64,000 nucleotides of DNA from Candidatus Caldarchaeum sp. (GTDB taxonomy: Archaea; Thermoproteota; Nitrososphaeria_A; Caldarchaeales; Caldarchaeaceae): the NCBI GenBank assembly GCA_038885755.1, contig JAVZZH010000001.1:160001-224000 (forward strand), in the 5' to 3' direction. Under the pieces are notes generated by a model. It ran no database searches and was not told the DNA's origin. It saw nothing but the letters and a program-made list of their open reading frames with translations. The translations under genes and the position numbers were made by a program. Shown here in pieces: positions 1 to 64,000 of the stretch (the first letter of the stretch is position 1; the number at the start of each line of letters is the position of its first letter).

Positions 1-201
1 CACACCCTGTTCAACGGCATACGCCACACCTTTAGCGAATATTTCGTTTTCCGCGACACCTGGTCTAAGGTTTTTGGCATGTGTCGCAAAAACTCCGTCT
101 ATTATCGCTGCAATGGCTCTCAAACACTGTAGCTCCACCGACGTCTTAACAATCCTGGCCTCTGAAAGAGCTTTAGACCATCTGGAGTAGCGTCCAGCCC
201 T
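1..201 (-). pseudogene. M24 (Xaa-Pro peptidase/creatinase family) downstream fragment, runs off the window edge
   Basis: Manual translation of the minus strand: SKALSEARIVKTSVELQCLRAIAAIIDGVF...LRPGVAENEI matches the M24 'AR-x-x-K-T/S-x-x-E ... PG-x-x-E-x-E' linker. The upstream part is at 1888-2317 on the opposite strand. Confidence 0.7.
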
Positions 202-657
202 GCCCTCAAAAGCTATGTCTCTCTGACTAATAGGATGAAGGCTTTGAACAACAGTGTCGAAAAGAACATCCTAAAAAAGACCATAAAACTCATGGAGAAG
301 CATAATGAGGGAGTGGCAAAGACAGTAGAGGATGAGGCCGGTAGGAGAATACCGGCCTACAACAGGGTTGTTGAAGCTCTGGGTATAAACGGTCATAACT
401 ATCTGATGCGGGAGAAGCTTTAGTCGAGGTCATGACATACATAGGCCCGTGTAAAAACTTCATAAAAACAGCCAACTACTTCGGACTATTCAAAGGAAGA
501 CCGAGGATATTCAATGAGAAAAGCTAGGAAGGCTTTGGAGAGGTTGACACTAGCAACACGAATATCTGCGACAGCGATATGTCAAAAAGAACTTCTATAC
601 ATGGTATGGAGGACGATGAGAGAAATCCGTGAGAGGCTGAAGGTCATACCGGCATAG
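202..657 (+). mobile_element. C-terminal half of a degraded putative transposase (IS110-like, tentative)
   Basis: ORF 235-423 continues through frameshifts as ...LVEVMTYIGP...ANYFGLFKG...KARKALERL...LKVIPA* (TAG 655-657). It joins in frame to the minus-strand fragment at 2318-2637 if 202-2317 is inverted. The family call rests on weak resemblance only. Confidence 0.4.
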
Positions 658-794
658 ACAACAGAGAGAAACCCCCATGAGGCAGGTATGAAATATATAA
701 CAATGCGGGCGATGTCCCCGCATTTGACACGTGGTTTAACAGCAGGCCTTTCATGGGTTTCTCTGGTGTTGTTCTTGCTGGTTGGCCTCCAGCC
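635..794. repeat. Long imperfect inverted repeat (arms ~635-683 and ~746-794) enclosing an 8-bp hairpin (702-724)
   Basis: GGCTGAAGGTCATACCGGCATAGACAACAGAGAGAAACCCCCATGAGGC aligns with the reverse complement of 746-794, GGCTGGAGGCCAACCAGCAAGAACAACACCAGAGAAACCCATGAAAGGC. Internal stem AATGCGGG/CCCGCATT. Confidence 0.75.
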
Positions 795-943
795 AAGCCT
801 CGCTTATTTTTCCCTCTTCATAATATGTGTTTTAAGGAGTTCGGAAGTATATTGTTCCTATAATCCACGAGCCAAGTCGGTCAGTAATACATTTGGACCA
901 ACCTCACTGTCCCGGAAACATCCACCGCTGCACTGTATCCTGT

Positions 944-1139
944 TCCAGTTAACACGTTTTCTGCAACCTCGGGGTTTGGCAGCATGCTGAACACAACGTC
1001 TGTGTTTTCAGCTACTTCTTTAAGGGATTCGGCTATGCGTGCTCCAAGCTCAGCTCTCTAAAGCCTTCGAGCGTGTTCTGTTCCGAACGACAAGCTACAA
1101 ACCATTGTTTAGCATGTTCTTCGCGATTCGCTCGCCCAC
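944..1139 (-). pseudogene. 3-hydroxyisobutyrate / beta-hydroxyacid dehydrogenase N-terminal fragment
   Basis: Manual translation VGERIAKNMLNNGL*LVVRNRTRSKA...IAESLKEVAENTDVVFSMLPNPEVAENVL matches the NAD-binding N-terminus of this family. Contains stops and a frameshift. Confidence 0.65.
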
Positions 1140-1220
1140 TATGTTAAAAATCCTCACCCATCTCGACCTATGCTCTAACTCGAAGGTCTGGCGGGTGTTC
1201 GCTAGACCGTCTAGCTACGC

Positions 1221-1805
1221 TTAGAGTACATATCTCTCCATTTCTAGCATCCTTCTAGCTATTCTTACAGTTGCGTCATCAACCATTATTCCGTCTACTG
1301 AAATGGCTCCCACTCCTTCTTTCGAAGCCTTTTCATAAGCCTGAATAATCTTCCGAGCTTTTTCAATCTCCTCCCCTGTAGGGGTATAAATCTTATTACA
1401 TGTCTCTATCTGGCTTGGGTGTATTACCCACTTGCCGTCGAAGCCCAAGCTTCTGGAAAGCTTAGCAGACTTTATAAAGCCGTCTAAATCGGTGTAAAAT
1501 GCATACGGGCCGTCTATAGCCTGCAGGCCAGCCGCCGCTGAAGCGTTTCTTACTGTGAAAAGCGGGTAGTGCCATATGTGTCCCGGATATTCCTCTACAA
1601 GCCCGCCTATCACCAATGAAAGCATACCGATGCTGGAGGCGTGGACGTGGCACGTGGACGTGGCAGCGTCCGTGTATGAAACAGTTCTAAAGGGTGGAAC
1701 GCCATCTGACATAGGTAGCAGTCCTACGAATACGTGTAGAAAAGCCTGCTTGAAGTGCTCGATGGCGCTGTCAATCGAGTGTATTACTATGATGGTTTTT
1801 TGCAT
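1221..1805 (-). pseudogene. Chimeric ORF: C-terminal half of a CitE/malyl-CoA lyase (HpcH/HpaI family) fused to an unrelated N-terminal fragment
   Basis: AAAGLQAIDGPY...GFDGKWVIHPSQI...GAISVDGIMVD is the typical CitE C-terminus; the N-terminal half of the barrel is missing. The first ~63 aa resemble an Asp/Glu racemase-like start (…TC[HVHA]SSIG). Confidence 0.7.
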
Positions 1806-1887
1806 ATGCCGTTAGCCGTTAAAAACTTATATCTAGAAAAGCTCAAACGACAATCCCGTTCATGGTTTTCAAAAGTCTCCGTAGATT

Positions 1888-2317
1888 ATGGTCAACTATA
1901 ACGTTGGCGATATGGGTTTTCCGGAAAACACTCCATTAGTAGGGCTTGATTTCGACAGCATGCTCCGTGAGAAAATCGCTAGGACTAGGGAGAAGATGAA
2001 ACACTACGGCCTCAGCGCGATTATTTGTATGACCGATACAAATGTTGGATACTGCACAAACGTTCCACCCGTTTTTCCTGCGGGGATAGCCTTAGGTGGG
2101 ATCAGATACTCCATTCCTTCCCATAGAAGGCGAGCCTGTGAAGAATGCAACACTGCTTAGGGTTGAATACTCGATACTGGGCTCAGCCGGCCCACATCTA
2201 GCCAGCGCCGCCGAAGCACACTAAACGAGAGAATGGGCTGAACAGTCAGCGTCTGTGCTGAGAGGTTATAAGCTAGACAGAGAGATTCGCCCCCCTGTTT
2301 GAGGCGCTGAGGAAAGC
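1888..2317 (+). pseudogene. M24 peptidase N-terminal (creatinase/prolidase N-domain) fragment
   Basis: DFDSMLREKIARTREKMKHYGLSAIICMTDTNVGYCT fits the creatinase-N pattern (R..R....M...GL.A.......N..Y.T). A degenerate continuation ends at FEALRKA (2317). Confidence 0.7.
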
Positions 2318-2637
2318 GCTTCTGTAGGCGGAGATAGGCCGACGCATAACCAAGAAGTCTTGTTTAAACCACTTAGTCTCCAAAGACATCATTACTCTAA
2401 CATCGTTTTTTGCATTCTTCGCCTTAAACCAAACATCATCTTAAACGGTATAAGACTCCGATACCACGTCTAAGAAGCTCAATGAACTCGTCTGTAAGCT
2501 CTATGGGGACGGTGTCCGCGTGGAGCTCATCTCCCTCCTCCGCAGGAATATCAATTATTTTGCCGACTTTTTTCGCCATCAAGAGTATACATGTGATGGC
2601 TCTCGTCGCCCTTCTATGGACTTCAACGTCCTTAATT
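2318..2637 (-). mobile_element. N-terminal half of the degraded putative transposase (IS110-like, tentative)
   Basis: Manual translation with frameshifts: IKDVEVHRR...GDELHADTVPIELTDEFIELLRRGIGV...AKNAKNDVRVMM...DFLVMRRPISAYRS, loosely like the IS110 'K-T-D-x-x-D-A' region. Confidence 0.4.
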
Positions 2638-3076
2638 TAACGAATCTCGTGATTTCAGCGACCGCTTCTTCAATGGGTTGTTTCAACCTGTTTGTGGCGG
2701 CGTTCTTGACGACGACAACACATATACTCCATCGTCTAAGCATGGTGTAGGCCGACGAGATTAGCTGGACGAGAAAGTTTCTTTAGTTGTTTGGGGCATT
2801 AAGCCCACTTTGAACCCCTCAGCCCCTGCAACCTACTATCCTGTAGGTTGCAGTAAGAGGAGTGATAAGACGACGGCGTTGGTTACACCGCCTCTTGTGG
2901 ATAGTGCCAAATCCTTAGCCCTTTCTTTTAGTGGAGGGTCTCCGCCTTCTCCGCAAACGCATAGACGTGCGAAGAATGGTTTGTAAACCATAGAAGCTCG
3001 GCGATAATTCCGTAGGCAACACTAACATACTCTTCGTCTATGTCGTTTACAATAAATATTCGGCCCCATACCAACC

Positions 3077-3379
3077 ATGACGGAGTTTGAGGCAATCAGC
3101 CACGCTAACTCATCCATCTACCGTCTAGCAGTAGATGCATGGAGCAGCGACACAAGCAGAGCTCTACGGTTAGCTGAGAAGGTGAAGGCTGGAGCAGTGT
3201 GGGTGAACACCTACTACACATTCCCCGTAGAGCTGCCGTTGGGAGGGCTCAAGCAATCGGGCATAGGCAGGAGCAACACAGTCCTAGCATTAAAACACTA
3301 TCTGGAGGTTAAGGGAATATATGTTGAAGCACAATCTGAACCAATGAGGCCCTATTACAGGCTCGTGCCAAGTGAATGA
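3077..3379 (+). pseudogene. Aldehyde dehydrogenase C-terminal fragment
   Basis: EAISHANSSIYRL...AGAVWVNTY...PLGGLKQSGIGR is the ALDH C-terminus; only ~100 aa remain. Confidence 0.85.
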
Positions 3380-3430
3380 TGATAGTAAAAAATAAGAACC
3401 ATCAGTAGTTTCTAAAGCGCTCGGCAGTAA

Positions 3431-3790
3431 GATAGTGTCCTGATAAGAGGTGTGTTTAGAGGCGGGATGTTATCTGTGTGGATGTTGCTTCGGGTTGTTT
3501 TAAGCCTAGCGAAAAAGCCGTTGGGTTGAGGTTTCAGCGGTTCTTGGGTATATGTTTCATGGTGGCTGTAGGAGGGGTGCATGGTATCCATGGGCTCTGC
3601 AGAGGCTTGGGATAGAGTATGAACACCAGAGGCCCGGTATTAGGAACAGGGTTGAGAGGCTCTTCAGATACCTGGAGGAGAGGAAGGCTGTATTCCACGG
3701 CAAGCCCAGCGCCACAAGCCACGCACAGGGGATGAGAAAACTATACACCACCAAACACTAAGAACAGGAAACGCTTATCCGGACACAACC
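3431..3790 (+). mobile_element. Internally deleted IS6-family element (~360 bp) with terminal inverted repeats
   Basis: Transposase remnant GAWYPWALQRLGIEYEHQRPGIRNRVERLFRYL (archaeal IS6 DDE C-terminus). TIRs GATAGTGTCCTGATAAG (3431-3447) and CTTATCCGGACACAACC (3774-3790). Flanks CGGCAGTAA / CGTCAGTAA look like a target duplication. Confidence 0.8.
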
Positions 3791-3828
3791 CGTCAGTAAA
3801 ATGCAAAAGTTTTTATGGGGGGTAGGAT

Positions 3829-5154
3829 GTGGAACTGAGTGTGTTCAGTCTTATGACTAGGTCGTCAATATTCATGGAGAAGGCTCAGAAGTTTTTGATT
3901 ACGAGTATGGTTCGTAGAATTGAGCCGGTTGTTATCGAGCGTGCCAGTGGTGCATCGGTCTGGGATGTTGATGGCAGGGAGTATATTGACTGTTTTGCCG
4001 GGATTTCTGTAGTGAATCTGGGCCACTGTCATCCCGAAGTCGTAGACGCAGTTGTCGCCCAAGCAAAGAGGTTAGTCCATGCATGCGCCTACGTCTACTA
4101 TATTCCGGTAGTTGCTGAGCTGGCTGAGAAGCTGGCCGAGGTCGCTCCCAAGCCTTTAAGGAAGATGTTCTTCGGTAATAGCGGCGCAGAGGCCGTCGAG
4201 TGCGCGATCAAGCTTGCGCGGAAGTTCACCAAGCGATATGAGCTTATAGCGCTCATGTGCTCTTTCCACGGACGCACCATTGGAGCCCTCAGCGTCACTG
4301 GACAGTCTGGGAGGAGGAGGTATGATATGGGGCCGTATCTGCCTGGAGTATCCTTCGCGCTACCGCCATACTGCTATAGGTGCCCGTTCGGTAAGACATA
4401 TCCTGAATGCGACCTCCAGTGCGCAAGGTCCATACGCGACGTCATAGAATACTCTACTGGTAGGGGTGTTGCGGCCTTCATAGCCGAGCCGGTGCTCGGT
4501 GAGGGCGGCATCATCCCGCCTCCCCCAGAATACTTCAGGGTGGTCAAGGAGATCCTAGATGATTATGGGATACTCTTCATCTGCGACGAGGTTCAGACAG
4601 GCTTCGGGAGGACTGGCAAGCTCTTCGCGATAGAGCATTATGGAGTTGAGCCAGATATCCTGACCCTTGCCAAGGGAATAGCCAACGGGTTCCCGCTGGG
4701 CGCTTGCATGGCTAGAGACGATATTGGCAATGCCTTCGAGCCCGGCGACCATCTGTCAACCTTTGGAGGAAACCCTGTCTCAGCCGCGGCGGCGCTAGCG
4801 AACATAAACGTGATGCTGAGGGATAAGATTCCGGAGAAGACGGCAGAGAAGGGTGAACGTGTAATGAAGCGGCTTAACGAGATGAAGGAAGAGTATCCGA
4901 TCATAGGTGATGTCAGGGGGAAGGGATTGATGATAGGGATAGAGCTCGTCAGGGATAGGGAGAAGAAGACACCCGCGGTTGAAGAGACTAGGAGGATAAG
5001 AGACATGTGCAGGGAGAGAGGCCTGTTGCTGGGGTCGGGAGGCGTTAAGGAATCCGTCCTCAGAATCCAGCCACCACTAGTCATAACGGATGAACAAATA
5101 GAGAAAGCACTCGATATACTGGAATCCTCCGTGAAGGATGCGACCCGAGGGTGA
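3829..5154 (+). CDS. Class-III PLP aminotransferase (4-aminobutyrate/beta-alanine/acetylornithine-like)
   Basis: DVDGREYIDC, NSGAEAVECAIK, SFHGRT, FICDEVQTGFGRTG, LAKG (PLP Lys), STFGGNP. The true start may be ATG 3853. Confidence 0.93.
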   Translation: MELSVFSLMTRSSIFMEKAQKFLITSMVRRIEPVVIERASGASVWDVDGREYIDCFAGISVVNLGHCHPEVVDAVVAQAKRLVHACAYVYYIPVVAELAEKLAEVAPKPLRKMFFGNSGAEAVECAIKLARKFTKRYELIALMCSFHGRTIGALSVTGQSGRRRYDMGPYLPGVSFALPPYCYRCPFGKTYPECDLQCARSIRDVIEYSTGRGVAAFIAEPVLGEGGIIPPPPEYFRVVKEILDDYGILFICDEVQTGFGRTGKLFAIEHYGVEPDILTLAKGIANGFPLGACMARDDIGNAFEPGDHLSTFGGNPVSAAAALANINVMLRDKIPEKTAEKGERVMKRLNEMKEEYPIIGDVRGKGLMIGIELVRDREKKTPAVEETRRIRDMCRERGLLLGSGGVKESVLRIQPPLVITDEQIEKALDILESSVKDATRG

Positions 5155-5163
5155 GCAGCCCTA

Positions 5164-6660
5164 TTGAAAGAGGGCCAGCGTATAATATTCTCTGAATACT
5201 ATGGCCGTGTGAAACACTTCATCAACAACGAGTACGTAGAGCCAGAGTCTGACCATTATCACCCATCGTTCGACCCAGGACTGGGCAGTGTTATAGCCGA
5301 AGTCCCAACACTATCGTCTAAAGATGTTGACAGGGCTGTAAGCGCTGCGGCCAGCGCCTTCGGCCGGTGGTCAAACATACCCGTCTTCGACCGCCTACAA
5401 CACCTCATACGGCTCAAAACGCTTATTGAAGAGAGGATTGAAGATTTTGCCAGACTCCTTTCGCAGAACGTTGGCAAGACGATAAACGAGGCGCGGGCTG
5501 AGATGAGGAGGGTCCTTGAAGCCGTGGACTCCGCGCTAGGCCTACCACACCTAATGATGATGAATAGGAAGATAGTGAATCTGGCTAGGGCTGAGCCTGA
5601 GATAGACATGGAGTCTGTAAGGGAGCCTGTGGGCGTCTTCGCTATCATAACCCCCTTCAACTTCCCCATAATGATACCAATGTGGTTTGTCCCGATCGCA
5701 GTAACTCTCGGAAACACGGCGGTGGTGAAGCCAAGCCCTATAGACCCTGTCCCAATCACATTTTTCGCCGATCTGTTTAGACAGGCTGGCTATCCTCCGG
5801 GCGTAGTGAACGTCATCAACGGGGGTGGGCCCGGTGTAGAGGAGCTGGTGAAAAATCCGGAGGTTTCGGGCGTGTGCTTCGTAGGAACCACCTCGGTTGG
5901 CGAGAGAGTCTACTCCTCGGCGTGCTCCCATGGAAAGAGAGTTATTTGCCAGACCAGCGCCAAGAATCCTGTCGTCCTGATGCCCGACGCCACACCCCAG
6001 CCGACAATCGAGAACATCATAGGCGGTTTCTTCAACATGGCGGGGCAGCGCTGCCTAGCTCCCGGACTTCTCATCACCGTCGGCGACGCATACGACAAGT
6101 TTGTCGGCAAGATAGTGGAAAGAGCCTCAAAGATAAACGTGAACTACCCCCTCCTCGAAACCACGGATATGGGCCCCATGTCCTCGGGGAGCAATAAAGA
6201 GAGAGTGGTTAAAATGGTTGAGAGAGCGGTAGACGATGGGGCCAGACTTTTAATGGATGGGAGGGAGCCTTGCGTCGACGACAGATATTCCAGCGGATTC
6301 TACTTGGGGCCCATGATATTGGATGACTTGACACCGGGTATGGAGGTTGAGAAGGAGGAGGTCTTCGGCCCAGTCATCCCTATCGTTAGGGCATCCAGCT
6401 TCGAGGAAGCCGTTGAGATAGCCAACAACCGTCAATACGGCAACACAGGCACAATCTACACGTCTAGCGGGAAGTGGGCGAGGGAGTTTTCAAGGCGAAT
6501 ACAGGCAGGAAACATTGCAGTAAACATGGCGGTGGCACAGCCACACCAGTTCTTCCCATTCCCAGCCCGTAAGAAGAGCCACTTTGGACCACTGGCGGGA
6601 CAGACAGGTACGATAGACTTCTTCACCGACATGAAGGTAATAATGTATCGCTGGTGGTAG
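5164..6660 (+). CDS. mmsA: CoA-acylating (methyl)malonate-semialdehyde dehydrogenase-like ALDH
   Basis: ITPFNFPIMIPMW, KPS, AGQRCLA (catalytic Cys), EEVFGPV, FFPF...KKSHFG. The 'ELGG' glutamate is absent (CQTSAKN), as in MMSDH. Confidence 0.8.
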   Translation: MKEGQRIIFSEYYGRVKHFINNEYVEPESDHYHPSFDPGLGSVIAEVPTLSSKDVDRAVSAAASAFGRWSNIPVFDRLQHLIRLKTLIEERIEDFARLLSQNVGKTINEARAEMRRVLEAVDSALGLPHLMMMNRKIVNLARAEPEIDMESVREPVGVFAIITPFNFPIMIPMWFVPIAVTLGNTAVVKPSPIDPVPITFFADLFRQAGYPPGVVNVINGGGPGVEELVKNPEVSGVCFVGTTSVGERVYSSACSHGKRVICQTSAKNPVVLMPDATPQPTIENIIGGFFNMAGQRCLAPGLLITVGDAYDKFVGKIVERASKINVNYPLLETTDMGPMSSGSNKERVVKMVERAVDDGARLLMDGREPCVDDRYSSGFYLGPMILDDLTPGMEVEKEEVFGPVIPIVRASSFEEAVEIANNRQYGNTGTIYTSSGKWAREFSRRIQAGNIAVNMAVAQPHQFFPFPARKKSHFGPLAGQTGTIDFFTDMKVIMYRWW

Positions 6661-6689
6661 CCTGAATGCTTATCTCCACTGGGTGATGC

Positions 6690-7049
6690 GGCGGTCTCCG
6701 CCTCCCAGCCGGCTCGGAGACCGACAAAGCTCTGTCCACACCCGGCAGCGACTGATCCACATGCTCGTATGTCCGAGGGCTCTTGACTACAGCATCTACG
6801 TGAACCCCGCCTTTGTGGGGAGGCGTTGACGCCAAAGAAAGGATATCCCACGCTTAAAGGCATGCCAGCAACCTCCGCGACGTAGTAAGCAACGTCTTTG
6901 AGCTTCTTGATGCCGTCTTGTGTTTTCAAAACTCTGTAGCCCATTTTGAGAACAAGGCTGGGGATTATCTGCGTTAAGTCAGCTTTTCCACAACGCTCGC
7001 CCATAGTCCCCTGAACATGTCTAACACATTCAACCACGGCGACCATCAA
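6690..7049 (-). pseudogene. cimA: Citramalate synthase (CimA/LeuA family) internal fragment
   Basis: HVQGT-GERCGKADL..IIP.L.LKMGY in one frame and HKGGVHVDAVVKSPRTYEHVD...VSEPAGR in another; frameshifted and truncated. Confidence 0.8.
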
Positions 7050-7089
7050 GTAGGAAAGGGAACTAGGTTCTTGAAGCTGGAGGGAGGCC

Positions 7090-7330
7090 TTGGGGAGAAG
7101 ACTGGGAAAATGCTGCGAAGTCTTTTTCAGGCTTTTCGTGGAGATGGACTGTGAGCTGGCGGAGATAAACCCGCTAACGCCAACGTCCGACGGAAAGCTT
7201 CGGGCGATAGACTCTAAGGTGATACTGGATGAAAACGCTCTTTACAGACATCGAGAGTTCGCCGGACCGTCGGCGGGCTCAGGGCTTGAGGAGGAGACGC
7301 GTAAGCTTGGTTTGACCGCCGTCAGCATAC
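7090..7330 (+). pseudogene. sucC: Succinyl-CoA synthetase beta subunit (ATP-grasp) fragment
   Basis: LFVEMDCELAEINPL...DGKLRAIDSKVILDENALYRH is the hallmark SucC segment; both ends are missing. Confidence 0.8.
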
Positions 7331-7471
7331 GTCCATTTTCAGGCTCTATGACATGCACTACAAGCTTTCTCTCTTATCTTATTTGGGGCGGGGAACCGCG
7401 ATGATCCATGCCTGCGTAGTTTAAACCCTAGCACTGTTTTTGACAGCATGGCGACGAGGCTGTAGCTTGTT

Positions 7472-8302
7472 TTACAGTATTCCCATGTTGTAGGCAAACA
7501 GCAGGTAGACGAGCACGGATAGAATGACGATAAACATTGTTGTCAGAATGATATCGAATTTCTTAACTATTAATGTGCTATGATATCGTGCTGTTTTTGC
7601 ACCGCCGCCTCTTATTTGGCTGCTGATGTTCAGCACGTCAACATAGTAAACGATTTGCCGTGTAAGTGGTAGGATTACTGGCAATGCTTCCCGCGCTGCT
7701 TTTATTGGGTTGCGGGTTTTTGACCCCCATCCTCTCAGCCGCTGTGCTTTGGCAATGATGGATATGGTTCTGAAAAGGTCAGGCACGAATTTGAGAGCGA
7801 CGGTGACCACGTATATGACTTGGTATGGAAAGCGTAGGTATCTGAGAAGGAGGACGTAGTCGGTCATCGACGTTGTGTAGATGAGTGTTAGTGTTACCAT
7901 GGCTCCGAGGATAATGTGGCTGACATGCCCGAAAACCCAAAGGGCCGCGCCTGCTATGAGTTTAACATTGCCGATGAATGGAAAGGGGATTTCGAATAGA
8001 ACCTGTGAGACAAATTCTTTCGGCCATACTTTGAAGAGCGCTGGGTTGGCCTGCGCCACACCTAGGATGAAATATTCGATGGACCTGTAGGCGGCGGCTG
8101 GAACGGCTATGACAAGCCATTTGGGCGGTGTTTTGGCTATTATAAACAACGCTGTGATAACAGCCGCAAGAACCGCGAGATAGTATGGGTCATAGTAGAA
8201 GCTTACGAGCATTAAAAGCGAGATATACAAGGTGACACGGGGCAACGGGTTTAAACGGTGGAGGATTGTTCCCTTAGGTTCGTATTCAAACCACTGCGGC
8301 AA
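7472..8302 (-). CDS. ecfT: ECF transporter transmembrane T component
   Basis: LHRLNPLPR N-terminus; ALKFVP...AQRLRG and SQIRG (the two X-R-X coupling motifs); hydrophobic. Confidence 0.9.
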   Translation of the reverse strand: MPQWFEYEPKGTILHRLNPLPRVTLYISLLMLVSFYYDPYYLAVLAAVITALFIIAKTPPKWLVIAVPAAAYRSIEYFILGVAQANPALFKVWPKEFVSQVLFEIPFPFIGNVKLIAGAALWVFGHVSHIILGAMVTLTLIYTTSMTDYVLLLRYLRFPYQVIYVVTVALKFVPDLFRTISIIAKAQRLRGWGSKTRNPIKAAREALPVILPLTRQIVYYVDVLNISSQIRGGGAKTARYHSTLIVKKFDIILTTMFIVILSVLVYLLFAYNMGIL

Positions 8303-10024
8303 TCAGCTCACCTTAATCTGTTGTATGAATTCTTCCACTCTGAGAACGTCCGGCCTGAAACCCACGTCTGAAAGGTTTTGAGCAAGCTCCGTTATTTGTG
8401 GCGGCTTTAAAGAAGCCTTGTCAAGAATTTCTCTCTGAGAGAAAACTTCTCTAGGAGTACCGTCGAGTAAAATCTTGCCATCCGCCATGACTATAACGCG
8501 GTCGGCAAACTCTGAGACAAGCCGCCTATCATGGGTAATAATCACAAGGGATGTTCCCATGTTTTTGAGGTTTTTGATTATTTCCATCAACCTAAGAGAA
8601 TCTTTTCTGTCGAGACCTGATGTCGGCTCGTCTATGATTATTATCTTCGGCTCTAGGATGAGAATACTTGCGAGGGCTACGAGTGTGCGTAGGTATCTTG
8701 GCAGGTCTATTATGAGTTCTTTTTTTACATGCGGAATGCCGAGTAGATTTAAGGTGTTGTCGATGAGTTTTTCGATTTCTTTAGGTGAGTATCCGAGGTT
8801 TTTCGGGCCAAACGATAACTCATCTTCAACGGTTTTACTGAAGAGCATGTTGCTAGGATTTTGGAAAACATAGTTGATTTTCCGAACAACTTCTTTGGGG
8901 TCTGCTTTGATAACGTCCAATCCGAGGACGTTTATTTCGGCGTCTGGGTTTGTTGGTTTGTATACGCCCACGAGTGTTAGGGCCAAGGTTGATTTTCCAG
9001 AACCGTTCTGTCCAATAATCGCCGTCAACTCTCTTTCGTAGAGCATCAAGTCGACGCCATCCAAGGCACGAACACCGTTTGGATATACGTAGGTAATTCT
9101 CTTCGCTATCACTACTGGGTTGCCTCTTGCTTTTTGAAAGTTTTTCACACCTGTGTTTGGAATGATTTTCACCCGGCCCGATGAAATCAGTTTCCGCATC
9201 TCCTCTTCCGCGCCGTCCAAAGTTCCCCTAATCTTCGTTGTCAGACCTATTTCCCTCAGTCTTTCAAAAAGCTCTGCGACTTGAGGAGCTCCTACACCGG
9301 TGTATTTGAGACAGCTGTTTTCCACGGCTTCGTCAGGCGTGCCGTCGAAAATTATTTTCCCCTTGTCCAGAACAACAACTCTGTTTACGATGTTAAGAAC
9401 ATCCTCCAAGTCTGCACCGGATTCAGCAATTATACAGGTCATTCCATATCTTTTGTTCAAATCTTTTATGGCTTCGAGAACGAGGCTTTTGCCGATCGGG
9501 TCTAGCATGGAGATGGGCTCGTCTAACGCTAAAACCTTGGGCCTCATGGCTAAAACACCTGCGATGCTCAGAGCCTGCTGCTGCCCTCCACTCAACTCTT
9601 TCGGATGCCGGAGCAAAAGTGGTTTAAGCCTTGTCGCGGAAACAGCATATTCAACTCTTTCTTCTATTTCGTGAAGCGGCATGCCAAGGTTGATCGGGCC
9701 GAATGCGACGTCGTCTTTCACGGTTAGGCTGAATACCTGCACGGTCGGGTCGTCTAAAACAAGTCCTACCGTAGGAGCCATCTCTGCTACTAAATAGCTT
9801 CTTGGATTTTTTCCTGCGACCGATATTTCCCCCTCTATCTTGGCCGGGATGACGTTTGGGATCAATCCGTTGAGCAGGAAAAGAAGAGTTGTTTTTCCAG
9901 ACAGCAGGGGGCCCACCAATGCGACGAATTCACCCTCTTCGACGGATAAGCTCACATTGTCGAGTGCTTTTTCACTCCTATGTAAATAGTTTACACTTAC
10001 GTTTTTCAACTCAATTAGCGGCAT
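8303..10024 (-). CDS. ecfA: ECF transporter duplicated (A-A') ATPase
   Basis: Two ABC domains: GPLLSGKTT / LSGGQQQ / LDEP and GQNGSGKST / IDEPTSGLD / THD. DDVAFGP and DELSFGP are ECF-type motifs. Confidence 0.93.
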   Translation of the reverse strand: MPLIELKNVSVNYLHRSEKALDNVSLSVEEGEFVALVGPLLSGKTTLLFLLNGLIPNVIPAKIEGEISVAGKNPRSYLVAEMAPTVGLVLDDPTVQVFSLTVKDDVAFGPINLGMPLHEIEERVEYAVSATRLKPLLLRHPKELSGGQQQALSIAGVLAMRPKVLALDEPISMLDPIGKSLVLEAIKDLNKRYGMTCIIAESGADLEDVLNIVNRVVVLDKGKIIFDGTPDEAVENSCLKYTGVGAPQVAELFERLREIGLTTKIRGTLDGAEEEMRKLISSGRVKIIPNTGVKNFQKARGNPVVIAKRITYVYPNGVRALDGVDLMLYERELTAIIGQNGSGKSTLALTLVGVYKPTNPDAEINVLGLDVIKADPKEVVRKINYVFQNPSNMLFSKTVEDELSFGPKNLGYSPKEIEKLIDNTLNLLGIPHVKKELIIDLPRYLRTLVALASILILEPKIIIIDEPTSGLDRKDSLRLMEIIKNLKNMGTSLVIITHDRRLVSEFADRVIVMADGKILLDGTPREVFSQREILDKASLKPPQITELAQNLSDVGFRPDVLRVEEFIQQIKVS

Positions 10025-10050
10025 TTCTGTAAAAAGAAAAAAAGATTTGA

Positions 10051-10878
10051 TTATTTAGTTGCAACAGCTGGTTTCCCTGCAGCTTGGACGAGCCTCGACT
10101 CGTAGTAGAAGCTCCCTATCAAAGTGCCGATGAACTGTGCGACAAAGCTTGATATGACGAATCCAGCGGGGCTGATGGCCCAAGCTACGTTAGCCAAGGC
10201 AGCTTCAAACGGGTTGTTTGTGAAATAGTTTGTGATAACCCATCCCGAGAAGTGTACACCCATGAATACAAACGCCATCAAAACCGTCAACAGATTCCTG
10301 GCAGTCGCTCCCAACGGCCTGCTGCGAACCACGTACCAAAAGATTATCGACGAAATAGCCCAGATGCCGCCGTCCATCAACGCGTAAGCTACGACGATGT
10401 TTGGCGTGGCAACCCATGGAGCCAGCCCAAGCGCGTAGCGGAGGATAAAGGCAACTGCTGTTCCGAGAAAAGCCGTGAAAGGCCCGAAATACACAGCCGC
10501 AAACGCCGTCACCAAGGCGACTGTATCTATGTTTATTGGTCCTGGAAGCCCTGCGACGGTAGCCACAGCCGCGACAATAGCTGACGCTGATAGAAAATAC
10601 GGCGAAGAAACGGAATATCTACCTTCAGGTACATATTTTCCCGGCGGCGCAAGCCATTCCTTCTTAGTTGAGAAAAGTGAAATCGCCACGAATCCCGGAA
10701 TTGTGTAGATAAGAATGGCGTTCATGTAGAAGAGAGCCTGACGGGTTGGCGAATGGCTCACTCCCCAGACAGGAGATGGAGTGTTTATGGCGAGGTTGAT
10801 GAGAATGCCGACGACGGCGCTGACGACAGCGACTAAGACCAATAGTGTGTTCCTACCTTTCGCAACCAGCCTGCTCAT
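10051..10878 (-). CDS. Putative ECF substrate-specific (S) component with an N-terminal extension
   Basis: First gene of the ecf operon; strongly hydrophobic; AxxxA-type helix (SAIVAAVATVA) and AAVYFGP motif. Confidence 0.65.
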   Translation of the reverse strand: MSRLVAKGRNTLLVLVAVVSAVVGILINLAINTPSPVWGVSHSPTRQALFYMNAILIYTIPGFVAISLFSTKKEWLAPPGKYVPEGRYSVSSPYFLSASAIVAAVATVAGLPGPINIDTVALVTAFAAVYFGPFTAFLGTAVAFILRYALGLAPWVATPNIVVAYALMDGGIWAISSIIFWYVVRSRPLGATARNLLTVLMAFVFMGVHFSGWVITNYFTNNPFEAALANVAWAISPAGFVISSFVAQFIGTLIGSFYYESRLVQAAGKPAVATK

Positions 10879-11260
10879 GACAGCAGTATTTTAATGCTGC
10901 TACTGGTTATTAAATTTTATTACCTAATACGTAGCATGGTCCTGATGATGCCTTGAATATTCGTGATAACCAGTCTAGACTCTTTCAGAAGGGAGAAATC
11001 ATCCAATCTTCAGATATCCTCCTCGTCTGGGCACTACCTGATACGTGGAAATTAAGCTTTATCCGGTAGGCCTTTGCCGTGGCTGCTCTTCAGAATACAC
11101 GTATTTCATCGACTACCCCCTTCCTTTGGAGGTATCGGGATTGGGTGTATTCAAGGGCTGCCGTAAATATAATGGACGAGGCCAGCAGGGAGAGGAGCCT
11201 AGCTAGGTTCCCAACATTCCTTATGAGGATGCTTTTGGCATGAGTAGGCGTATTACCCTG

Positions 11261-11363
11261 CTGACATTCCTGATAAGCGATGTTTTCAGGATGAGAGGGT
11301 GTCTAGATGGGATGGTGTTTTGAAAGAAGAAGACGTCATAGAAAGCCTTATCCGGATACTGCC
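11261..11363. mobile_element. ~100-bp MITE-like remnant sharing ends with the IS6 element at 3431-3790
   Basis: Left end ..TCCTGATAAG (11268-11277) and right end CTTATCCGGATACTGCC (11347-11363) carry the same asymmetric end cores as the IS6 remnant. Confidence 0.55.
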
Positions 11364-11408
11364 TGACTGTTCTGCATGTTTATATTTAGCATATGAAAAT
11401 TTCAAGCT

Positions 11409-12443
11409 GTGAAGGCGGCTCTTCTTTTCGGGCCTTCAGACCTTCGAATCGGCGATGTTCCTGTTCCGAAAATCAGCGATGACGAAGTTTTGGTTAAAGT
11501 CAAAGCTATTAGTGTGTGTCCTAGTGATGTTAGAACTTTCCGAGGTGTTTACAAAAGCAGAATTTTCGAATACGGTTTGGACAGCTACGGGATGTCGGGA
11601 CATGAATGGGCCGGTGAAATCCTTGAGGTCGGTCCAAGAATAAAGCATTTACAGCCCGGCGACAAAATTGTCCCCGAAATAATCATTCCATGCGGCTTGT
11701 GCAAGCTGTGCAGACGTGGTCTAACAAACCTATGCATACGGAAAAAACCCGTTTTGCGCGGATATGCCGAATACGCTGTTGCGAAAGGATTTTACAGCTA
11801 CAAAGTTCCTAAAAATGTGAGTATTCAGGAAGCAGCTTTGACCGAACCTGTCGCCGTCAGTATAAGAGCTAACATGCGAACAAACTGTCTGCCGGGCGAC
11901 TTGGTTTTGGTTGTGGGAGCTGGGCCGATGGGCTTGCTAAACCTGATGGTGGCGAAAAAATTCGGCTTCAGGGTGGTTGTTTCGGAAATAAATTCCGAAA
12001 GGCGGCGGATAGCCCGCGAACTGGGCGCGGATGCCGTGGTCAACCCGGCTGAGGAAAAGCTGGAAGACGTGATAAAGTCCGAGGGTGATGGACTGGGGGC
12101 TGACGGAGTGATTATGGCGACGGGGGCCAAGGCTGCTATCGAATCCGCCGTGAAAGTAGTGAGGCCATTCGGAACAGTAGTATTGTTCGCATCCACCTAT
12201 CCCAAAGAAGACATCGTCCTAGACCCTAACACAATACACTACGGCGAAATTAATATTACCGGCAGCTTCGACCACTTGCCAGTGGATATGGAAAGAGCGT
12301 TAGTGTTCATGGAGAAAAAGGAAATAGACGTGATGAAGATCATCTCAAAGTTTTTTGAACTTGAAAATTTGGAGGAAGCGTTCATCTACTGGGAAAAAAG
12401 TGCTGGCTTGAAACCAATGATTTTAATGAGCGAATCGCCATGA
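11409..12443 (+). CDS. Zn-dependent polyol (sorbitol/L-iditol-type) dehydrogenase, MDR family
   Basis: CPSD, GHE, structural-Zn CGLCKLCRRGLTNLC, EP, GAGPMG, IHYGEINITGS. Confidence 0.88.
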   Translation: MKAALLFGPSDLRIGDVPVPKISDDEVLVKVKAISVCPSDVRTFRGVYKSRIFEYGLDSYGMSGHEWAGEILEVGPRIKHLQPGDKIVPEIIIPCGLCKLCRRGLTNLCIRKKPVLRGYAEYAVAKGFYSYKVPKNVSIQEAALTEPVAVSIRANMRTNCLPGDLVLVVGAGPMGLLNLMVAKKFGFRVVVSEINSERRRIARELGADAVVNPAEEKLEDVIKSEGDGLGADGVIMATGAKAAIESAVKVVRPFGTVVLFASTYPKEDIVLDPNTIHYGEINITGSFDHLPVDMERALVFMEKKEIDVMKIISKFFELENLEEAFIYWEKSAGLKPMILMSESP

Positions 12444-13876
12444 TTTTAGGCTTGGATGTGGGCACCGGCAGTGTGAAAGCTGTTGCATTGTCCGACGAAG
12501 GTAAGGTCGTTTGGCAGTCACATCGCGACCTCCCCAACGTAGTTGCTGACGGGGAAAAGGTTGAGTTCGACGCTGAAATATGGTATGCTAGAAGCATTGA
12601 TTTACTGAGAGAATTCGCAAGCAAGTTCAAGCCACGCGACCTCACGCTTTGCATCGGTGGACAGGCACCTAGCATCGTTCCCGTGGACAGAAATGGTCGC
12701 CCTCTTCACCATGCCTTAGTTTGGATGGATGGTCGTGCTGTTGCTGAGGCTGAAAAACTGCGAAATTTAACCGGCGAAGACGTCGACCCGTTCACGGCTG
12801 AATCTAAGCTTCTGTGGTTCATGAACAACCTTCCTTCTGTTTATAAGAAAACATTTTGTTTTTTACACGCCTTCGATTTCGTCGCTTTCCGGCTGACCGG
12901 TTCGGCGACCGTGGGTTTGCTCGACGAGCAGTACTACACGTGGGAAAGCATTCCTTACTGGAAACCGGAACACCTCAGCATGACGGAATTTGAGTTGGAG
13001 AAGCTTCCGGAGCCAAGGCTGATAGGAGATGAAATCGGCCCTGTTAAGGAAAGCGTGGCAAAAATGCTGAATATTCCATCGACTACTGTTATTCAGGGAA
13101 CGGCTGATTTCGCCCACAGCATCGTCGGAGTCGGGGCTGTTAAACCAAGCGTGGCCATGGACCATGGCGGAACTTCACAGGGCTTTGACCTATGTTGGCA
13201 TGAAGAGCTAAGACCTTCGAAGAGAGAATTCAACTGCGTCCGACATATTGTGAGAGGTTTTTGGAACATCAGCGGTGTAATGAACACTACAGGAGCTGTG
13301 TTAAGATGGTTCCGCAACAATTTCTACCCACCTGAATCATCGTATACCTTAGTCGATGCTGAGGCAGCAAAATGTGAAAACGTGCAGCTCATAGTCCTAC
13401 CGTATTTTCAGGGTGAAAGAACTCCAGTCTGGAACCCTTATGCTCGGGGCGTCTTCTTCGGTCTTCAGCTTAGACACGGCCGTGGTGATGTTGCGAGAGC
13501 TATTATGGAGGCGACGGCTTATGGGTTGAGGCGGATTGTCGAATTCATTAAAAAAGCGGGCGGCCGGCTTGACGAGCTACGTGTTGCCGGAGGTCAGGGA
13601 AACAGCGACCTCTGGAACCAGATAAAAGCCGACGTATTAGGGGTCAAAGTTATCAAACCCTCGATAAGCGACGCAGCACCTCTTGGCGCAGCCTTGGTCG
13701 GAGCTGTCAGCAAACAAATCTACAAAGACTACAGCGAATCAGCCGAGAAAGCAGTCGTAATCGAAAAAACCTTCAACCCCAACCCAACGAAAACAGAAAC
13801 ATATGACAAAAAATACGAAACATACATTGAACTATACGAAGCCGTAAAACATCTATTCATCAAACTCGACCACTAA
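12440..13876 (+). CDS. FGGY-family carbohydrate kinase (xylulokinase-like)
   Basis: ILGLDVGTGSVKA, WMDGRA, PYFQGERTP.W, RAIMEATAY, AGG...WNQIKAD. ATGA overlap with the dehydrogenase. Confidence 0.92.
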   Translation: MILGLDVGTGSVKAVALSDEGKVVWQSHRDLPNVVADGEKVEFDAEIWYARSIDLLREFASKFKPRDLTLCIGGQAPSIVPVDRNGRPLHHALVWMDGRAVAEAEKLRNLTGEDVDPFTAESKLLWFMNNLPSVYKKTFCFLHAFDFVAFRLTGSATVGLLDEQYYTWESIPYWKPEHLSMTEFELEKLPEPRLIGDEIGPVKESVAKMLNIPSTTVIQGTADFAHSIVGVGAVKPSVAMDHGGTSQGFDLCWHEELRPSKREFNCVRHIVRGFWNISGVMNTTGAVLRWFRNNFYPPESSYTLVDAEAAKCENVQLIVLPYFQGERTPVWNPYARGVFFGLQLRHGRGDVARAIMEATAYGLRRIVEFIKKAGGRLDELRVAGGQGNSDLWNQIKADVLGVKVIKPSISDAAPLGAALVGAVSKQIYKDYSESAEKAVVIEKTFNPNPTKTETYDKKYETYIELYEAVKHLFIKLDH

Positions 13877-14382
13877 CCGGTATGGGCGTTTGACCAAAAC
13901 TCCTACCAGCTGAAATGCTCTAGTGAAAAACTATGACGGAGTTGTTGTATCTTTTCACTTTAAAAACGTTTAGAAAATAAGATCAAGTAGCCCGCCGAAA
14001 AAACCAAATAAGCCCTACCGGTGAGCTTGTGTTGCGACGGATTATGTTTGTTTCGTTTCTAGTTCTTCTCTTTCTGCTTTCCATTAAACATGTCTCTAGG
14101 TCTGCCGCCACTTGTCTGGGTCCTGCATTCTTTTAACGGCTTCGAGTACAATTCAGTCGATAAGCACGATTTTTTGGGTCTGCTGATAAGCTCGGTCTTG
14201 TTCCACCGCTACCGTGGAGGTTAGGACTTTTGATGTGGTTTTGTTCTGTGCAGCTCCACCCGCCGTTGTTGTCGCGATGTTGGCGACAGTTTTGGCTATC
14301 CTCAGCCCTGTCTAGGCCCATCCAGTCCCAGCCGCTGTCACGAATAATACAGCCAAAACGGTCTCGGACCACGGGGCAATGC

Positions 14383-15147
14383 CTAGGTCAGCGGTAAAAG
14401 CTTTTCGGGTGAAAACCCTTCATGGATAATGCTGTTGAGGGCCTTTGTGATTTTTTCAGGGCTGGGGTGTTGGAAGATGTTTCTACCAAAAGCAACCCCC
14501 GCTCCTCCGGCGGATATGCTTTCGTAAACCATCTGCAAAACCTCCGAGTCCGACTCCACAAACTCGCCTCCCAACACAACCACTGGGACAGGGCATGTGC
14601 TGACAACATACCTGAAGCTTTCCACACTGCCGGTGTACATCGTTTTTATGAAGTCGGCTCCATACTCAGCGCCTATCCTGGCGATCTTAGCGATTTCAAC
14701 GGCCGAGGTCATGGCTGGCTTGCCGGGATACATCTCAGCTAGAACGGGGATTCCGAAATCTCCAGCTGCGACACACAGGGCCCACAGTGTCTCAAGCTCT
14801 TGTCGCTCGTTCTCGCCGCCAAATTTGACGAAATATTTTACCGCATCGGCTCCATGGTTTGAAGCTGCTTTGACACTCTGCGGTATTGTCGAGGGGGATC
14901 TGTCTTGAAGGTTCAGTATCCAGCCCAAGTTTCTCCTCGCTAGAGAGGGTGCGTACTCCTTTAGCAAACCTAGATTCGTCATCACTGCGTCGACCCCTGC
15001 TCCCACGACTTTAGCGAGAATCTCCGAAGGCTTCTCAGAACCCTTAACAGGCCCCATGAAAGAACCATGGTCGAACGCAAAGATGAGGCTGCGTCCATCG
15101 GCTTGGAATATGCGTTTAAGACGAATAGCTTTACCGGGGTAGCTCAC
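14383..15147 (-). CDS. DhnA-type class I aldolase (FBP aldolase/LsrF/ADH synthase family)
   Basis: GKAIRLKRIF, FAFDHG, EMYP, GADFIKT (Schiff-base Lys), GVAFGRNIFQ. Confidence 0.9.
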   Translation of the reverse strand: MSYPGKAIRLKRIFQADGRSLIFAFDHGSFMGPVKGSEKPSEILAKVVGAGVDAVMTNLGLLKEYAPSLARRNLGWILNLQDRSPSTIPQSVKAASNHGADAVKYFVKFGGENERQELETLWALCVAAGDFGIPVLAEMYPGKPAMTSAVEIAKIARIGAEYGADFIKTMYTGSVESFRYVVSTCPVPVVVLGGEFVESDSEVLQMVYESISAGGAGVAFGRNIFQHPSPEKITKALNSIIHEGFSPEKLLPLT

Positions 15148-15922
15148 AGCGATGCCAGGGTGTTATTACGACTTTTAATACTTTTCCTCCGCAAGCGGGT
15201 TTGCAGAGCTTCTACAATTCTCTCCAGAGGCATTCTGTGGGTTATGAGAGGTTTGACTTTTACAAAACCTCGCTGTATTAGCGTCAAGGCTGTTTTGACG
15301 TCTTTTTTAGTTCCCCCGCAAGTGCCCGTGATGACTAGTCGATGCTTATCTCATTTTTACGATGGGTTGGCGAAAGAGCCGGCAATTCCTCTTGTTTGAA
15401 GACTCGGCGAATCAGGCCGGGGCTATCCTTCTCGGGCATGCTCGAGACCGCCTCTCATATGCTGACAGCGTCCTCTAGTGGTCTTATCCTCTCCTCAAGC
15501 TCGGGTGAGAAGGGGGCATAGCCGAACATCCTCAGAGCCTTGTCCGCCTTCTCGAACTCGCTCCTAACCATCTCAGGCGGCGGAAGATAATAGATTTTCT
15601 CGACGTCCGAGTTATGCTCAATTAAAAGCTTATTCACGCCAGCAGATTAGCATCTCACGGCCCCGTCCTGTCGTGGTCGCTTCGGGTTGGAGGGTGATTA
15701 CGCCCCGGCCTAGGTTGACCTAGGCCCTAAGTTGAAGACGATCCTGCTGGTTAGTGCGGCCATTTTGTCGAGGTATAGGCTTGGCTTTGTCATCATACAG
15801 GCTCAGAGCAGAAGCCCTGCGGCGGATAGACTGCGGCTGGCCATCTTTATGGTTCGAGCTCAGCCATCTCAGCTAAATCTTAAATCCTCTAGATGTTTGA
15901 CTATGGGTTAGTGGCTTGAAGC

Positions 15923-16639
15923 GTGGAGGCCGAGGATAGTCTCAAACGACAGTTGATGAACACGATAGCCGGCGAGGTGATTTTTTCGCCGAGGCCTGGG
16001 GATGCTTTGAAGAAGTGGAGGTTGTTGTTTGAGGAGAGTCAGAAGAACTTGGCCAAGGCCATGGGTGTGGCCTCTTCTGTTTTGAGCGATTACGAGAAGA
16101 ACCGCCGGAAGTCCCCGGGCACGGAGTTCATCAGAAAGTATGTCAACGCCTTGATTAGGTTGGACGAGGCGAAGGGCGGGCTGCACATCAGGAAGTACGC
16201 CGGCTCCGTCAGGGATTTGTCCGGTGTCGTGCTGGGTATTGCTGAATACACCTCACCCAGGACGCTGGATGAGGTCGCTGACGCCATTAAGGGTGTTTGG
16301 CTTGCTGGGCAAGGGTTGAGGGATTCCTATGTCTACGGATACACCGTGGTGGATAGTCTTCGTGCGATAAAGAACCTCGACTCTCACGATTTTCTAAGGC
16401 TGTTCGGCGGAAACTCTGTCAGGGTTGTGGTGTTCACAAACGTCTCCAGAGGTAGGTCTCCCATCATAGCCGCCAAGATCTTCCCGATAAGGCCTCGGAT
16501 GATAGCTATTCACGGGCCTCGGGGAAAGGAGGATGTCGACCCGTTCGCCGTGGAGCTGGCTGCGTCTGAGGGCATACCCTACGTCCTGTCTCTCCACAAA
16601 ACGGTTGAAGACATACTGGACGGGCTCAGCTCGTTGTAG
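15923..16639 (+). CDS. Archaeal XRE-HTH transcriptional regulator (COG1709-like)
   Basis: IAGEVIFS..PG..LKKWR..F...Q..LA..MGV..SV.SDYE..RRKSPG; C-terminal YGYTVVDS and FTNVSRGRSP. Confidence 0.85.
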   Translation: MEAEDSLKRQLMNTIAGEVIFSPRPGDALKKWRLLFEESQKNLAKAMGVASSVLSDYEKNRRKSPGTEFIRKYVNALIRLDEAKGGLHIRKYAGSVRDLSGVVLGIAEYTSPRTLDEVADAIKGVWLAGQGLRDSYVYGYTVVDSLRAIKNLDSHDFLRLFGGNSVRVVVFTNVSRGRSPIIAAKIFPIRPRMIAIHGPRGKEDVDPFAVELAASEGIPYVLSLHKTVEDILDGLSSL

Positions 16640-17063
16640 GAGCGTCGGCTCTCTTGACGAGCCTAGCGTTCAGTATGCCGTTTACATACCTCAGCTCTCT
16701 CAAGATAGCCTCGTAGGGTAGCTTGACAGTCCGCCTAAAACCCATCCCGCCTTTGAGCACCAGCTTCCTCCCAAGCAGCTCTACCTTGACGTTGCTCTCA
16801 GGGCCGGGGACTTGCGCCGTGAGGTCGACCACATCCCCCTCATGTCTTATTTCGAGCAGGAAGTCATCCCACGACGGTGAGGCTAGGCTCTTGTTAAAGG
16901 CTTTGAACCAGTAGACAGCAAGCCCGGCTGCTAGGCCTCCGAGAACAAGGCCTAATAGCCCTGTCTGGAGACGCAGCATGAACGAGAGCACCGCGACTCC
17001 GACTAGGAACAGTAGGAGATAGCCCAACCCGCTGAACCCTGTTTTCTTGACGTCTCCGCTCAA
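16626..17063 (-). CDS. Membrane-anchored Hsp20/alpha-crystallin-like protein
   Basis: Two N-terminal TM helices, then AQVPGPE..VKV...L...G...F.R.V.LP...Y.NGILN (alpha-crystallin pattern). Confidence 0.65.
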   Translation of the reverse strand: MSGDVKKTGFSGLGYLLLFLVGVAVLSFMLRLQTGLLGLVLGGLAAGLAVYWFKAFNKSLASPSWDDFLLEIRHEGDVVDLTAQVPGPESNVKVELLGRKLVLKGGMGFRRTVKLPYEAILRELRYVNGILNARLVKRADAPTTS

Positions 17064-19855
17064 CCCACCACCACCCGTATGTACCTCAGCACAGTTATAC
17101 CCGACTGCTGGTACACCGCACCTAAATATAAGCTATCGCCAGAAACCCAGTGGACTATAATCGCCCCGTAGTTTTTCCAAGACTCCGTAAATGACTGGAA
17201 AGTCTGTCTAATTTTCTCGAAGTCCCTTTCGACGGTGTAGTTCAGGACCTCGTGCTTGTAGACTATGTTGGCGTTGACCGTGTCGACGGCTTCGCCTCCC
17301 AGCCCGAGCTCCGTCAGCAGCCTTCTGAGGTTTTCAAGCTTGGCTTCACGTGTTAGGGCGGCGGATGGGGGAGGTGGTTGCTCGCCGAGCAGCTTCAAAA
17401 GATAGTTTCGGAAGGCTTCGTCTATTGTATTGCCAAGACCCACGTAGTAAAGGCCTGTGAACGCAGCGCCCACAACCGCTATGGTTCCGATCTGCGTGAC
17501 CACTCCCTCACCCTCTCTTGCTGTGTAAACAGGTATGACGTAGACAGGATGGTCGCCGACCTCGTAGAAGATTGTTTCACCGATTCTGGGTGAGGCTAGC
17601 AGGGTGCTTAACGTTCTGAAGGCGGGGTCTCTCTGAAGGGCCTGAAGAGCCGCTGAGGGGCCTAGGAGCTTGATGGGCGACTCGGGGTCTACCTTGTAGA
17701 AGTACATCTCACCCGTGTGGGGATAATCGTTGCGCACAACGGCGTAGCCGGCCAAGTTAAGCCCCCTAGCCCCCCTCAGCTCGAGCGACAGAATGCCGAT
17801 GAACTCGAGGTTGTCCATGTTGGGCAGCCTAGCTTGAACGAAGTAGACGTCCACGCCTTGAGGAATTTCGTAGAACTCTCGGGCCTGTATGAATATAGCC
17901 GGGTCGCTGACGTGGTAGAGGGAGAACTGCCTTATCTGGTATGAGAAGAGCTCTGCAGGATACCTCAGCTGATTCCCAAGCCACGATGGAACATCCTCCT
18001 TCACGTAGTCGGAGTAAACTGTTTTGAACAGCTTGGTGAAAAAGTCGTTGCCCAGCGTAATCACCTGTATCGAGCCATCGTAGACGTCCACCAGAGCTAT
18101 GCCGACGAACCTTACGAGAGGGTTCTCCCGAGACCACGGAGTCTTGTCTGTTGGCAGGGAGATGATGAGCGGCATCATCCAGTAGGTTTTGACGCCGTCG
18201 GTCACCGGAAACATGTCCACGTAGTCATTTCCGAAGAAGTATGTGAAGTAGGGGAAGAGCAGCGATACTCTGTCGTGGACGTCCCGATACCTTAGGAGGG
18301 TTATGCTGCGGTCCGGGTAGCTGAGGAAGAAGGTGATGTCGTACAGCCAGCTAAGCGGGGGCCCTACCACAACTCCGCCCTTGCCGTCGTAGACGGCTCT
18401 ACCTATCTCGTCGGGCGTTTCCTTCCCCTGTATGATGGCGGCCCATGTCGATGAGAAGAGGCTTCGGGCTCCACCCTCTCCGTAGTATATTCTCCTCTCC
18501 TTGAAGAACTGGGAGCTGTCGACAACTTCCCCCGTGTGGGCGTTGAGCATCAGGAATCCTTGGGGGATGTGAGTGTAGACGAGATGCATGTTGTACCATA
18601 GGTCGGCGCTCGTCACCGTGGCCGGCAGGACGGGTTTCATCGAGGCGCTCCAGTAGAGCGTGCCGTTGAACCGCAGTATGTCCGAGTCTTCAAAATCTAT
18701 GTAGGGGATGAGGCCGATCTCGGGCCTGAGTTTGGCGAAGGCTGCGCTCCAGTCCCACAGCCTTGTTCGTTCAAGTATTTTCATGCTCGACCGGGTGATC
18801 GAGTCGACTTCAAACTCCTGTATCTCCATCTTGCTGAAGTTGTAAGGGAGGACCTTCACGTTCAAATCTGACAAGTATCTGTTGACCGTGATCTCCTGCA
18901 TCACATAGGGACCTCTGTACTCGATCTTCTGAGCGTCTGCGATTGTGTTCTGAACAATCACTATGGAGGCTGTTGACAGAGCGATGATGATAAGCAGCCC
19001 CGCTCTGAGGTATATGTTGTTCAACAACCTTCTTCCAGAGTAGTCTAAGTATCCGTAGAAGGCTAGAACTCCTGAAGCAAGGAAGCATGCGATTATCAGG
19101 ACACGTGTGTTGTAGTCGATGTAGGTGCTGAAGAAGAGGTTGAAACCGGTCCACGCGAGACCCAGCGCAGCGAGGAATTGTATTGTCGAGGCTTTAATTG
19201 TTATCATGCCCGTCTCGCCGAAAGAGATCAAGGCTTTTGTGAAAACCTTGACTATGTTAGTCAACCCGACTAGAAGCAGCAGCCTCACGCCGATGGCGTT
19301 GAATAGAGGAGGTATCAGGAGTATGAGGGCTGGAGAAGACTGGATCACTGCCTCTGCGCCAGTTGTCTCGCCGGGCTTGAAGGATGTGAAGGGAAGTAGG
19401 AAGATTCGGTATATCTCGCCCATGCCTGTCTCCCAGCCGTTTAGCCAAGCTAGGAAAGACATGCCGAAAACGCTGTTTGAAAACAGGAAGGTTCCGAGCA
19501 GGAGCTTCGTCAACTGCCATGCTGTGAAGGTCTGAACCGAGAGGCGCAACCTTTCGAAGTCAAGCATTCTGGTTGAAAAACCACCACGGAGCATGATGAG
19601 TAATGATCGTAGCGCCCATATCGTCGCCGATTTCCTCGACCTGAAATCCAGCCTGAACAACGCTATGAACGAGAGCACGAGGCCTCCCACGATTGAGAAG
19701 TAGAATGGTCTTATGAAGAGGTCTCCGAACTCGACGATGTTTAGGTAGACGTTCAGGAATGAGCTTCCCGCCAGACCGACCAGAAGGAACGCCACCAAAG
19801 CAACGGCCAACACCGCTGCAAACCTCGTCCTTCTACCCCTAGACACGTACACCAA
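17060..19855 (-). CDS. UPF0182-family membrane protein
   Basis: N-terminal TM bundle; RLWD, HLVYTH..G, RIYYGE, VDVYDG, LRYPAELF are UPF0182 motifs. Confidence 0.85.
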   Translation of the reverse strand: MVYVSRGRRTRFAAVLAVALVAFLLVGLAGSSFLNVYLNIVEFGDLFIRPFYFSIVGGLVLSFIALFRLDFRSRKSATIWALRSLLIMLRGGFSTRMLDFERLRLSVQTFTAWQLTKLLLGTFLFSNSVFGMSFLAWLNGWETGMGEIYRIFLLPFTSFKPGETTGAEAVIQSSPALILLIPPLFNAIGVRLLLLVGLTNIVKVFTKALISFGETGMITIKASTIQFLAALGLAWTGFNLFFSTYIDYNTRVLIIACFLASGVLAFYGYLDYSGRRLLNNIYLRAGLLIIIALSTASIVIVQNTIADAQKIEYRGPYVMQEITVNRYLSDLNVKVLPYNFSKMEIQEFEVDSITRSSMKILERTRLWDWSAAFAKLRPEIGLIPYIDFEDSDILRFNGTLYWSASMKPVLPATVTSADLWYNMHLVYTHIPQGFLMLNAHTGEVVDSSQFFKERRIYYGEGGARSLFSSTWAAIIQGKETPDEIGRAVYDGKGGVVVGPPLSWLYDITFFLSYPDRSITLLRYRDVHDRVSLLFPYFTYFFGNDYVDMFPVTDGVKTYWMMPLIISLPTDKTPWSRENPLVRFVGIALVDVYDGSIQVITLGNDFFTKLFKTVYSDYVKEDVPSWLGNQLRYPAELFSYQIRQFSLYHVSDPAIFIQAREFYEIPQGVDVYFVQARLPNMDNLEFIGILSLELRGARGLNLAGYAVVRNDYPHTGEMYFYKVDPESPIKLLGPSAALQALQRDPAFRTLSTLLASPRIGETIFYEVGDHPVYVIPVYTAREGEGVVTQIGTIAVVGAAFTGLYYVGLGNTIDEAFRNYLLKLLGEQPPPPSAALTREAKLENLRRLLTELGLGGEAVDTVNANIVYKHEVLNYTVERDFEKIRQTFQSFTESWKNYGAIIVHWVSGDSLYLGAVYQQSGITVLRYIRVVVG

Positions 19856-19912
19856 ATCTAGACACTGGGAAGAGGGTCGAACGGCGTGTATTATAGCTTA
19901 TTCCAAATCAGG

Positions 19913-21484
19913 CTAGTATTCCAACCCTTTCCGCGACCCTAGGTAGACCGCAAAAGCTAGGGCTGGGATCATTAACGACGCTGCAAGCATGTTCTCCAGC
20001 GGAATCGTCGGCTGAGGCTGCCTCATCACCTCGTTAAGGTATGCGACGTAGTCCGATAGCCATCTATCGGACACGGCCGACGCTCCTGTTAAAACCTGCC
20101 AGCCGACCAAGACCGTCGGCGTCGAGAGGCTCGGTAAAAACCCGTAGGTGCCTGCTGGAAAAGCCGCTACAACGAGTGTTAGGCAGGCGGCGGCTAGGCC
20201 GGCGGGCTTGTTCACGGCGGTTAGCCTAGCTAGGCTGTATGCTGAAAGGCATGCGAGCGCTGGTACTGCCTGAGCTAGAAACCTGTATTCGAAGTGTGTG
20301 AAGAAGAAGACATAGGGTATGGAGACTCCTCCCCAGATGACGAAGGGCCTTGCTTCGACGACTCGGTTTTTCAACACGAGCACGCCGCCCAGCAGAGACA
20401 GGGCTAGGATCGGCGTCGTCAGAAGCTGGGGGGTTGTGCTAGCCCAGACCGACGCCCGCTCGAAGGCGCCCAACCCGGTGCGGGCTATGTCGTTCCTAAC
20501 CATGATGGAGTGAGCGACAGGTCTTGACAACACCCCCCTCCCAGCTATCTGGTACTCATCCCCGAGCCTCACGTTGTCGAGAAAATACGGGTAAAGGACG
20601 ATGATGCACAACACAACAGCTAGTAGTATGTCGAAGAATCTCTCCTCGATGCTCGGCCTGCGGGATACGAGGTTTTTCTGCTCAGCTATCTTGTACACAG
20701 CCAGCGTTGCGAACAACGCTACAAACGTGATGAAAACAGGGAACACTCTGTCTAGCAAAACAACTGTTGCGATGTCGGACAAGTATTGGAGAAACACTTC
20801 CTGGGTGAGTGAGACGGCGAGGTAGGCTGTCAAGCCTAGAGGGACGAGTGCCAGGACTTTGAGAAGCCTCGAAGTCTTTGCAACCCAGATGAGAAACAAC
20901 GCCAAGACAGGTATGAGGAGGAGGTTCTGGTCCCTCGCCAGTATGGCGGCTGACATGAGGATTCCTGAAAGCCACATGTAAGGACCGTACCTCAGGCCTA
21001 GGGAGAAGCACGCCAGCGTTAGGAAAGCTAGGATAGAGCCCAGCGAGTCTGTCAGGATGTAGGAGGTTGTCAGGACGAAGTAGTCATGCACAACCAGAAT
21101 CAGTGCGGTGAGGAGGCCTGTCAAAGAACTCTTGAAGACCTTTGAAGTCAGGAGGAAGACGGCCACGACGCCGGCCGACGCCGTCAAAGGTGATATCAGC
21201 CTAGCTGTCTCGACCGGCAGGCCCGCCGTGTAAAGCAGGGCGAGAAGCCACCAGAAAAGCGGAGGCCTCTCCTCGGCGTAGGGCCCCATTGCCTGGCTTG
21301 GTTCTATCCGGCCGCTGGCTATGAGGGCGTTGTTGATGTAGGCTTTGTCGTCCCAGAACGGGGCTTCATTAACCAATGCTGGCGGCAGATATGTGAGGAG
21401 GGCGGCGGCGAAGACAACTATAGAAAGGTGTGCATGACGTGTTTTAGATGTTTGAATCGCTTTTTCCACCATGGCGGAAAACAA
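19913..21484 (-). CDS. GT-C glycosyltransferase (PMT/ArnT, GT39/83-like)
   Basis: WDD..Y after TM1, EERPPLF.W, ARL, LTD, EYRF; about 12 TM segments. Confidence 0.8.
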   Translation of the reverse strand: MFSAMVEKAIQTSKTRHAHLSIVVFAAALLTYLPPALVNEAPFWDDKAYINNALIASGRIEPSQAMGPYAEERPPLFWWLLALLYTAGLPVETARLISPLTASAGVVAVFLLTSKVFKSSLTGLLTALILVVHDYFVLTTSYILTDSLGSILAFLTLACFSLGLRYGPYMWLSGILMSAAILARDQNLLLIPVLALFLIWVAKTSRLLKVLALVPLGLTAYLAVSLTQEVFLQYLSDIATVVLLDRVFPVFITFVALFATLAVYKIAEQKNLVSRRPSIEERFFDILLAVVLCIIVLYPYFLDNVRLGDEYQIAGRGVLSRPVAHSIMVRNDIARTGLGAFERASVWASTTPQLLTTPILALSLLGGVLVLKNRVVEARPFVIWGGVSIPYVFFFTHFEYRFLAQAVPALACLSAYSLARLTAVNKPAGLAAACLTLVVAAFPAGTYGFLPSLSTPTVLVGWQVLTGASAVSDRWLSDYVAYLNEVMRQPQPTIPLENMLAASLMIPALAFAVYLGSRKGLEY

Positions 21485-21523
21485 AAATTACCCCGACAAT
21501 GTGCTTGGCTTTCAGCCGTTCGG

Positions 21524-21949
21524 TCATGGATATTTACCGCAGTTGTAGCAGTACCACCGCTGGTATTGTTCAATCCATGTTAGTTCTTTACCGCATGTTG
21601 GACAGGCTGACTTCTCTTTACGGCCTATGGGTAGCTTCGAGGCCACGGACGAGAGCAGCCCGCCCCGCGGCTGCTGAACCATGGGATGGGCTACAGGAGG
21701 CGTGTATGGGGTGGCAGGCGGTGCCTCAGGCTGTTTAAGCTCTATCTTCTCCTTTAAAATAACTATGTCGCCTGCAGCACCAACCATGCTCCATGGAATC
21801 CGTTCGACAATGTTAAACTTCGACATCACCTGAAGGCTTATCTCACCCCCTCCCACGGGAAGCTCAACATCCGAGACAGTACCCACCAGCGAGCCGTCTG
21901 GGTTGTAAACCTGCATCCCGATAAGTTTACCGCGCGGTATAGAGGACAA
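21524..21949 (-). CDS. PRC-barrel protein with C-terminal zinc ribbon
   Basis: LIGMQVYNPDGSLVGTVSDV...IPWSMV.AAGDIVIL; CPTCG...WYCYNC. Confidence 0.85.
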   Translation of the reverse strand: MSSIPRGKLIGMQVYNPDGSLVGTVSDVELPVGGGEISLQVMSKFNIVERIPWSMVGAAGDIVILKEKIELKQPEAPPATPYTPPVAHPMVQQPRGGLLSSVASKLPIGRKEKSACPTCGKELTWIEQYQRWYCYNCGKYP

Positions 21950-22022
21950 AACCGCTCGGACGAATATTTTATTGGTTAGATTTAGGTGTTTCTCAGACGA
22001 CGCCGATAGACATGTCAGCAGA

Positions 22023-24398
22023 CTAAATGCCGCCGCTATTCTTTGGCTGTTGCTTGACGGCTCTAAAGATTTTCTCGGGCTTCAACGGCGTGTCTAAATG
22101 TGTTATTCCGAGGTGTTTGAGAGCGTCTATGATGGCGTTGGCGACAGCTGGCGTGGCTGCTATTGTTCCCGCCTCACCTATTCCCTTAACTCCTAGTGGG
22201 TTGTGGGGCGATGGTGTGACGGTTGCGTCGGCGCGGATTGTTGGAATCTCATTAGCGGTGGGTACTAGGTATTCGTTCAAGTCGCCTGTGAGAAGGCTGC
22301 CCTGCTGGTCGTAAACGGCTTCTTCATAGAGCGCCTGCGCCAGTCCCTGCACTATTCCGCCGTGAATCTGTCCCTCTACTATCATGGGGTTTATTCTTGT
22401 CCCGCAGTCGTCTACAGCGACGTAATCGAGTATTTTGACGGAGCCTGTCTCAGGGTCGATTTCCACGGTGCAGACATGTGTTCCGAAGGGGAATGTGAAG
22501 TTTGGCGGGTCGTAGAAGACGGTTGCCTCGAGCCCGGGCTCTAGCCCCGCTGGCAGCTCGTTTGAGCCTGCTGCGTAGCTGGCGTAGGCGACTTCTCCGA
22601 AAGACTTGCTCTTCTCCGGCATGCCTTTTACGTAGAACTTTCCACCGCTGTATTCTATGTCTTTTTCACCTGCCTCGAGAAGATGGGCTGCTATCTTGAC
22701 TGCTTTTTCGAGGACTTTGCCGCATGCTATGGCTATGGAGGCTCCAGCCACGGGAGTTGTCCTGCTACCGTAGGTTCCCATCCCGAAAGGCATCATTGCC
22801 GTGTCGCCGTGAAGTATTTCAACATCGTCTATGGGTATTTGCAGCCGGTCGGCTACTATCTGGGCGAAAGTCGTCTCCTCGCCTTGGCCGTGTGGATGAC
22901 CGCCGATGTATACCGAAACCTTACCCGTGGGATGCACTCTGACAATTGTGCTCTCCCACAACCCCAACCCGAAGCCCGTTGCCCTAGCAACCGAAGAGGG
23001 CCCCATGCCGCATATCTCAACATATGAAGAAATGCCTATACCTATGAGCTTCCCCCTCCTATGAAGCTCTTGTTGGCTCTTTCTCTTGTTCCAGTAGTCT
23101 GCGAGCTCCAGCGCCTTGACAAAGGCTTTTTCATAGTCTCCGCTGTCGTATGTAATGCCTATAGGCTTGGCGCTGTATGGAAACTCGCTGGAACGAACAA
23201 AGTTTAGGCGTCTAACTTCCGCAGGGTCTTTACCTATTTTCATCGCAAGAATATCCATTATTCTTTCCAGAAGATATGTTGCCTCAGGTCTTCCAGCTCC
23301 CCTGTAAGCGTCGACGGGCGCTGTGTTGGTCAACGCTCCGACCACTTCTACATCGACTGCGGGAACTTTGTAGGGCCCGCTGAGCATGGGGCCGAAGAGA
23401 ATCGTAGGAATTCCAGGGGCCGCCGTCGAGAGATAAGCACCCATGTTGGCGTAGACTTTTGCCCTGATGCCTAAAAGCCTGCCCTCCTTGTCGGCGGCAA
23501 CATCAACATATTGCACGTGGTCGCGTCCGTGTATTGTTGCCTTGAAGTTCTCGCTTCTGCTCTCCCACCATTTGACGGGCCGTCTCAACTTCTTGGACAG
23601 ATAGAGTAAGACGGCCTCGGGCCCATAGCAGTGTATTTTTGACCCGAACCCGCCTCCGACGTCAAGCGATATAACTCTGAGCTTGTGTTCTGGATGGCCG
23701 GTCATAGCTGACAGCAGAAGCCTATGCACGTGAGGGTTCTGTGAAGTAATCCATACTGTTGCGTCGCCGGTTGTTGTGTTGTAATCTGCCAGAACGGCTC
23801 TCGTCTCTAAAGGCGTTGGCTGGAGCCTGCTGTTGATAATCCTTTGGGTGAACGCGACGTCGGCTTTCGAGAAAGCGTTCTCGACATCTCCTCCCGAAGC
23901 CTTCCACGTGAAGGCCTTGTTGTCTGGGATGTCGTCATAGAGCCGTGGAGCGTTCTGCTTTACGGCTTCCTCGGGGTTTATGACGCAGGGTAAAACATCG
24001 TATTCAACGTTCACAAGCTCCGCAGCATCAAACGCGGCCTCATACGACTCGGCTACAACCACCGCTACAGGGTCTCCGACATACCTCACCTTGTCAACTG
24101 CGAGCGGCATGTATCTTGGAATCTTAAGGTTTGAGCCGGGGATCTGCCAAGCACAGGGAACAGGACCCACGTAATCTCTTATATCGTCGCCGGTAACCAC
24201 GTCCAGCACGCCTTCAGCATTCCGGGCCTTTGAGACGTCAACACTCTTTATTCGTGCGTGGGCATAAAGACTGCGGATAAAAACGGCGTAGACCATGGAG
24301 GGCAGCTTCAGGTTCGCTGTGAACCTGCCCCTACCAGTTAAAAACCTCGGGTCCTCCCTGCGTTTTACGCTGGCTCCGAATAACCTAGTTACAGCCAT
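22023..24398 (-). CDS. Molybdopterin hydroxylase large subunit (CoxL/CutA-like, form-II type)
   Basis: KRREDPRFLTG, GGGFGSK, AYRGAGRPEA, GQG, GTYGSR, GQIHGG, KGIGE. Confidence 0.92.
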   Translation of the reverse strand: MAVTRLFGASVKRREDPRFLTGRGRFTANLKLPSMVYAVFIRSLYAHARIKSVDVSKARNAEGVLDVVTGDDIRDYVGPVPCAWQIPGSNLKIPRYMPLAVDKVRYVGDPVAVVVAESYEAAFDAAELVNVEYDVLPCVINPEEAVKQNAPRLYDDIPDNKAFTWKASGGDVENAFSKADVAFTQRIINSRLQPTPLETRAVLADYNTTTGDATVWITSQNPHVHRLLLSAMTGHPEHKLRVISLDVGGGFGSKIHCYGPEAVLLYLSKKLRRPVKWWESRSENFKATIHGRDHVQYVDVAADKEGRLLGIRAKVYANMGAYLSTAAPGIPTILFGPMLSGPYKVPAVDVEVVGALTNTAPVDAYRGAGRPEATYLLERIMDILAMKIGKDPAEVRRLNFVRSSEFPYSAKPIGITYDSGDYEKAFVKALELADYWNKRKSQQELHRRGKLIGIGISSYVEICGMGPSSVARATGFGLGLWESTIVRVHPTGKVSVYIGGHPHGQGEETTFAQIVADRLQIPIDDVEILHGDTAMMPFGMGTYGSRTTPVAGASIAIACGKVLEKAVKIAAHLLEAGEKDIEYSGGKFYVKGMPEKSKSFGEVAYASYAAGSNELPAGLEPGLEATVFYDPPNFTFPFGTHVCTVEIDPETGSVKILDYVAVDDCGTRINPMIVEGQIHGGIVQGLAQALYEEAVYDQQGSLLTGDLNEYLVPTANEIPTIRADATVTPSPHNPLGVKGIGEAGTIAATPAVANAIIDALKHLGITHLDTPLKPEKIFRAVKQQPKNSGGI

Positions 24399-24504
24399 CG
24401 TTCGGGCAAATGCTGTACCATAAATATAAACTTTAATGATTTTAATGCTAAAACAGCAAAACTCCTTAGATTGTTAGAAAAGATAATAGGGGAACAGTCA
24501 TGTT

Positions 24505-25047
24505 GTCGTCTATTCTCCCAAACTCAAATTTTTCAACCATAGACGCAACAGCCCCAGAAACAACTCCCGCCACACCCAGCATCTCAAACCCCGTCGACGC
24601 ACAGAACAGGGCCATGGCAAGTCGCCCCACCATGACTTCGTCATTCTACGGTAGAGCAAGTTCCTCACCAGCCCTGTTATACCGCCGCCAGCGCTCATGA
24701 AAAGGATGGGTAGGATGGCGAATTTCAGGATTTCAAGAACGAACCCAAGCGCCATGATAGACTTCAAACATGTTCTCCTCAACTTGGTAAGAGTTTACCA
24801 CGTTTGTGGGGTATGTAATTGTCCACAGCTGAGACCGCGACCAATACCATTACAAGCAAGAGGTTGTTGAGCAGGTATGACACCAGAGCAGCCACAAGAC
24901 CCCAGCCAGTATGTGGATAATCTTCCTGTCGTAGTAAACAGCCACCTGATGTTCAACACCTTTCCTAACCAATACCTCGTAAACTTTCTGGTTAGGAAAA
25001 GTCTCACGAGCAAAAACCCATGCAAACAACCCTATTGTTGCCGCCAC
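24505..25047 (-). pseudogene. Dolichol/phytol kinase (CTP-dependent polyprenol kinase) pseudogene
   Basis: YYDRKIIHILAG and AGGGITGLVRN...KSWWG split over several frames with deletions. Confidence 0.7.
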
Positions 25048-25130
25048 CTCGTTGAATGAGGCCGCTATTTTCAGTCAGACCTTTTTCAAACCGCATAAAC
25101 AAATATTCAACAATACTAGGTGTAGATAGC

Positions 25131-25424
25131 ATGGAGATCAAGGCAGCGCAAAAGCATCTTGAAGAGGTTTACGGTATGAGGGACAGAATACGCGGTGTCG
25201 ACAAAACCCTCGCATGGCTTGTTTCCGAGGTTGGAGAACTGGCGGAAGCAATAGCGCATAATCTCAGCCATGAAAGGGTTCGTGAGGAGGCGGCCGACGT
25301 CGTCGCATGGCTTCTCAGCCTATGCAACATTACATCCATTGACTTGGAGGAGGCTTTTCTGCATAAATACGGGTCCGGATGTCCGCGTTGTAGCTCAAAG
25401 CCATGTGTTTGCCCGATGGTTTAA
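25131..25424 (+). CDS. MazG-like nucleotide pyrophosphohydrolase
   Basis: WLVSEVGELAEA...EEAADV.AWL.SL.N...IDLEEA...KY; C-terminal CxxC..CxC. Confidence 0.88.
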   Translation: MEIKAAQKHLEEVYGMRDRIRGVDKTLAWLVSEVGELAEAIAHNLSHERVREEAADVVAWLLSLCNITSIDLEEAFLHKYGSGCPRCSSKPCVCPMV

Positions 25425-25654
25425 CGCTTTCTTTGCCGTATCTCTTCCTCGATCTCCTCGAGGGTTTTGCCTGTAACGTCTATGCCAAGCTCACGAGCCT
25501 TCTCCAAAACTTCCTCACGTTTAGAAGCTTTCTCAAACTCTCTCTTCGCCTCTCCCAGGGATTTGGCCAGCTTGGGCAGCTTGCCCGGAAGGATGTAGAT
25601 GGCTATCAGTATGATGGCCGCTATTATCGCAATCTCCGTTAACGAGAACGCCAT
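25421..25654 (-). CDS. tatA: Twin-arginine translocase TatA/E subunit
   Basis: One TM helix, then PGKLPKLAKSLGEAKREFEKA amphipathic helix. Confidence 0.88.
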   Translation of the reverse strand: MAFSLTEIAIIAAIILIAIYILPGKLPKLAKSLGEAKREFEKASKREEVLEKARELGIDVTGKTLEEIEEEIRQRKR

Positions 25655-25709
25655 GTCATAACGTCTCCACAGCAAGACTTAAAGGTTTAGACGGTGTTGG
25701 GAAAGCATG

Positions 25710-25783
25710 GGGCCGGTGGTCTAGCCTGGTATGACGCCGCCCTCACACGGCGGAGGTCGGCGGTTCGAGTCCGCCCCGGCCCA
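25710..25783 (+). tRNA. tRNA-Val(CAC)
   Basis: GGGCCGG/CCGGCCC acceptor stem; CCGCC-CT-CAC-AC-GGCGG anticodon arm; GGTTCGAGTCC T-arm; no encoded CCA. Confidence 0.95.
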
Positions 25784-26066
25784 CGGCTTCTGACTGGGAT
25801 GGGCTGGTTCACGGCAACACTCTCAACTGTCTTCATGCCGTGTTAAGACCGTGGAGCAGGCTGTGGAGGAAGCCGTCGTAAAGCGCAGTAAACATGATGC
25901 TGCCAAACTACACCTACAGGTCTCTGAATGCTAGCATCGGCATGACTCATAAACGCTCATCCTACGGCTACCTCCCAACATCCTTTCTCAATCCTCAAGA
26001 CGCGGCGAGACAACGGCGACAACTGCCCGAAATGCAGCAGAACCCTGAGACGGATGTGGCGTTATC

Positions 26067-26169
26067 CGGGCCCGGTGGGACTTGAACCCACGGCCTCCGG
26101 CTCCGCAGGCCGACGCTGTAGGAACAGGTGGCTACCGAGTTCTCTCTATCCATTCTGAGCTACGGGCCC
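26067..26169 (-). tRNA. tRNA-Arg(GCG) with a 28-nt non-canonical intron at 24/25 (26116-26143)
   Basis: Removing the intron gives GGGCCCGTAGCTCAGAATGGATAGAG|CGTCGGCCTGCGGAGCCGGAGGCCGTGGGTTCAAGTCCCACCGGGCCCG. BHB-like junction; TTTATAAA ~25 nt upstream. Confidence 0.9.
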
Positions 26170-26502
26170 GTCTGTAGGAATCTGCTCCGGTTTATAAATC
26201 ATTAAACAGCGGGGCTCTAAGCCAGAGAAGACAAGGCTGTAGGGATGGTTTTGTCGAGGGGCTCTATGAACCCAGCCTCCTCGCTGGCGAAAGAACAGAG
26301 CTAGGTTGTGGTAGCCTGCTTCCGGGTTGAGGGCAGCCGTCTCATGGTTCTGCCGGGCAGAAGCAGCAGTTTGCACCGTGAGGTTCCAGCCGGCAGCGGA
26401 GCACGGCTTTGAAGAATGAACATCTCATCATCCTCTCTGCCACTGCTTTATCTTCAAGCAGTTTACACAAGCACCCACCGCAGAACAACTTGATGGTCTA
26501 TC

Positions 26503-27282
26503 CTATCTGTAGGCCCATCCTACGAGGCTTTTCTCAAGAAGGGCGAAGACGAGGAAAAGGCTTATCCCTAAGAAGGATATGACCAGCAGGCCTGCGAAGA
26601 CTAGCGGGACGTCAAACCTGGAGCTGGCTGCTATCATCAAGTATCCCGTGCCTTCGTTGCTTGCAACGGTCTCGGAGATGACCGCGCCCACGAACGCCAG
26701 CGTCGACGCTACCTTGAGAGAGCCGAAGAAGTAGGGCAGGGAACGTGGTATGCCTACCTTTACGAATATCTGGCTCTTCGAAGCTCCAAGCGAGCGGAGG
26801 ACGTCTCTTATCTCTGGCTCGATGGTCGCCAAGGCGATGGCCACGTTGACAACTATCGGGAAGAAAGAGATGAGGAAGGCTGTCAGCATGGCCGGCACCT
26901 TGCCGACGCCGAGCCATATCACTAGGATGGGGACTATCGCCACCTTCGGAATAGTGTTAAAAGCAACTAGTAATGGGTAGACAGCCCGGTAGACTATGTT
27001 TGAGTATCCGACGGCCATGCCGAGACCGAGACCGAATACTATCGACATGCCGAAGCCGATCAGGGTTGCTTCAAGCGTGGCGTACGAGTGCTTGATGATT
27101 ATGTCGAGGTTTTTGTCGAGCGATTGGATCACCTTGGTTGGAGGTGGCAGGATGAACTCCGGTATGTTGAGGGCGACCGTGGCGGCTTCCCAGCCGACGA
27201 AAAAACCTGCGAAGACAAGCACGGGAAGACCGTATTCCTTGACGGCTGCGGCCACGAGCGAGGAGACCGACTGCTTCGCCAT
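26503..27282 (-). CDS. ABC permease, NitT/TauT (SsuC) family
   Basis: FILPPP, IPKVAIVP, FFPI, EAA-like loop (RSLGAS...KV..P..LP), GTGYL. Confidence 0.92.
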   Translation of the reverse strand: MAKQSVSSLVAAAVKEYGLPVLVFAGFFVGWEAATVALNIPEFILPPPTKVIQSLDKNLDIIIKHSYATLEATLIGFGMSIVFGLGLGMAVGYSNIVYRAVYPLLVAFNTIPKVAIVPILVIWLGVGKVPAMLTAFLISFFPIVVNVAIALATIEPEIRDVLRSLGASKSQIFVKVGIPRSLPYFFGSLKVASTLAFVGAVISETVASNEGTGYLMIAASSRFDVPLVFAGLLVISFLGISLFLVFALLEKSLVGWAYR

Positions 27283-28068
27283 TCACTTCACCTGTATCAT
27301 CTCTCTAAGTCTGTGAGTCATGTCTACAAACCTCTCCTCATAGCATATGTCTAGCTCCCGCGGTCTTTCGAACTTAGGCTCAACCATGCCGATAACTTTA
27401 CCGGGTCTCTTGCTCATGACGTATATCTTGTCTGACAGGTAGAGAGATTCCCTGAGGTCGTGAGTGACCATGACGACCGTGCATCTTGTCCGGAGCCAGA
27501 GGCTTTGGAGAACGTTCCAGAGCTCTTCACGGGTAAACAGGTCTAGGGCGCCGAACGGCTCGTCGAGCAGGAGTATGGCGGGGTCGTGGATGAGCGCTCT
27601 GCAGAGCGAGACCCTCTGCTGCATCCCGCCAGACAACTCCCAGGGCTTTCTTTCGGCGAAGCCCTCCAGCCCTACGGTCTTGAGTAGGTTGAGGGCTTTC
27701 TCCACGTATTCTTTTCGCCTTTCGCTGAACATGGATTTGTGGGGTTCGACAACCTCGAGAGGAAGCAGTACGTTCTGGAGCACGGTCCTCCATGGAAGCA
27801 GCACGGGGTTTTGGAAAGCCATTCCAACGATCGAAAGCGGCTTCTCGACGAGACGGTTGTTGACGTAAACTTCTCCCTCGGTGGCCTTGATCAAACCCGC
27901 TATGAGCTTCAGCACAGTCGTCTTTCCGCAGCCGCTGGGCCCGACGATGGAGGTGAAGCTGCCCTCCTCCACGCGCAGGCTTACGTTCTCGAGAGCTTTG
28001 ACAGAGACGAAACTCCTAAACCCAGACTTCGAGAAATACTCCAGAGAGACGTTCTTTAACTCTATCAA
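27283..28068 (-). CDS. ABC ATPase, NitT/TauT family
   Basis: GPSGCGKTT, LLPWRTV, LSGGMQQR, LLDEPFGALD, MSKRPG. Confidence 0.95.
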   Translation of the reverse strand: MIELKNVSLEYFSKSGFRSFVSVKALENVSLRVEEGSFTSIVGPSGCGKTTVLKLIAGLIKATEGEVYVNNRLVEKPLSIVGMAFQNPVLLPWRTVLQNVLLPLEVVEPHKSMFSERRKEYVEKALNLLKTVGLEGFAERKPWELSGGMQQRVSLCRALIHDPAILLLDEPFGALDLFTREELWNVLQSLWLRTRCTVVMVTHDLRESLYLSDKIYVMSKRPGKVIGMVEPKFERPRELDICYEERFVDMTHRLREMIQVK

Positions 28069-28094
28069 GCCAGCATCGTAAAAAAGAGTGGTTT

Positions 28095-29141
28095 TTAAAT
28101 GGTTCTCTGTTCCTTGGGCGGCAGGAACCTGTCTGTGAACACTTCGTCCGGCGAGGGCGTTCTAGGCAGGTTGAAGGCCTCCACGACTGATTTGATCGTC
28201 CTCTCCAGCCTAGCCCTGTCGACAGCGCCCAGCCCGTTCCTGCGAACCTCCTCCGTCACTATGTTGTCCCTCAACGCCAGCTTGAGCCTCTCTAGCTCGA
28301 CGTTCAAGTCCACCGTCGGGTCCTTCCGCTTGACAAACTCGGCTCCAACCTCCGGGTTGGCTATCACTTCTTTCAACGCCTTGTTGAAAGCCCTGATAAA
28401 CCCAGCGACGGCCTCGGGGTTGGACTGGATGAAGTCTTTCCGAGCGACGATGGCGTTGCCGTATAGCTCGGCGCCGAAGTCGGAGTACTTGAAAGCCGTT
28501 ATGGTGTTGGGGTCAACTTTGAGGGCTACGAGGTTGAGGTATGCTGAGTAGTAGAAGCCGGTGATGGCGTCAACCTCTCCCTTGACGAGCGACGGCTCCC
28601 TGAGCGCTGGCGACATGCTCACCCACTGCACTTTGGAGGCGTCTATGCCCGTTGCCTTGGCGAACACGGGGAACAGCCTTCTCGGAGCATCTCCTTCGGG
28701 AGCGCCTATCTTCTTCCCTTCAAGGTCCTTGGGGCTTGTTATGCCTTTGTCCTTTAGAGTTATCACCGAGTAGGGCGGGTTGTTGAGAACCATGTAGACA
28801 GCGACAAGCTCCTGCCCCGGGTTTTTGACGTTGAACTCTATCAAAGCGTCTAAGCTGCCGTACCCCATCTGATAAGCCCCTGAAGCAACCTTCGTGATTG
28901 AGTCGGCCGACCCGTATCCCCTGTCCATGATGACCGCCAGCCCCTCCTCGACGAAGTAGCCCTTCTCCAAAGCCACTATGAAAGGCGCCTGAGGCCCTGA
29001 CACAGCCCAGTCAAGGACGAACTTAACGGAGACTATTTTCGGTGCTTGAGTCGGCATTACAACGGGGCTTAAAAAAATTCCGGCAACCAGCCCGACGACT
29101 AGGAAAACGCCGGCCGTGGCCAGAAGCTTTCCAGACACCAT
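28095..29141 (-). CDS. ABC substrate-binding protein, NMT1/THI5 family
   Basis: N-terminal TM anchor; LDW...GPQAPF.VA.EKGYF..EGL, GYGS, I..PKDLEGKKIG, LYGN. Confidence 0.88.
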   Translation of the reverse strand: MVSGKLLATAGVFLVVGLVAGIFLSPVVMPTQAPKIVSVKFVLDWAVSGPQAPFIVALEKGYFVEEGLAVIMDRGYGSADSITKVASGAYQMGYGSLDALIEFNVKNPGQELVAVYMVLNNPPYSVITLKDKGITSPKDLEGKKIGAPEGDAPRRLFPVFAKATGIDASKVQWVSMSPALREPSLVKGEVDAITGFYYSAYLNLVALKVDPNTITAFKYSDFGAELYGNAIVARKDFIQSNPEAVAGFIRAFNKALKEVIANPEVGAEFVKRKDPTVDLNVELERLKLALRDNIVTEEVRRNGLGAVDRARLERTIKSVVEAFNLPRTPSPDEVFTDRFLPPKEQRTI

Positions 29142-29177
29142 ACACCCAAGCATCGTCTTGATGGTTATTAAATATTT

Positions 29178-29531
29178 CTAGAAGCTGACCACGTGGTACC
29201 CCTTACCGGCAGCCTCGGCTACCACTGCAGTCGAGTCGTCTGCGACTACTAGGTTTCTGTCGATTCTCTCATGCAGGTTGTAGGCCTTGAGGTTTCCCGC
29301 GCAGGCGGCCACATACGCCCCGGCCTCGTTCAAGGCTGTGAGATAGTCTTTTACCATCTTGTAGTGAGGGTTCTGCGGGTCGAGTAAATGGACGCCGGGG
29401 CCGATGAACAGCATTCTGACCTCCGCCATCTTCTCCCTAGCCATGTTTCTTGCTATTCGTAAACCCTGCCTAGCCTTCTCAACCTCCTCGGGGCCAGAGA
29501 CAATTATGAACAGAAACTTCAAGCCATTCAT
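29178..29531 (-). CDS. DsrE/F-like protein
   Basis: KFLFIIVSGP...A..GLRIA...FIGPGV...VAAC; 117 aa. Confidence 0.75.
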   Translation of the reverse strand: MNGLKFLFIIVSGPEEVEKARQGLRIARNMAREKMAEVRMLFIGPGVHLLDPQNPHYKMVKDYLTALNEAGAYVAACAGNLKAYNLHERIDRNLVVADDSTAVVAEAAGKGYHVVSF

Positions 29532-29533
29532 TC

Positions 29534-32485
29534 CTATTCCGTCGAGACGTAAACCGCTGGCTTGAGAGGGATGGACTGGGAGGCCTTCACGACCTCAGCG
29601 GGGCTCGACGCATCATCCTCATCGAGCACGACGACGTCTACACGAGTCTCCTGCTTGATTAGCTCGGCCGCCTGAAGACATATGTTTTTCTCAACCCTGA
29701 TAAGCTTGGCCACAGTCTCTTTCTGTTCCCTCAAGCCCAGTAATTTGGAGTATTCTCCGCACAGGTCTTCAACAGCCTTCAGCCTCTCAACAACTCGATT
29801 CATGAGACGCTGGGCCGCCGCAAGCTTATCACGGTGATGCTCTCTGAGCCATGCAAAAGCATCGCCAGCCGAGGATGTCAGCAGGCGTTCAGCTAGGTGA
29901 GCCTTCCATCCAGCGGCCTTGAAGATCTTTATCAGGGCTGGCTTTCCCTTGACCACTTTCAGTATCTCCCTTACGTCGGCCATTAGCTCTCTCAGAATAT
30001 CTTCGTGGACGAGTGAGAAAACACTGTCATCGTCCAATTCTATTTCAGGCCATCGCTGCGCTGACGCAAACCCTTCTCCACGAAGATTGTGCCAAGCCTC
30101 TTCGGCTGCGAAAGGCGCGAACGGCGAGAGGAGTATTGTCCAGACCTTGACGAACTTCTCGCCCGCTTCGTTGATTCTTCCGTTGTTTCTCCTCAGCCAC
30201 CATCTCCATATGTTGAACATGCCGTAGACAACCTCGTTGCAAGCCGTTCTTGTCTTCATCCTCTCCAAGGCGTTCTCGACGTTCTTCAGCACCATGGCAG
30301 TCGAGACGCTGAGCCATTTGTCCGCAGGCCCCTCCCCGGCTTCAAAAGCCTGCTTGAGCCTGTCGACTATCGACAGGAAGTTTTGGATGAACTGTTCAGC
30401 CTCCTCAACGTTCTTTAAACGCCAGTCTGGGTCGTCCAGCTCTTCAGCCCCCAGCAGCAGTGCAAGACGGGTTGCGTCAGCGCCGTGCCTCATGACAGCC
30501 GTCTTCAGGGTTATGAAGTTCCCCCTACTCTTCGACATCTTCTCACCCTCGACCGAGACCATGCCGTTAACGCTGATGCTTCGGGGCCAGTGTCTTCTCT
30601 CGAATATCGCCGTGTGGTGGAAGAGGTAGAAAGTCAGGTGGTTGGGGACCAAGTCTTTGCCTGAAACCCGCAGGTCGACGCCGTACCAGTAATTGAATTC
30701 GTCCCTCATGTTCATCAGCAAGTTGAAGTCGATACCGTTTTTCTCAGCTATCCGAGCCGGGTCTCCCTCCCCCAGAAAGACATAGTCGAGGACCTCGGGC
30801 GTCACTCTAGACGCTACGCCGGGATGCCTGTTGAGTATGCCGCTCACTGTGTACAGAGCCGGGTAGATGGTTGAGTCGCTCAGCGTCTCGATCTTCCACG
30901 ACGGGTCCCATGGAAGCGGAGTCCCCAACCCAGTCTTGCGCGTGCAGGCCCAGTCCTTGAGCCAGTCCACGACGTTCAAGAACCACGTCCTCACAGACTC
31001 GGGGTATATCCCCATCTCGGCGAGATGAGTCTTGACTTTCTCTTTCCATTCATGGTTCGAAAACGTGAGAAACCACTGGTCTTCCACGATCTTGACTATG
31101 CATTCGTCCCCAGACCTGCATACCACCTTTCCAGACAGGTCGTAGAAGAGCTCCCCCCTCCCCTCCGCTATGAGTTTCTGCTGTACTTCCTTCCTCGCCC
31201 GCGAGACTGGAAGACCCCTGTATTCTCCATAGTGCATAACTCCGGTGTGGAATTCTTTCGAGTAAATCTCCCTAGTTGCTTCCTCCAGCCTGTCGTCAAG
31301 CTGGCTAGTTATCTTCATCTTCTCCACGACCTCGACTGCTGGAAATTCTCCGTATCCCTCCACCGACACCACCTTTATGGGCTTGATGCTGTCCAGTAAT
31401 GAAGGACTCAAACCGTACTGCGATAGAGTTTGAGGGTTCTGAGCTAGGTCTCGTAGTGCTGCGTAGTCGTAGGGGGCGTGGGCGGGAACGCTGTAGACCA
31501 CTCCCGTCCCCATCGACGGGTCTACGAACGGGGCTGGTAGTATGACTATCTCCCTGCCTGTTAGAGGAGCTCTAGCCTGCCTCCCTATCAGCTCCCTAGC
31601 CGGCACCGTGTCGACCACTAGAACATCCTGCCACTGCTCCTCGAACTTCTTCAAAGCCTCACGGCTCACCAGGAATCGCGCCCCGTTCTTTTCAAACACT
31701 TGATAGACTGCGTCCGGGTTAACCCAGAGGTTTGTTGCTCCGTACAGCGTCTCAGGCCTCAGCGTTGCAGCGACTAGGTTTACTCCGTCCATGTCGAAAA
31801 ACACTAGAGTGAACTCCTCAGGGTATAATCCCTCACCGCGCAGCCGGTCATGGTCTCCCGTAGCGCTCTGGCATCTTGGACACCAGACGACGGGGTGGCG
31901 GCCTTTGGACACAAGCCCTCTTCTCGACAGAACGCTGTACTGCCAGTTGATGAAGTTGCTGTAGTATGGATGGAGGCTCGTTGTGTAGAATTCTCTCGTC
32001 CAGTCGACGGACCAGCCTATGGCGTCGACCACCTGTCTGTTCTCGGCTGTGTAGTAGGCGCATATGAACTCGGGGTTCTCGAAATACTTGAGAAGGTCTT
32101 CATGAACACCGTCGATCTCGACGAGCATTCTCCTGATGGCTTGGTCTCCTCGCCGGAGCCGCTCGCTAGTCCCAGCCACCGCCTCACCCGTCCAGTGCCA
32201 CGCCCACGGAAAAAGGACGTTGAACCCCTTCATCCGCTTATAACGGGCTATCACATCGCCTCGAGTGAAAGTGAAGCCGTGGCCTAGGTGTAGTGGGCCG
32301 TTTTGGTAGGAGTAGGGGACGCAGATGAAGAATTTAGGCCTAGACTTGTCGGGCTTGGCTTCGAAGAGTCTTGCAGCCTTCCACTCAGCCGACCATCTTG
32401 CTTCGTAAGCTTTCGGTGAAGCGATCTTGGACTTAGCCCCAAGGCTGAAGCCGAGGCTAACTAGCTCTATAGTCTCGTTCGTCAA
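29534..32485 (-). CDS. leuS: Leucyl-tRNA synthetase (archaeal/eukaryal type)
   Basis: PYSYQNGPLHLGH (HIGH), ATLRPET and GTGVVYSVPAHAPYD (CP1 editing domain), SDSTIY, SGKDL, KMSKS. Confidence 0.97.
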   Translation of the reverse strand: MTNETIELVSLGFSLGAKSKIASPKAYEARWSAEWKAARLFEAKPDKSRPKFFICVPYSYQNGPLHLGHGFTFTRGDVIARYKRMKGFNVLFPWAWHWTGEAVAGTSERLRRGDQAIRRMLVEIDGVHEDLLKYFENPEFICAYYTAENRQVVDAIGWSVDWTREFYTTSLHPYYSNFINWQYSVLSRRGLVSKGRHPVVWCPRCQSATGDHDRLRGEGLYPEEFTLVFFDMDGVNLVAATLRPETLYGATNLWVNPDAVYQVFEKNGARFLVSREALKKFEEQWQDVLVVDTVPARELIGRQARAPLTGREIVILPAPFVDPSMGTGVVYSVPAHAPYDYAALRDLAQNPQTLSQYGLSPSLLDSIKPIKVVSVEGYGEFPAVEVVEKMKITSQLDDRLEEATREIYSKEFHTGVMHYGEYRGLPVSRARKEVQQKLIAEGRGELFYDLSGKVVCRSGDECIVKIVEDQWFLTFSNHEWKEKVKTHLAEMGIYPESVRTWFLNVVDWLKDWACTRKTGLGTPLPWDPSWKIETLSDSTIYPALYTVSGILNRHPGVASRVTPEVLDYVFLGEGDPARIAEKNGIDFNLLMNMRDEFNYWYGVDLRVSGKDLVPNHLTFYLFHHTAIFERRHWPRSISVNGMVSVEGEKMSKSRGNFITLKTAVMRHGADATRLALLLGAEELDDPDWRLKNVEEAEQFIQNFLSIVDRLKQAFEAGEGPADKWLSVSTAMVLKNVENALERMKTRTACNEVVYGMFNIWRWWLRRNNGRINEAGEKFVKVWTILLSPFAPFAAEEAWHNLRGEGFASAQRWPEIELDDDSVFSLVHEDILRELMADVREILKVVKGKPALIKIFKAAGWKAHLAERLLTSSAGDAFAWLREHHRDKLAAAQRLMNRVVERLKAVEDLCGEYSKLLGLREQKETVAKLIRVEKNICLQAAELIKQETRVDVVVLDEDDASSPAEVVKASQSIPLKPAVYVSTE

Positions 32486-32515
32486 CCCGTCTCCGAATGT
32501 CTAAAGGTGGTTAAT

Positions 32516-33094
32516 TTATGTTATGAACTGGCCGCCCTCGACGTCCGGCATCTCCCTCTTCAGCCGCTGCGCCGCTATCTCCGAAGCCTCCTTGAGAATA
32601 GCCTCGGCCTCCGGGTCGGAGACGCTGTACCCCGTCACCGTGTCGGAAACCGTTCCCACGCTGACTGAAAGGTCGTCGAGGAGGTCCTGAACACCTCTGA
32701 GGCCGTGGGATATCTCGGGCATCACGCCTCCAACGTCTTTCTGGACAGCCATCACCACGGCCGCTACAGGCCCGATGACCTTCTTAACCTCGTTGTAGTC
32801 TTTCACGGCTTCAAGCCTGAGCACAACTCCTTCGAGGGAGGCTTGGCTTCTCAAGGTTGCGTGCATCATCTTCCTCAACTGGGCCAATTCGTTGGCGTAG
32901 ACGGCGGCTCTCTCGTTGTCCTTCTCCATCTTGGCTCGGACTACTTGGTTGAAAATCTCCCTACCTCTCATCTGCATCGAGCGTGCTTTAGAGTCCATCC
33001 GGCTCTGGATCGTCATCAGCCTAGTTATAATCTCGGTCATCTTCTCCTCGAACGGCCGTGCTGGCTGTGGTTTTTTCCGGAAGAATCTCAGCAT
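32516..33094 (-). CDS. ESCRT-III / Snf7 family protein (CdvB paralogue)
   Basis: Helical; RAAVYANELAQLRK, LEGVVLRLE, VMPE, EAEAILKEA. ATG 33094 chosen as start. Confidence 0.85.
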   Translation of the reverse strand: MLRFFRKKPQPARPFEEKMTEIITRLMTIQSRMDSKARSMQMRGREIFNQVVRAKMEKDNERAAVYANELAQLRKMMHATLRSQASLEGVVLRLEAVKDYNEVKKVIGPVAAVVMAVQKDVGGVMPEISHGLRGVQDLLDDLSVSVGTVSDTVTGYSVSDPEAEAILKEASEIAAQRLKREMPDVEGGQFIT

Positions 33095-33203
33095 CTGTCT
33101 CGCCGTTCGCCGGGGCTGATGAGTAAAAAGGTTATCGTGAGCCATTCAGACAGGTGTTGTGTAGGTATTATCCCGGGATGTTGATGAAAAATAAGAAGGA
33201 GGT

Positions 33204-33779
33204 TTAGGTTTTGCTCCTCCACGTCAGGATGTAGCCGAGCCCTCCCAGCAGGACTCCAGCCGCCAGGACGAAGATGAATGCAGCTATCCAGGTTGGGTAG
33301 CCTAACGGTATTCCGTAGAATATGTTGGCGTGCACCTGGCCAGCATTCCATCCCCGTCCGCCGACCTCGACCGGGAGCATGGCAGACCCTCCCAGATAGC
33401 CGCCGACCATCATCATCCAAGTAGCTCCCACGACGCCGACGTTCATCAATATCAGGTGGAGCCATGCTAAGGTGTTTGCAACACCCCTGAAAGGCTTGCC
33501 AAGGACGTTCTCGATGTAATGGTAGAAAAGAGCTGTCACCGCTACACCCATCACTCCGACCACCAGGTATGTCGTGTACCCGACTGTGAACCAGTTGCCG
33601 GCGCTTCCGAAGGCGATGACCCTGCTGAACTCAGGCTTCATGAAACCTAGCTGCCCCACCACCCAGAACAGCGTCAGCCCTGTTGCAAGAGCGCCCTGCA
33701 CGATCGCAGCCACTATAAACCTAGAAGCCCATTTTGAAACTAAAACCTTCTGAGACACGTTACCATTACCTCTATACAT
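33204..33779 (-). CDS. Conserved multi-pass membrane protein of unknown function
   Basis: About four TM helices; LAWLHLILMNVG loosely resembles a heme-copper oxidase subunit I helix. Confidence 0.7.
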   Translation of the reverse strand: MYRGNGNVSQKVLVSKWASRFIVAAIVQGALATGLTLFWVVGQLGFMKPEFSRVIAFGSAGNWFTVGYTTYLVVGVMGVAVTALFYHYIENVLGKPFRGVANTLAWLHLILMNVGVVGATWMMMVGGYLGGSAMLPVEVGGRGWNAGQVHANIFYGIPLGYPTWIAAFIFVLAAGVLLGGLGYILTWRSKT

Positions 33780-33870
33780 ACATATTAAGTTGTTGCATTC
33801 ACTTGTCTACAAGAGCATGACGATGGTCGCCGCTAAGGTATTTATTAGTGCGGTGGCCGTTGTTAGCTGC

Positions 33871-34001
33871 GGGCCCGTAGCTCAGAATGGATAGAGAGGG
33901 TCTCTGCAGTAGATCCCTAGACTACCGGCCTTCTAAGTCGGGGGTCGTGAGCACGGGGCTGGAAAGCCTCTGCCGACAGGGTTCAAGTCCCACCGGGCCC
34001 G
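33871..34001 (+). tRNA. tRNA-Arg(TCT) with two non-canonical introns (24/25: 33897-33922; 51/52: 33950-33979)
   Basis: Spliced product GGGCCCGTAGCTCAGAATGGATAGAG|TACCGGCCTTCTAAGTCGGGGGTCGTG|GGTTCAAGTCCCACCGGGCCCG. The second intron has a perfect GTCG/CGAC central helix with 3-nt bulges. Confidence 0.9.
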
Positions 34002-34309
34002 CGACAATGCTATACATTAGTCGTCCATCTGCTTTTCTTTCTCAGGGTTGTGCTGCATTTCGGACATCTGCTCATGAGTTTTTGCTTTAGCTATAAGTAG
34101 GATTAGAGGACCTGCGGCTGCGTCGTCAGCGGGTCTTCAGAGTCATCCATCCCGCGTGGAAGCCCCTCCAGCTGTTGATGTCCTTCAGGCCCAAGCCTCT
34201 GTGAAAACACAGCACCCGCCCTCCATGGAATAGAGCGGTAGGCGTCATCGTAGCGCTTTGAGGAAGGTTGATATACCATACGCCTGAAGCATCTAGGCAG
34301 GGGTAGCTG

Positions 34310-35845
34310 TTGGAGGTTTCGTTCAAGGCCATATCGCCCAGCGAGTTCTTCTACAAGAACAGGGACATAGCGGGGTTCAGCAGCCCGTCGAGAAGCCTCT
34401 ACATGAGCATAAGAGAGCTGGTGGAGAACTCGCTCGACGCAGCCGAGGCCGGCAGGATACTGCCGGAGATATTCGTGGAGCTGGTGGAGGAGGATGGAGA
34501 GAAGGGGTTTTACAGGCTCAAAGTGGTGGACAACGGCGTCGGAGTGCCCGGTGATAAAATCCCATCAGCCTTCGCAACAGTCCTCTACGGCAGCAAGTAC
34601 GGCTTCAAGCAGTCTAGGGGAACGTTCGGCCTCGGAGGCACGATGGCCATCCTCTACGGCCAGATAACGACCAACAAGCCCGCCAGAGTGGCTTCCAGCA
34701 CCGACGGCAAAACCATGCACGTCTACGAGCTGATGATAGACGTCGTCGAGAACAAGCCCCGAGTAATCTCGTCGGAGAAAAAACAGAGCCCTAACGGCTG
34801 GAGAGGAACCGCTGTCGAGTTCAGCCTCGAGGCCGACTACACCGGCAGCAGAGCCAAGATCCTTGACTACTTCAAACACACGGCGGTCGTCAACCCCCAC
34901 GCAACCCTCACGTTCGTCGACAGCCGAGGCAGGCTCTACCACTATCCACGATCGGTTGAGAAGGCTCCAGAACCCCCGACGGAGACGCTGCCGCACCCGG
35001 TCGGAGTGGACGTTGAATTGATTACACGGCTCATCTCGGAGACAAAATCCAAGACCCTGATCTCTTTCATGACCTCGTCCTTCCAGAAGGTTGGGCCGAC
35101 GACTGCCCGTGAAGTGATACAGGCCGCTGGGCTGAAGCCCGACGAATCACCCAAGAAGCTAAGCCACGACGAGGTCAGCAGACTGGTCAACACCTTGAAA
35201 ACCTACGGCAGGTTCAGAGCTCCCGACCCAACCCCGCTCAGCCCGGTGGGGAAAGAGTTCCTCGAAGCCGGGATCAAGAAGATCTTCAACCCCGACTTCC
35301 TCTACGTCGTCCAGCGTGAACCATCCTCCTACGGAGGTCATCCCTTCATCGTCGAAGCGGCGGTCGCCTACGGAGGCAACATACCCCCCTCCGACACCTT
35401 CCAGCTATACAGGTTCGCCAACAAAATCCCCCTCCTCTACGACGAAAGAGCAGACGTCGCCTGGAAAGTGGCTGAGGAGAAGGTTGACTGGGCGAACTAC
35501 AAGGTCTCACGCCCCGCGCCCCTAGCCCTCTTCACGAGCATCTGCTCCACGAAGATCCCCTACAAAACCGTCGGCAAGGAAGCCATAGCCGACAGGCCTG
35601 AGATTGAGAAAGAGCTGACGATGGCGCTGCGTGAATGCGGGCGGAACCTTAAGCTCTACCTGTCGAGGATCGAGAAGCGGGAAGCTGCAGCCAAAAGGCT
35701 CAGCATGTACACCAAGTATCTTCCGATGATAGTGGAGTTCTCGGCGAAGGCCGCCGGGCTGGAGAAGCCGGACGTCAAGCCGCTTCTGAAGAAGCTCGGC
35801 ATAGCCTCCGAAGACCTTAAGGATGCTAGGAAGAAGTCGGGGTAA
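34310..35845 (+). CDS. top6B: DNA topoisomerase VI subunit B
   Basis: SPSEFFYKN...GF, RELVENSLDA, DNGVG, QSRG.FGLG, RFANKIPL, KIPYKTVGKE. Confidence 0.96.
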   Translation: MEVSFKAISPSEFFYKNRDIAGFSSPSRSLYMSIRELVENSLDAAEAGRILPEIFVELVEEDGEKGFYRLKVVDNGVGVPGDKIPSAFATVLYGSKYGFKQSRGTFGLGGTMAILYGQITTNKPARVASSTDGKTMHVYELMIDVVENKPRVISSEKKQSPNGWRGTAVEFSLEADYTGSRAKILDYFKHTAVVNPHATLTFVDSRGRLYHYPRSVEKAPEPPTETLPHPVGVDVELITRLISETKSKTLISFMTSSFQKVGPTTAREVIQAAGLKPDESPKKLSHDEVSRLVNTLKTYGRFRAPDPTPLSPVGKEFLEAGIKKIFNPDFLYVVQREPSSYGGHPFIVEAAVAYGGNIPPSDTFQLYRFANKIPLLYDERADVAWKVAEEKVDWANYKVSRPAPLALFTSICSTKIPYKTVGKEAIADRPEIEKELTMALRECGRNLKLYLSRIEKREAAAKRLSMYTKYLPMIVEFSAKAAGLEKPDVKPLLKKLGIASEDLKDARKKSG

Positions 35846-35876
35846 AACCTATAAAATCGGCCATACTGTAGGAGGC

Positions 35877-36698
35877 ATGGCAGGCGCGAGGAGAAACCTC
35901 CTTAGAACAATCTTCGGAGCATCCCTGCTAGCCTCTCTGGCTCCTTTCCTCTCATGGGGAGGTTTCCTGCTCAGGCCCGAGGCTAAAGGCGAGAAGCTGA
36001 GACAACGCATCATAAACCTTAAAGACCTACCCGTCAACTCGAAGTATACTTTCCCTTTTCCAGCAACAGGGGACACCATGGTCGACTCGGACCCCTTCCG
36101 GCAGTATATCCTAGTCCACCTACCTTCAGGCGACCTGAGGGCTTTCAGCAAGGTATGCATCCACCTGTGGTGCCTTTACGACTACATACCTGAAAAGAGA
36201 GAGTTCCAGTGCCCATGCCACGGCTCCGTCTACAACCCCGACGTCGGCGTGGCCGTGAGAGGACCGGCCGCCTTCCAGCCGTATCCAACCAACACCCTGC
36301 CCGAGCTCATCCTAGAGGTTGACAGGGATGGAACCGTCTACGCCGTCGGTCTCAAGGGACGGGTCGGGTATGGAAGAGAGTACAAGGCTGAGATGGCTTG
36401 GCTGCAGCAGAGGCAGTCAACCTCCCCCGATACTCCGGTCACGGCTTACGCTCCGTTCAAGGAGGTTCAGACGCCCGAGCAGGCACTTGACATCGTTCAG
36501 CGGAACAACCTCCAGCTCGTCAAGTGGTATGGGTATGCGCAAAAATCTCCACGTGAGAGAGAATGGCTGACAGGCGAAACCGTCAACGACATCTCGGAAG
36601 CAACGGGAATATACGCCGTAGACGTCTCATCCATGCCCGACAGGCTCCTCAAGCTCGCAGAACACCCCCAGATAATCACCCTCATGCCAAGGCAGTAA
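35877..36698 (+). CDS. Tat-exported Rieske [2Fe-2S] protein with extra C-terminal domain
   Basis: ARRNLL twin-arginine motif plus hydrophobic segment; CIHLWC and CPCHGS ligand boxes; GPA..LP; GGAGG directly upstream of the ATG. Confidence 0.88.
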   Translation: MAGARRNLLRTIFGASLLASLAPFLSWGGFLLRPEAKGEKLRQRIINLKDLPVNSKYTFPFPATGDTMVDSDPFRQYILVHLPSGDLRAFSKVCIHLWCLYDYIPEKREFQCPCHGSVYNPDVGVAVRGPAAFQPYPTNTLPELILEVDRDGTVYAVGLKGRVGYGREYKAEMAWLQQRQSTSPDTPVTAYAPFKEVQTPEQALDIVQRNNLQLVKWYGYAQKSPREREWLTGETVNDISEATGIYAVDVSSMPDRLLKLAEHPQIITLMPRQ

Positions 36699-36749
36699 AC
36701 AAGCCCCACAACAAAATAAAATAAACCCCCAAACAACACATATGACGAG

Positions 36750-36864
36750 GCGGGGGTCGCCAAGCCTGGTCAATTTGGTCCAGCGTAAGCTGGACAAAGC
36801 CAGCGGCGCAGGACTGAGGCTCCTGTCCCGAAGGGGTTCGTGGGTTCAAATCCCACCCCCCGCA
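36750..36864 (+). tRNA. tRNA-Leu(GAG) with ~30-nt D-loop intron (~36774-36803)
   Basis: GCGGGGG/CCCCCGC acceptor; CAGGA-CT-GAG-GC-TCCTG; long variable arm; inserted hairpin GTCCAGC-GTAA-GCTGGAC in the D-loop. Exact junction uncertain by about 1 nt. Confidence 0.88.
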
Positions 36865-37398
36865 CACTGTGTGTATTAATCTTTATGTGATGTTTTCGCT
36901 GTTTTCAAAAGTATGGAGGGAGTGGTGGGAGTGTTTGGCCGGCGGCGTCAGCAGACCTCTTCTTGTAGGTTATTGCTCCAGCCTCTGCTGGTTGTGAAGC
37001 CTGCATGGTTGTAGAATGTCAGCCGGCGACTGGCGGGAACGTGGAGACGGTAAACACCTCACGGTATGATTTTCGAGGCCGTCGTCTCCTCCAGCCATAT
37101 CAGTATGGCTATCTCCCTAGCCTTCTCCAGAACCCATCTGAGGTCTTCGGCAAGATTGTTAACGACTGTTGGCGGTATGTATCTCCTGTAGAAGTCTGCG
37201 GAAGAGTCTATGCTCTTTTCTACGTCTGAGAACGTCATGAGCTTGGATATAACCCCTGCGTCGTCCAAAGCGCAGCACCAAGAGAACTAAGCCTGTAAAT
37301 TATGGTATGGAGTAAGGGTTTGGCGTCAGCTCTATTGAGGAAGGCTTTTCAGGAAAAATGGTTTTTAAATCCTTGACGAACCATATGAGCGGCGAAGA

Positions 37399-37473
37399 GC
37401 CCTGGTAGCTCAGCCCGGTTAGAGCGGCCGCCTCGTAAGCGGCAGGTCGAGGGTTCAAAGCCCTCCCAGGGCT
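37399..37473 (+). tRNA. tRNA-Thr(CGT)
   Basis: GCCCTGG/CCAGGGC; GCCGC-CT-CGT-AA-GCGGC; TTTAAA ~30 nt upstream. Confidence 0.95.
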
Positions 37474-37548
37474 ACTTTCCTCCAGCCGGTTGTTTGAAGC
37501 CATGATGTAGAACGTGTTTTATCTCGCGGCCTGACTGCACGTGGAGGG

Positions 37549-38637
37549 TTATATCTCGTCGAGTACACGTTTGAATGTTGTTAAGAATTTCTCGTTCTCA
37601 CGTCTGGACAAAACCGTCACCCTGAGGCAGCCGTCGACCGTGTCGGAAAGGTTTCTGACCACGATGCCCCTTTTCATCAACTCCTCATGAATTTTTGACG
37701 CGTCAACGCCCTCCATCTTGAGAAGCAGGAAGTTAGCCTTGGAGTTGAAGACCTTCACACGCCTGTCTTTCTCCAGCTTTATCCTCAGACGTTCTCTTTC
37801 AGCCACGACCCGTGCCACCCATTTCTTGATTGTTGAGACATCCCTTAAAGCATGCTCGGCGAGCTCCAGAGATATCACGCTCAAGCTGTTTGGGGGCCTT
37901 ACCTTGTTCAGATTCTTCACAGTTTCCTTCGCGGCAAGTGCGTAGCCGACCCTCGCACCGGCCAACGAGAAGGCTTTAGACAGAGTTCTCACTACAACGA
38001 GGTTGGAGTAGCTCGAAGTCAGGTCTGCGAACGTCTGGCCTGCGTACTCGTAGTATGCTTCGTCGACGACTACGATGGCGTCGAGCTCTTTCAGCAGTTT
38101 AACTAGGTCTGTTCTTTCGACGAGGTTGCCTGTGGGGTTGTTTGGGCTGCATAGAAAGACCATCCGCGTCTTGTCGCTTGCTTTGGAAAGCAGGGACTCG
38201 ACGTCGTCTCTGAAGTCCGGCTTACGGGCTACACTTACGACCCTGCCACCCATCACCTCGACGCAAACGCGGAAGTAGGAGTAGGTGGGGCTGCTCACCA
38301 TGGCTACGTCATCCCTGCCGACGTATGCCTGGGCTGTTATCATCAAGCATTCGTCAGCCCCGTTCCCGACCAAGATCTCGTCAACGTCCCTGCCCGTGTA
38401 ATCGCTCAGAGCAACTCTCAACGCCCTGTAAGTGGTGTCGGGGTATAGGTTGACGGGTAGAGAAGACAACCTTTTGGAGAGGAGTTCAAGCCATTTAGAA
38501 GGCCTGAACGGCGAAGTGTTGAGGTCCATCCTGATTATCTTCTCGGGTTTGAGCCCGTATCTCTGCGCTATCTCATAGGAAGGCGTCTCCCACGAGTAGG
38601 GCACGAAACTGCTGAGCTCCGTCCGAATGCTCGGCAT
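37549..38637 (-). CDS. hisC: Histidinol-phosphate aminotransferase
   Basis: YPD, GNGADE, CSPNNPTG, VVDEAY.E, RTLSKAFSLAGARVGY, ANF. Confidence 0.9.
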   Translation of the reverse strand: MPSIRTELSSFVPYSWETPSYEIAQRYGLKPEKIIRMDLNTSPFRPSKWLELLSKRLSSLPVNLYPDTTYRALRVALSDYTGRDVDEILVGNGADECLMITAQAYVGRDDVAMVSSPTYSYFRVCVEVMGGRVVSVARKPDFRDDVESLLSKASDKTRMVFLCSPNNPTGNLVERTDLVKLLKELDAIVVVDEAYYEYAGQTFADLTSSYSNLVVVRTLSKAFSLAGARVGYALAAKETVKNLNKVRPPNSLSVISLELAEHALRDVSTIKKWVARVVAERERLRIKLEKDRRVKVFNSKANFLLLKMEGVDASKIHEELMKRGIVVRNLSDTVDGCLRVTVLSRRENEKFLTTFKRVLDEI

Positions 38638-38718
38638 GCCGGTGAGGCTCTGACGCCTCTCCTAATATAAGCATGAACGTTAACCATTTAAATACAGATT
38701 GGCCACGGTTAGAGACGT

Positions 38719-38793
38719 GGGCCGGTAGCTCAGCATGGTTAGAGCGTTCGGCTGATAACCGAAAGGTCGGGAGTTCGAATCTCCCCCGGCCCA
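38719..38793 (+). tRNA. tRNA-Ile(GAT)
   Basis: GGGCCGG/CCGGCCC; TTCGG-CT-GAT-AA-CCGAA; TTTAAATA upstream. Confidence 0.96.
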
Positions 38794-38921
38794 GCCGTCC
38801 TACCTAGCTGGAGGAAATACTGTGGTTGTGGTTGGAGGATTACCTGTGTACCGTCGTTTCTTATACGCTTATATCTTAGTTTGAGCTCACATGAAATAAA
38901 CAGAACCCGAAGGGATAGCCG

Positions 38922-39407
38922 ATGTCAACTTATGAGGAGAGGCTTGAAAAAGCAACGAGCTTCGACGAGGTCTACAGGCTTGTGAAAGCACTCGTCATGG
39001 AGAGGTATGGCCTCCGCAGGGCGGGGATGGGCTTGGTTCTGGCCGACCTTCCGTCTCAGCTTCTGGCTTACCATGAGGTGGGGTCAAACTCCATCGTCGT
39101 CAACAGAACGCTTCTGAACGCCGTCTCTTCGATCAGCAAGTCGAGGAAAATAGTCAACAGCTATGTCTTCGTCATTCTTCTCCACGAGTATCTTCACACG
39201 CTGGGGTTTGACGAGCGTCAGACGAGGGAGCTTGTGAAGGAGGCTGTCTCATCCGTCTTCCCGTTCGAGCATCCTGCAACAAGGCTGGCCACTTCATCGG
39301 TCTACGAAGTCTTCCCAGAGCTCCGCAACATACCGCTGGCTCCGGGCCCTTCCAAGTCGGTATTAGTCAAGGACTTCGACACGGAAGGCCTGAACTACAT
39401 AGGCTGA
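38922..39407 (+). CDS. Small HExxH (zincin-like) archaeal protein
   Basis: RRAGMGLVLADL, SNSIVVN, LLHEYLHTLG. Confidence 0.7.
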   Translation: MSTYEERLEKATSFDEVYRLVKALVMERYGLRRAGMGLVLADLPSQLLAYHEVGSNSIVVNRTLLNAVSSISKSRKIVNSYVFVILLHEYLHTLGFDERQTRELVKEAVSSVFPFEHPATRLATSSVYEVFPELRNIPLAPGPSKSVLVKDFDTEGLNYIG

Positions 39408-39433
39408 TGTGAAAAAGATATATACGTTATTAA

Positions 39434-40654
39434 TTGGTGAGCCCTCACGGCTTGAGAAGCACGCAGGAAATACTGAAGAAGCTGGAGAGGATCGAGAGGC
39501 AGTACCTGTTAAGTATGCGGAATTCCGAGAACTCGAAAGCAGTATCATACTACTACGGCTGGCATCATGCCCTCGAATGGGTCTGGAAAAGAGGAGACCA
39601 AGTGATTGTCGATGAAGTAGTTGGCACGGGAAGATGCAGCGGCTGCGCGGCATGCGTAGCCATCTGCCCGACCAACGTCTTCGACTACGTGGAGGATAGG
39701 CCGATAAACACGAGGCTCAACCACTGCATAGACTGCGACTTGTGCGTCGAATCATGCCCCGAGCTTCATCTTTCGGACGTCGACGTCGAGATGAAGTCCC
39801 TCGACAGCTACGCTTCCCGCGATGACGGCTTTGGACGTTATGGCGACGTTTACCTCACGAGAAGCGCTCGCAGCGAGATCCTTAAACGTTCTCAGGACGG
39901 CGGCACTGTCTCGTCTATTCTAGTGTATTGTCTGGAGAAAGGATTGATCGATGCGGCTGTTGTCTCGACTACAACTCCTGAGAAACCTTTGTACCCGGTG
40001 GCTCGTCTCGTGTTCAGCCCTCAGGAGGTTCTCGAATGCGCAGGGTCGAGATACACCTACGCGCCTAACTTGCTGGCTCTGAGAGAGGCTTACGAGAGGG
40101 GGGTCGACAGGCTGGCTGTGGTCGGCGTGCCCTGCCAGATCGACGGGCTTCGGTATCTACAGCATTCGACTCCAGACCTAGATGTGGCTAAATGGTATGA
40201 AAAGCACGTCGTCTTCAGCGTAGGGCTCTTCTGCTCAGAGGTCTTCACCTACCAAGGTTTGATGAAATACTTTGAGGAAGTGAACGTCGACTCGTCCACG
40301 GTGGAGAAGATAAACATCAAAGGCAAAGTCATAATTACGATGAAGAACGGCGAGGAAATAGTCAAGCCGCTGAAGCAGCTCCACAAATACGAGAGACCTG
40401 CATGCAGGTTCTGTAAGGACTACTCCGCCGAGCTGGCTGATATCGCATGCGGAGGGCTTGCGACGAAGGGATGGACGATCACGGTTGTTCGGACTAGGGC
40501 GGGGCTTTCGATAGTGGAGAGCGCCATCAGGGAAGGGATGCTGGAGTCTAAGCCGGTGAGTTTGGAGGATGAGCCGATGAAGCTGTTGAGGAAATTGTGT
40601 TTGAATAAGAGAGAAAGGCCTTCGCCGCCGCTGAAAACCATGTTCAGCGTTTAA
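39434..40654 (+). CDS. F420 hydrogenase/dehydrogenase beta-subunit family protein (FrhB/FpoF-like) with ferredoxin domain
   Basis: CSGCAACVAICP and CIDCDLCVESCP; QDGG.V, AGSRY, VGVPCQ, GLFC, C..C.D..AELADI. Confidence 0.9.
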   Translation: MVSPHGLRSTQEILKKLERIERQYLLSMRNSENSKAVSYYYGWHHALEWVWKRGDQVIVDEVVGTGRCSGCAACVAICPTNVFDYVEDRPINTRLNHCIDCDLCVESCPELHLSDVDVEMKSLDSYASRDDGFGRYGDVYLTRSARSEILKRSQDGGTVSSILVYCLEKGLIDAAVVSTTTPEKPLYPVARLVFSPQEVLECAGSRYTYAPNLLALREAYERGVDRLAVVGVPCQIDGLRYLQHSTPDLDVAKWYEKHVVFSVGLFCSEVFTYQGLMKYFEEVNVDSSTVEKINIKGKVIITMKNGEEIVKPLKQLHKYERPACRFCKDYSAELADIACGGLATKGWTITVVRTRAGLSIVESAIREGMLESKPVSLEDEPMKLLRKLCLNKRERPSPPLKTMFSV

Positions 40655-40660
40655 CCCTTT

Positions 40661-40915
40661 CTATTCCTTCTTGAGTTCTTTGTTCAGCTCTTTCTCTATT
40701 TCCTCCAAGGGTTTCGGCGGAGGAGTTGTTGCAAGCGTGTATCCTATCCATCCGATTATCCCTAAGACTCCTGCGACCGCTATGAACCCCGTGAGCTTGA
40801 GCAACAACAGGTCGAGGCCTGCTAAGGGTGGGAGGAAAAGGATCCAGCCATAAACAACGACTCCAACGACGCTGCCCAGCAAAAGAACGGCTCCAAGCGT
40901 CTGGTCTCTGGCCAT
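40661..40915 (-). CDS. Small two-TM archaeal membrane protein
   Basis: DQTLG + TM, TM + WIGYTLATTPPPKP, charged tail. Confidence 0.75.
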   Translation of the reverse strand: MARDQTLGAVLLLGSVVGVVVYGWILFLPPLAGLDLLLLKLTGFIAVAGVLGIIGWIGYTLATTPPPKPLEEIEKELNKELKKE

Positions 40916-40977
40916 GCTCATAAAGCCGACCAAACCGCATATAAACTTAACTTTAGGAGATAAGAGGCCTGATCGGC

Positions 40978-41442
40978 TTGACTGAGGGTTCTAAGGTCGT
41001 TGTAAGGATTAGGCATGGAGAAAGGTTGGTGGAGTTTGAGGGTAGCCGTGAGGAGGTCTGGGCAGCGGTCAACAAGTACTTCTCCGAGACTCTCGGCCCC
41101 GTCGAGGTTGTGTCAAGGCTTCGAGGTGAAGTTGACGTCTCCGAGATTGCGGCCAAGCTGTCGGGTAAAGTTCTTCTATGCGACGGAAAAGTGGACGTGC
41201 TAGTCCAAGGGGACGCCAAGAAGAGAATAATTCTTTGTCTGGCGGCTGCTTTCGTCGGCAGGAGGTTGGGGATGGTTGGATCTGATTTCCTGTCGCCGAA
41301 GGAGGTCGCGGGCATTCTTCGCATAGACGAGCGGGTTGCGAGGGCAAGGCTTAGCGAGCTGTGGAAAAGCGGCTTGGTGGACAGGGACGAAGACGGACGA
41401 TACAGATTTAAGCCTTTCACGTCACTCAAACTGATCGAGTGA
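40978..41442 (+). CDS. Winged-HTH protein (paralogue 1)
   Basis: C-terminal LSPKEVAGILRIDERVARARLSELWKSGLV...GRY. Confidence 0.8.
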   Translation: MTEGSKVVVRIRHGERLVEFEGSREEVWAAVNKYFSETLGPVEVVSRLRGEVDVSEIAAKLSGKVLLCDGKVDVLVQGDAKKRIILCLAAAFVGRRLGMVGSDFLSPKEVAGILRIDERVARARLSELWKSGLVDRDEDGRYRFKPFTSLKLIE

Positions 41443-41449
41443 AGGGGGG

Positions 41450-41932
41450 ATGACGAGCCTCCGTGTTTCCATAGCTTACGGAGAGTTGAAGGCAGAGTTT
41501 GAAGGAGCGCCTGAAGACGTTTACGTGCAGGTCGTGAGGTTTCTGGAGCGTTCGATACCCGGGTTCGTCCTAGCGTCAAAGCTCAACGCTTTCCCCGGAG
41601 CCGAGGAGCTGCTCACGAAGCTTGGCGACGTTCTCGCTTACACGACATCCGACGGCGTTTTCGTCAAGAAACCCCTGTCTGAAATGCCTACGTCGAGCGC
41701 CCTCCTGCTGTATGCGGCTTCTAGGTATATCAACAACCTCCTCGGGTTTTCCGACAAACAGGAGTTCTCCTCGTCGGAGCTTGCTGGGGCTTTGGCGAAG
41801 CCTGAGAAAACCGTGTCGGGCCGGTTGACCGAGCTCGTTCAGCGTGGTTTTCTGAAAAGGGTTGGTAGGGGTGGATACGTCATAACACCTCAGGGGCTGG
41901 CCTATCTCGTCGAGTCGTCCGCCAGCATCTGA
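41450..41932 (+). CDS. Winged-HTH protein (paralogue 2)
   Basis: SSSELAGALAKPEKTVSGRLTELVQRGFLKRVGRGGYVITPQG. Confidence 0.82.
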   Translation: MTSLRVSIAYGELKAEFEGAPEDVYVQVVRFLERSIPGFVLASKLNAFPGAEELLTKLGDVLAYTTSDGVFVKKPLSEMPTSSALLLYAASRYINNLLGFSDKQEFSSSELAGALAKPEKTVSGRLTELVQRGFLKRVGRGGYVITPQGLAYLVESSASI

Positions 41933-42312
41933 GAGCTTTTCTCAGTGTTTTTAGAGGCTTCGACGTAGACATACCTGCGTGGCTCGCCCACCCTTTCGAG
42001 CACTCCAGACCTCACTAAGTCCAGCAGCACGTGGGCTACGGCAGTCGTGTCGTAGTGGAAACCTCGACGCTCCAGCTCCGCAGCCACCTCCGACAGGGTT
42101 CTGCCGTTCTTCATCCATCCAACGTGCACGAGTTCTTCTACGGCTTTACGGCATGTGATTGGTTTCCTGAATGATGCGGGCTTTGTGGGTTGTGGCTCGG
42201 CTGTTTTTAGGGCTGTGAGGACGTTCTTGACGGCTTCCTCTATCTTGTCGATGGGGGCTTCTACTTCTACGGTGGCTGTTCCAGTGGTTATTTTTACCTT
42301 GATCGTGCTCAA
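41902..42312 (-). CDS. Winged-HTH protein (paralogue 3)
   Basis: RTLSEVAAELERRGFHYDTTAVAHVLLDLVRSGVLERVGEPRRYVY. TTG 42312 chosen as start, ~30 nt from TTTATAT. Confidence 0.78.
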   Translation of the reverse strand: MSTIKVKITTGTATVEVEAPIDKIEEAVKNVLTALKTAEPQPTKPASFRKPITCRKAVEELVHVGWMKNGRTLSEVAAELERRGFHYDTTAVAHVLLDLVRSGVLERVGEPRRYVYVEASKNTEKSSQMLADDSTR

Positions 42313-42343
42313 TTGTTTCCACTGTTGCTCATCTTGCGCAACA

Positions 42344-42350
42344 TTTATAT
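42344..42350. promoter_or_regulatory. Candidate bidirectional TATA box between wHTH3 and nurA-like gene
   Basis: TTTATAT lies ~32 nt from both the TTG at 42312 (-) and the ATG at 42382 (+). Confidence 0.45.
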
Positions 42351-42381
42351 TTGTCCTATCAACAGAGAACGTAGCGAGTTG

Positions 42382-43404
42382 ATGACCAAGATGACCAACC
42401 AATACCTTCACCAACTAACACCCACGCCAGACATCCTAGACCTGCTAAAAACTTTTTCCGCCGTAGCTGGAGACACCGTCAAACAACTGCATGGCTCGGA
42501 GACCCTGCCCCTCCAAGCCGACGACGACTACCCCGACCTGCCTATCCAGCTTCTCACGGCAGACGTGTTCGAAACAATCCCAATCACCCACTCAAGCATC
42601 ATAGTCCCCGTAGTGGCCTGCGACATGTCCACAGTCAAGGTTGCTGAAACCACTCGTGGAAGCGTGTGGGCTGTTAGGGGAAGCATAGTCGTCAGGCATG
42701 GCTCCGAGCTCACGGCGTCCGTCGTCGGGCCCTTCATCTACAACATATCAGCCTACACAGCGGCAAAAATAGTAGACGCCCTGCTCGCCTCGCTGGGTGC
42801 TCGCCGGAGGATCAGGTTCCTAGACGTCTCAACCGCCCCAAAAATCATCAGCAACCTGTTCGAGAAACTTATCCAGCTCTACGCCGGAACTCTGGCCAAG
42901 GACGGTCTGCTCCTAGTTGACGGGGCTTTGACCGCAGGACCCATGGACAGCCCCCCGGCCGTTGTCGAGAAAATCGTGGAAACCACGCTCGGCTCAAGCT
43001 ACGGCGTCATAGCCTTCTCCAAGTCAACCACTCTGATGCTCTACGGGCAGAGAATAACTTCCTACGCAGCCGGAACCCCGCCTCCCTACGTCATCAAGCT
43101 GCCCACGCTGAGGGACTTGGTCGTGAGGAACGGGTCGGTCTACGTCGCACGCCTGTCTTCATCACGAACTCCTTTCCGAGTCGACGTCGTCTCAAGAACG
43201 AACGACGAGCAAGTTTTCAGCCTGCTTCTTTCAAGCGATAGCATCGTTAACGGATACCCCGAATCCCTGATACTTGCGCATCATCTAGCTAGACTCAACA
43301 GGCTCGACGTCCTAGGCATAAGCACGCGTCTCGAAGTCCTGATGAGGATGAAGATTACAAAGAACGATGTCAGGTCGATGCTGTTCACCCCGGTCGACGG
43401 GTGA
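42382..43404 (+). CDS. nurA: NurA-like nuclease
   Basis: VACDMS (first Asp), LLVDGAL, AFSKS, FRVD, GYPESLILAH. Confidence 0.75.
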   Translation: MTKMTNQYLHQLTPTPDILDLLKTFSAVAGDTVKQLHGSETLPLQADDDYPDLPIQLLTADVFETIPITHSSIIVPVVACDMSTVKVAETTRGSVWAVRGSIVVRHGSELTASVVGPFIYNISAYTAAKIVDALLASLGARRRIRFLDVSTAPKIISNLFEKLIQLYAGTLAKDGLLLVDGALTAGPMDSPPAVVEKIVETTLGSSYGVIAFSKSTTLMLYGQRITSYAAGTPPPYVIKLPTLRDLVVRNGSVYVARLSSSRTPFRVDVVSRTNDEQVFSLLLSSDSIVNGYPESLILAHHLARLNRLDVLGISTRLEVLMRMKITKNDVRSMLFTPVDG

Positions 43405-43411
43405 ACGACCC

Positions 43412-44911
43412 GTGAGAATTCTATCGAAAAGAGGCGACCTTCTCGAGCTAATATGCGTCCCCGCCGAGTTGGTCTTCGAGATAGGCGACTATCTCAGGAT
43501 ATCTCAGGAAGGACGAACGATGCTCGTCCAAGTGATAGACGTCTCCTATCCTGAGCTGCCCGGAACGGCCGAGGACCTTCTCAGGGACATGGTTCTTCAG
43601 GAGGTTGAGGGCAGGCGTGTGCTTGATGTTTACGACACGGATTCGGTGTCGATGTTGCTGAAGGAGACTAGGCTAGTGCTGGCTAAGATAAGGGTTGTTG
43701 TTGACGAGGGACGTCCTCGCCACAACTCCTCGTGGATTCCTAGCCGTTATTCATCTGTTTTCGAGAAGGCCACAAACGACTTTCTCCAAAAAATTGTCCA
43801 CGGCGGATGTGCCGGGCCTTTCTTCACGGTCGGCGACGTAGGGAGCGAGCCCTTTTCGCTGTCTCTGCGTGGGCTAGACGGCTGCTTAACCATCATCACG
43901 GGCAAGAAGGAGAGCGGTAAATCTCACTTGGCTAAAGTTTTGGTGGAATCGCTGGCTTCTCACGGAGCCACCGTTCTCGTCTTCGACGTCAACGGAGAAT
44001 ACCTCCAACTGGGCAAGACAGTTGAAGGCAAGAAAAGCCACATAGCTGATTCAATCCACGTCCTAGAACCGGGTAGGAACTTCAGAGCAAGCTTGCAGAG
44101 CATGGGGCTCAAAACCTTTCTAGACATACTGGAGCACGTATACGCCACGCCTTCAACGAGCCTGAGGGAGCTTGCGAGAATATGGAAGAACGCCGAGCGA
44201 CGTGGCGAAGTTAGCTTGGAAAACCTGCTGACCGCCGTGGAGAAAGAGAACATGAACGAAGCTGTCAGGGAGGCTCTCTTATCCAGGCTTCAGAGCATCA
44301 AGTCTTCAGGCTTCTTCGACGAGGACCATAACACGGACATCGAAGAGGCTTTATCCAGCAAGCCAAACGGAAACGTCGCCGTCGTCGACCTGTCGAAGCT
44401 GCTGCCCAGCACTCGAAGACTAGTTGTCGAGTATCTTCTGAGCCGTCTCTCGGGACTCCTAGGCGTGAACAAGCTCGACCCGGTTTTCCTTCTAGCTGAA
44501 GAAGCACATCTCTACCTCCGTGAAACCTACTGGGAAGACATAGTGACCAGAATGAGGCATCTGGGAGTCTTCCCGATGATAGTGACGAACCAGCCCGACA
44601 CAATTCCTGAGCTTGTTTACAGACAGGCTGATAACATTTTTCTGTTTAACTTCACGAACGACTCGGACCTTGATAAGATTGCGAAGGTTTCGAAGGTGGA
44701 CGCCGAGACTGTTAGAACCTTGGTTAAGAAGATGCCTCCAAGGTACTGTCTGGTCATCGGAAGAATTGTAAGCGACATACCTTTGATGGTCAGGGTGAGG
44801 CCGAGCAGCTTGATGACCATGGGGAGGACTAAACTGTTTTTTAGAGACCGTGAGCTGAGTAGGAGAGGGGATGAGAAACAACAGCCTGAGGAGCGTCTAC
44901 AAATTATATAG
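43412..44911 (+). CDS. herA: HerA/FtsK-like ATPase (DUF87)
   Basis: N-terminal HAS-like barrel (IGDYL...LVQVID), ITGKKESGKS, VFDVNGEY, EEAHLY, RMRHLG, TNQP. GTG 43412 chosen as start. Confidence 0.85.
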   Translation: MRILSKRGDLLELICVPAELVFEIGDYLRISQEGRTMLVQVIDVSYPELPGTAEDLLRDMVLQEVEGRRVLDVYDTDSVSMLLKETRLVLAKIRVVVDEGRPRHNSSWIPSRYSSVFEKATNDFLQKIVHGGCAGPFFTVGDVGSEPFSLSLRGLDGCLTIITGKKESGKSHLAKVLVESLASHGATVLVFDVNGEYLQLGKTVEGKKSHIADSIHVLEPGRNFRASLQSMGLKTFLDILEHVYATPSTSLRELARIWKNAERRGEVSLENLLTAVEKENMNEAVREALLSRLQSIKSSGFFDEDHNTDIEEALSSKPNGNVAVVDLSKLLPSTRRLVVEYLLSRLSGLLGVNKLDPVFLLAEEAHLYLRETYWEDIVTRMRHLGVFPMIVTNQPDTIPELVYRQADNIFLFNFTNDSDLDKIAKVSKVDAETVRTLVKKMPPRYCLVIGRIVSDIPLMVRVRPSSLMTMGRTKLFFRDRELSRRGDEKQQPEERLQII

Positions 44912-45494
44912 GAGCAAGATTCTGAGAGCTCTGAGAAGTTTCAGGGAGAACAGGAAAGACCCCTCGCGAGTCTGGGAGGAGCTGGTCTTCTGTCTCTGCA
45001 CTCCTCAGACCAGAGCCCGAAACGCCTTGAACGCTGTGGAGAAGATGAGAAGCCTTGGGTTGTTGAACAACCCTGACAGCGTCAGAACAGCTCTGGTGTT
45101 GAAGGAGTGCGGCGTACGTTTCCACAAAACGAAAGCAGACAACATACTGCGGGCTTTCAGGCAGTTCGGCGACATCCTAGACAGGCTGAAGAGCGAGAGA
45201 GATGTTTTCAAGCTCAGGGATTACTTGGTTAACAACGTCAAGGGCCTTGGCATGAAGGAGGCCAGTCATTTTCTCAGGAACATAGGGTTTGAAGAATGCT
45301 CCATCATAGACCGCCACGTGCTCAGCCACCTAGTCTCCGCAGGCTTTGTCCGCAGTAAGCCTCGAAGCTTGACGAGGAAAAGATACCTGATTCTGGAGAG
45401 GAAGTTCAAGCTATACGCCGAGAAGGCCGGGTTCAAGCCGAGTGTGCTCGACCTCGTGGTCTGGGCTGCTGCCACCGGCGAGGTTATAAAATGA
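44871..45494 (+). CDS. ogg: 8-oxoguanine DNA glycosylase/AP lyase (Ogg2 type)
   Basis: ELVFCLCTP, VRFHKTKA, KGLGMKEASHFLRNIG, IIDRH, C-terminal GEVIK. Confidence 0.93.
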   Translation: MRNNSLRSVYKLYRSKILRALRSFRENRKDPSRVWEELVFCLCTPQTRARNALNAVEKMRSLGLLNNPDSVRTALVLKECGVRFHKTKADNILRAFRQFGDILDRLKSERDVFKLRDYLVNNVKGLGMKEASHFLRNIGFEECSIIDRHVLSHLVSAGFVRSKPRSLTRKRYLILERKFKLYAEKAGFKPSVLDLVVWAAATGEVIK

Positions 45495-46423
45495 GGCCCG
45501 TGTTGAGCGAGGACCTCAGGGCGTTCTTGACGGAGTTCGCTCCAGAAAACTTCGAACAGATCGTCGAGACGTATTCCAAACCTCTGCCTGAAACCTTCCG
45601 TGTCAACACGCTAAAAACCTCCGTCGAAGAATGCTTGGACCTACTGGCCGAGGAGGGTGTTAACGCCAAGCCTGTCGAATGGCTGGAGAACGGGTTTTAC
45701 GCCGAGCCGCCGGGGGTTTTGACGACATCGATATGGCACATGCTTGGCTTGGTCTACATGCAGGGCCCTGTCTCGATGCTGGTCGCTGAGGTTTTAGACG
45801 TGAGGCCGGGGGACAGGGTTCTAGACCTGTGCGCAGCACCCGGAAGCAAGTCCACCTACATAGCCCAGAGACTTCAAGGAAGGGGAGTTGTGGTAGCCAA
45901 CGACGTTTCGAGCACACGGATCAAGGCTTTAACGTCCAACCTTCAACGCTGCGGCGTGGTAAACTGTGTCGTGACACTTGCCGACGGTAGGTGGCTTGGA
46001 AGACGCATGGAAAACCACTTCGACAAAGTTCTCGTAGACGCGCCCTGCAGCTCGCTCGGCGTCGGCTCAAGGCACTGGAAGGTTTTGAGGACTTGGAGCC
46101 CGAGGTACTCGGCCCGGATCAGCCGTCTCCAGCTAAGCCTCTTACTCTCAGGGTTCATGGCTTTGAAGCCCGGGGGAACGCTGGTCTACGCAACATGCAC
46201 CTACCACCCGTTCGAGAATGAGGCCGTTGTTTCGGAGCTGCTGGAAAGGCGTGAGGACGCTGAGGTGTTGAGCATCAGCCTAAGAGGCCTCAGCCACAGC
46301 AAAGGAGTTGCCAAATGGCGGGATCACGTGTACAGCCAAGAGGTTGAGAAGACTGTAAGGGTCTATCCTCACCAGTCGGGCGCAGAAGGCTTCTACATAG
46401 CTAAGCTCATGAAGAAGAAATGA
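45491..46423 (+). CDS. RsmB/NOP2 RNA m5C methyltransferase
   Basis: FRVNTLK, VLDLCAAPGSKS, FDKVLVDAPCS, LVYATCT...ENE, GFYIAK. Confidence 0.95.
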   Translation: MRPVLSEDLRAFLTEFAPENFEQIVETYSKPLPETFRVNTLKTSVEECLDLLAEEGVNAKPVEWLENGFYAEPPGVLTTSIWHMLGLVYMQGPVSMLVAEVLDVRPGDRVLDLCAAPGSKSTYIAQRLQGRGVVVANDVSSTRIKALTSNLQRCGVVNCVVTLADGRWLGRRMENHFDKVLVDAPCSSLGVGSRHWKVLRTWSPRYSARISRLQLSLLLSGFMALKPGGTLVYATCTYHPFENEAVVSELLERREDAEVLSISLRGLSHSKGVAKWRDHVYSQEVEKTVRVYPHQSGAEGFYIAKLMKKK

Positions 46424-46869
46424 GGCTGAGCATAGACCGCAGGAAGGAATTCGCCGAGTCTGTGAGGAAGCATCTAGGAGCCGTGCTGGCGACTGAGGAG
46501 CTGGTCCTGCTGGAGGCAGGTGAGGGCAAGTTTAGAGCCACCACAACCGAGGCGCTGGAAACAGCTTCCATGATGAAGGGGGTTCAGCTTGTAGGGCTGT
46601 ACGTAGGCAAGAAGAGGGGGGAGCTTACGACCCTCACTATCGAAGGCTGCATGCTGATAGCTGAGATAGATGCGAGGTACGTCGTCGAACTTACTAAGGA
46701 GCAGGCGCTCGTGTGGATGAAGGGCGGGCCTGTCAAGGTGGATGCGCAGAGCCGAGCCGTTATCGGAAAGTACAAAAGATTCTACCTCGGCACAGCCTTG
46801 GTCGACAGGCTCGGAAACGCCTACCCGCAGATACCCCTGTGGCGAAGAATACCGCCCGCAGTCGAGTGA
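46420..46869 (+). CDS. NIP7/RsmF-C-terminal-like (PUA-related) partner protein
   Basis: GLYVG...LTIEG..L...VEL..EQA..WM.G; ATGA overlap with the methyltransferase. Confidence 0.6.
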   Translation: MRLSIDRRKEFAESVRKHLGAVLATEELVLLEAGEGKFRATTTEALETASMMKGVQLVGLYVGKKRGELTTLTIEGCMLIAEIDARYVVELTKEQALVWMKGGPVKVDAQSRAVIGKYKRFYLGTALVDRLGNAYPQIPLWRRIPPAVE

Positions 46870-49071
46870 TCATCTGACAGAAAGCTTGAGGGGCAAGTAT
46901 CTGCTGACGTGGTATAAGGCGTAGCCCGCCACGTTTTCAACCTCTGAAAACTCGTTGACCTCTGTCTGGAGCTGTATGGCGGGAGTCATCCAACCCTCAG
47001 CTATGTCCATGGCGTGCACTGTGAAAAGGACTTTATTGCTGGAGGTTTTGGCGACGACTTCGTGAAGCATTTTTTTGTAGTTTGCGACGGTGTGATTCCC
47101 CGTGAGAGGGTCTTTGATCGACTTGATGAAGGGATTCGTCACCACAACCAAGTAGTCAACCATCGTGTATAGATCGTTGCCCGCGTTGACATAGCTGTTT
47201 GGGTTTTTGGCGGACATGGGGTCGTATTCCAGAAAAACCTCAAGACCTTGTGCTTGCGAGAGTCTTCTAAGATGGCTGAGGTATATGTTGATGCCTTCAA
47301 CCACTTTGTCGCTGCTCCAGTCAGCCCCCGTGAGGTAGATGCCTTCAAACCCCATCGAAACAGCGGAGGAAACAGTTTTCTCGGCGAAGACTTCGGCGAA
47401 GTCAGCTCTGCATGCGAAATCTATGTCTCCAGACTTGTCGACGCATTCTGGAAAGTCTCTCATTAGTTTCGACGAGTTAAACCCATGGTAGCCGTAGTGG
47501 ACGGAGGTGTATCTTGACTTCAGGTAGACGCCTAGCAGAGGACGGACGCCTGCAGCCTTGACAGCATCCACCAGCTTCCTGATGTCTCGTTGACTCCACT
47601 CGTTGTTGGAGAGCTTGAACCTAAAGCTCTTGGAGTAGTCGCCTCCGTAAAGAACGCCGTCGGGACCTATCGGAAAAACCACATGGGTTAGCTTGAACTT
47701 TTCCACTAAAAACTCGGCGCTGTATTCGTCGACTTTGTCGAACAGAGACTCGACCCCCTCCGAAACCCCTACTCTAAGCCTAGCTGGCGGTAGTGTAATC
47801 CCATGCACGGTAGGTAGAAGCCCGACCACAAGAGACAATATAATGATTAGGGATATGAAAGTCATCCGCTGTAAAGTCCAGACGGTTTTGCTTTTTCCCC
47901 GCAGATGGTTGACATAGATGGTGATGAACCTGCTTCCACCCAGCAGCCCGGAGAATATCAGCAGAGCTCCTCCCAGCGTAAGCGACTCAACCTCCCTAGC
48001 GACGACTATCCTTCCGATGTTCCTCAAGTCGAAGATGGCTAGTATGGCTTGTGCTGACGCGATGAACAGAAGGCCGGCTAGAATAAGCAAAGCTGTATTT
48101 ACATAGAGTTCCCTCGACCCTCGCTGTAGCACGCACAGCAGAAGCAGGGGAAGGACCCATAACACGTACTGCACGTTTACTTTCGCTGAAGTCGCCAAGA
48201 ATGCGAGCAGGGTTGCTGTCCATAGGTCGAACAGGCCAGAGCTCCGCCTAAGGCCTTGTTTCATCGAGTAGTATAGGAGTATTGCAAAGAACCCGTAAGA
48301 TATTACTGGAATGGCGGGCGGGGGAGACACAACCGATAGGACAGTCCAGTAGCTGAAACTTCCGATGTTTCCAAAATGGTAGAGGAGCTTGTCAATTAGG
48401 GGCAGAGGGTTGTTCAGGAAAGGCGACGCCGGAAGTATAAACCCTGTCGCCGCTGCTCCGAAAAAGGCCAACGTCTTTCGCGTCGGAGTGTTTTGCATGA
48501 AACGCATGTGCACGATCGACGGTACGACCAACAGTAGGGGGAAGATCTTGACTGCGCCTCCGAGGCCCAGCAAGAAACCAGCCACGTGGGTTCTGCCGCG
48601 CAGCATCATGAGGAGGCTGTAGAGGCTCAACGCAACTGCAACCGCGTCGAACATTCCCCAGACAGAGGATATGGCTATGACGAGGGGGTTGAACAGCCAA
48701 AGCAGAGCAGCCTTCCCAGCATGCCTTACTAAGCCGAGCTCTCCAGCGATCTTCGATATCAGCACTGCGACCACCAAGTCAGCCGCTACTATCGGAGCCT
48801 TCAGGATCAAAACCTGCACGTTCAGGCTGCTGAGCAAGGGCGAAGCTAGGCTGACCAGGCTAACCCAGTAAAGCCATACAGGAGGGTAAGTGTAAAACCC
48901 CCACGGAAAATCCGTCAGACTCTTGACCTCGTACACGTTGATGCCCCTCGAGAAGAGCTCGCCACTCTGAACCCAGACGTAAACATCCCATGAATGCCCT
49001 GTGAAGGGTGCTAAAACCAGCCTGATGGATGCTGCCGCTAAGTAGAGGAGCACCATCTTGGCTGAAGACAT
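46870..49071 (-). CDS. GT-C (PIG-M/GT87-like) glycosyltransferase fused to a C-terminal soluble glycoside-hydrolase-like domain
   Basis: GHSWD, YTYPP, KAPIVAADL, WLFNP, WGMFD, VKIFP, VQY..W; a ~300-aa hydrophilic alpha/beta domain follows the last TM helix. Confidence 0.75.
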   Translation of the reverse strand: MSSAKMVLLYLAAASIRLVLAPFTGHSWDVYVWVQSGELFSRGINVYEVKSLTDFPWGFYTYPPVWLYWVSLVSLASPLLSSLNVQVLILKAPIVAADLVVAVLISKIAGELGLVRHAGKAALLWLFNPLVIAISSVWGMFDAVAVALSLYSLLMMLRGRTHVAGFLLGLGGAVKIFPLLLVVPSIVHMRFMQNTPTRKTLAFFGAAATGFILPASPFLNNPLPLIDKLLYHFGNIGSFSYWTVLSVVSPPPAIPVISYGFFAILLYYSMKQGLRRSSGLFDLWTATLLAFLATSAKVNVQYVLWVLPLLLLCVLQRGSRELYVNTALLILAGLLFIASAQAILAIFDLRNIGRIVVAREVESLTLGGALLIFSGLLGGSRFITIYVNHLRGKSKTVWTLQRMTFISLIIILSLVVGLLPTVHGITLPPARLRVGVSEGVESLFDKVDEYSAEFLVEKFKLTHVVFPIGPDGVLYGGDYSKSFRFKLSNNEWSQRDIRKLVDAVKAAGVRPLLGVYLKSRYTSVHYGYHGFNSSKLMRDFPECVDKSGDIDFACRADFAEVFAEKTVSSAVSMGFEGIYLTGADWSSDKVVEGINIYLSHLRRLSQAQGLEVFLEYDPMSAKNPNSYVNAGNDLYTMVDYLVVVTNPFIKSIKDPLTGNHTVANYKKMLHEVVAKTSSNKVLFTVHAMDIAEGWMTPAIQLQTEVNEFSEVENVAGYALYHVSRYLPLKLSVR

Positions 49072-49113
49072 ATCTATTTTTACAGCTTCAAATTCTATTT
49101 AAGTGATTTCAGC

Positions 49114-49998
49114 ATGGATGTCGGCGGTGAGCTGGGTTTTCTTCTCCGGCAGCGAGAGACGTTCCTAGGCGTTGAGACGAGGCTCGAAGAATCTAGTTAT
49201 TTTTTCTTCGGCTTCCCCTTTGATTTGACGAGCTCGTTCAGGCTTGGTTCACGGCACGGCCCCGAGGCTGTGAGAAGGTTCAGCGCAAACCTTGAGGTAA
49301 ACAGCTGGGTCAAACCTTTCGACGCAACGGCGGCCAAGGTGTTTGACGGTGGCGACATAGCCTTCGACAACAGGCTGTCGACCATGCTGAAGCGTGTCTA
49401 CCGTGTTGTGAGGAAGACGGTGGAGCTCGGGAAGACGCCTGTGATGGTTGGTGGCGAGCATACGGGGACTCTGCCCGCCACCTTGGCCCTCGGAAACAGG
49501 GCGTCGGCCATCGTTGTGCTAGACGCGCACTTCGACCTGAGAGAGGAGTACGGAGGTCTTAGAGTAAACCACGCTACTTACCTGCGGAGGCTGTTGGAGA
49601 AGAGGCCTGAAATGAAAACTGTTCTGCTGGGGGTTAGGGGATACGACCTAGCTGAGGAGAAGTTCGCTCGGGAGAGGAGCATCGTCTACGTCAAGGCCTC
49701 TGAAGTATGCGACGTCTCGAGGACATTTAGGCTTTTGAGGGATTGTTTGAAGGGGCGAGATGTTTACGTTTCAGTCGACGTCGACGTGCTCGACCCCTCG
49801 TATGCACCGGGAGTAGGAAACCCGGAGCCGGGAGGCTTGACAGTAAGCGAGGTTGTGGAGCTGGTTCACTATCTCGGAGGCTTTAGGCTGGTTGGGTTCG
49901 ACTTGATGGAGGTCAACCCGGTTTACGACAACGGCCTAACGGCTGCAGCCGCCACACGGATACTCGTAGAGCTCCTCGCCTGCAAGGCGGAAAGCTAA
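49114..49998 (+). CDS. speB: Agmatinase (ureohydrolase family)
   Basis: GSRHGP, GGEH, DAHFDL, SVDVDVLDP..APG..NPEPGG, FDLMEVNP. Confidence 0.92.
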   Translation: MDVGGELGFLLRQRETFLGVETRLEESSYFFFGFPFDLTSSFRLGSRHGPEAVRRFSANLEVNSWVKPFDATAAKVFDGGDIAFDNRLSTMLKRVYRVVRKTVELGKTPVMVGGEHTGTLPATLALGNRASAIVVLDAHFDLREEYGGLRVNHATYLRRLLEKRPEMKTVLLGVRGYDLAEEKFARERSIVYVKASEVCDVSRTFRLLRDCLKGRDVYVSVDVDVLDPSYAPGVGNPEPGGLTVSEVVELVHYLGGFRLVGFDLMEVNPVYDNGLTAAAATRILVELLACKAES

Positions 49999-50028
49999 AA
50001 AGCCATCACAAGAGGTGTTAGGCTGGAG

Positions 50029-52497
50029 ATGACGAAGTATTTTCTGCTGGGAGTCGGCTACGACGGCCAGGAGAGGAAAGCCTTTCTCAAGCTTTTGGAC
50101 GTGGAGAGCGGAAGGACCGTGGTCAAGCTGGACACGACGGGTCATAAGCCTTACTGCTTGAGCGACCTTCCTGCTGAACAGCTCTCCAAAGACCCGCAGC
50201 TGAAGGAGGCTGGAGCCGTTGAGTTTGTGGAGGTTGAGAAATACAACAGCCTGTCGGACAGAAGCGTCGTGATGACCATGATAAAGGCTTCAGACCCTTT
50301 AGCAGTCGGCGGCTCCAAGAAATCTATCAGGGAGAGGCTCAAGTGCTGGGAGGCCGACATCCCGTACCATCTTAACTACGTCTACGACACTAGGCTCATA
50401 CCGAGCCTCGTGTATGAGCTGGACAACGGCAGCCTAACCCCTGTGTTGGGCGACGATGAAAAAGTAAACCAGATACTTGCAAGGTTTTTCCACGACGCTT
50501 CGCCTGAAGAGCTTGAGGAGACGAGGAAATGGCTGAAGATCCTCGAGTCCGAGCATCCCGTCATAGACTTCGTGGCCCTCGACATAGAGATCATCGGCGA
50601 GTCACCGACCCGTGTACCATCCCCCTCCAACCCCGAGGACAGAGTAGTCGCTGTCTCTCTTTCGGGAACGAGAAACATGAGCAAAGTCCTCGTCCTCAGG
50701 AGGAACGACGTTGACATGAAGTTTGAAGGCGGCGAATATGCTCTCGAGGTTTTCGACGACGAGGCTCAGCTGCTGCTGAGATGTTTCGAGATACTCGAGG
50801 AATACCCCGTCGTAGCCACTTTCAACGGGGACGATTTCGACCTGCCCTATTTGAGGAACCGTGCCGAGAAACTCGGAATACCGCGCAGCAAAATCCCCAT
50901 CAGCATAGGAAGGGACGGCGCCACCCTCCGGAAGGGAATACATCTAGACTTGTACCGCTTCTTCAACAACAAATCCGTCCAAGTCTATGCCTTCGACAAC
51001 AGGTACCGCGAGCATACTCTGGACGGGGTGGCCAAGGCTCTTCTCGGGGTTGGGAAGGTGCAGGTTGAGAAGCCGTTGGGGGAGCTGAGGATTCAGGAGC
51101 TTGCCGAGTACAGCTACAGGGATTCCCGTCTGTTGAGAGACTTGGTGGAGTCCGGCGACCGGCTGCTGCTTAGGCTGATGGCTGTGATCTCACGCATAAG
51201 CAGAATGCCTCTGGAAGATGTCTGCAGGCATGGAGTAAGCGGCTGGATAAAGAACCTGCTCTACTGGGAGCTGAGAGGTTTGAACTGGCTGATTCCCTTG
51301 AAAGAGGACCTCGCCTCTAAAGGAGGGACGAGCACCAAGGCGATCATCGAGGGGAAAAAATATAGAGGAGGGTTGGTGGTTGAACCGATCCCGGGAGTCC
51401 ACTTCAGCGTCACCGTTCTTGACTTCGCCTCGCTGTACCCCAGCATCCTCAAGGAGTACAACCTCAGCTTCGAGACTATAAACTGCAGCCATAAAGAGTG
51501 TAGGAGCAACAGCATACCCGAGACAAGCCACTGGGTTTGTTTGAGGAAACGAGGCCTGCAGAGCAGCATCATCGGCGTGATAAGGGACATCCGTGTTAAG
51601 TGGTACAAGCCGATGGCCTCCGACAAGACAATCACCTCTGTCCAGAGAAGCTGGTACGAAGTTGTGCAGAGAGCTTTGAAGGTTTTCCTGAACGCTAGCT
51701 ACGGGGTTCTGGGCTTTGAAGAGTTTCCGCTTTACTGTCCTCCGCTGGCGGAGAGCACGACTGCGATAGGGAGGTATGTTTTCCAGTCAGCTGTCGAGAA
51801 AGCTAAATCCCTCAACGTCCATGTAGTTTACGGTGACACCGACTCCATTTTCCTTAAGACGACTGAGCCCGAGCAGATAAGCCAGCTGATTAAATGGGCT
51901 GCCGAGAAGTTCAAACTATCCCTCGAGTTCGACAAGGTCTACAGGTACGTTGTTTTCAGCAGGCGTAAGAAGAACTATCTAGGCGTAACTGATAGGGGAG
52001 TAGTTGACGTCAAAGGGTTGACGGGGAAGAAGAGGAACATACCTGTCTTCATCAAAGAGGCCTTCGACGACATGCTGAGGCAGTTGGCTGAGGTCAAGAC
52101 CGAGGAAGACCTTGAGAGGGTCAAGCGGAGGATACGTGAGGTCATAGCGACGTGGTACTCGAGGCTCAAGAACCGAACGTTCGAGATCGACCAGCTTGCT
52201 TTCAGGGTGATGATGTCCAAGACAATCGAACGATACGAGAAGACCACTCCTCAGCACGTCAAGGCAGCTAAGAAGCTGCAGAGCTTGGGCGTGAAAGTTG
52301 GGCCTGGAGACATAATAAGCTACGTCAAGACAAGGGATAAGGATGGTGTCACGCCTCTGCAGCTGGCTAGGAAGGAGGCTGTGGACGTCGACAAATACAT
52401 CGAGTACATGAGGTCAACGTTCGAGCAGGTTCTTGACCCGCTTGAAATCGATTTCGACGGAGTGGTTGGGCTGACGAGCTTGGAGAGCTTTATGTAG
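50029..52497 (+). CDS. polB: Family B DNA polymerase (PolB1 type)
   Basis: Exonuclease DIE and FNGDDFDLPYL; KYRGG; DFASLYPS; K..LNASYG; YGDTDS; KKNY. Confidence 0.96.
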   Translation: MTKYFLLGVGYDGQERKAFLKLLDVESGRTVVKLDTTGHKPYCLSDLPAEQLSKDPQLKEAGAVEFVEVEKYNSLSDRSVVMTMIKASDPLAVGGSKKSIRERLKCWEADIPYHLNYVYDTRLIPSLVYELDNGSLTPVLGDDEKVNQILARFFHDASPEELEETRKWLKILESEHPVIDFVALDIEIIGESPTRVPSPSNPEDRVVAVSLSGTRNMSKVLVLRRNDVDMKFEGGEYALEVFDDEAQLLLRCFEILEEYPVVATFNGDDFDLPYLRNRAEKLGIPRSKIPISIGRDGATLRKGIHLDLYRFFNNKSVQVYAFDNRYREHTLDGVAKALLGVGKVQVEKPLGELRIQELAEYSYRDSRLLRDLVESGDRLLLRLMAVISRISRMPLEDVCRHGVSGWIKNLLYWELRGLNWLIPLKEDLASKGGTSTKAIIEGKKYRGGLVVEPIPGVHFSVTVLDFASLYPSILKEYNLSFETINCSHKECRSNSIPETSHWVCLRKRGLQSSIIGVIRDIRVKWYKPMASDKTITSVQRSWYEVVQRALKVFLNASYGVLGFEEFPLYCPPLAESTTAIGRYVFQSAVEKAKSLNVHVVYGDTDSIFLKTTEPEQISQLIKWAAEKFKLSLEFDKVYRYVVFSRRKKNYLGVTDRGVVDVKGLTGKKRNIPVFIKEAFDDMLRQLAEVKTEEDLERVKRRIREVIATWYSRLKNRTFEIDQLAFRVMMSKTIERYEKTTPQHVKAAKKLQSLGVKVGPGDIISYVKTRDKDGVTPLQLARKEAVDVDKYIEYMRSTFEQVLDPLEIDFDGVVGLTSLESFM

Positions 52498-52498
52498 G

Positions 52499-53725
52499 TC
52501 AGCGGTCGGCCTCGACCGGCCAGTAGTTGAGCGACCAGTATATGGGCGGTATGTTGGCTATCTGCTCTCCCCTGAGCAGGTGCTTCATCACGGGAAGCAG
52601 CCTGAACGACGGTGGGCTTATCTTGACTCTGTAAGGCTTGTCGCCTCCCTCGCTCCTGACGTAGTACATCATCTCACCCCTAGCCGCCTCGGTCCTGGCC
52701 ACCGCCTCCCCGGCAGGAACCCTGATGTTTATGGGATGCTGCTTGACCTTGACAGGGCCGTCCGGCATCATCTCGACCGCTTGGCTGATTATCTTGGTGC
52801 TTTCACGCATCTCCCTGAACCCGACAACAGCTCTGTCGTAACAATCTCCCTTAGACCCTACAGGCACTTCGAACCTCAGCTGAGGATAGGCGTCGTACGG
52901 GTTGTTCACCCTGTTGTCATACTTGACTCCCGAAGCTCTCAGCGTCGTGCCCACCGCACCCAAGCGGACAGCGTCAGCAGGGCTGAGAACCCCTACGTCT
53001 CGAGTCCTGCTTATGAACAGCTCGTTGTTGAAGAACATGTCCCAGTAGTCGTCCAGCCTGCTGTCGAAGAACTCGCAGACGGCCAAAACATACTTCCGAA
53101 AGTCCTCGACGTCGTGGCCTAGTTCTCTACCGGTAGCCATCCTGTAGTAGCGTGAAAACTCCTTGACCAAGGCGGATGGAACCTTTTTGGGAGCGTCGTT
53201 CCGAACTCCTCCAGGCTCGAAGAATGCGTGCGTAATCCGCTGCCCGCCTATGAGAGACGTAAGGTCGACCAAGTATTCACGGTCGCCGAAGCACCACAGG
53301 AACATGGTGGAATGGCCGAGGAAGACTCCGTAGAGGGCAAACCAGTAGAGATGGCTTGCTATGCGCTGGAGCTCAGCCATTATCACTCGGAGGAACTTCG
53401 CCCTCTCAGGCGGCTCGACACCCATGAGCTTCTCAACAGCCAAAACATACGGGTACTGTATGCCTGCTGAGTCAAGGATCACAGGCCTCTCAAGGTGAGG
53501 TATGTTCGTTATCCATGTCTTGTACTCTGCGAGCTTCTCCTCCCCGCGGTGGACGAAGCCGGGGTCGGGGTCGGCCTCTACCACTGTATCCCCTGAAACT
53601 GTTACGATGAGCCTGAAGTGTCCCGTCCCCGGATGCTGGGGCCCGTAGCTCACCTTCAGAGCAGCCTCTCCAACGTCGTAGAACTCCAGCGTTTTGACCT
53701 TCTCCTTCTCCTCTATCACAGTCAT
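52499..53725 (-). CDS. nuoD: NADH:quinone oxidoreductase-like subunit D
   Basis: GPQHP, GFVHRGEEKLAE, ELQRIASHL, GGV, RASGV..D, GDCYDR, EAARGE, C-terminal EADR; no Ni-binding CxxC. Confidence 0.93.
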   Translation of the reverse strand: MTVIEEKEKVKTLEFYDVGEAALKVSYGPQHPGTGHFRLIVTVSGDTVVEADPDPGFVHRGEEKLAEYKTWITNIPHLERPVILDSAGIQYPYVLAVEKLMGVEPPERAKFLRVIMAELQRIASHLYWFALYGVFLGHSTMFLWCFGDREYLVDLTSLIGGQRITHAFFEPGGVRNDAPKKVPSALVKEFSRYYRMATGRELGHDVEDFRKYVLAVCEFFDSRLDDYWDMFFNNELFISRTRDVGVLSPADAVRLGAVGTTLRASGVKYDNRVNNPYDAYPQLRFEVPVGSKGDCYDRAVVGFREMRESTKIISQAVEMMPDGPVKVKQHPINIRVPAGEAVARTEAARGEMMYYVRSEGGDKPYRVKISPPSFRLLPVMKHLLRGEQIANIPPIYWSLNYWPVEADR

Positions 53726-53731
53726 TCACAA

Positions 53732-54211
53732 TCACCTGCCTGGAGCCTCATACTCCTTCAGCATCGGAGGGATGTCGCTCCAGTACTCGGGAAGAAGAAG
53801 CCTCCTCAAGTCTGGATGACCTTCGAAGACAACGCCAAACATCTCGTAAACCTCTCTCTCGTGGTAGCCGCAGCTAGGCCATACCTCGCTCAACGACGTC
53901 ATCCTGGGCGCTGATTTGTCCAGCTTGACCGACAGAGCCAGGTCCGAGGCATGGAGCTCCGGGCGACTGTAGGAACCCAAGTGGTAGATTACCTCTATCT
54001 TGTTCTCCTTCTTAAGGAGTCTGCTCAAGTCGACGCCAGTCACAGCCTTCACGTGGTCGAACCCAAGGTTGTCCCGAAGGTACAGGGCTATGGATTTGAC
54101 CACGGAGGCGTCGACGACTATCTTGACGAGCTTCTTCTCGTCTACGGTTTTTTCCAGAACGCTTGACCCGAACTTTTCGCCGACTGCTTGAACCAGCGTC
54201 TGCAGAGACAT
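53732..54211 (-). CDS. nuoC: NADH:quinone oxidoreductase-like subunit C
   Basis: GFDH...TGVD, EREVYEMFGV.FEGHPDLRRLLLP. Confidence 0.93.
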   Translation of the reverse strand: MSLQTLVQAVGEKFGSSVLEKTVDEKKLVKIVVDASVVKSIALYLRDNLGFDHVKAVTGVDLSRLLKKENKIEVIYHLGSYSRPELHASDLALSVKLDKSAPRMTSLSEVWPSCGYHEREVYEMFGVVFEGHPDLRRLLLPEYWSDIPPMLKEYEAPGR

Positions 54212-54867
54212 CAACCCCACCTACTGTATAGTATTTTTTCACGCAGCAGCAGAATTCCCTGGAATAAGGTTTCAGGCCTTGGGGGGCATCCGGGCACGTA
54301 GACGTCGACGGGGAGTATGTCGTCTATGCCTTGAATAACGTTGTAAGAGTCCTTGGCGTACAGGCCTCCGCTTATCGCGCAGGCCCCCATGGCTATTACC
54401 CACTTGGGGTCCGGCATCTGGTCGTAGACGAGCCTGAGCCTCATAGCCATCTTGGAGGACACGGTTCCTTCAACGACGAGCACGTCGGACTGTCTCAGGC
54501 TTCCAGTAGCAGGAAGCCATCCGAACCTCTCCGGGTCGTAGCGGGGTGAGTGGGTGGCTGCGAACTCGACGGAGCAGCACGCCGTCGTGATGTGCGCGGG
54601 GAAGAGGGAAGCCATCCGCCCCCAGTTGAGGAGATAACGGATGAGCCTGAAGTTCCTGAACCTGTACAGGAAATAGTTCACACCGTTCTGGTCCTCCGCC
54701 CTGTGAACCTTGTCGACCCCGTACTTCGACACCGTTTCGTCGACCTGCTTTGACGGAACCTCCGACTCCTCAACCATTCTAACAATGGTGTCTGAGTCGA
54801 CGTGCCTGTAGCCGAACATACCTGTCTTGACGTATCCTGGGAAAAGCGTTCTCGGGGAAGGCCACAT
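54211..54867 (-). CDS. nuoB: NADH:quinone oxidoreductase-like subunit B
   Basis: TACCSVE, RYDPERFG, RQSD, PKWVIAMGAC, VPGCPPRPE. Confidence 0.95.
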   Translation of the reverse strand: MWPSPRTLFPGYVKTGMFGYRHVDSDTIVRMVEESEVPSKQVDETVSKYGVDKVHRAEDQNGVNYFLYRFRNFRLIRYLLNWGRMASLFPAHITTACCSVEFAATHSPRYDPERFGWLPATGSLRQSDVLVVEGTVSSKMAMRLRLVYDQMPDPKWVIAMGACAISGGLYAKDSYNVIQGIDDILPVDVYVPGCPPRPETLFQGILLLREKILYSRWG

Positions 54868-54909
54868 GCTTGTTTAGGTTTGTGCCGGGTCATTTTTAAA
54901 CATATGTGA

Positions 54910-55584
54910 TCAACCGTAGTAAAACCATTCTGTCCTACCTCTTGCTTTGAAGGGCAGGGACAAGACCAGCCCCGCTAAGAAACCACCCACGTGGGCGGTG
55001 TATGCGATCGTGCTGAAGGGAGTGGTCAGCATGAAGAGTGTTTGGATGAGTATGAAGCCGATTATGACGGCGAACGCCGGTGCGACGATGGGGAAGAACC
55101 AGAGGAATGCATAGAGACGTCTATGGGGGAAGAAAACCAAGTAGCTGCCCATTATTCCAAAGATGGCTCCGGACGCTCCTATCGAAGGAATCAAGCAGGC
55201 TGCTGGTATCGGCCTGATGGCTGGCGAGCATTCGAGTGAGAGGAAGGTGGCGAAGTAAAATATGTGGAATAAAGCCGCCGCCACACCGCTCACCATGTAG
55301 ACGAAGAGAAACTTGGCGCTCCCCAAATAAGACTCCACATCCCTGCCGAAAAGAAATAGGCTGTACATGTTCAGCAGTATGTGGAAGAAATCGATGTGGA
55401 CAAACATGTAGGTAATGAGCGAGAAGATGTTGAGGCCGTTGAGGATGAATATAGGGACCGTGCCGAAGGTGTAAAGGAAGGATGTTAGCTGGTTTTGATT
55501 GGTGATGAACAAGTTGACCGAGGCCCAGACAACTGTGTTGATGGCTATCAGGACATACGTCAGCCTCGGCCGTGCCTCATACAT
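54910..55584 (-). CDS. Rhomboid intramembrane serine protease
   Basis: H....HILLNM, GASGAIFG, AHVGG. Confidence 0.93.
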   Translation of the reverse strand: MYEARPRLTYVLIAINTVVWASVNLFITNQNQLTSFLYTFGTVPIFILNGLNIFSLITYMFVHIDFFHILLNMYSLFLFGRDVESYLGSAKFLFVYMVSGVAAALFHIFYFATFLSLECSPAIRPIPAACLIPSIGASGAIFGIMGSYLVFFPHRRLYAFLWFFPIVAPAFAVIIGFILIQTLFMLTTPFSTIAYTAHVGGFLAGLVLSLPFKARGRTEWFYYG

Positions 55585-55615
55585 GATGCTACGTCTCGAA
55601 TGGTTCTTGATAAGT

Positions 55616-55972
55616 TTAGAGTAGTGGAAGGCTTCCCGTCACCTTGTCTATCTCCTCTTCCGGAGCAGGCCCTATACCAACCGCGGTAGCAGTCCCCGGA
55701 GGAAGCTCTGTAAGGCCCGCGTCCTCAACTATTTCGAAGGGGAGGCCTCTGACAGCGCATGCGGATGCAACCCGACGCAGCTCTTCCTCCGAACCTACCT
55801 TCAGCACGACTTTTTTCTGACCCCTGTCAAACCACTCCCTCACCCATTCAGGCTTTCTACGCCTAGCCGCCTCCAGAGCAAGCACGGCTGCATGGGAAGC
55901 CTGCGCCGCCGTCTTGCCCACGCTCATCCTGAGGTCGCTGCGTATCACCAACACCTGTTTAAATCCACGCAC
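55616..55972 (-). CDS. pth2: Peptidyl-tRNA hydrolase 2
   Basis: KQVLVIRSDLRMSVGK.AAQ..HA, GQKKVVLK, DAGLTE..PGT.T, VTG.L.LL. Confidence 0.95.
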   Translation of the reverse strand: MRGFKQVLVIRSDLRMSVGKTAAQASHAAVLALEAARRRKPEWVREWFDRGQKKVVLKVGSEEELRRVASACAVRGLPFEIVEDAGLTELPPGTATAVGIGPAPEEEIDKVTGSLPLL

Positions 55973-55988
55973 GGCGATCGATGTACAG

Positions 55989-56795
55989 ATGTTGGATAAA
56001 TACGTGAAAAAGCCCATAGTGGCGCTGTTGACCGACTACGGCTCAAAAGACACATACGTTTCAGAGGTGAAGGCGGTTATTCTGAAGCACAACCCCGACG
56101 CAGTTCTGGTGGACATAACTCACGAGGTCGAGTCTTTCAACACCCTCCAAGGAGCCTTCCTACTCAAAATTGCGGCCAAGACATTCCCCGACAACACGGC
56201 GTTCCTAGCCGTCGTCGACCCCGGGGTAGGCGGAGAACGGGACGCGGTCCTAGTCGAGACACTTAGGGGAAGAGTCTACACGGGGCCCGACACAGGATTG
56301 CTCTACCCGGCTGTCAGCGGTGAGGGTGTTTCAAGAGTTTGGAGGATAAGGAGCGAGACTCTGGAGAACGTCTCGCCTACCTTCCACGGCAGGGATGTCT
56401 TCGCCGAGGTTCTCGGCAGGTATCTGTCCGGCGGGGATTGGAGAAAGCATGTTGAGGAGAAGGAAGCTATGGTTGTCCTCAGCCTGCCCGAGCCTAAATG
56501 GTCTGGAGAAGGCTTGGAGGCGACAGTCATGCATCTGGACAAGTTCGGAAACGTCATCCTCAACATCTACGGCGGGCTTCCAGAAGGCTGGAGAGCAGTC
56601 GACATCTCAGCCGAAAGCAAAACCCTAGAGAGAGTTCCAACCGCCTCATACTATTCCCAAGTCTCCTCGGGCAAGCCTCTTCTTGTCGTGGGCGGGACGG
56701 GGTTTTTGGAGGTCTCGGTCAACAGGGGCAGCGCTGCGGAGATGCTTCAGGTGAAGCCGGGCGACAGAGTCATCCTCTTCAAAAGTCGTTTCTGA
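55989..56795 (+). CDS. SAM hydroxide adenosyltransferase (DUF62; chlorinase/fluorinase family)
   Basis: LLTDYG..D.YV, DITH, VVDPGVG, GPDTG, TFHGRDVF, DKFGN, GSAA. Confidence 0.92.
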   Translation: MLDKYVKKPIVALLTDYGSKDTYVSEVKAVILKHNPDAVLVDITHEVESFNTLQGAFLLKIAAKTFPDNTAFLAVVDPGVGGERDAVLVETLRGRVYTGPDTGLLYPAVSGEGVSRVWRIRSETLENVSPTFHGRDVFAEVLGRYLSGGDWRKHVEEKEAMVVLSLPEPKWSGEGLEATVMHLDKFGNVILNIYGGLPEGWRAVDISAESKTLERVPTASYYSQVSSGKPLLVVGGTGFLEVSVNRGSAAEMLQVKPGDRVILFKSRF

Positions 56796-57297
56796 GAAGA
56801 GATGAGAGACGCTTCTCGCAACCTATGCTGGAAAGATACTCGGCGGCCGCTGGATGAAGCCTGCTCCTCCAATCCCCGGCTTGGGCTATCAGCCTGCGTA
56901 TCTCAGTCCCCATCAGACGGCTGCGGTCGTAGAGGGGGACGGGCTCAACCTTGAAACCCTGCTCCTCGAAAAGAACCCTGACCAAGCTGTTGTTGCTGTA
57001 CACCGTCTGAAAATGAGGGCATATGGAGATGACTCTGGAGACCCAGAGCCTGTGCTCGCCGATGTCGGGGATGGGTATTATGAAGCACCGAGCCAAATCC
57101 ACACCCGCGCCTCTCAGGCTGCGGTAAATGACCTCTATTCTCTCGCCGGCCGTGAACGGGTTTTCGACCGTGTGGCTGTACTGCGCGCTTCCAACTCCCA
57201 CGATGCATTCATCCTCCCGCTCAAGAATGTAGTTGACTGCCTTGAGATGACCCATGTGGAAAGGCTGAAACCTGCCGATGAAAAGCCCCCTCTTCAT
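56779..57297 (-). CDS. nadM: NMN adenylyltransferase (archaeal NadM)
   Basis: IGRFQPFHMGH, GSAQ.SH...NPFTAGER, GTEIR. Confidence 0.95.
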   Translation of the reverse strand: MKRGLFIGRFQPFHMGHLKAVNYILEREDECIVGVGSAQYSHTVENPFTAGERIEVIYRSLRGAGVDLARCFIIPIPDIGEHRLWVSRVISICPHFQTVYSNNSLVRVLFEEQGFKVEPVPLYDRSRLMGTEIRRLIAQAGDWRSRLHPAAAEYLSSIGCEKRLSSLLRNDF

Positions 57298-57317
57298 CTC
57301 CGTCGAAACACATCAAC

Positions 57318-58400
57318 TCATATATTATTGTTGACGTGCGACGTTCCCTCGATAGTTATGACGGCCCTCTCGTTTATTCCTCCTTCGATTCTTGCCTTGC
57401 AGCCTGTCAACGCTTCGCAGACTTTTATGCTCGTGGCTGTGTGGCTTGTGAGCCTCGACACTTCATAAACCGACCTGCCGTCGGCAAGAGCAGAGTATAT
57501 CACCAGCATGTCGCCGAGATGCTTGTCGACGGGAGCTCCCCGGCTGAGCTCGTCCACCAGCTCGGCCGCAGCCTCCTCGCCAACCCTCTCCGCAGGAACT
57601 CCACGCTCGCCCAGCTTGTCAACTCCCAGAACCACGCCATCCTCGCAGACAGCCATCAAGAAGATGCCAGCACCCGGGTCGACGGCGCATCTCTCATCCC
57701 TCTCGTCGAGAACCTCCCTGCTTATCGAGACACGCCGATACCCCTTCGCCGCGAGATGCTTTTCGCAGGATGAAGCCATTCTCTCAGCGACGTGAGCTGG
57801 AAGCTTCGAAGTGTAGGCAAGCCCCATTATCTCCAAAATCCTAGGCCTGCCGACGAGGTTAAAAGCTGCGAGCTTCTTGACCGGCCGGACATAGCCTTCG
57901 ACGATTCCACCTCCACGCGGGTAGAAACCTCTCTTCAGCAGCTTGACGCCGGATTCTACGCCGGCATGGGCTATCGCGGGGATGAAAATTTTCTCAAAGT
58001 ATTCGATGGTTGGAGCGTTGGGGTTGTTTGTCCCTCCCCGGATGGTGAAGGTGCATGGTGTGGAGCCGAAGCAGAGGACGGGGAGCAGCGACTGTAGCAC
58101 GAGGGTTGTGCTGCCGGCCGTCCCAGTATCGAGGCTGAGGCTGGATGCCTTGATTTTTCCCGGGCTGAAACGCAGCTCCGTTGACCCTATCTCAGCTCCC
58201 TGCAGCTTGCCCGAGCAGGCCATGCTCACCGCTTTCACGGCCGTTAGATGCTGGTGTCGGAGACCCGGGTTCTGCCTCTTCTTCCTGATGTTGTATACGT
58301 GCAGCTGCTTCCCCAAAATGGCCGAAAGGGCGACAGCAACACGGAGAACCTGCCCACCACCCTCCCCGACCGAGCCGTCTAGGCTTAAAAACTCCTCCAT
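57318..58400 (-). CDS. rtcA: RNA 3'-terminal phosphate cyclase
   Basis: DGSVGEGGGQ.LR, PGL..QH, TAGS..L..Q, GGT, RGFYPRGGG, DKHLGD (catalytic His), TSH. Confidence 0.95.
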   Translation of the reverse strand: MEEFLSLDGSVGEGGGQVLRVAVALSAILGKQLHVYNIRKKRQNPGLRHQHLTAVKAVSMACSGKLQGAEIGSTELRFSPGKIKASSLSLDTGTAGSTTLVLQSLLPVLCFGSTPCTFTIRGGTNNPNAPTIEYFEKIFIPAIAHAGVESGVKLLKRGFYPRGGGIVEGYVRPVKKLAAFNLVGRPRILEIMGLAYTSKLPAHVAERMASSCEKHLAAKGYRRVSISREVLDERDERCAVDPGAGIFLMAVCEDGVVLGVDKLGERGVPAERVGEEAAAELVDELSRGAPVDKHLGDMLVIYSALADGRSVYEVSRLTSHTATSIKVCEALTGCKARIEGGINERAVITIEGTSHVNNNI

Positions 58401-58492
58401 CCCCCACAGCATACTCAAGCCTCGCTTTTTATGGATTGGCGTGCTAACAGTTAATTAATGGGAGAAACAGACCTAACTCAAGGGTTCGAGAG

Positions 58493-59098
58493 TTGGCAGC
58501 ACCTCTATACTATCCGGGAGCAACGACCGTGGGGATAAGAGGCAGGGATTGCGTCGCCATAGCTGCTGAGAAAAGGTTCGCATACGGCTACTTTGTGATG
58601 TCCAAGCAGGCTCGAAAAGTCTTCAAGATTACCAACAAAGTCGGAGCAGCCTGCGCCGGAGTTGTAGCCGACATGCAGAACCTGATCAAGGAGGTCACGG
58701 CCATGGTAAACCTTTACAGGCTCGAGCAAAACTTGGAGCCTAGCGTGAAGACCGTAGCAAAAATCCTTTCATGGAACCTCTTCGGAAACAGGTTCTTCCC
58801 TTACTTCATGGAGACGATCGTCGGAGGAGTTGACACGGCGGGGCCTCATGTGATAGTTCTCGACCCCCTAGGCTCGATGATTGAGGATGATTATGCGGTC
58901 GTGGGTACGGGTGCCGAGGTCGCGGTGGGCGTCATCGAGAACCTTTACAGAAGGGACATGGGGCCGTCGGAGGTTTACGACCTGGCCACGAGAGCGATCA
59001 AGGCGTCCATCGCCAGGGATGCTGGCAGCGGGAACGGCATAGACATCCTGCTCTACACCGCTTCCGGGCTTGCAGCCGAGGACACTATAACCGTCTAG
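58493..59098 (+). CDS. psmB: Proteasome beta subunit (Thr1 replaced by Ala; probably non-catalytic)
   Basis: PGATTVG, AAEKR, RKVFKI, GVVAD.Q, DPLGS, GTG, RDAGSG.GID. Confidence 0.92.
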   Translation: MAAPLYYPGATTVGIRGRDCVAIAAEKRFAYGYFVMSKQARKVFKITNKVGAACAGVVADMQNLIKEVTAMVNLYRLEQNLEPSVKTVAKILSWNLFGNRFFPYFMETIVGGVDTAGPHVIVLDPLGSMIEDDYAVVGTGAEVAVGVIENLYRRDMGPSEVYDLATRAIKASIARDAGSGNGIDILLYTASGLAAEDTITV

Positions 59099-59135
59099 AA
59101 TATTTAAATTGTCGTTATAGAAAATCAGCCTGAGG

Positions 59136-59867
59136 TTGTGGAATCTCTCGCTGAGGGAGAGGGTTCTGATTTACCTAGCCGAGAGAGGAGCTATCACAAA
59201 CAGTCTCAAGATAACAACTCCTATTATATCAAAGCAGTTTGGCACTTCGCAGCAGTCCGCATCCAGGCTGCTCATCATCTTGGAGAGGGAGGGGTTGATA
59301 GAGAGAAGGGTTGTTGGCAGAACAAGCTACGTTAAAATGACTCAGAAAGGCGTTTCTAGGCTTCTCGACCTTTACCTAGCTCTCAAGATGATTTTTGAGA
59401 AACCTGTTAAAATAGTCCTTGAGGGGCGGGTCTTCTCCGGCTACGGCGAGGGCTCGTACTACATGAGCCTTCCAGGCTACGTCCAGCAGATGATTGAAAA
59501 GCTCGGCTTCATACCGTACCCGGGGACGTTGAACGTCTTGCTTCTGTCGAAGGACTCCATCGAGAACAAGCTGTTCCTGCAGAAGAACGCCGACATCGAG
59601 TTCAGCGGGTTCAAGGACGAGCGGCGGACCTACGGCTCAGTCAAGGCCATAAAGGTTTTGATAAACGAGTCGGAGCCCGCGGTGATGGTCTTCCCGGAGA
59701 GGACTCTGTACGACAGCTCCGTCGCCGAGCTGGTTGCGCCGGAAAACTTGAGGAGCAAGCTGGGGCTGAGCGACGGCTCGCTCGTGAGGATCTCGGCAAC
59801 GCTTTCGCCGAAGATGTTTTACGAAGGTTTCAAGCCAAGCACGTCGTTAACGTTTTCGCCGAGCTAG
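59136..59867 (+). CDS. ribK: HTH-fused CTP-dependent riboflavin kinase (RbkR type)
   Basis: SQQSASR.L..LE..G.I.R HTH; GRVFSGYGEG.YY, GF.PYPGTLN, P.RT, LR..L.L.DG. Confidence 0.93.
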   Translation: MWNLSLRERVLIYLAERGAITNSLKITTPIISKQFGTSQQSASRLLIILEREGLIERRVVGRTSYVKMTQKGVSRLLDLYLALKMIFEKPVKIVLEGRVFSGYGEGSYYMSLPGYVQQMIEKLGFIPYPGTLNVLLLSKDSIENKLFLQKNADIEFSGFKDERRTYGSVKAIKVLINESEPAVMVFPERTLYDSSVAELVAPENLRSKLGLSDGSLVRISATLSPKMFYEGFKPSTSLTFSPS

Positions 59868-60293
59868 TATCCTTCTGATCACGTCGCTGCTGCTCATGGG
59901 GTTGACACGATAACGCCTCAACGTAGCCACCCTAACCCTCAAACCCTTCGACCTGCAGTACTCAAGGAATTGCTTCTTGATCTTCTGCTGGTCGTAGCCG
60001 AAAGCAACTATGTCGGGCTTCACCCTCCTCATCACCTTGTCGAAGGAGAGAGGGTCGTATCCGACTATGGCTTCGTCGACCGGTTTCAGGTTTTTAATCA
60101 TCTTCATACGCTCGCTGGCAGGGAATATCGGGCGTCGCCGCTTGTTCCTCCAGACTGTTTTGTCGGAGGCTATCAGCACAACTAGCTTGGACCTTCTCCC
60201 GCCAAGCTTCTTGGCGTCGTTGAGCATCTTCATGTGGCCTAGGTGAAGGATGTCGAAAGCCCCCGTGGTCAGCACGACCTTCGCCCTCACCAC
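59847..60293 (-). CDS. ribL: Archaeal FAD synthase (cytidylyltransferase-like)
   Basis: TGAFDILHLGH, ER, PDIVAFGYDQ, SSS. Confidence 0.82.
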   Translation of the reverse strand: MVRAKVVLTTGAFDILHLGHMKMLNDAKKLGGRRSKLVVLIASDKTVWRNKRRRPIFPASERMKMIKNLKPVDEAIVGYDPLSFDKVMRRVKPDIVAFGYDQQKIKKQFLEYCRSKGLRVRVATLRRYRVNPMSSSDVIRRILARRKR

Positions 60294-61306
60294 TCGAAAT
60301 CCACCTCCCCCCTGAGCCTCAGGGCGTCGAGAAGACCCTCGGCGTAGCCGACTGATAGCAGAGCGTTCACAAGGTCTCCGGACTCCATGAATTTCTCCGC
60401 ATCCTCCACGTAGCAGTTCACGTAATTAACATATTGCTTGAGATGCTCAACCCCTCTAGATTTCGCGATGAACTGCCTGCATTTATCCAAGTAAGCAGAA
60501 ACCCTGTCGGCCACGGGGTTTGGCGGGACCGTTCTCTCCACGGTCTCCGGGTTCAAGGCGTAAGTCTTGACGACTTCCTTCTCTGAAAAATGCAGGGCAG
60601 AGGGTATTATCAGGCAGTGGGGTGGAGGTGGATAACTCTCCGCGAGAAGCTCCTCCACCCGTCCCGCTTTAACGACTTGGTCTGAATGACCCACCCGGGC
60701 CAAGGCTATCGCCAAGGTCTTCTCGTCGACCACTCGCCTCCCCATCCTCTCGGCGGCTTGCATGAGTTTATCCAAACCATCGTCAACTCTGAGACCTCCC
60801 TCAGAGGTGTCGAGTAGGAGGAGTGTGTGGGCTTGCCTGGACAGGTTCTCCTCCAGTATTTTGACAGGCTGGGTGTAAAGAGCTGGGTCTTCAGTCTTCG
60901 GGAGGGTTGCTGTTTTACCGAATTTGTACACGTGCAGGCCTGATAGGCTGATGGCCGCGGAGATTATCGAGACGCCGTTGACAACCTCCACCTTCACTCC
61001 CTTCCGGGCCGCTATCTCCATCATCGCCGAATGTGTCGTCGCTATGAAGGGGTCGCCGGGAGCTAGGACGCCGACAACCTTCATCCTCGCTTCAGCTACT
61101 ACCTTGTGGGCCTCTTCCTCCAGCATCCTCCTGTAGGATTTGACCAAAGACTTGGCCAAACCCTCCACATACTCCAGCGTCCGCTCATCCCAGAAGCTCG
61201 TGTAGCAGTCGACGTACACAACCTCGCACCTCTTCAAAGCCTCCACAGCTCCCAGCGTGAGGGAGCTTGGAGGGCCCAGACCGCCTCCGATAAAGACCAG
61301 CGTCAT
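60287..61306 (-). CDS. dph5: Diphthine synthase fused to C-terminal DUF357
   Basis: IGGGLG, YTS, GDPFIATTH, GLHVYKFGKTAT, HTLLLLD, PPHCLIIP..LH..E; tail Y.EDA..F...GD.V.AL....YAEG.LDA. Confidence 0.93.
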   Translation of the reverse strand: MTLVFIGGGLGPPSSLTLGAVEALKRCEVVYVDCYTSFWDERTLEYVEGLAKSLVKSYRRMLEEEAHKVVAEARMKVVGVLAPGDPFIATTHSAMMEIAARKGVKVEVVNGVSIISAAISLSGLHVYKFGKTATLPKTEDPALYTQPVKILEENLSRQAHTLLLLDTSEGGLRVDDGLDKLMQAAERMGRRVVDEKTLAIALARVGHSDQVVKAGRVEELLAESYPPPPHCLIIPSALHFSEKEVVKTYALNPETVERTVPPNPVADRVSAYLDKCRQFIAKSRGVEHLKQYVNYVNCYVEDAEKFMESGDLVNALLSVGYAEGLLDALRLRGEVDFEW

Positions 61307-61348
61307 CTCGCTCGACGTTATATTTCGCTGGCTTATAGGGGATTGGGT

Positions 61349-62395
61349 TTGAAGGCGGTTGTTCTTGCGGCCGGGTTCGGGAAGAGGCTACGGCCCTTGA
61401 CAGTCAACAGGCCTAAGCATGTTCTTCCTCTTGCTGGGAAGCCGCTAATCGCTAGGACGGTCGAGGCTTTGGTCGACTCGGGTGTTGACGAGGTTGGCGT
61501 CCTAGTTGGCTACCGTTCTGAGCTGGTAGCCGAGGCCTTGAGAGAAATAGGCCAAAACCGTGTGAAGTACATCGTGCAGAAGAACATAGCTGGAACGGGT
61601 GCTGCTGTGATGGAGTGTAGGAGTTTCTTGGCCGGGCAGGAGAGTTTCCTAGTCGTTTACGGAGACCTGACCCTCGACGCTGATGCTTTGAAGGAGTTTT
61701 TGAGCTTCTTCCACGGGGCAGGCTGGGACGGAGCCGTCGCTGCCGTCGAGGTCGGGGAAACAGGAGCCTACGGAGTTGTCGAGGCTCGAAACTCTCTACT
61801 CGTCAGGATAAGGGAGAAGGAGGATTTTATGGGGCCTGTGAACGCCGGTGTCTACGTGCTGGGGAGCTACGTCTTCGAAGCTCTCGAGAGGGTTGGTCCA
61901 TCCCCGCGTGGGGAGGTCGAGCTGACGGACGCCCTCAACCTCCTAGCTTCCTCCGGCAGGAGGATAGGAGTCAAGCTGTTCGAGGCGGGGTGGTGGTATG
62001 ACATAGGCAGGCCCTCTGACTATCTTGCCGCCAACCACTTCTATCTCAGAAGAATCTACGGCGAAGGTGTGTTTCTCGAGGGCGGTGTCGAGATAGGGGG
62101 CGGGACCTCCGTCAGAGGCCCTGTATACTTGGGGAGGAATGTCAAGGTCGGGGGCTCGTGCGTGCTGGAGGGGCCTGCGATGGTCTGCGACAATACGACG
62201 ATCATGGCTGGAAGCCATGTGAGGAGAAGCATCATCCTAGAGAATTGCGTGGTCGGGCCTGAAAGCAGAGTCGTTGACAGCATCCTGTGCGAGGGTTCAG
62301 CCTTTCCGAAGGGGTTGGAGGTTGCTTCGGGCAAGTTCCCCGCCTACGTCAGCGAGCCCGGGCTCGTCGCCGAAGACAGGCTCAGGGTTGTATGA
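61349..62395 (+). CDS. Sugar-phosphate nucleotidyltransferase (G1P thymidylyltransferase/GlmU-like)
   Basis: KAVVLAAGFGKRLRPLT..RPK, GT, YGD, EK, SPRGE.ELTD, W.DIG; hexapeptide-repeat tail. Confidence 0.92.
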   Translation: MKAVVLAAGFGKRLRPLTVNRPKHVLPLAGKPLIARTVEALVDSGVDEVGVLVGYRSELVAEALREIGQNRVKYIVQKNIAGTGAAVMECRSFLAGQESFLVVYGDLTLDADALKEFLSFFHGAGWDGAVAAVEVGETGAYGVVEARNSLLVRIREKEDFMGPVNAGVYVLGSYVFEALERVGPSPRGEVELTDALNLLASSGRRIGVKLFEAGWWYDIGRPSDYLAANHFYLRRIYGEGVFLEGGVEIGGGTSVRGPVYLGRNVKVGGSCVLEGPAMVCDNTTIMAGSHVRRSIILENCVVGPESRVVDSILCEGSAFPKGLEVASGKFPAYVSEPGLVAEDRLRVV

Positions 62396-62972
62396 GACCG
62401 CTTCTCAGCATGCTCCGCGCAACTAGCTTTGCCACACGCACAGGCTCGGGATAGCGGCCGCTCAGCGTGAACTTGTTGATGAGACGCACAGCCTCGTCAA
62501 GCTCGACGCCGAAGCACCTCACGTACAGGCTGTACCCCGTCTTCAAAACTACTCTAAAACGCTCCCCGTTCCCCCTGTGTATTTCAAGCCTCCTACTCCA
62601 GTCGTCTGGAAAACGACGGATAAACACGTCGTCCAGCCCCTCTGAGTCTCTGTAGCTTATGCAGACCAGCGGCGTGGCCGTTGTTCGAAAAACTTTCGGA
62701 AGGTCCACGACGTTGAACCAGCTGATGACGCTTCCTCCCAGCATGATGAAGTTGACGTCCTCACGCCCGAGGTTGCGCCAGACAGATATTATCGAGTCGG
62801 TTGAGTCAAGCCCTCCGACGCTGCAAGCGGCTACCCCGACGCCGTCGATGAGAAGGTCTGAACGCATGACCACGCCGGCGATGACCGCCTTAGACCCAGC
62901 TTCCTTCCTGAAGCTTTCAGCGACTCCCAAGCACCTTATTCCTTTCTTACCTACGTTAACCGTCTTCGGCAA
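62382..62972 (-). CDS. DUF99 family protein (endonuclease V-like)
   Basis: R.LGVAESF, GVVMRSD..IDG, GGLDST, FNVVD, PEPVRVA. Start uncertain. Confidence 0.85.
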   Translation of the reverse strand: MPKTVNVGKKGIRCLGVAESFRKEAGSKAVIAGVVMRSDLLIDGVGVAACSVGGLDSTDSIISVWRNLGREDVNFIMLGGSVISWFNVVDLPKVFRTTATPLVCISYRDSEGLDDVFIRRFPDDWSRRLEIHRGNGERFRVVLKTGYSLYVRCFGVELDEAVRLINKFTLSGRYPEPVRVAKLVARSMLRSGLIQP

Positions 62973-63915
62973 GAGCCTCCACAACCGCCTTCCAAGCACG
63001 CGCCACGTTGTCCGGGTTGTACCCGCCCCCACCCAAGCCCAAGATCCTGCCGCCGCATTTTTTGCCCGCCAGAGACTTGAGAGACCTTGCCGCGTGTCTG
63101 TGCGCCTCCGGCGAGTACTGAAGAGTTGTCAGAGGGTCGCCTCTCAAGCCGTCAGCCCCCGACTGCAGCAGGAGAAAGTCGAACTCGAATTTCTCCAGAA
63201 ACTTCATAATCTCTTCGAAGGCTTTGATAAATTCGTCGTCTCCCGAGAAGGGCATCAGAGGGATGTTGAGCTTTGTTCCCCGGGCCTTCCCCTCGCCCGT
63301 CTCGTTGCGGAAGCCTGTTCCCGGGTAAAGGGTTCGGCCGTCTTGATGAATGTCGGCGAAGATTACTCTTTCGTCGCTGTAAAAGTCGTAGCAGACTCCG
63401 TCGCCGTGATGGGCATCGATGTCGACGTAGGCTACGCTGTTTATTCCATCCGTCCTGAGAAGGTACTCGATGGCCACGGCTGCGTCGTTGAATATGCAGA
63501 ACCCTCCAGCCCTGTCTCTCCGGGCGTGGTGAAGTCCTCCCATAGGGTTGAAGCCTGCTCGATATCTTCCACTCAAAACTCCCCTGAGAAGCGTTAGCGT
63601 GGTTCCGACAACGTAGGACGCCGCCTCGAAGCATCCGGGGAAGGCGGGCGTGTCGCCGTAGTCGAGATACCCGTGCCCGTGCCTGCATCTCTCCTCCACA
63701 TACTTGACATAGCTGGTTGTGTGGAAAAGCTCTATCTCAGAGACATCCGCCATGGCCGGCTTGACGAACTCGATTCTGCTCAACAAAGGCTGGTCTTTCT
63801 CCAAGAGCTCGTAGAACCTTTCGAGCCTTGTCCTGTTGAGTGGATGTGGGTCTGGGAAGCTGTAGAGAAAGAGCTCCTCCCCCTTGGCCACGGCAACGGA
63901 CGACATTCTCCTCAT
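62956..63915 (-). CDS. Histone deacetylase-family / AcuC-like deacetylase
   Basis: HPL...R, DYGDTP, GGLHHA, GFCIFND, DIDAHHGDG, YPGTG, GADG..GDPL, GGGGY. Confidence 0.95.
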   Translation of the reverse strand: MRRMSSVAVAKGEELFLYSFPDPHPLNRTRLERFYELLEKDQPLLSRIEFVKPAMADVSEIELFHTTSYVKYVEERCRHGHGYLDYGDTPAFPGCFEAASYVVGTTLTLLRGVLSGRYRAGFNPMGGLHHARRDRAGGFCIFNDAAVAIEYLLRTDGINSVAYVDIDAHHGDGVCYDFYSDERVIFADIHQDGRTLYPGTGFRNETGEGKARGTKLNIPLMPFSGDDEFIKAFEEIMKFLEKFEFDFLLLQSGADGLRGDPLTTLQYSPEAHRHAARSLKSLAGKKCGGRILGLGGGGYNPDNVARAWKAVVEALAEDG

Positions 63916-63969
63916 AGAAAGCAGTCTGTGCGACGGATTTATACTTCCCCCGCATGGTTTTTCAAGGGC

Positions 63970-64000
63970 TTGAGCCGAGTGGTGCTCTTCCTCGACCTCG
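63970..64000 (+). CDS. 5' end of a gene cut by the window edge, possibly DinB/Dpo4 (Y-family polymerase)
   Basis: TTG-SRVVLFLDL(D) ~27 nt after TTTATA; only 10 codons visible, so a HAD-type start is also possible. Confidence 0.25.
   Translation, partial: MSRVVLFLDL

Follow-up and report, generated by a model that had tools for sequence, protein, structure and literature searches.

What does an ECF-type ABC importer bring into the cell when its genes lie among those for a polyol-type dehydrogenase, a carbohydrate kinase and an aldolase? This question is raised by a locus in the window, the stretch of 64,000 nucleotides of Candidatus Caldarchaeum sp. DNA that we analyzed. ECF systems are known as high-affinity, low-capacity importers of micronutrients. 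In the literature searched, they are treated purely as such, and no sugar, polyol, or cyclitol substrate of an ECF transporter was found there, the founding comparative paper lying outside that search. The six genes which a preliminary description had placed at positions 7472 to 15147 are all present and full length, and they form a small and self-contained module.

Two of the three transporter parts are recognized by profiles. EcfT, the transmembrane coupling component (276 amino acids; 7472-8302, minus strand), matches the CbiQ family (PF02361) at 55.5 bits (cut-off 25), and its coupling motifs LRG and IRG, each with the conserved Arg, are invariant among seven homologs. The fused EcfA-A' (573 amino acids; 8303-10024, minus strand) carries two ABC_tran stretches, and thus two ATPase domains, on one protein, and exceeds the cut-offs of both ECF-type ATPase models (TIGR04520, 415.9 bits, cut-off 315; TIGR04521, 411.5 bits, cut-off 330). 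The EcfT gene starts directly after the EcfA-A' stop codon (gap of 0 nucleotides), and that of EcfA-A' starts 26 nucleotides past the stop codon of the putative S component gene (275 amino acids; 10051-10878), all on the minus strand. With S, A, and T in one operon on the same strand, the locus is predicted to encode an ECF-type ABC importer of the dedicated kind (group I), in which ATP would drive uptake. The ECF operon had been described as complete; for T and A-A', profiles bear this out, but the S label needed evidence of its own, because no Pfam or NCBIfam model matches this gene.

The S gene and the gene for the Zn-dependent medium-chain-type dehydrogenase MDR (344 amino acids; 11409-12443, plus strand) diverge over 530 bp (10879-11408), as proposed earlier, and A/T-rich boxes resembling TATA elements appear to lie about 25 to 35 nucleotides ahead of both start codons. 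No Rfam riboswitch was detected at E≤1 across 6500-16500. The MDR gene overlaps that of the FGGY kinase (478 amino acids; 12440-13876, plus strand) by the expected ATGA at 12440-12443, and the gene for the DhnA/DeoC-family class I aldolase (254 amino acids; 14383-15147, minus strand) is indeed convergent to this pair. RNA-library contigs map on all six genes and one of them spans the A-A'/S junction, although DNA carry-over might account for either observation. Two further claims stood in part. The surroundings had been called decayed, which holds where we looked, in a partial check: genes at 249-251 kb of contig C2 have fragmentary counterparts at 6456-7049 (71% identity) and 7090-7404 (68% identity), and 1221-1805 is the C-terminal fragment of a lyase. 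A sugar ABC transporter was said to be missing nearby; none of sugar type was found, but an ABC system with an NMT1-type binding protein exists at 26.5-29.2 kb. The genome is a 1.33-Mb metagenome-assembled genome of 86.5% completeness.

The case for the S component rests on predicted structure. In an AF2 model (pLDDT 96.5), the protein (P0001) comprises an S-fold core at about residues 90-275 and an N-terminal extension of about 90 residues with two helices. The best Foldseek matches were ThiT, TmRibU, and FolT (probability 0.98-1.0, with weak E values of 0.08-0.4), and the matches at a probability of at least 0.9 were ECF S components (ThiT, TmRibU, FolT, RibU 3p5n, and the S chain of 4hzu); alignments covered about 183 columns, with target-normalized TM-scores of 0.43-0.60. 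Predicted docking of S to EcfT scored 0.75 versus 0.00 for the best control, a result that may reflect mere likeness to solved ECF complexes; among reference sets, 58 of the 80 solved complexes reached the docking mark, as did 2 of the 110 mismatched pairs. Across docking runs, contact agreement was at least 91% and partner pLDDT at least 84. The predicted contact sets S residues 96-105, a small-xxxA helix, against EcfT 161-173, matching the H1-CH2 contact described in PMC5037267. Fold, two-helix extension, and predicted docking together mark this 275-residue membrane protein as a probable S component. It qualifies by fold and not by sequence family, because a profile search returned no family at E≤1 (PF12822, PF07155, BioY, ThiW, QueT, and others). 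Weak profile matches occur among the 53 members of the S family, to PF12822 in 8, to PF07155 in 6, and to 5TM-5TMR_LYT in 9, the last being an S-fold family according to PMC11109136. Members of the S family are scarce, with 42 representatives among 1.84 billion, and are labeled "hypothetical" in every source giving a name. We regard them as a new, archaea-restricted S-component family with a six-helix S-fold and two extra N-terminal helices.

As suggested with the preliminary description, we compared the neighborhoods of S homologs, here in eight archaeal lineages defined at under 70% identity. FGGY linkage recurs in all eight, supporting a real functional link, and synteny with FGGY is kept over 34-71% identity and several gene orders. 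An FGGY gene lies within 5 kb of the S homolog in 11 of 16 distinct loci, the window included. In four of the remainder the sequence is too short or ends at the relevant side, leaving L017 as the one true absence, and the arrangement as a whole exceeds chance. The S-A-T order is also found in L006, L007, L010, L011, L013, L018, L042, and L043, with L043 reading FGGY-S-AA'-T on a single strand, and in L042 a second ECF system with a PF07155-type (RibU-type) S component adjoins another MDR-FGGY pair. MDR genes are nearby in six lineages and DhnA genes in five. When searched back against this genome, the MDR and DhnA proteins of other loci find the window copies as best match; orthology is not firm, since most lineages share merely 34-41% (MDR) and 35-43% (DhnA) identity. 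Genes for making or salvaging vitamins do not recur beside S homologs in the compared loci. The module is patchy in close relatives, being present in 5 of 61. Six loci also encode a creatininase-family hydrolase and seven encode TRZ/ATZ amidohydrolases, in operons with ECF or kinase genes; L007, L010, L011, L013, L015, and L042 pair MDR with the creatininase-family hydrolase. Import of a plain polyol or ketose leaves these hydrolases unexplained.

The enzymes of the window give the chemistry its outline. The kinase is a full-length member of its family (FGGY_N, 87.8 bits; FGGY_C, 117.5 bits), aligns with XylB 2itm over residues 1-469, and retains the catalytic Asp. It missed every NCBIfam equivalog cut-off, including that for XylB (TIGR01312, 248 bits, cut-off 380), and at substrate-side positions in structures 2itm and 5vm1 it has GQAPS where XylB has GQMHG, and DHGGTSQGFDLCW (GTSQGF) where XylB has LGTSGVYF (GTSGVYF). 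With this score and these replaced signature motifs, we rejected assignment as a canonical xylulokinase; the protein belongs to a distinct subfamily. Its gene is single-copy in the 1.33-Mb genome, and the subfamily is as rare as S, identity dropping from 41-47% to at most 37% without intermediates, the closer relatives being encoded on the same contigs as S homologs. MDR (ADH_N and ADH_zinc_N domains) is of the polyol/threonine dehydrogenase type: its best PDB matches are the sorbitol dehydrogenases 3qe3 and 1pl6, the catalytic zinc ligands C37, H65, E66, and E146 align with sorbitol dehydrogenase sites, and the structural Cys4 lobe (Cys95/98/101/109) is present. It attained no NCBIfam equivalog cut-off (tdh, 167.7 bits, cut-off 458; IolM, 165.3 bits, cut-off 450). 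The aldolase matches PF01791 (DeoC) with 128.2 bits, as a DhnA-type class I aldolase should, and its best PDB matches are MJ0400, then LsrF. The Lys of its FIKT motif, aligned with IVKT in MJ0400 and IIKT in LsrF, is presumably the Schiff-base Lys. We rejected it as the ADH synthase AroA' (PRK07226, 229.7 bits, cut-off 241); the true ADH synthase of this genome (302.6 bits) is encoded on contig C2 beside asd and DHQ synthase II, and the window protein is an extra paralog of it. Neither ribulose-phosphate epimerase nor a clear transketolase was found in this genome, although at 86.5% completeness this does not prove that they are missing. A pentulose 5-phosphate would therefore lack the pentose phosphate exit, and the aldolase is the likely exit.

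What the analysis establishes is the set of parts, the S-fold, the docking of S on T as a prediction, and the conserved synteny. From these we favor, at a probability of roughly 55%, a dedicated ECF system that takes up a small polyhydroxy compound, which would be trapped by the kinase and cleaved by the aldolase to give DHAP. The imported compound would be something like a polyol or a ketose, or a close derivative of these. S would capture it, the toppling cycle usual for such transporters would bring it inside at the expense of ATP, and the cognate FGGY kinase would trap it in the cytoplasm. The cotranscribed MDR might oxidize a secondary alcohol to a ketone before or after phosphorylation, and the aldolase would then split the keto-phosphate into DHAP and an aldehyde. 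The substrate class, the order of the enzymatic steps, and the cleavage products are what we infer here. The preliminary description had proposed a sugar alcohol or a polyol-bearing compound: its functional link between ECF and enzyme genes held in all eight lineages, but the substrate and the route from polyol to ketose, ketose phosphate, and aldol cleavage stay conjectural, because the kinase is not of XylB type and most relatives carry hydrolases.

Given these hydrolases, a rather unlikely alternative is that the true substrate of the family is a polyhydroxy compound that is cyclic or bears nitrogen, for instance a cyclitol, the lactam or lactone of a sugar, or a heterocycle with a ribosyl or ribityl group. 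Before or after phosphorylation, it would have to be ring-opened or deaminated by the hydrolase of the creatininase family and the amidohydrolase of the TRZ/ATZ type, and the Caldarchaeum locus would be trimmed to the opened or simpler compound. Consistent with this, the creatininase-family gene shares an operon with S-AA'-T in L013 and L042 and accompanies FGGY in L010, L011, and L015, two amidohydrolases are of the PRK07213 type (350 and 349 bits, cut-off 294), and hydantoinase-like and XDH-family genes are nearby in four loci each. The MDRs match IolM (165-173 bits) about as well as tdh, and IolN, which cleaves the ring in the inositol pathway of Thermotoga, is matched at 68-95 bits by the creatininase-family proteins; however, both scores are far under the cut-offs of 450 and 245, and the latter proteins match creatininase and MftE better than IolN. 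Moreover, neither a creatininase-family gene nor an above-cut-off PRK07213 member was found in the window genome (86.5% complete), yet its ECF-MDR-FGGY-DhnA set is intact, and L006 and L043 have just FGGY and ECF genes on the DNA available.

The micronutrient character of ECF systems means that a trace precursor fits better than a bulk carbon source, which raises salvage in place of catabolism. For example, a 6-deoxy-ketohexose phosphorylated at C1 and oxidized at C5 would yield 6-deoxy-5-ketofructose-1-phosphate (DKFP). ADH synthase acts on DKFP as archaea make aromatic amino acids, and this genome, with asd, ADH synthase, and DHQ synthase II clustered on C2, uses the ADH/DHQ-II route and therefore needs it. 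Uptake on a micronutrient scale, the window aldolase as nearest paralog of ADH synthase, and an MDR matching galactitol-1-phosphate 5-dehydrogenase and sorbitol dehydrogenases, which oxidize the penultimate carbon, would all fit, and RhaB and FucK are FGGY-family 1-kinases of 6-deoxy-ketoses according to PMC3245297. Nevertheless, this is improbable: involvement of a 6-deoxy sugar lacks direct support, the kinase scores low on FucK (96.8 bits) and RhaB (21.8 bits), the module is as patchy as noted although close relatives presumably need the same pathway, and the hydrolases of other loci find no place.

We regard as very improbable that the locus works like Lsr, importing 4,5-dihydroxy-2,3-pentanedione (AI-2/DPD) or some comparable diketo-pentose formed by heat, with LsrK-like phosphorylation and LsrF-like cleavage. 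The two share a logic of transporter, FGGY kinase, and DhnA-type enzyme, the aldolase finds LsrF structures as its second-best match in the PDB, and the LsrK and LsrF models both match (141.1 and 155.5 bits), but far under their equivalog cut-offs (528 and 297, respectively). Moreover, the aldolase is nearer ADH synthase and MJ0400, the kinase nearer XylB and GntK, no LsrG-like gene was noticed in passing across the loci, and the Lsr pathway has no step for MDR. That the system imports an ordinary vitamin or metal and that its enzyme neighbors lack functional meaning is highly unlikely too: the characterized ECF substrates are all micronutrients according to PMC5037267, distant S-family members weakly match the riboflavin-type model PF07155, and lumazine synthase and DHBP synthase were not found in the 86.5% complete genome, but riboflavin is already provided for, since the genome encodes RibK and a further S component, of family PF07155 (76.7 bits), and FGGY synteny across eight lineages, the lack of a recurring vitamin gene, and the lack of a riboswitch in the region searched all argue against it.

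The recurring ECF-kinase linkage suggests that this class of pump can also supply small sugar-like compounds to metabolism. The new S family pairs with at least four types of kinase, and a RibU-type S component adds a fifth. It is tempting to speculate, at somewhat less than even odds, that these loci represent archaeal ECF importers of a class specialized for carbohydrate-like carbon compounds, each S paralog having its own FGGY kinase. If so, ECF transporters would not be confined to vitamins and metals, and a conserved ECF-kinase-dehydrogenase-aldolase module would broaden their substrate range and give a name to an S-component family called "hypothetical", with its unusual two-helix extension. 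Thermophilic archaea could then use an ECF system in place of a binding-protein-dependent ABC importer at the entry to a catabolic or precursor-salvage pathway ending in DhnA. For Caldarchaeales, Bathyarchaeia, and Asgard-related archaea, mostly known from metagenome-assembled genomes, this would mean a route for scavenging organic compounds in hot springs.

In bacterial polyol operons, such as mtl of Pseudomonas and smo of Rhodobacter, genes for a polyol dehydrogenase and an FGGY xylulokinase accompany those for an ABC importer that depends on a binding protein. The locus studied here likewise unites importer, polyol-type dehydrogenase, and FGGY kinase, but its importer is of the ECF type without a binding protein, its kinase lacks the XylB signature, and a class I DhnA aldolase is attached while a pentose phosphate exit was not detected. 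Similarly, it shares with the Lsr AI-2 system (LsrACDB, LsrK, LsrG, LsrF) a transporter, an FGGY kinase, and a DhnA-family enzyme releasing DHAP, but the transporter class differs and MDR takes the place of LsrG. The pairing of MDR with a creatininase-family protein recalls the Thermotoga maritima inositol route (IolG, IolM, IolN, IolO) in related loci only; that route is not known to include an FGGY kinase or a DhnA aldolase and uses a binding-protein-dependent ABC importer. No creatininase-family gene was found in the window genome, and the scores lie far under the Iol cut-offs. Unlike YkoEDC of Bacillus subtilis, a group I ECF system with a fused double ATPase, our locus has carbohydrate-type enzyme neighbors instead of vitamin genes and no detected riboswitch, and its S component lies outside the described S families, with about 90 extra N-terminal residues that include two helices, where NikM has one extra helix (PMC5037267). 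Nevertheless, it resembles this system in encoding S, a two-domain ATPase, and T together (PMC5037267), in the S fold common to both, and, if the docking prediction holds, in a small-xxxA-type helix that contacts a coupling helix of T.

All six genes that the preliminary description had reported as intact were recovered by ORF listing and profile scans. On the minus strand lie EcfT (7472-8302; CbiQ, 55.5 bits), a fused EcfA-A' (8303-10024; TIGR04520, 415.9 bits, and TIGR04521, 411.5 bits, both above cut-off) and a membrane protein of 275 amino acids, the putative S component (10051-10878), with gaps of 26 nt and 0 nt between the three genes. As had been described, they diverge from the plus-strand gene of the Zn polyol-type dehydrogenase MDR (11409-12443), 530 bp away, and the latter overlaps the FGGY carbohydrate kinase gene (12440-13876) by ATGA at 12440-12443. 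The DhnA/DeoC-family class I aldolase DhnA is encoded on the minus strand at 14383-15147. The divergent spacer contains no Rfam element, and a riboswitch or other RNA element was rejected for 6500-16500, where the sole match was sub-threshold and snoRNA-like; a sigma-70 promoter scan has no bearing on archaeal DNA. The ORF at 14133-14372 appears non-coding and was not retained as a gene.

The nearest other ABC system, at 26.5-29.2 kb, is of a non-sugar type, with a binding protein of the NMT1 class; the earlier statement had been that no sugar ABC transporter lies nearby. The surroundings had also been called decayed, and gene fragments do occur there at 1221-1805, 6456-7049, and 7090-7404. 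The first is a lyase fragment. The other two share 71% and 68% identity, respectively, with parts of citramalate-synthase-like genes at 249-251 kb of contig C2 of the same genome, and look like remnants of a duplicated segment, placed between an aldehyde dehydrogenase gene and EcfT. This CoA-acylating, methylmalonate/malonate-semialdehyde dehydrogenase-like enzyme (TIGR01722, 419 bits; cut-off, 448.5) is encoded directly behind a class III aminotransferase; the two genes (3829-6660) make up a pair typical for beta-alanine or beta-aminoisobutyrate breakdown. This pair could also accept an aldehyde freed by DhnA, but is not recurrent in other loci.

The 275-residue protein matched no Pfam or NCBIfam model. 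Only 12 relatives were found among 5.8 billion clustered proteins, and a profile search yielded 42 representatives among 1.84 billion; the named sources are Ca. Caldarchaeum, Bathyarchaeia, Odinarchaeota/Asgardarchaeia, Nitrososphaerota, and Thermoprotei, and all are annotated as hypothetical. Among 53 aligned members, weak profile matches pointed to ECF_trnsprt (8/53), ECF-ribofla_trS (6/53), and 5TM-5TMR_LYT (9/53), the last being a family which, according to PMC11109136, has the S-fold too. An AlphaFold model from this 53-member alignment (pLDDT, 96.5) found its best PDB neighbors in ThiT, Thermotoga RibU, and FolT, with probabilities of 0.98-1.0, but weak E values of 0.08-0.4, and TM-scores of 0.43-0.60 (normalized to the target) over about 183 aligned columns. 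The match spans approximately residues 90-275; the N-terminal 90 or so residues form two additional helices, and a loop in this part is strongly conserved (G39, S41, S43, P44, R46, Q47). In the ESM Atlas, the closest clusters were S components, all with scores of 0.85-0.88, which serve as leads only.

Complex prediction for S and EcfT scored 0.75 (best control, 0.00), passing a mark that 58 of 80 solved complexes and 2 of 110 mismatched pairs reach, with contact agreement of at least 91% and partner pLDDT of at least 84. The tightest predicted contacts join S residues 96-105 (SASAIVAAVA, a small-xxxA helix) to EcfT residues 161-173, which corresponds to the H1-CH2 contact type of ECF complexes in PMC5037267. 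Since ECF complexes have already been solved, this docking result is a likeness short of proof. Combining these lines of evidence, we accept the protein as the S subunit of an ECF transporter of the dedicated, group I kind whose ATPase is fused, and hold with high confidence that S, EcfA-A', and EcfT assemble into an ECF complex. Compared with the S-component families described in Pfam and NCBIfam, the S family is new and belongs to none of them.

Every reachable locus with an S homolog was collected, giving 16 distinct loci including the window, and neighboring genes were counted by tblastn and all-against-all clustering. A FGGY kinase lies within 5 kb of the ECF genes in 11 of them (the window, L006, L007, L008, L010, L011, L013, L015, L018, L042, and L043). 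Among the five loci without a visible kinase, L002/L009, L012, and L014 span 1.0-1.5 kb and L016 ends at the S gene, which leaves L017 (20 kb) as the sole locus of sufficient extent truly devoid of FGGY. At 70% identity the S proteins fall into eight lineages, each with a kinase in at least one member. Gene order varies from divergent to co-directional FGGY-S-AA'-T in L043 and a kinase behind EcfT in L018 and L042, and the kinases are of at least four types. The ECF-kinase synteny is solid, and it is very likely that the transporter is functionally coupled to the FGGY kinase. In L042, moreover, a second ECF set, whose S component belongs to PF07155 (37.3 bits; cut-off, 26.7), directly follows another MDR-FGGY pair, so that the ECF-MDR-FGGY wiring extends beyond the new S family. 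This tandem set, 3 kb from the first S-AA'-T-creatininase module, comprises MDR, FGGY, a 179-aa Oxidored_molyb protein, fused EcfA-A', EcfT, and the RibU-type S (G417:C6, 13144-20000). In L017 (G014:C9, 4991-10423), an S homolog with 91% identity to that of L018 lacks its own A-A'-T. A QueT-type S gene accompanied by a fused EcfA-A' lies 2 kb upstream of it, and FGGY is absent within 10 kb; this arrangement may reflect module sharing or decay.

The module was carried by 5 of 61 relatives, by 3 of 81 and 1 of 81 genomes around two other carriers, and gave 4 strong matches in 401 genomes of the phylum, a patchy occurrence suggestive of a trait that is accessory and mobile. Of the 15 genomes matched among these 401, 11 reached only 24-44 bits and were set aside as probably carrying other S families, and L005/L019 (G050) were dropped as unrelated, the match sitting in a 712-aa frame. 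Kinases of the window type match S in rarity: after identities of 100, 75, 66, and 63%, approximately 20 clusters follow at 41-47%, several on contigs equal in length to those bearing S homologs, and the remainder are at 37% or below.

Other neighbors recur less often: MDR in eight loci (a ninth, in L017, at 25% identity), TRZ/ATZ amidohydrolases in seven, DhnA and a creatininase-family hydrolase in six each, a xanthine-dehydrogenase-family Mo subunit and a hydantoinase-like gene in four each, and an F420-type LLM oxidoreductase in three of the 16. The window copy of the Mo enzyme large subunit (22023-24398) has no adjoining FAD/FeS subunit genes; homologs accompanied by these subunits occur close to the ECF modules of L011 and L013, and a cut homolog is present in L016. 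Near its ECF module, L007 carries a MtmB-family (monomethylamine methyltransferase-like) gene without internal stops (4526-5908), whose neighbors include genes of the SsnA-like amidohydrolase, nitroreductase, and creatininase-family types. In six or seven loci, creatininase-family and amidohydrolase genes share an operon with the transporter or the kinase, and a weak likeness to IolM/IolN was seen. These observations would fit a family substrate that is ring-opened, such as a cyclitol, a lactam, or a ribosyl- or ribityl-heterocycle, the Caldarchaeum locus being a reduced form; we consider this unlikely. In the window's own genome, which is 86.5% complete, no creatininase-family gene was found and no PRK07213-type amidohydrolase exceeded the cut-off.

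The kinase, single-copy in the genome, gives a full-length alignment with E. coli XylB and retains the catalytic Asp. The XylB equivalog scored highest, at 248 bits (cut-off, 380), ahead of GntK, LsrK, GlpK, AraB, FucK, and RhaB. Where a family study (PMC3245297) places specificity-determining positions, window-type kinases show GQ[AG]PS, DF[AW]H, and DHGGTSQGFDLCW, as against GQMHG, GDNAA, and GTSGVYF in XylB structures. On score and motifs, a canonical xylulokinase was rejected, and the enzyme is assigned at the level of the FGGY family. MDR reached no equivalog cut-off; its closest PDB entries are sorbitol dehydrogenases and a ketose reductase, and the Cys-His-Glu(-Glu) zinc site and structural Cys4 lobe are present. 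In reverse searches, MDR and DhnA of other loci best matched the window copies in this genome, with moderate margins.

The nearest matches of DhnA are MJ0400 and LsrF, to which the Lys of its IKT motif aligns; DhnA scored 229.7 bits on the ADH synthase subfamily, slightly below the cut-off of 241. An identity as ADH synthase was rejected because the true copy (302.6 bits) is on contig C2, in a row with asd (aspartate-semialdehyde dehydrogenase) and DHQ synthase II (C2:125647-128501; L035, 3648-6502); the window aldolase is therefore an extra paralog, and the organism makes its aromatic amino acids via the DKFP/ADH route. Salvage of a precursor, for instance toward DKFP, would agree with an aldolase resembling ADH synthase and with ECF systems being micronutrient importers; it nevertheless appears improbable. 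Riboflavin was rejected as substrate of the new S, which is not needed for it: salvage is covered by a RibU-type PF07155 S component on contig C4 (C4:50496-51188) and RibK, the archaeal CTP-dependent riboflavin kinase, in the window (59430-59795). Neither lumazine synthase nor DHBP synthase was detected in this assembly, and the organism is probably a riboflavin auxotroph dependent on ECF uptake. A second ECF-type ATPase gene pair (C1:501189-502830; L036), about 35% identical to the window A-A' and flanked by proteins of 335 and 265 aa with no NCBIfam match, may serve the RibU-type S as a shared ECF module.

Neither ribulose-phosphate 3-epimerase nor a convincing transketolase was found in the assembly, so a pentulose-5-phosphate, if made, would lack an evident outlet; a ketose-1-phosphate-like intermediate that leaves through the aldolase is suggested instead. 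We propose, with a probability of roughly 0.55, that ECF uptake, kinase trapping, MDR, and DhnA cleavage form one route. S would capture a small polyhydroxy compound outside the cell, dock on EcfT, and topple, and ATP hydrolysis by A-A' would reset the cycle. The cognate FGGY kinase would trap the imported compound, the co-translated MDR would interconvert alcohol and ketone, and DhnA would free DHAP and an aldehyde. A free polyol or ketose as the imported compound is a tentative assignment, at somewhat less than even odds. Given the scores and the synteny, both a Lsr-like DPD system and a meaningless adjacency of ECF and sugar-type enzymes are very improbable.

Pieces of the window occur in two metatranscriptome libraries of one study: an identical 913-nt contig on the S gene (9955-10867), a 1182-nt contig of a strain about 96% identical bridging A-A' and S, and further pieces on EcfT, A-A', MDR, FGGY, and DhnA. 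Being contigs, and with DNA carry-over possible, they show presence in RNA libraries and nothing beyond. Some parts of the stretch, such as 11018-11304, have no cover, to which no meaning is assigned. In one related-strain contig (run X8), position 12758 is followed by 12151, a backward joint inside MDR/FGGY that could be an assembly artifact or a rearranged copy.

Our literature search returned no paper tying ECF transporters to FGGY or sugar-type kinases, polyols, or a Caldarchaeum xylulokinase; PMC7478625 contains both "ECF transporter" and "xylulokinase". Bacterial polyol operons combine an importer, a polyol dehydrogenase, and a FGGY kinase, and the window locus resembles them in working logic, yet is no member of them. 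Likewise, it is akin in logic to the Lsr operon, with its importer, FGGY kinase, and DhnA-type enzyme, but does not belong to it. The transporter itself is a member of the ECF class with group I architecture, the same architecture, including the fused ATPase, as that of YkoEDC in PMC5037267.
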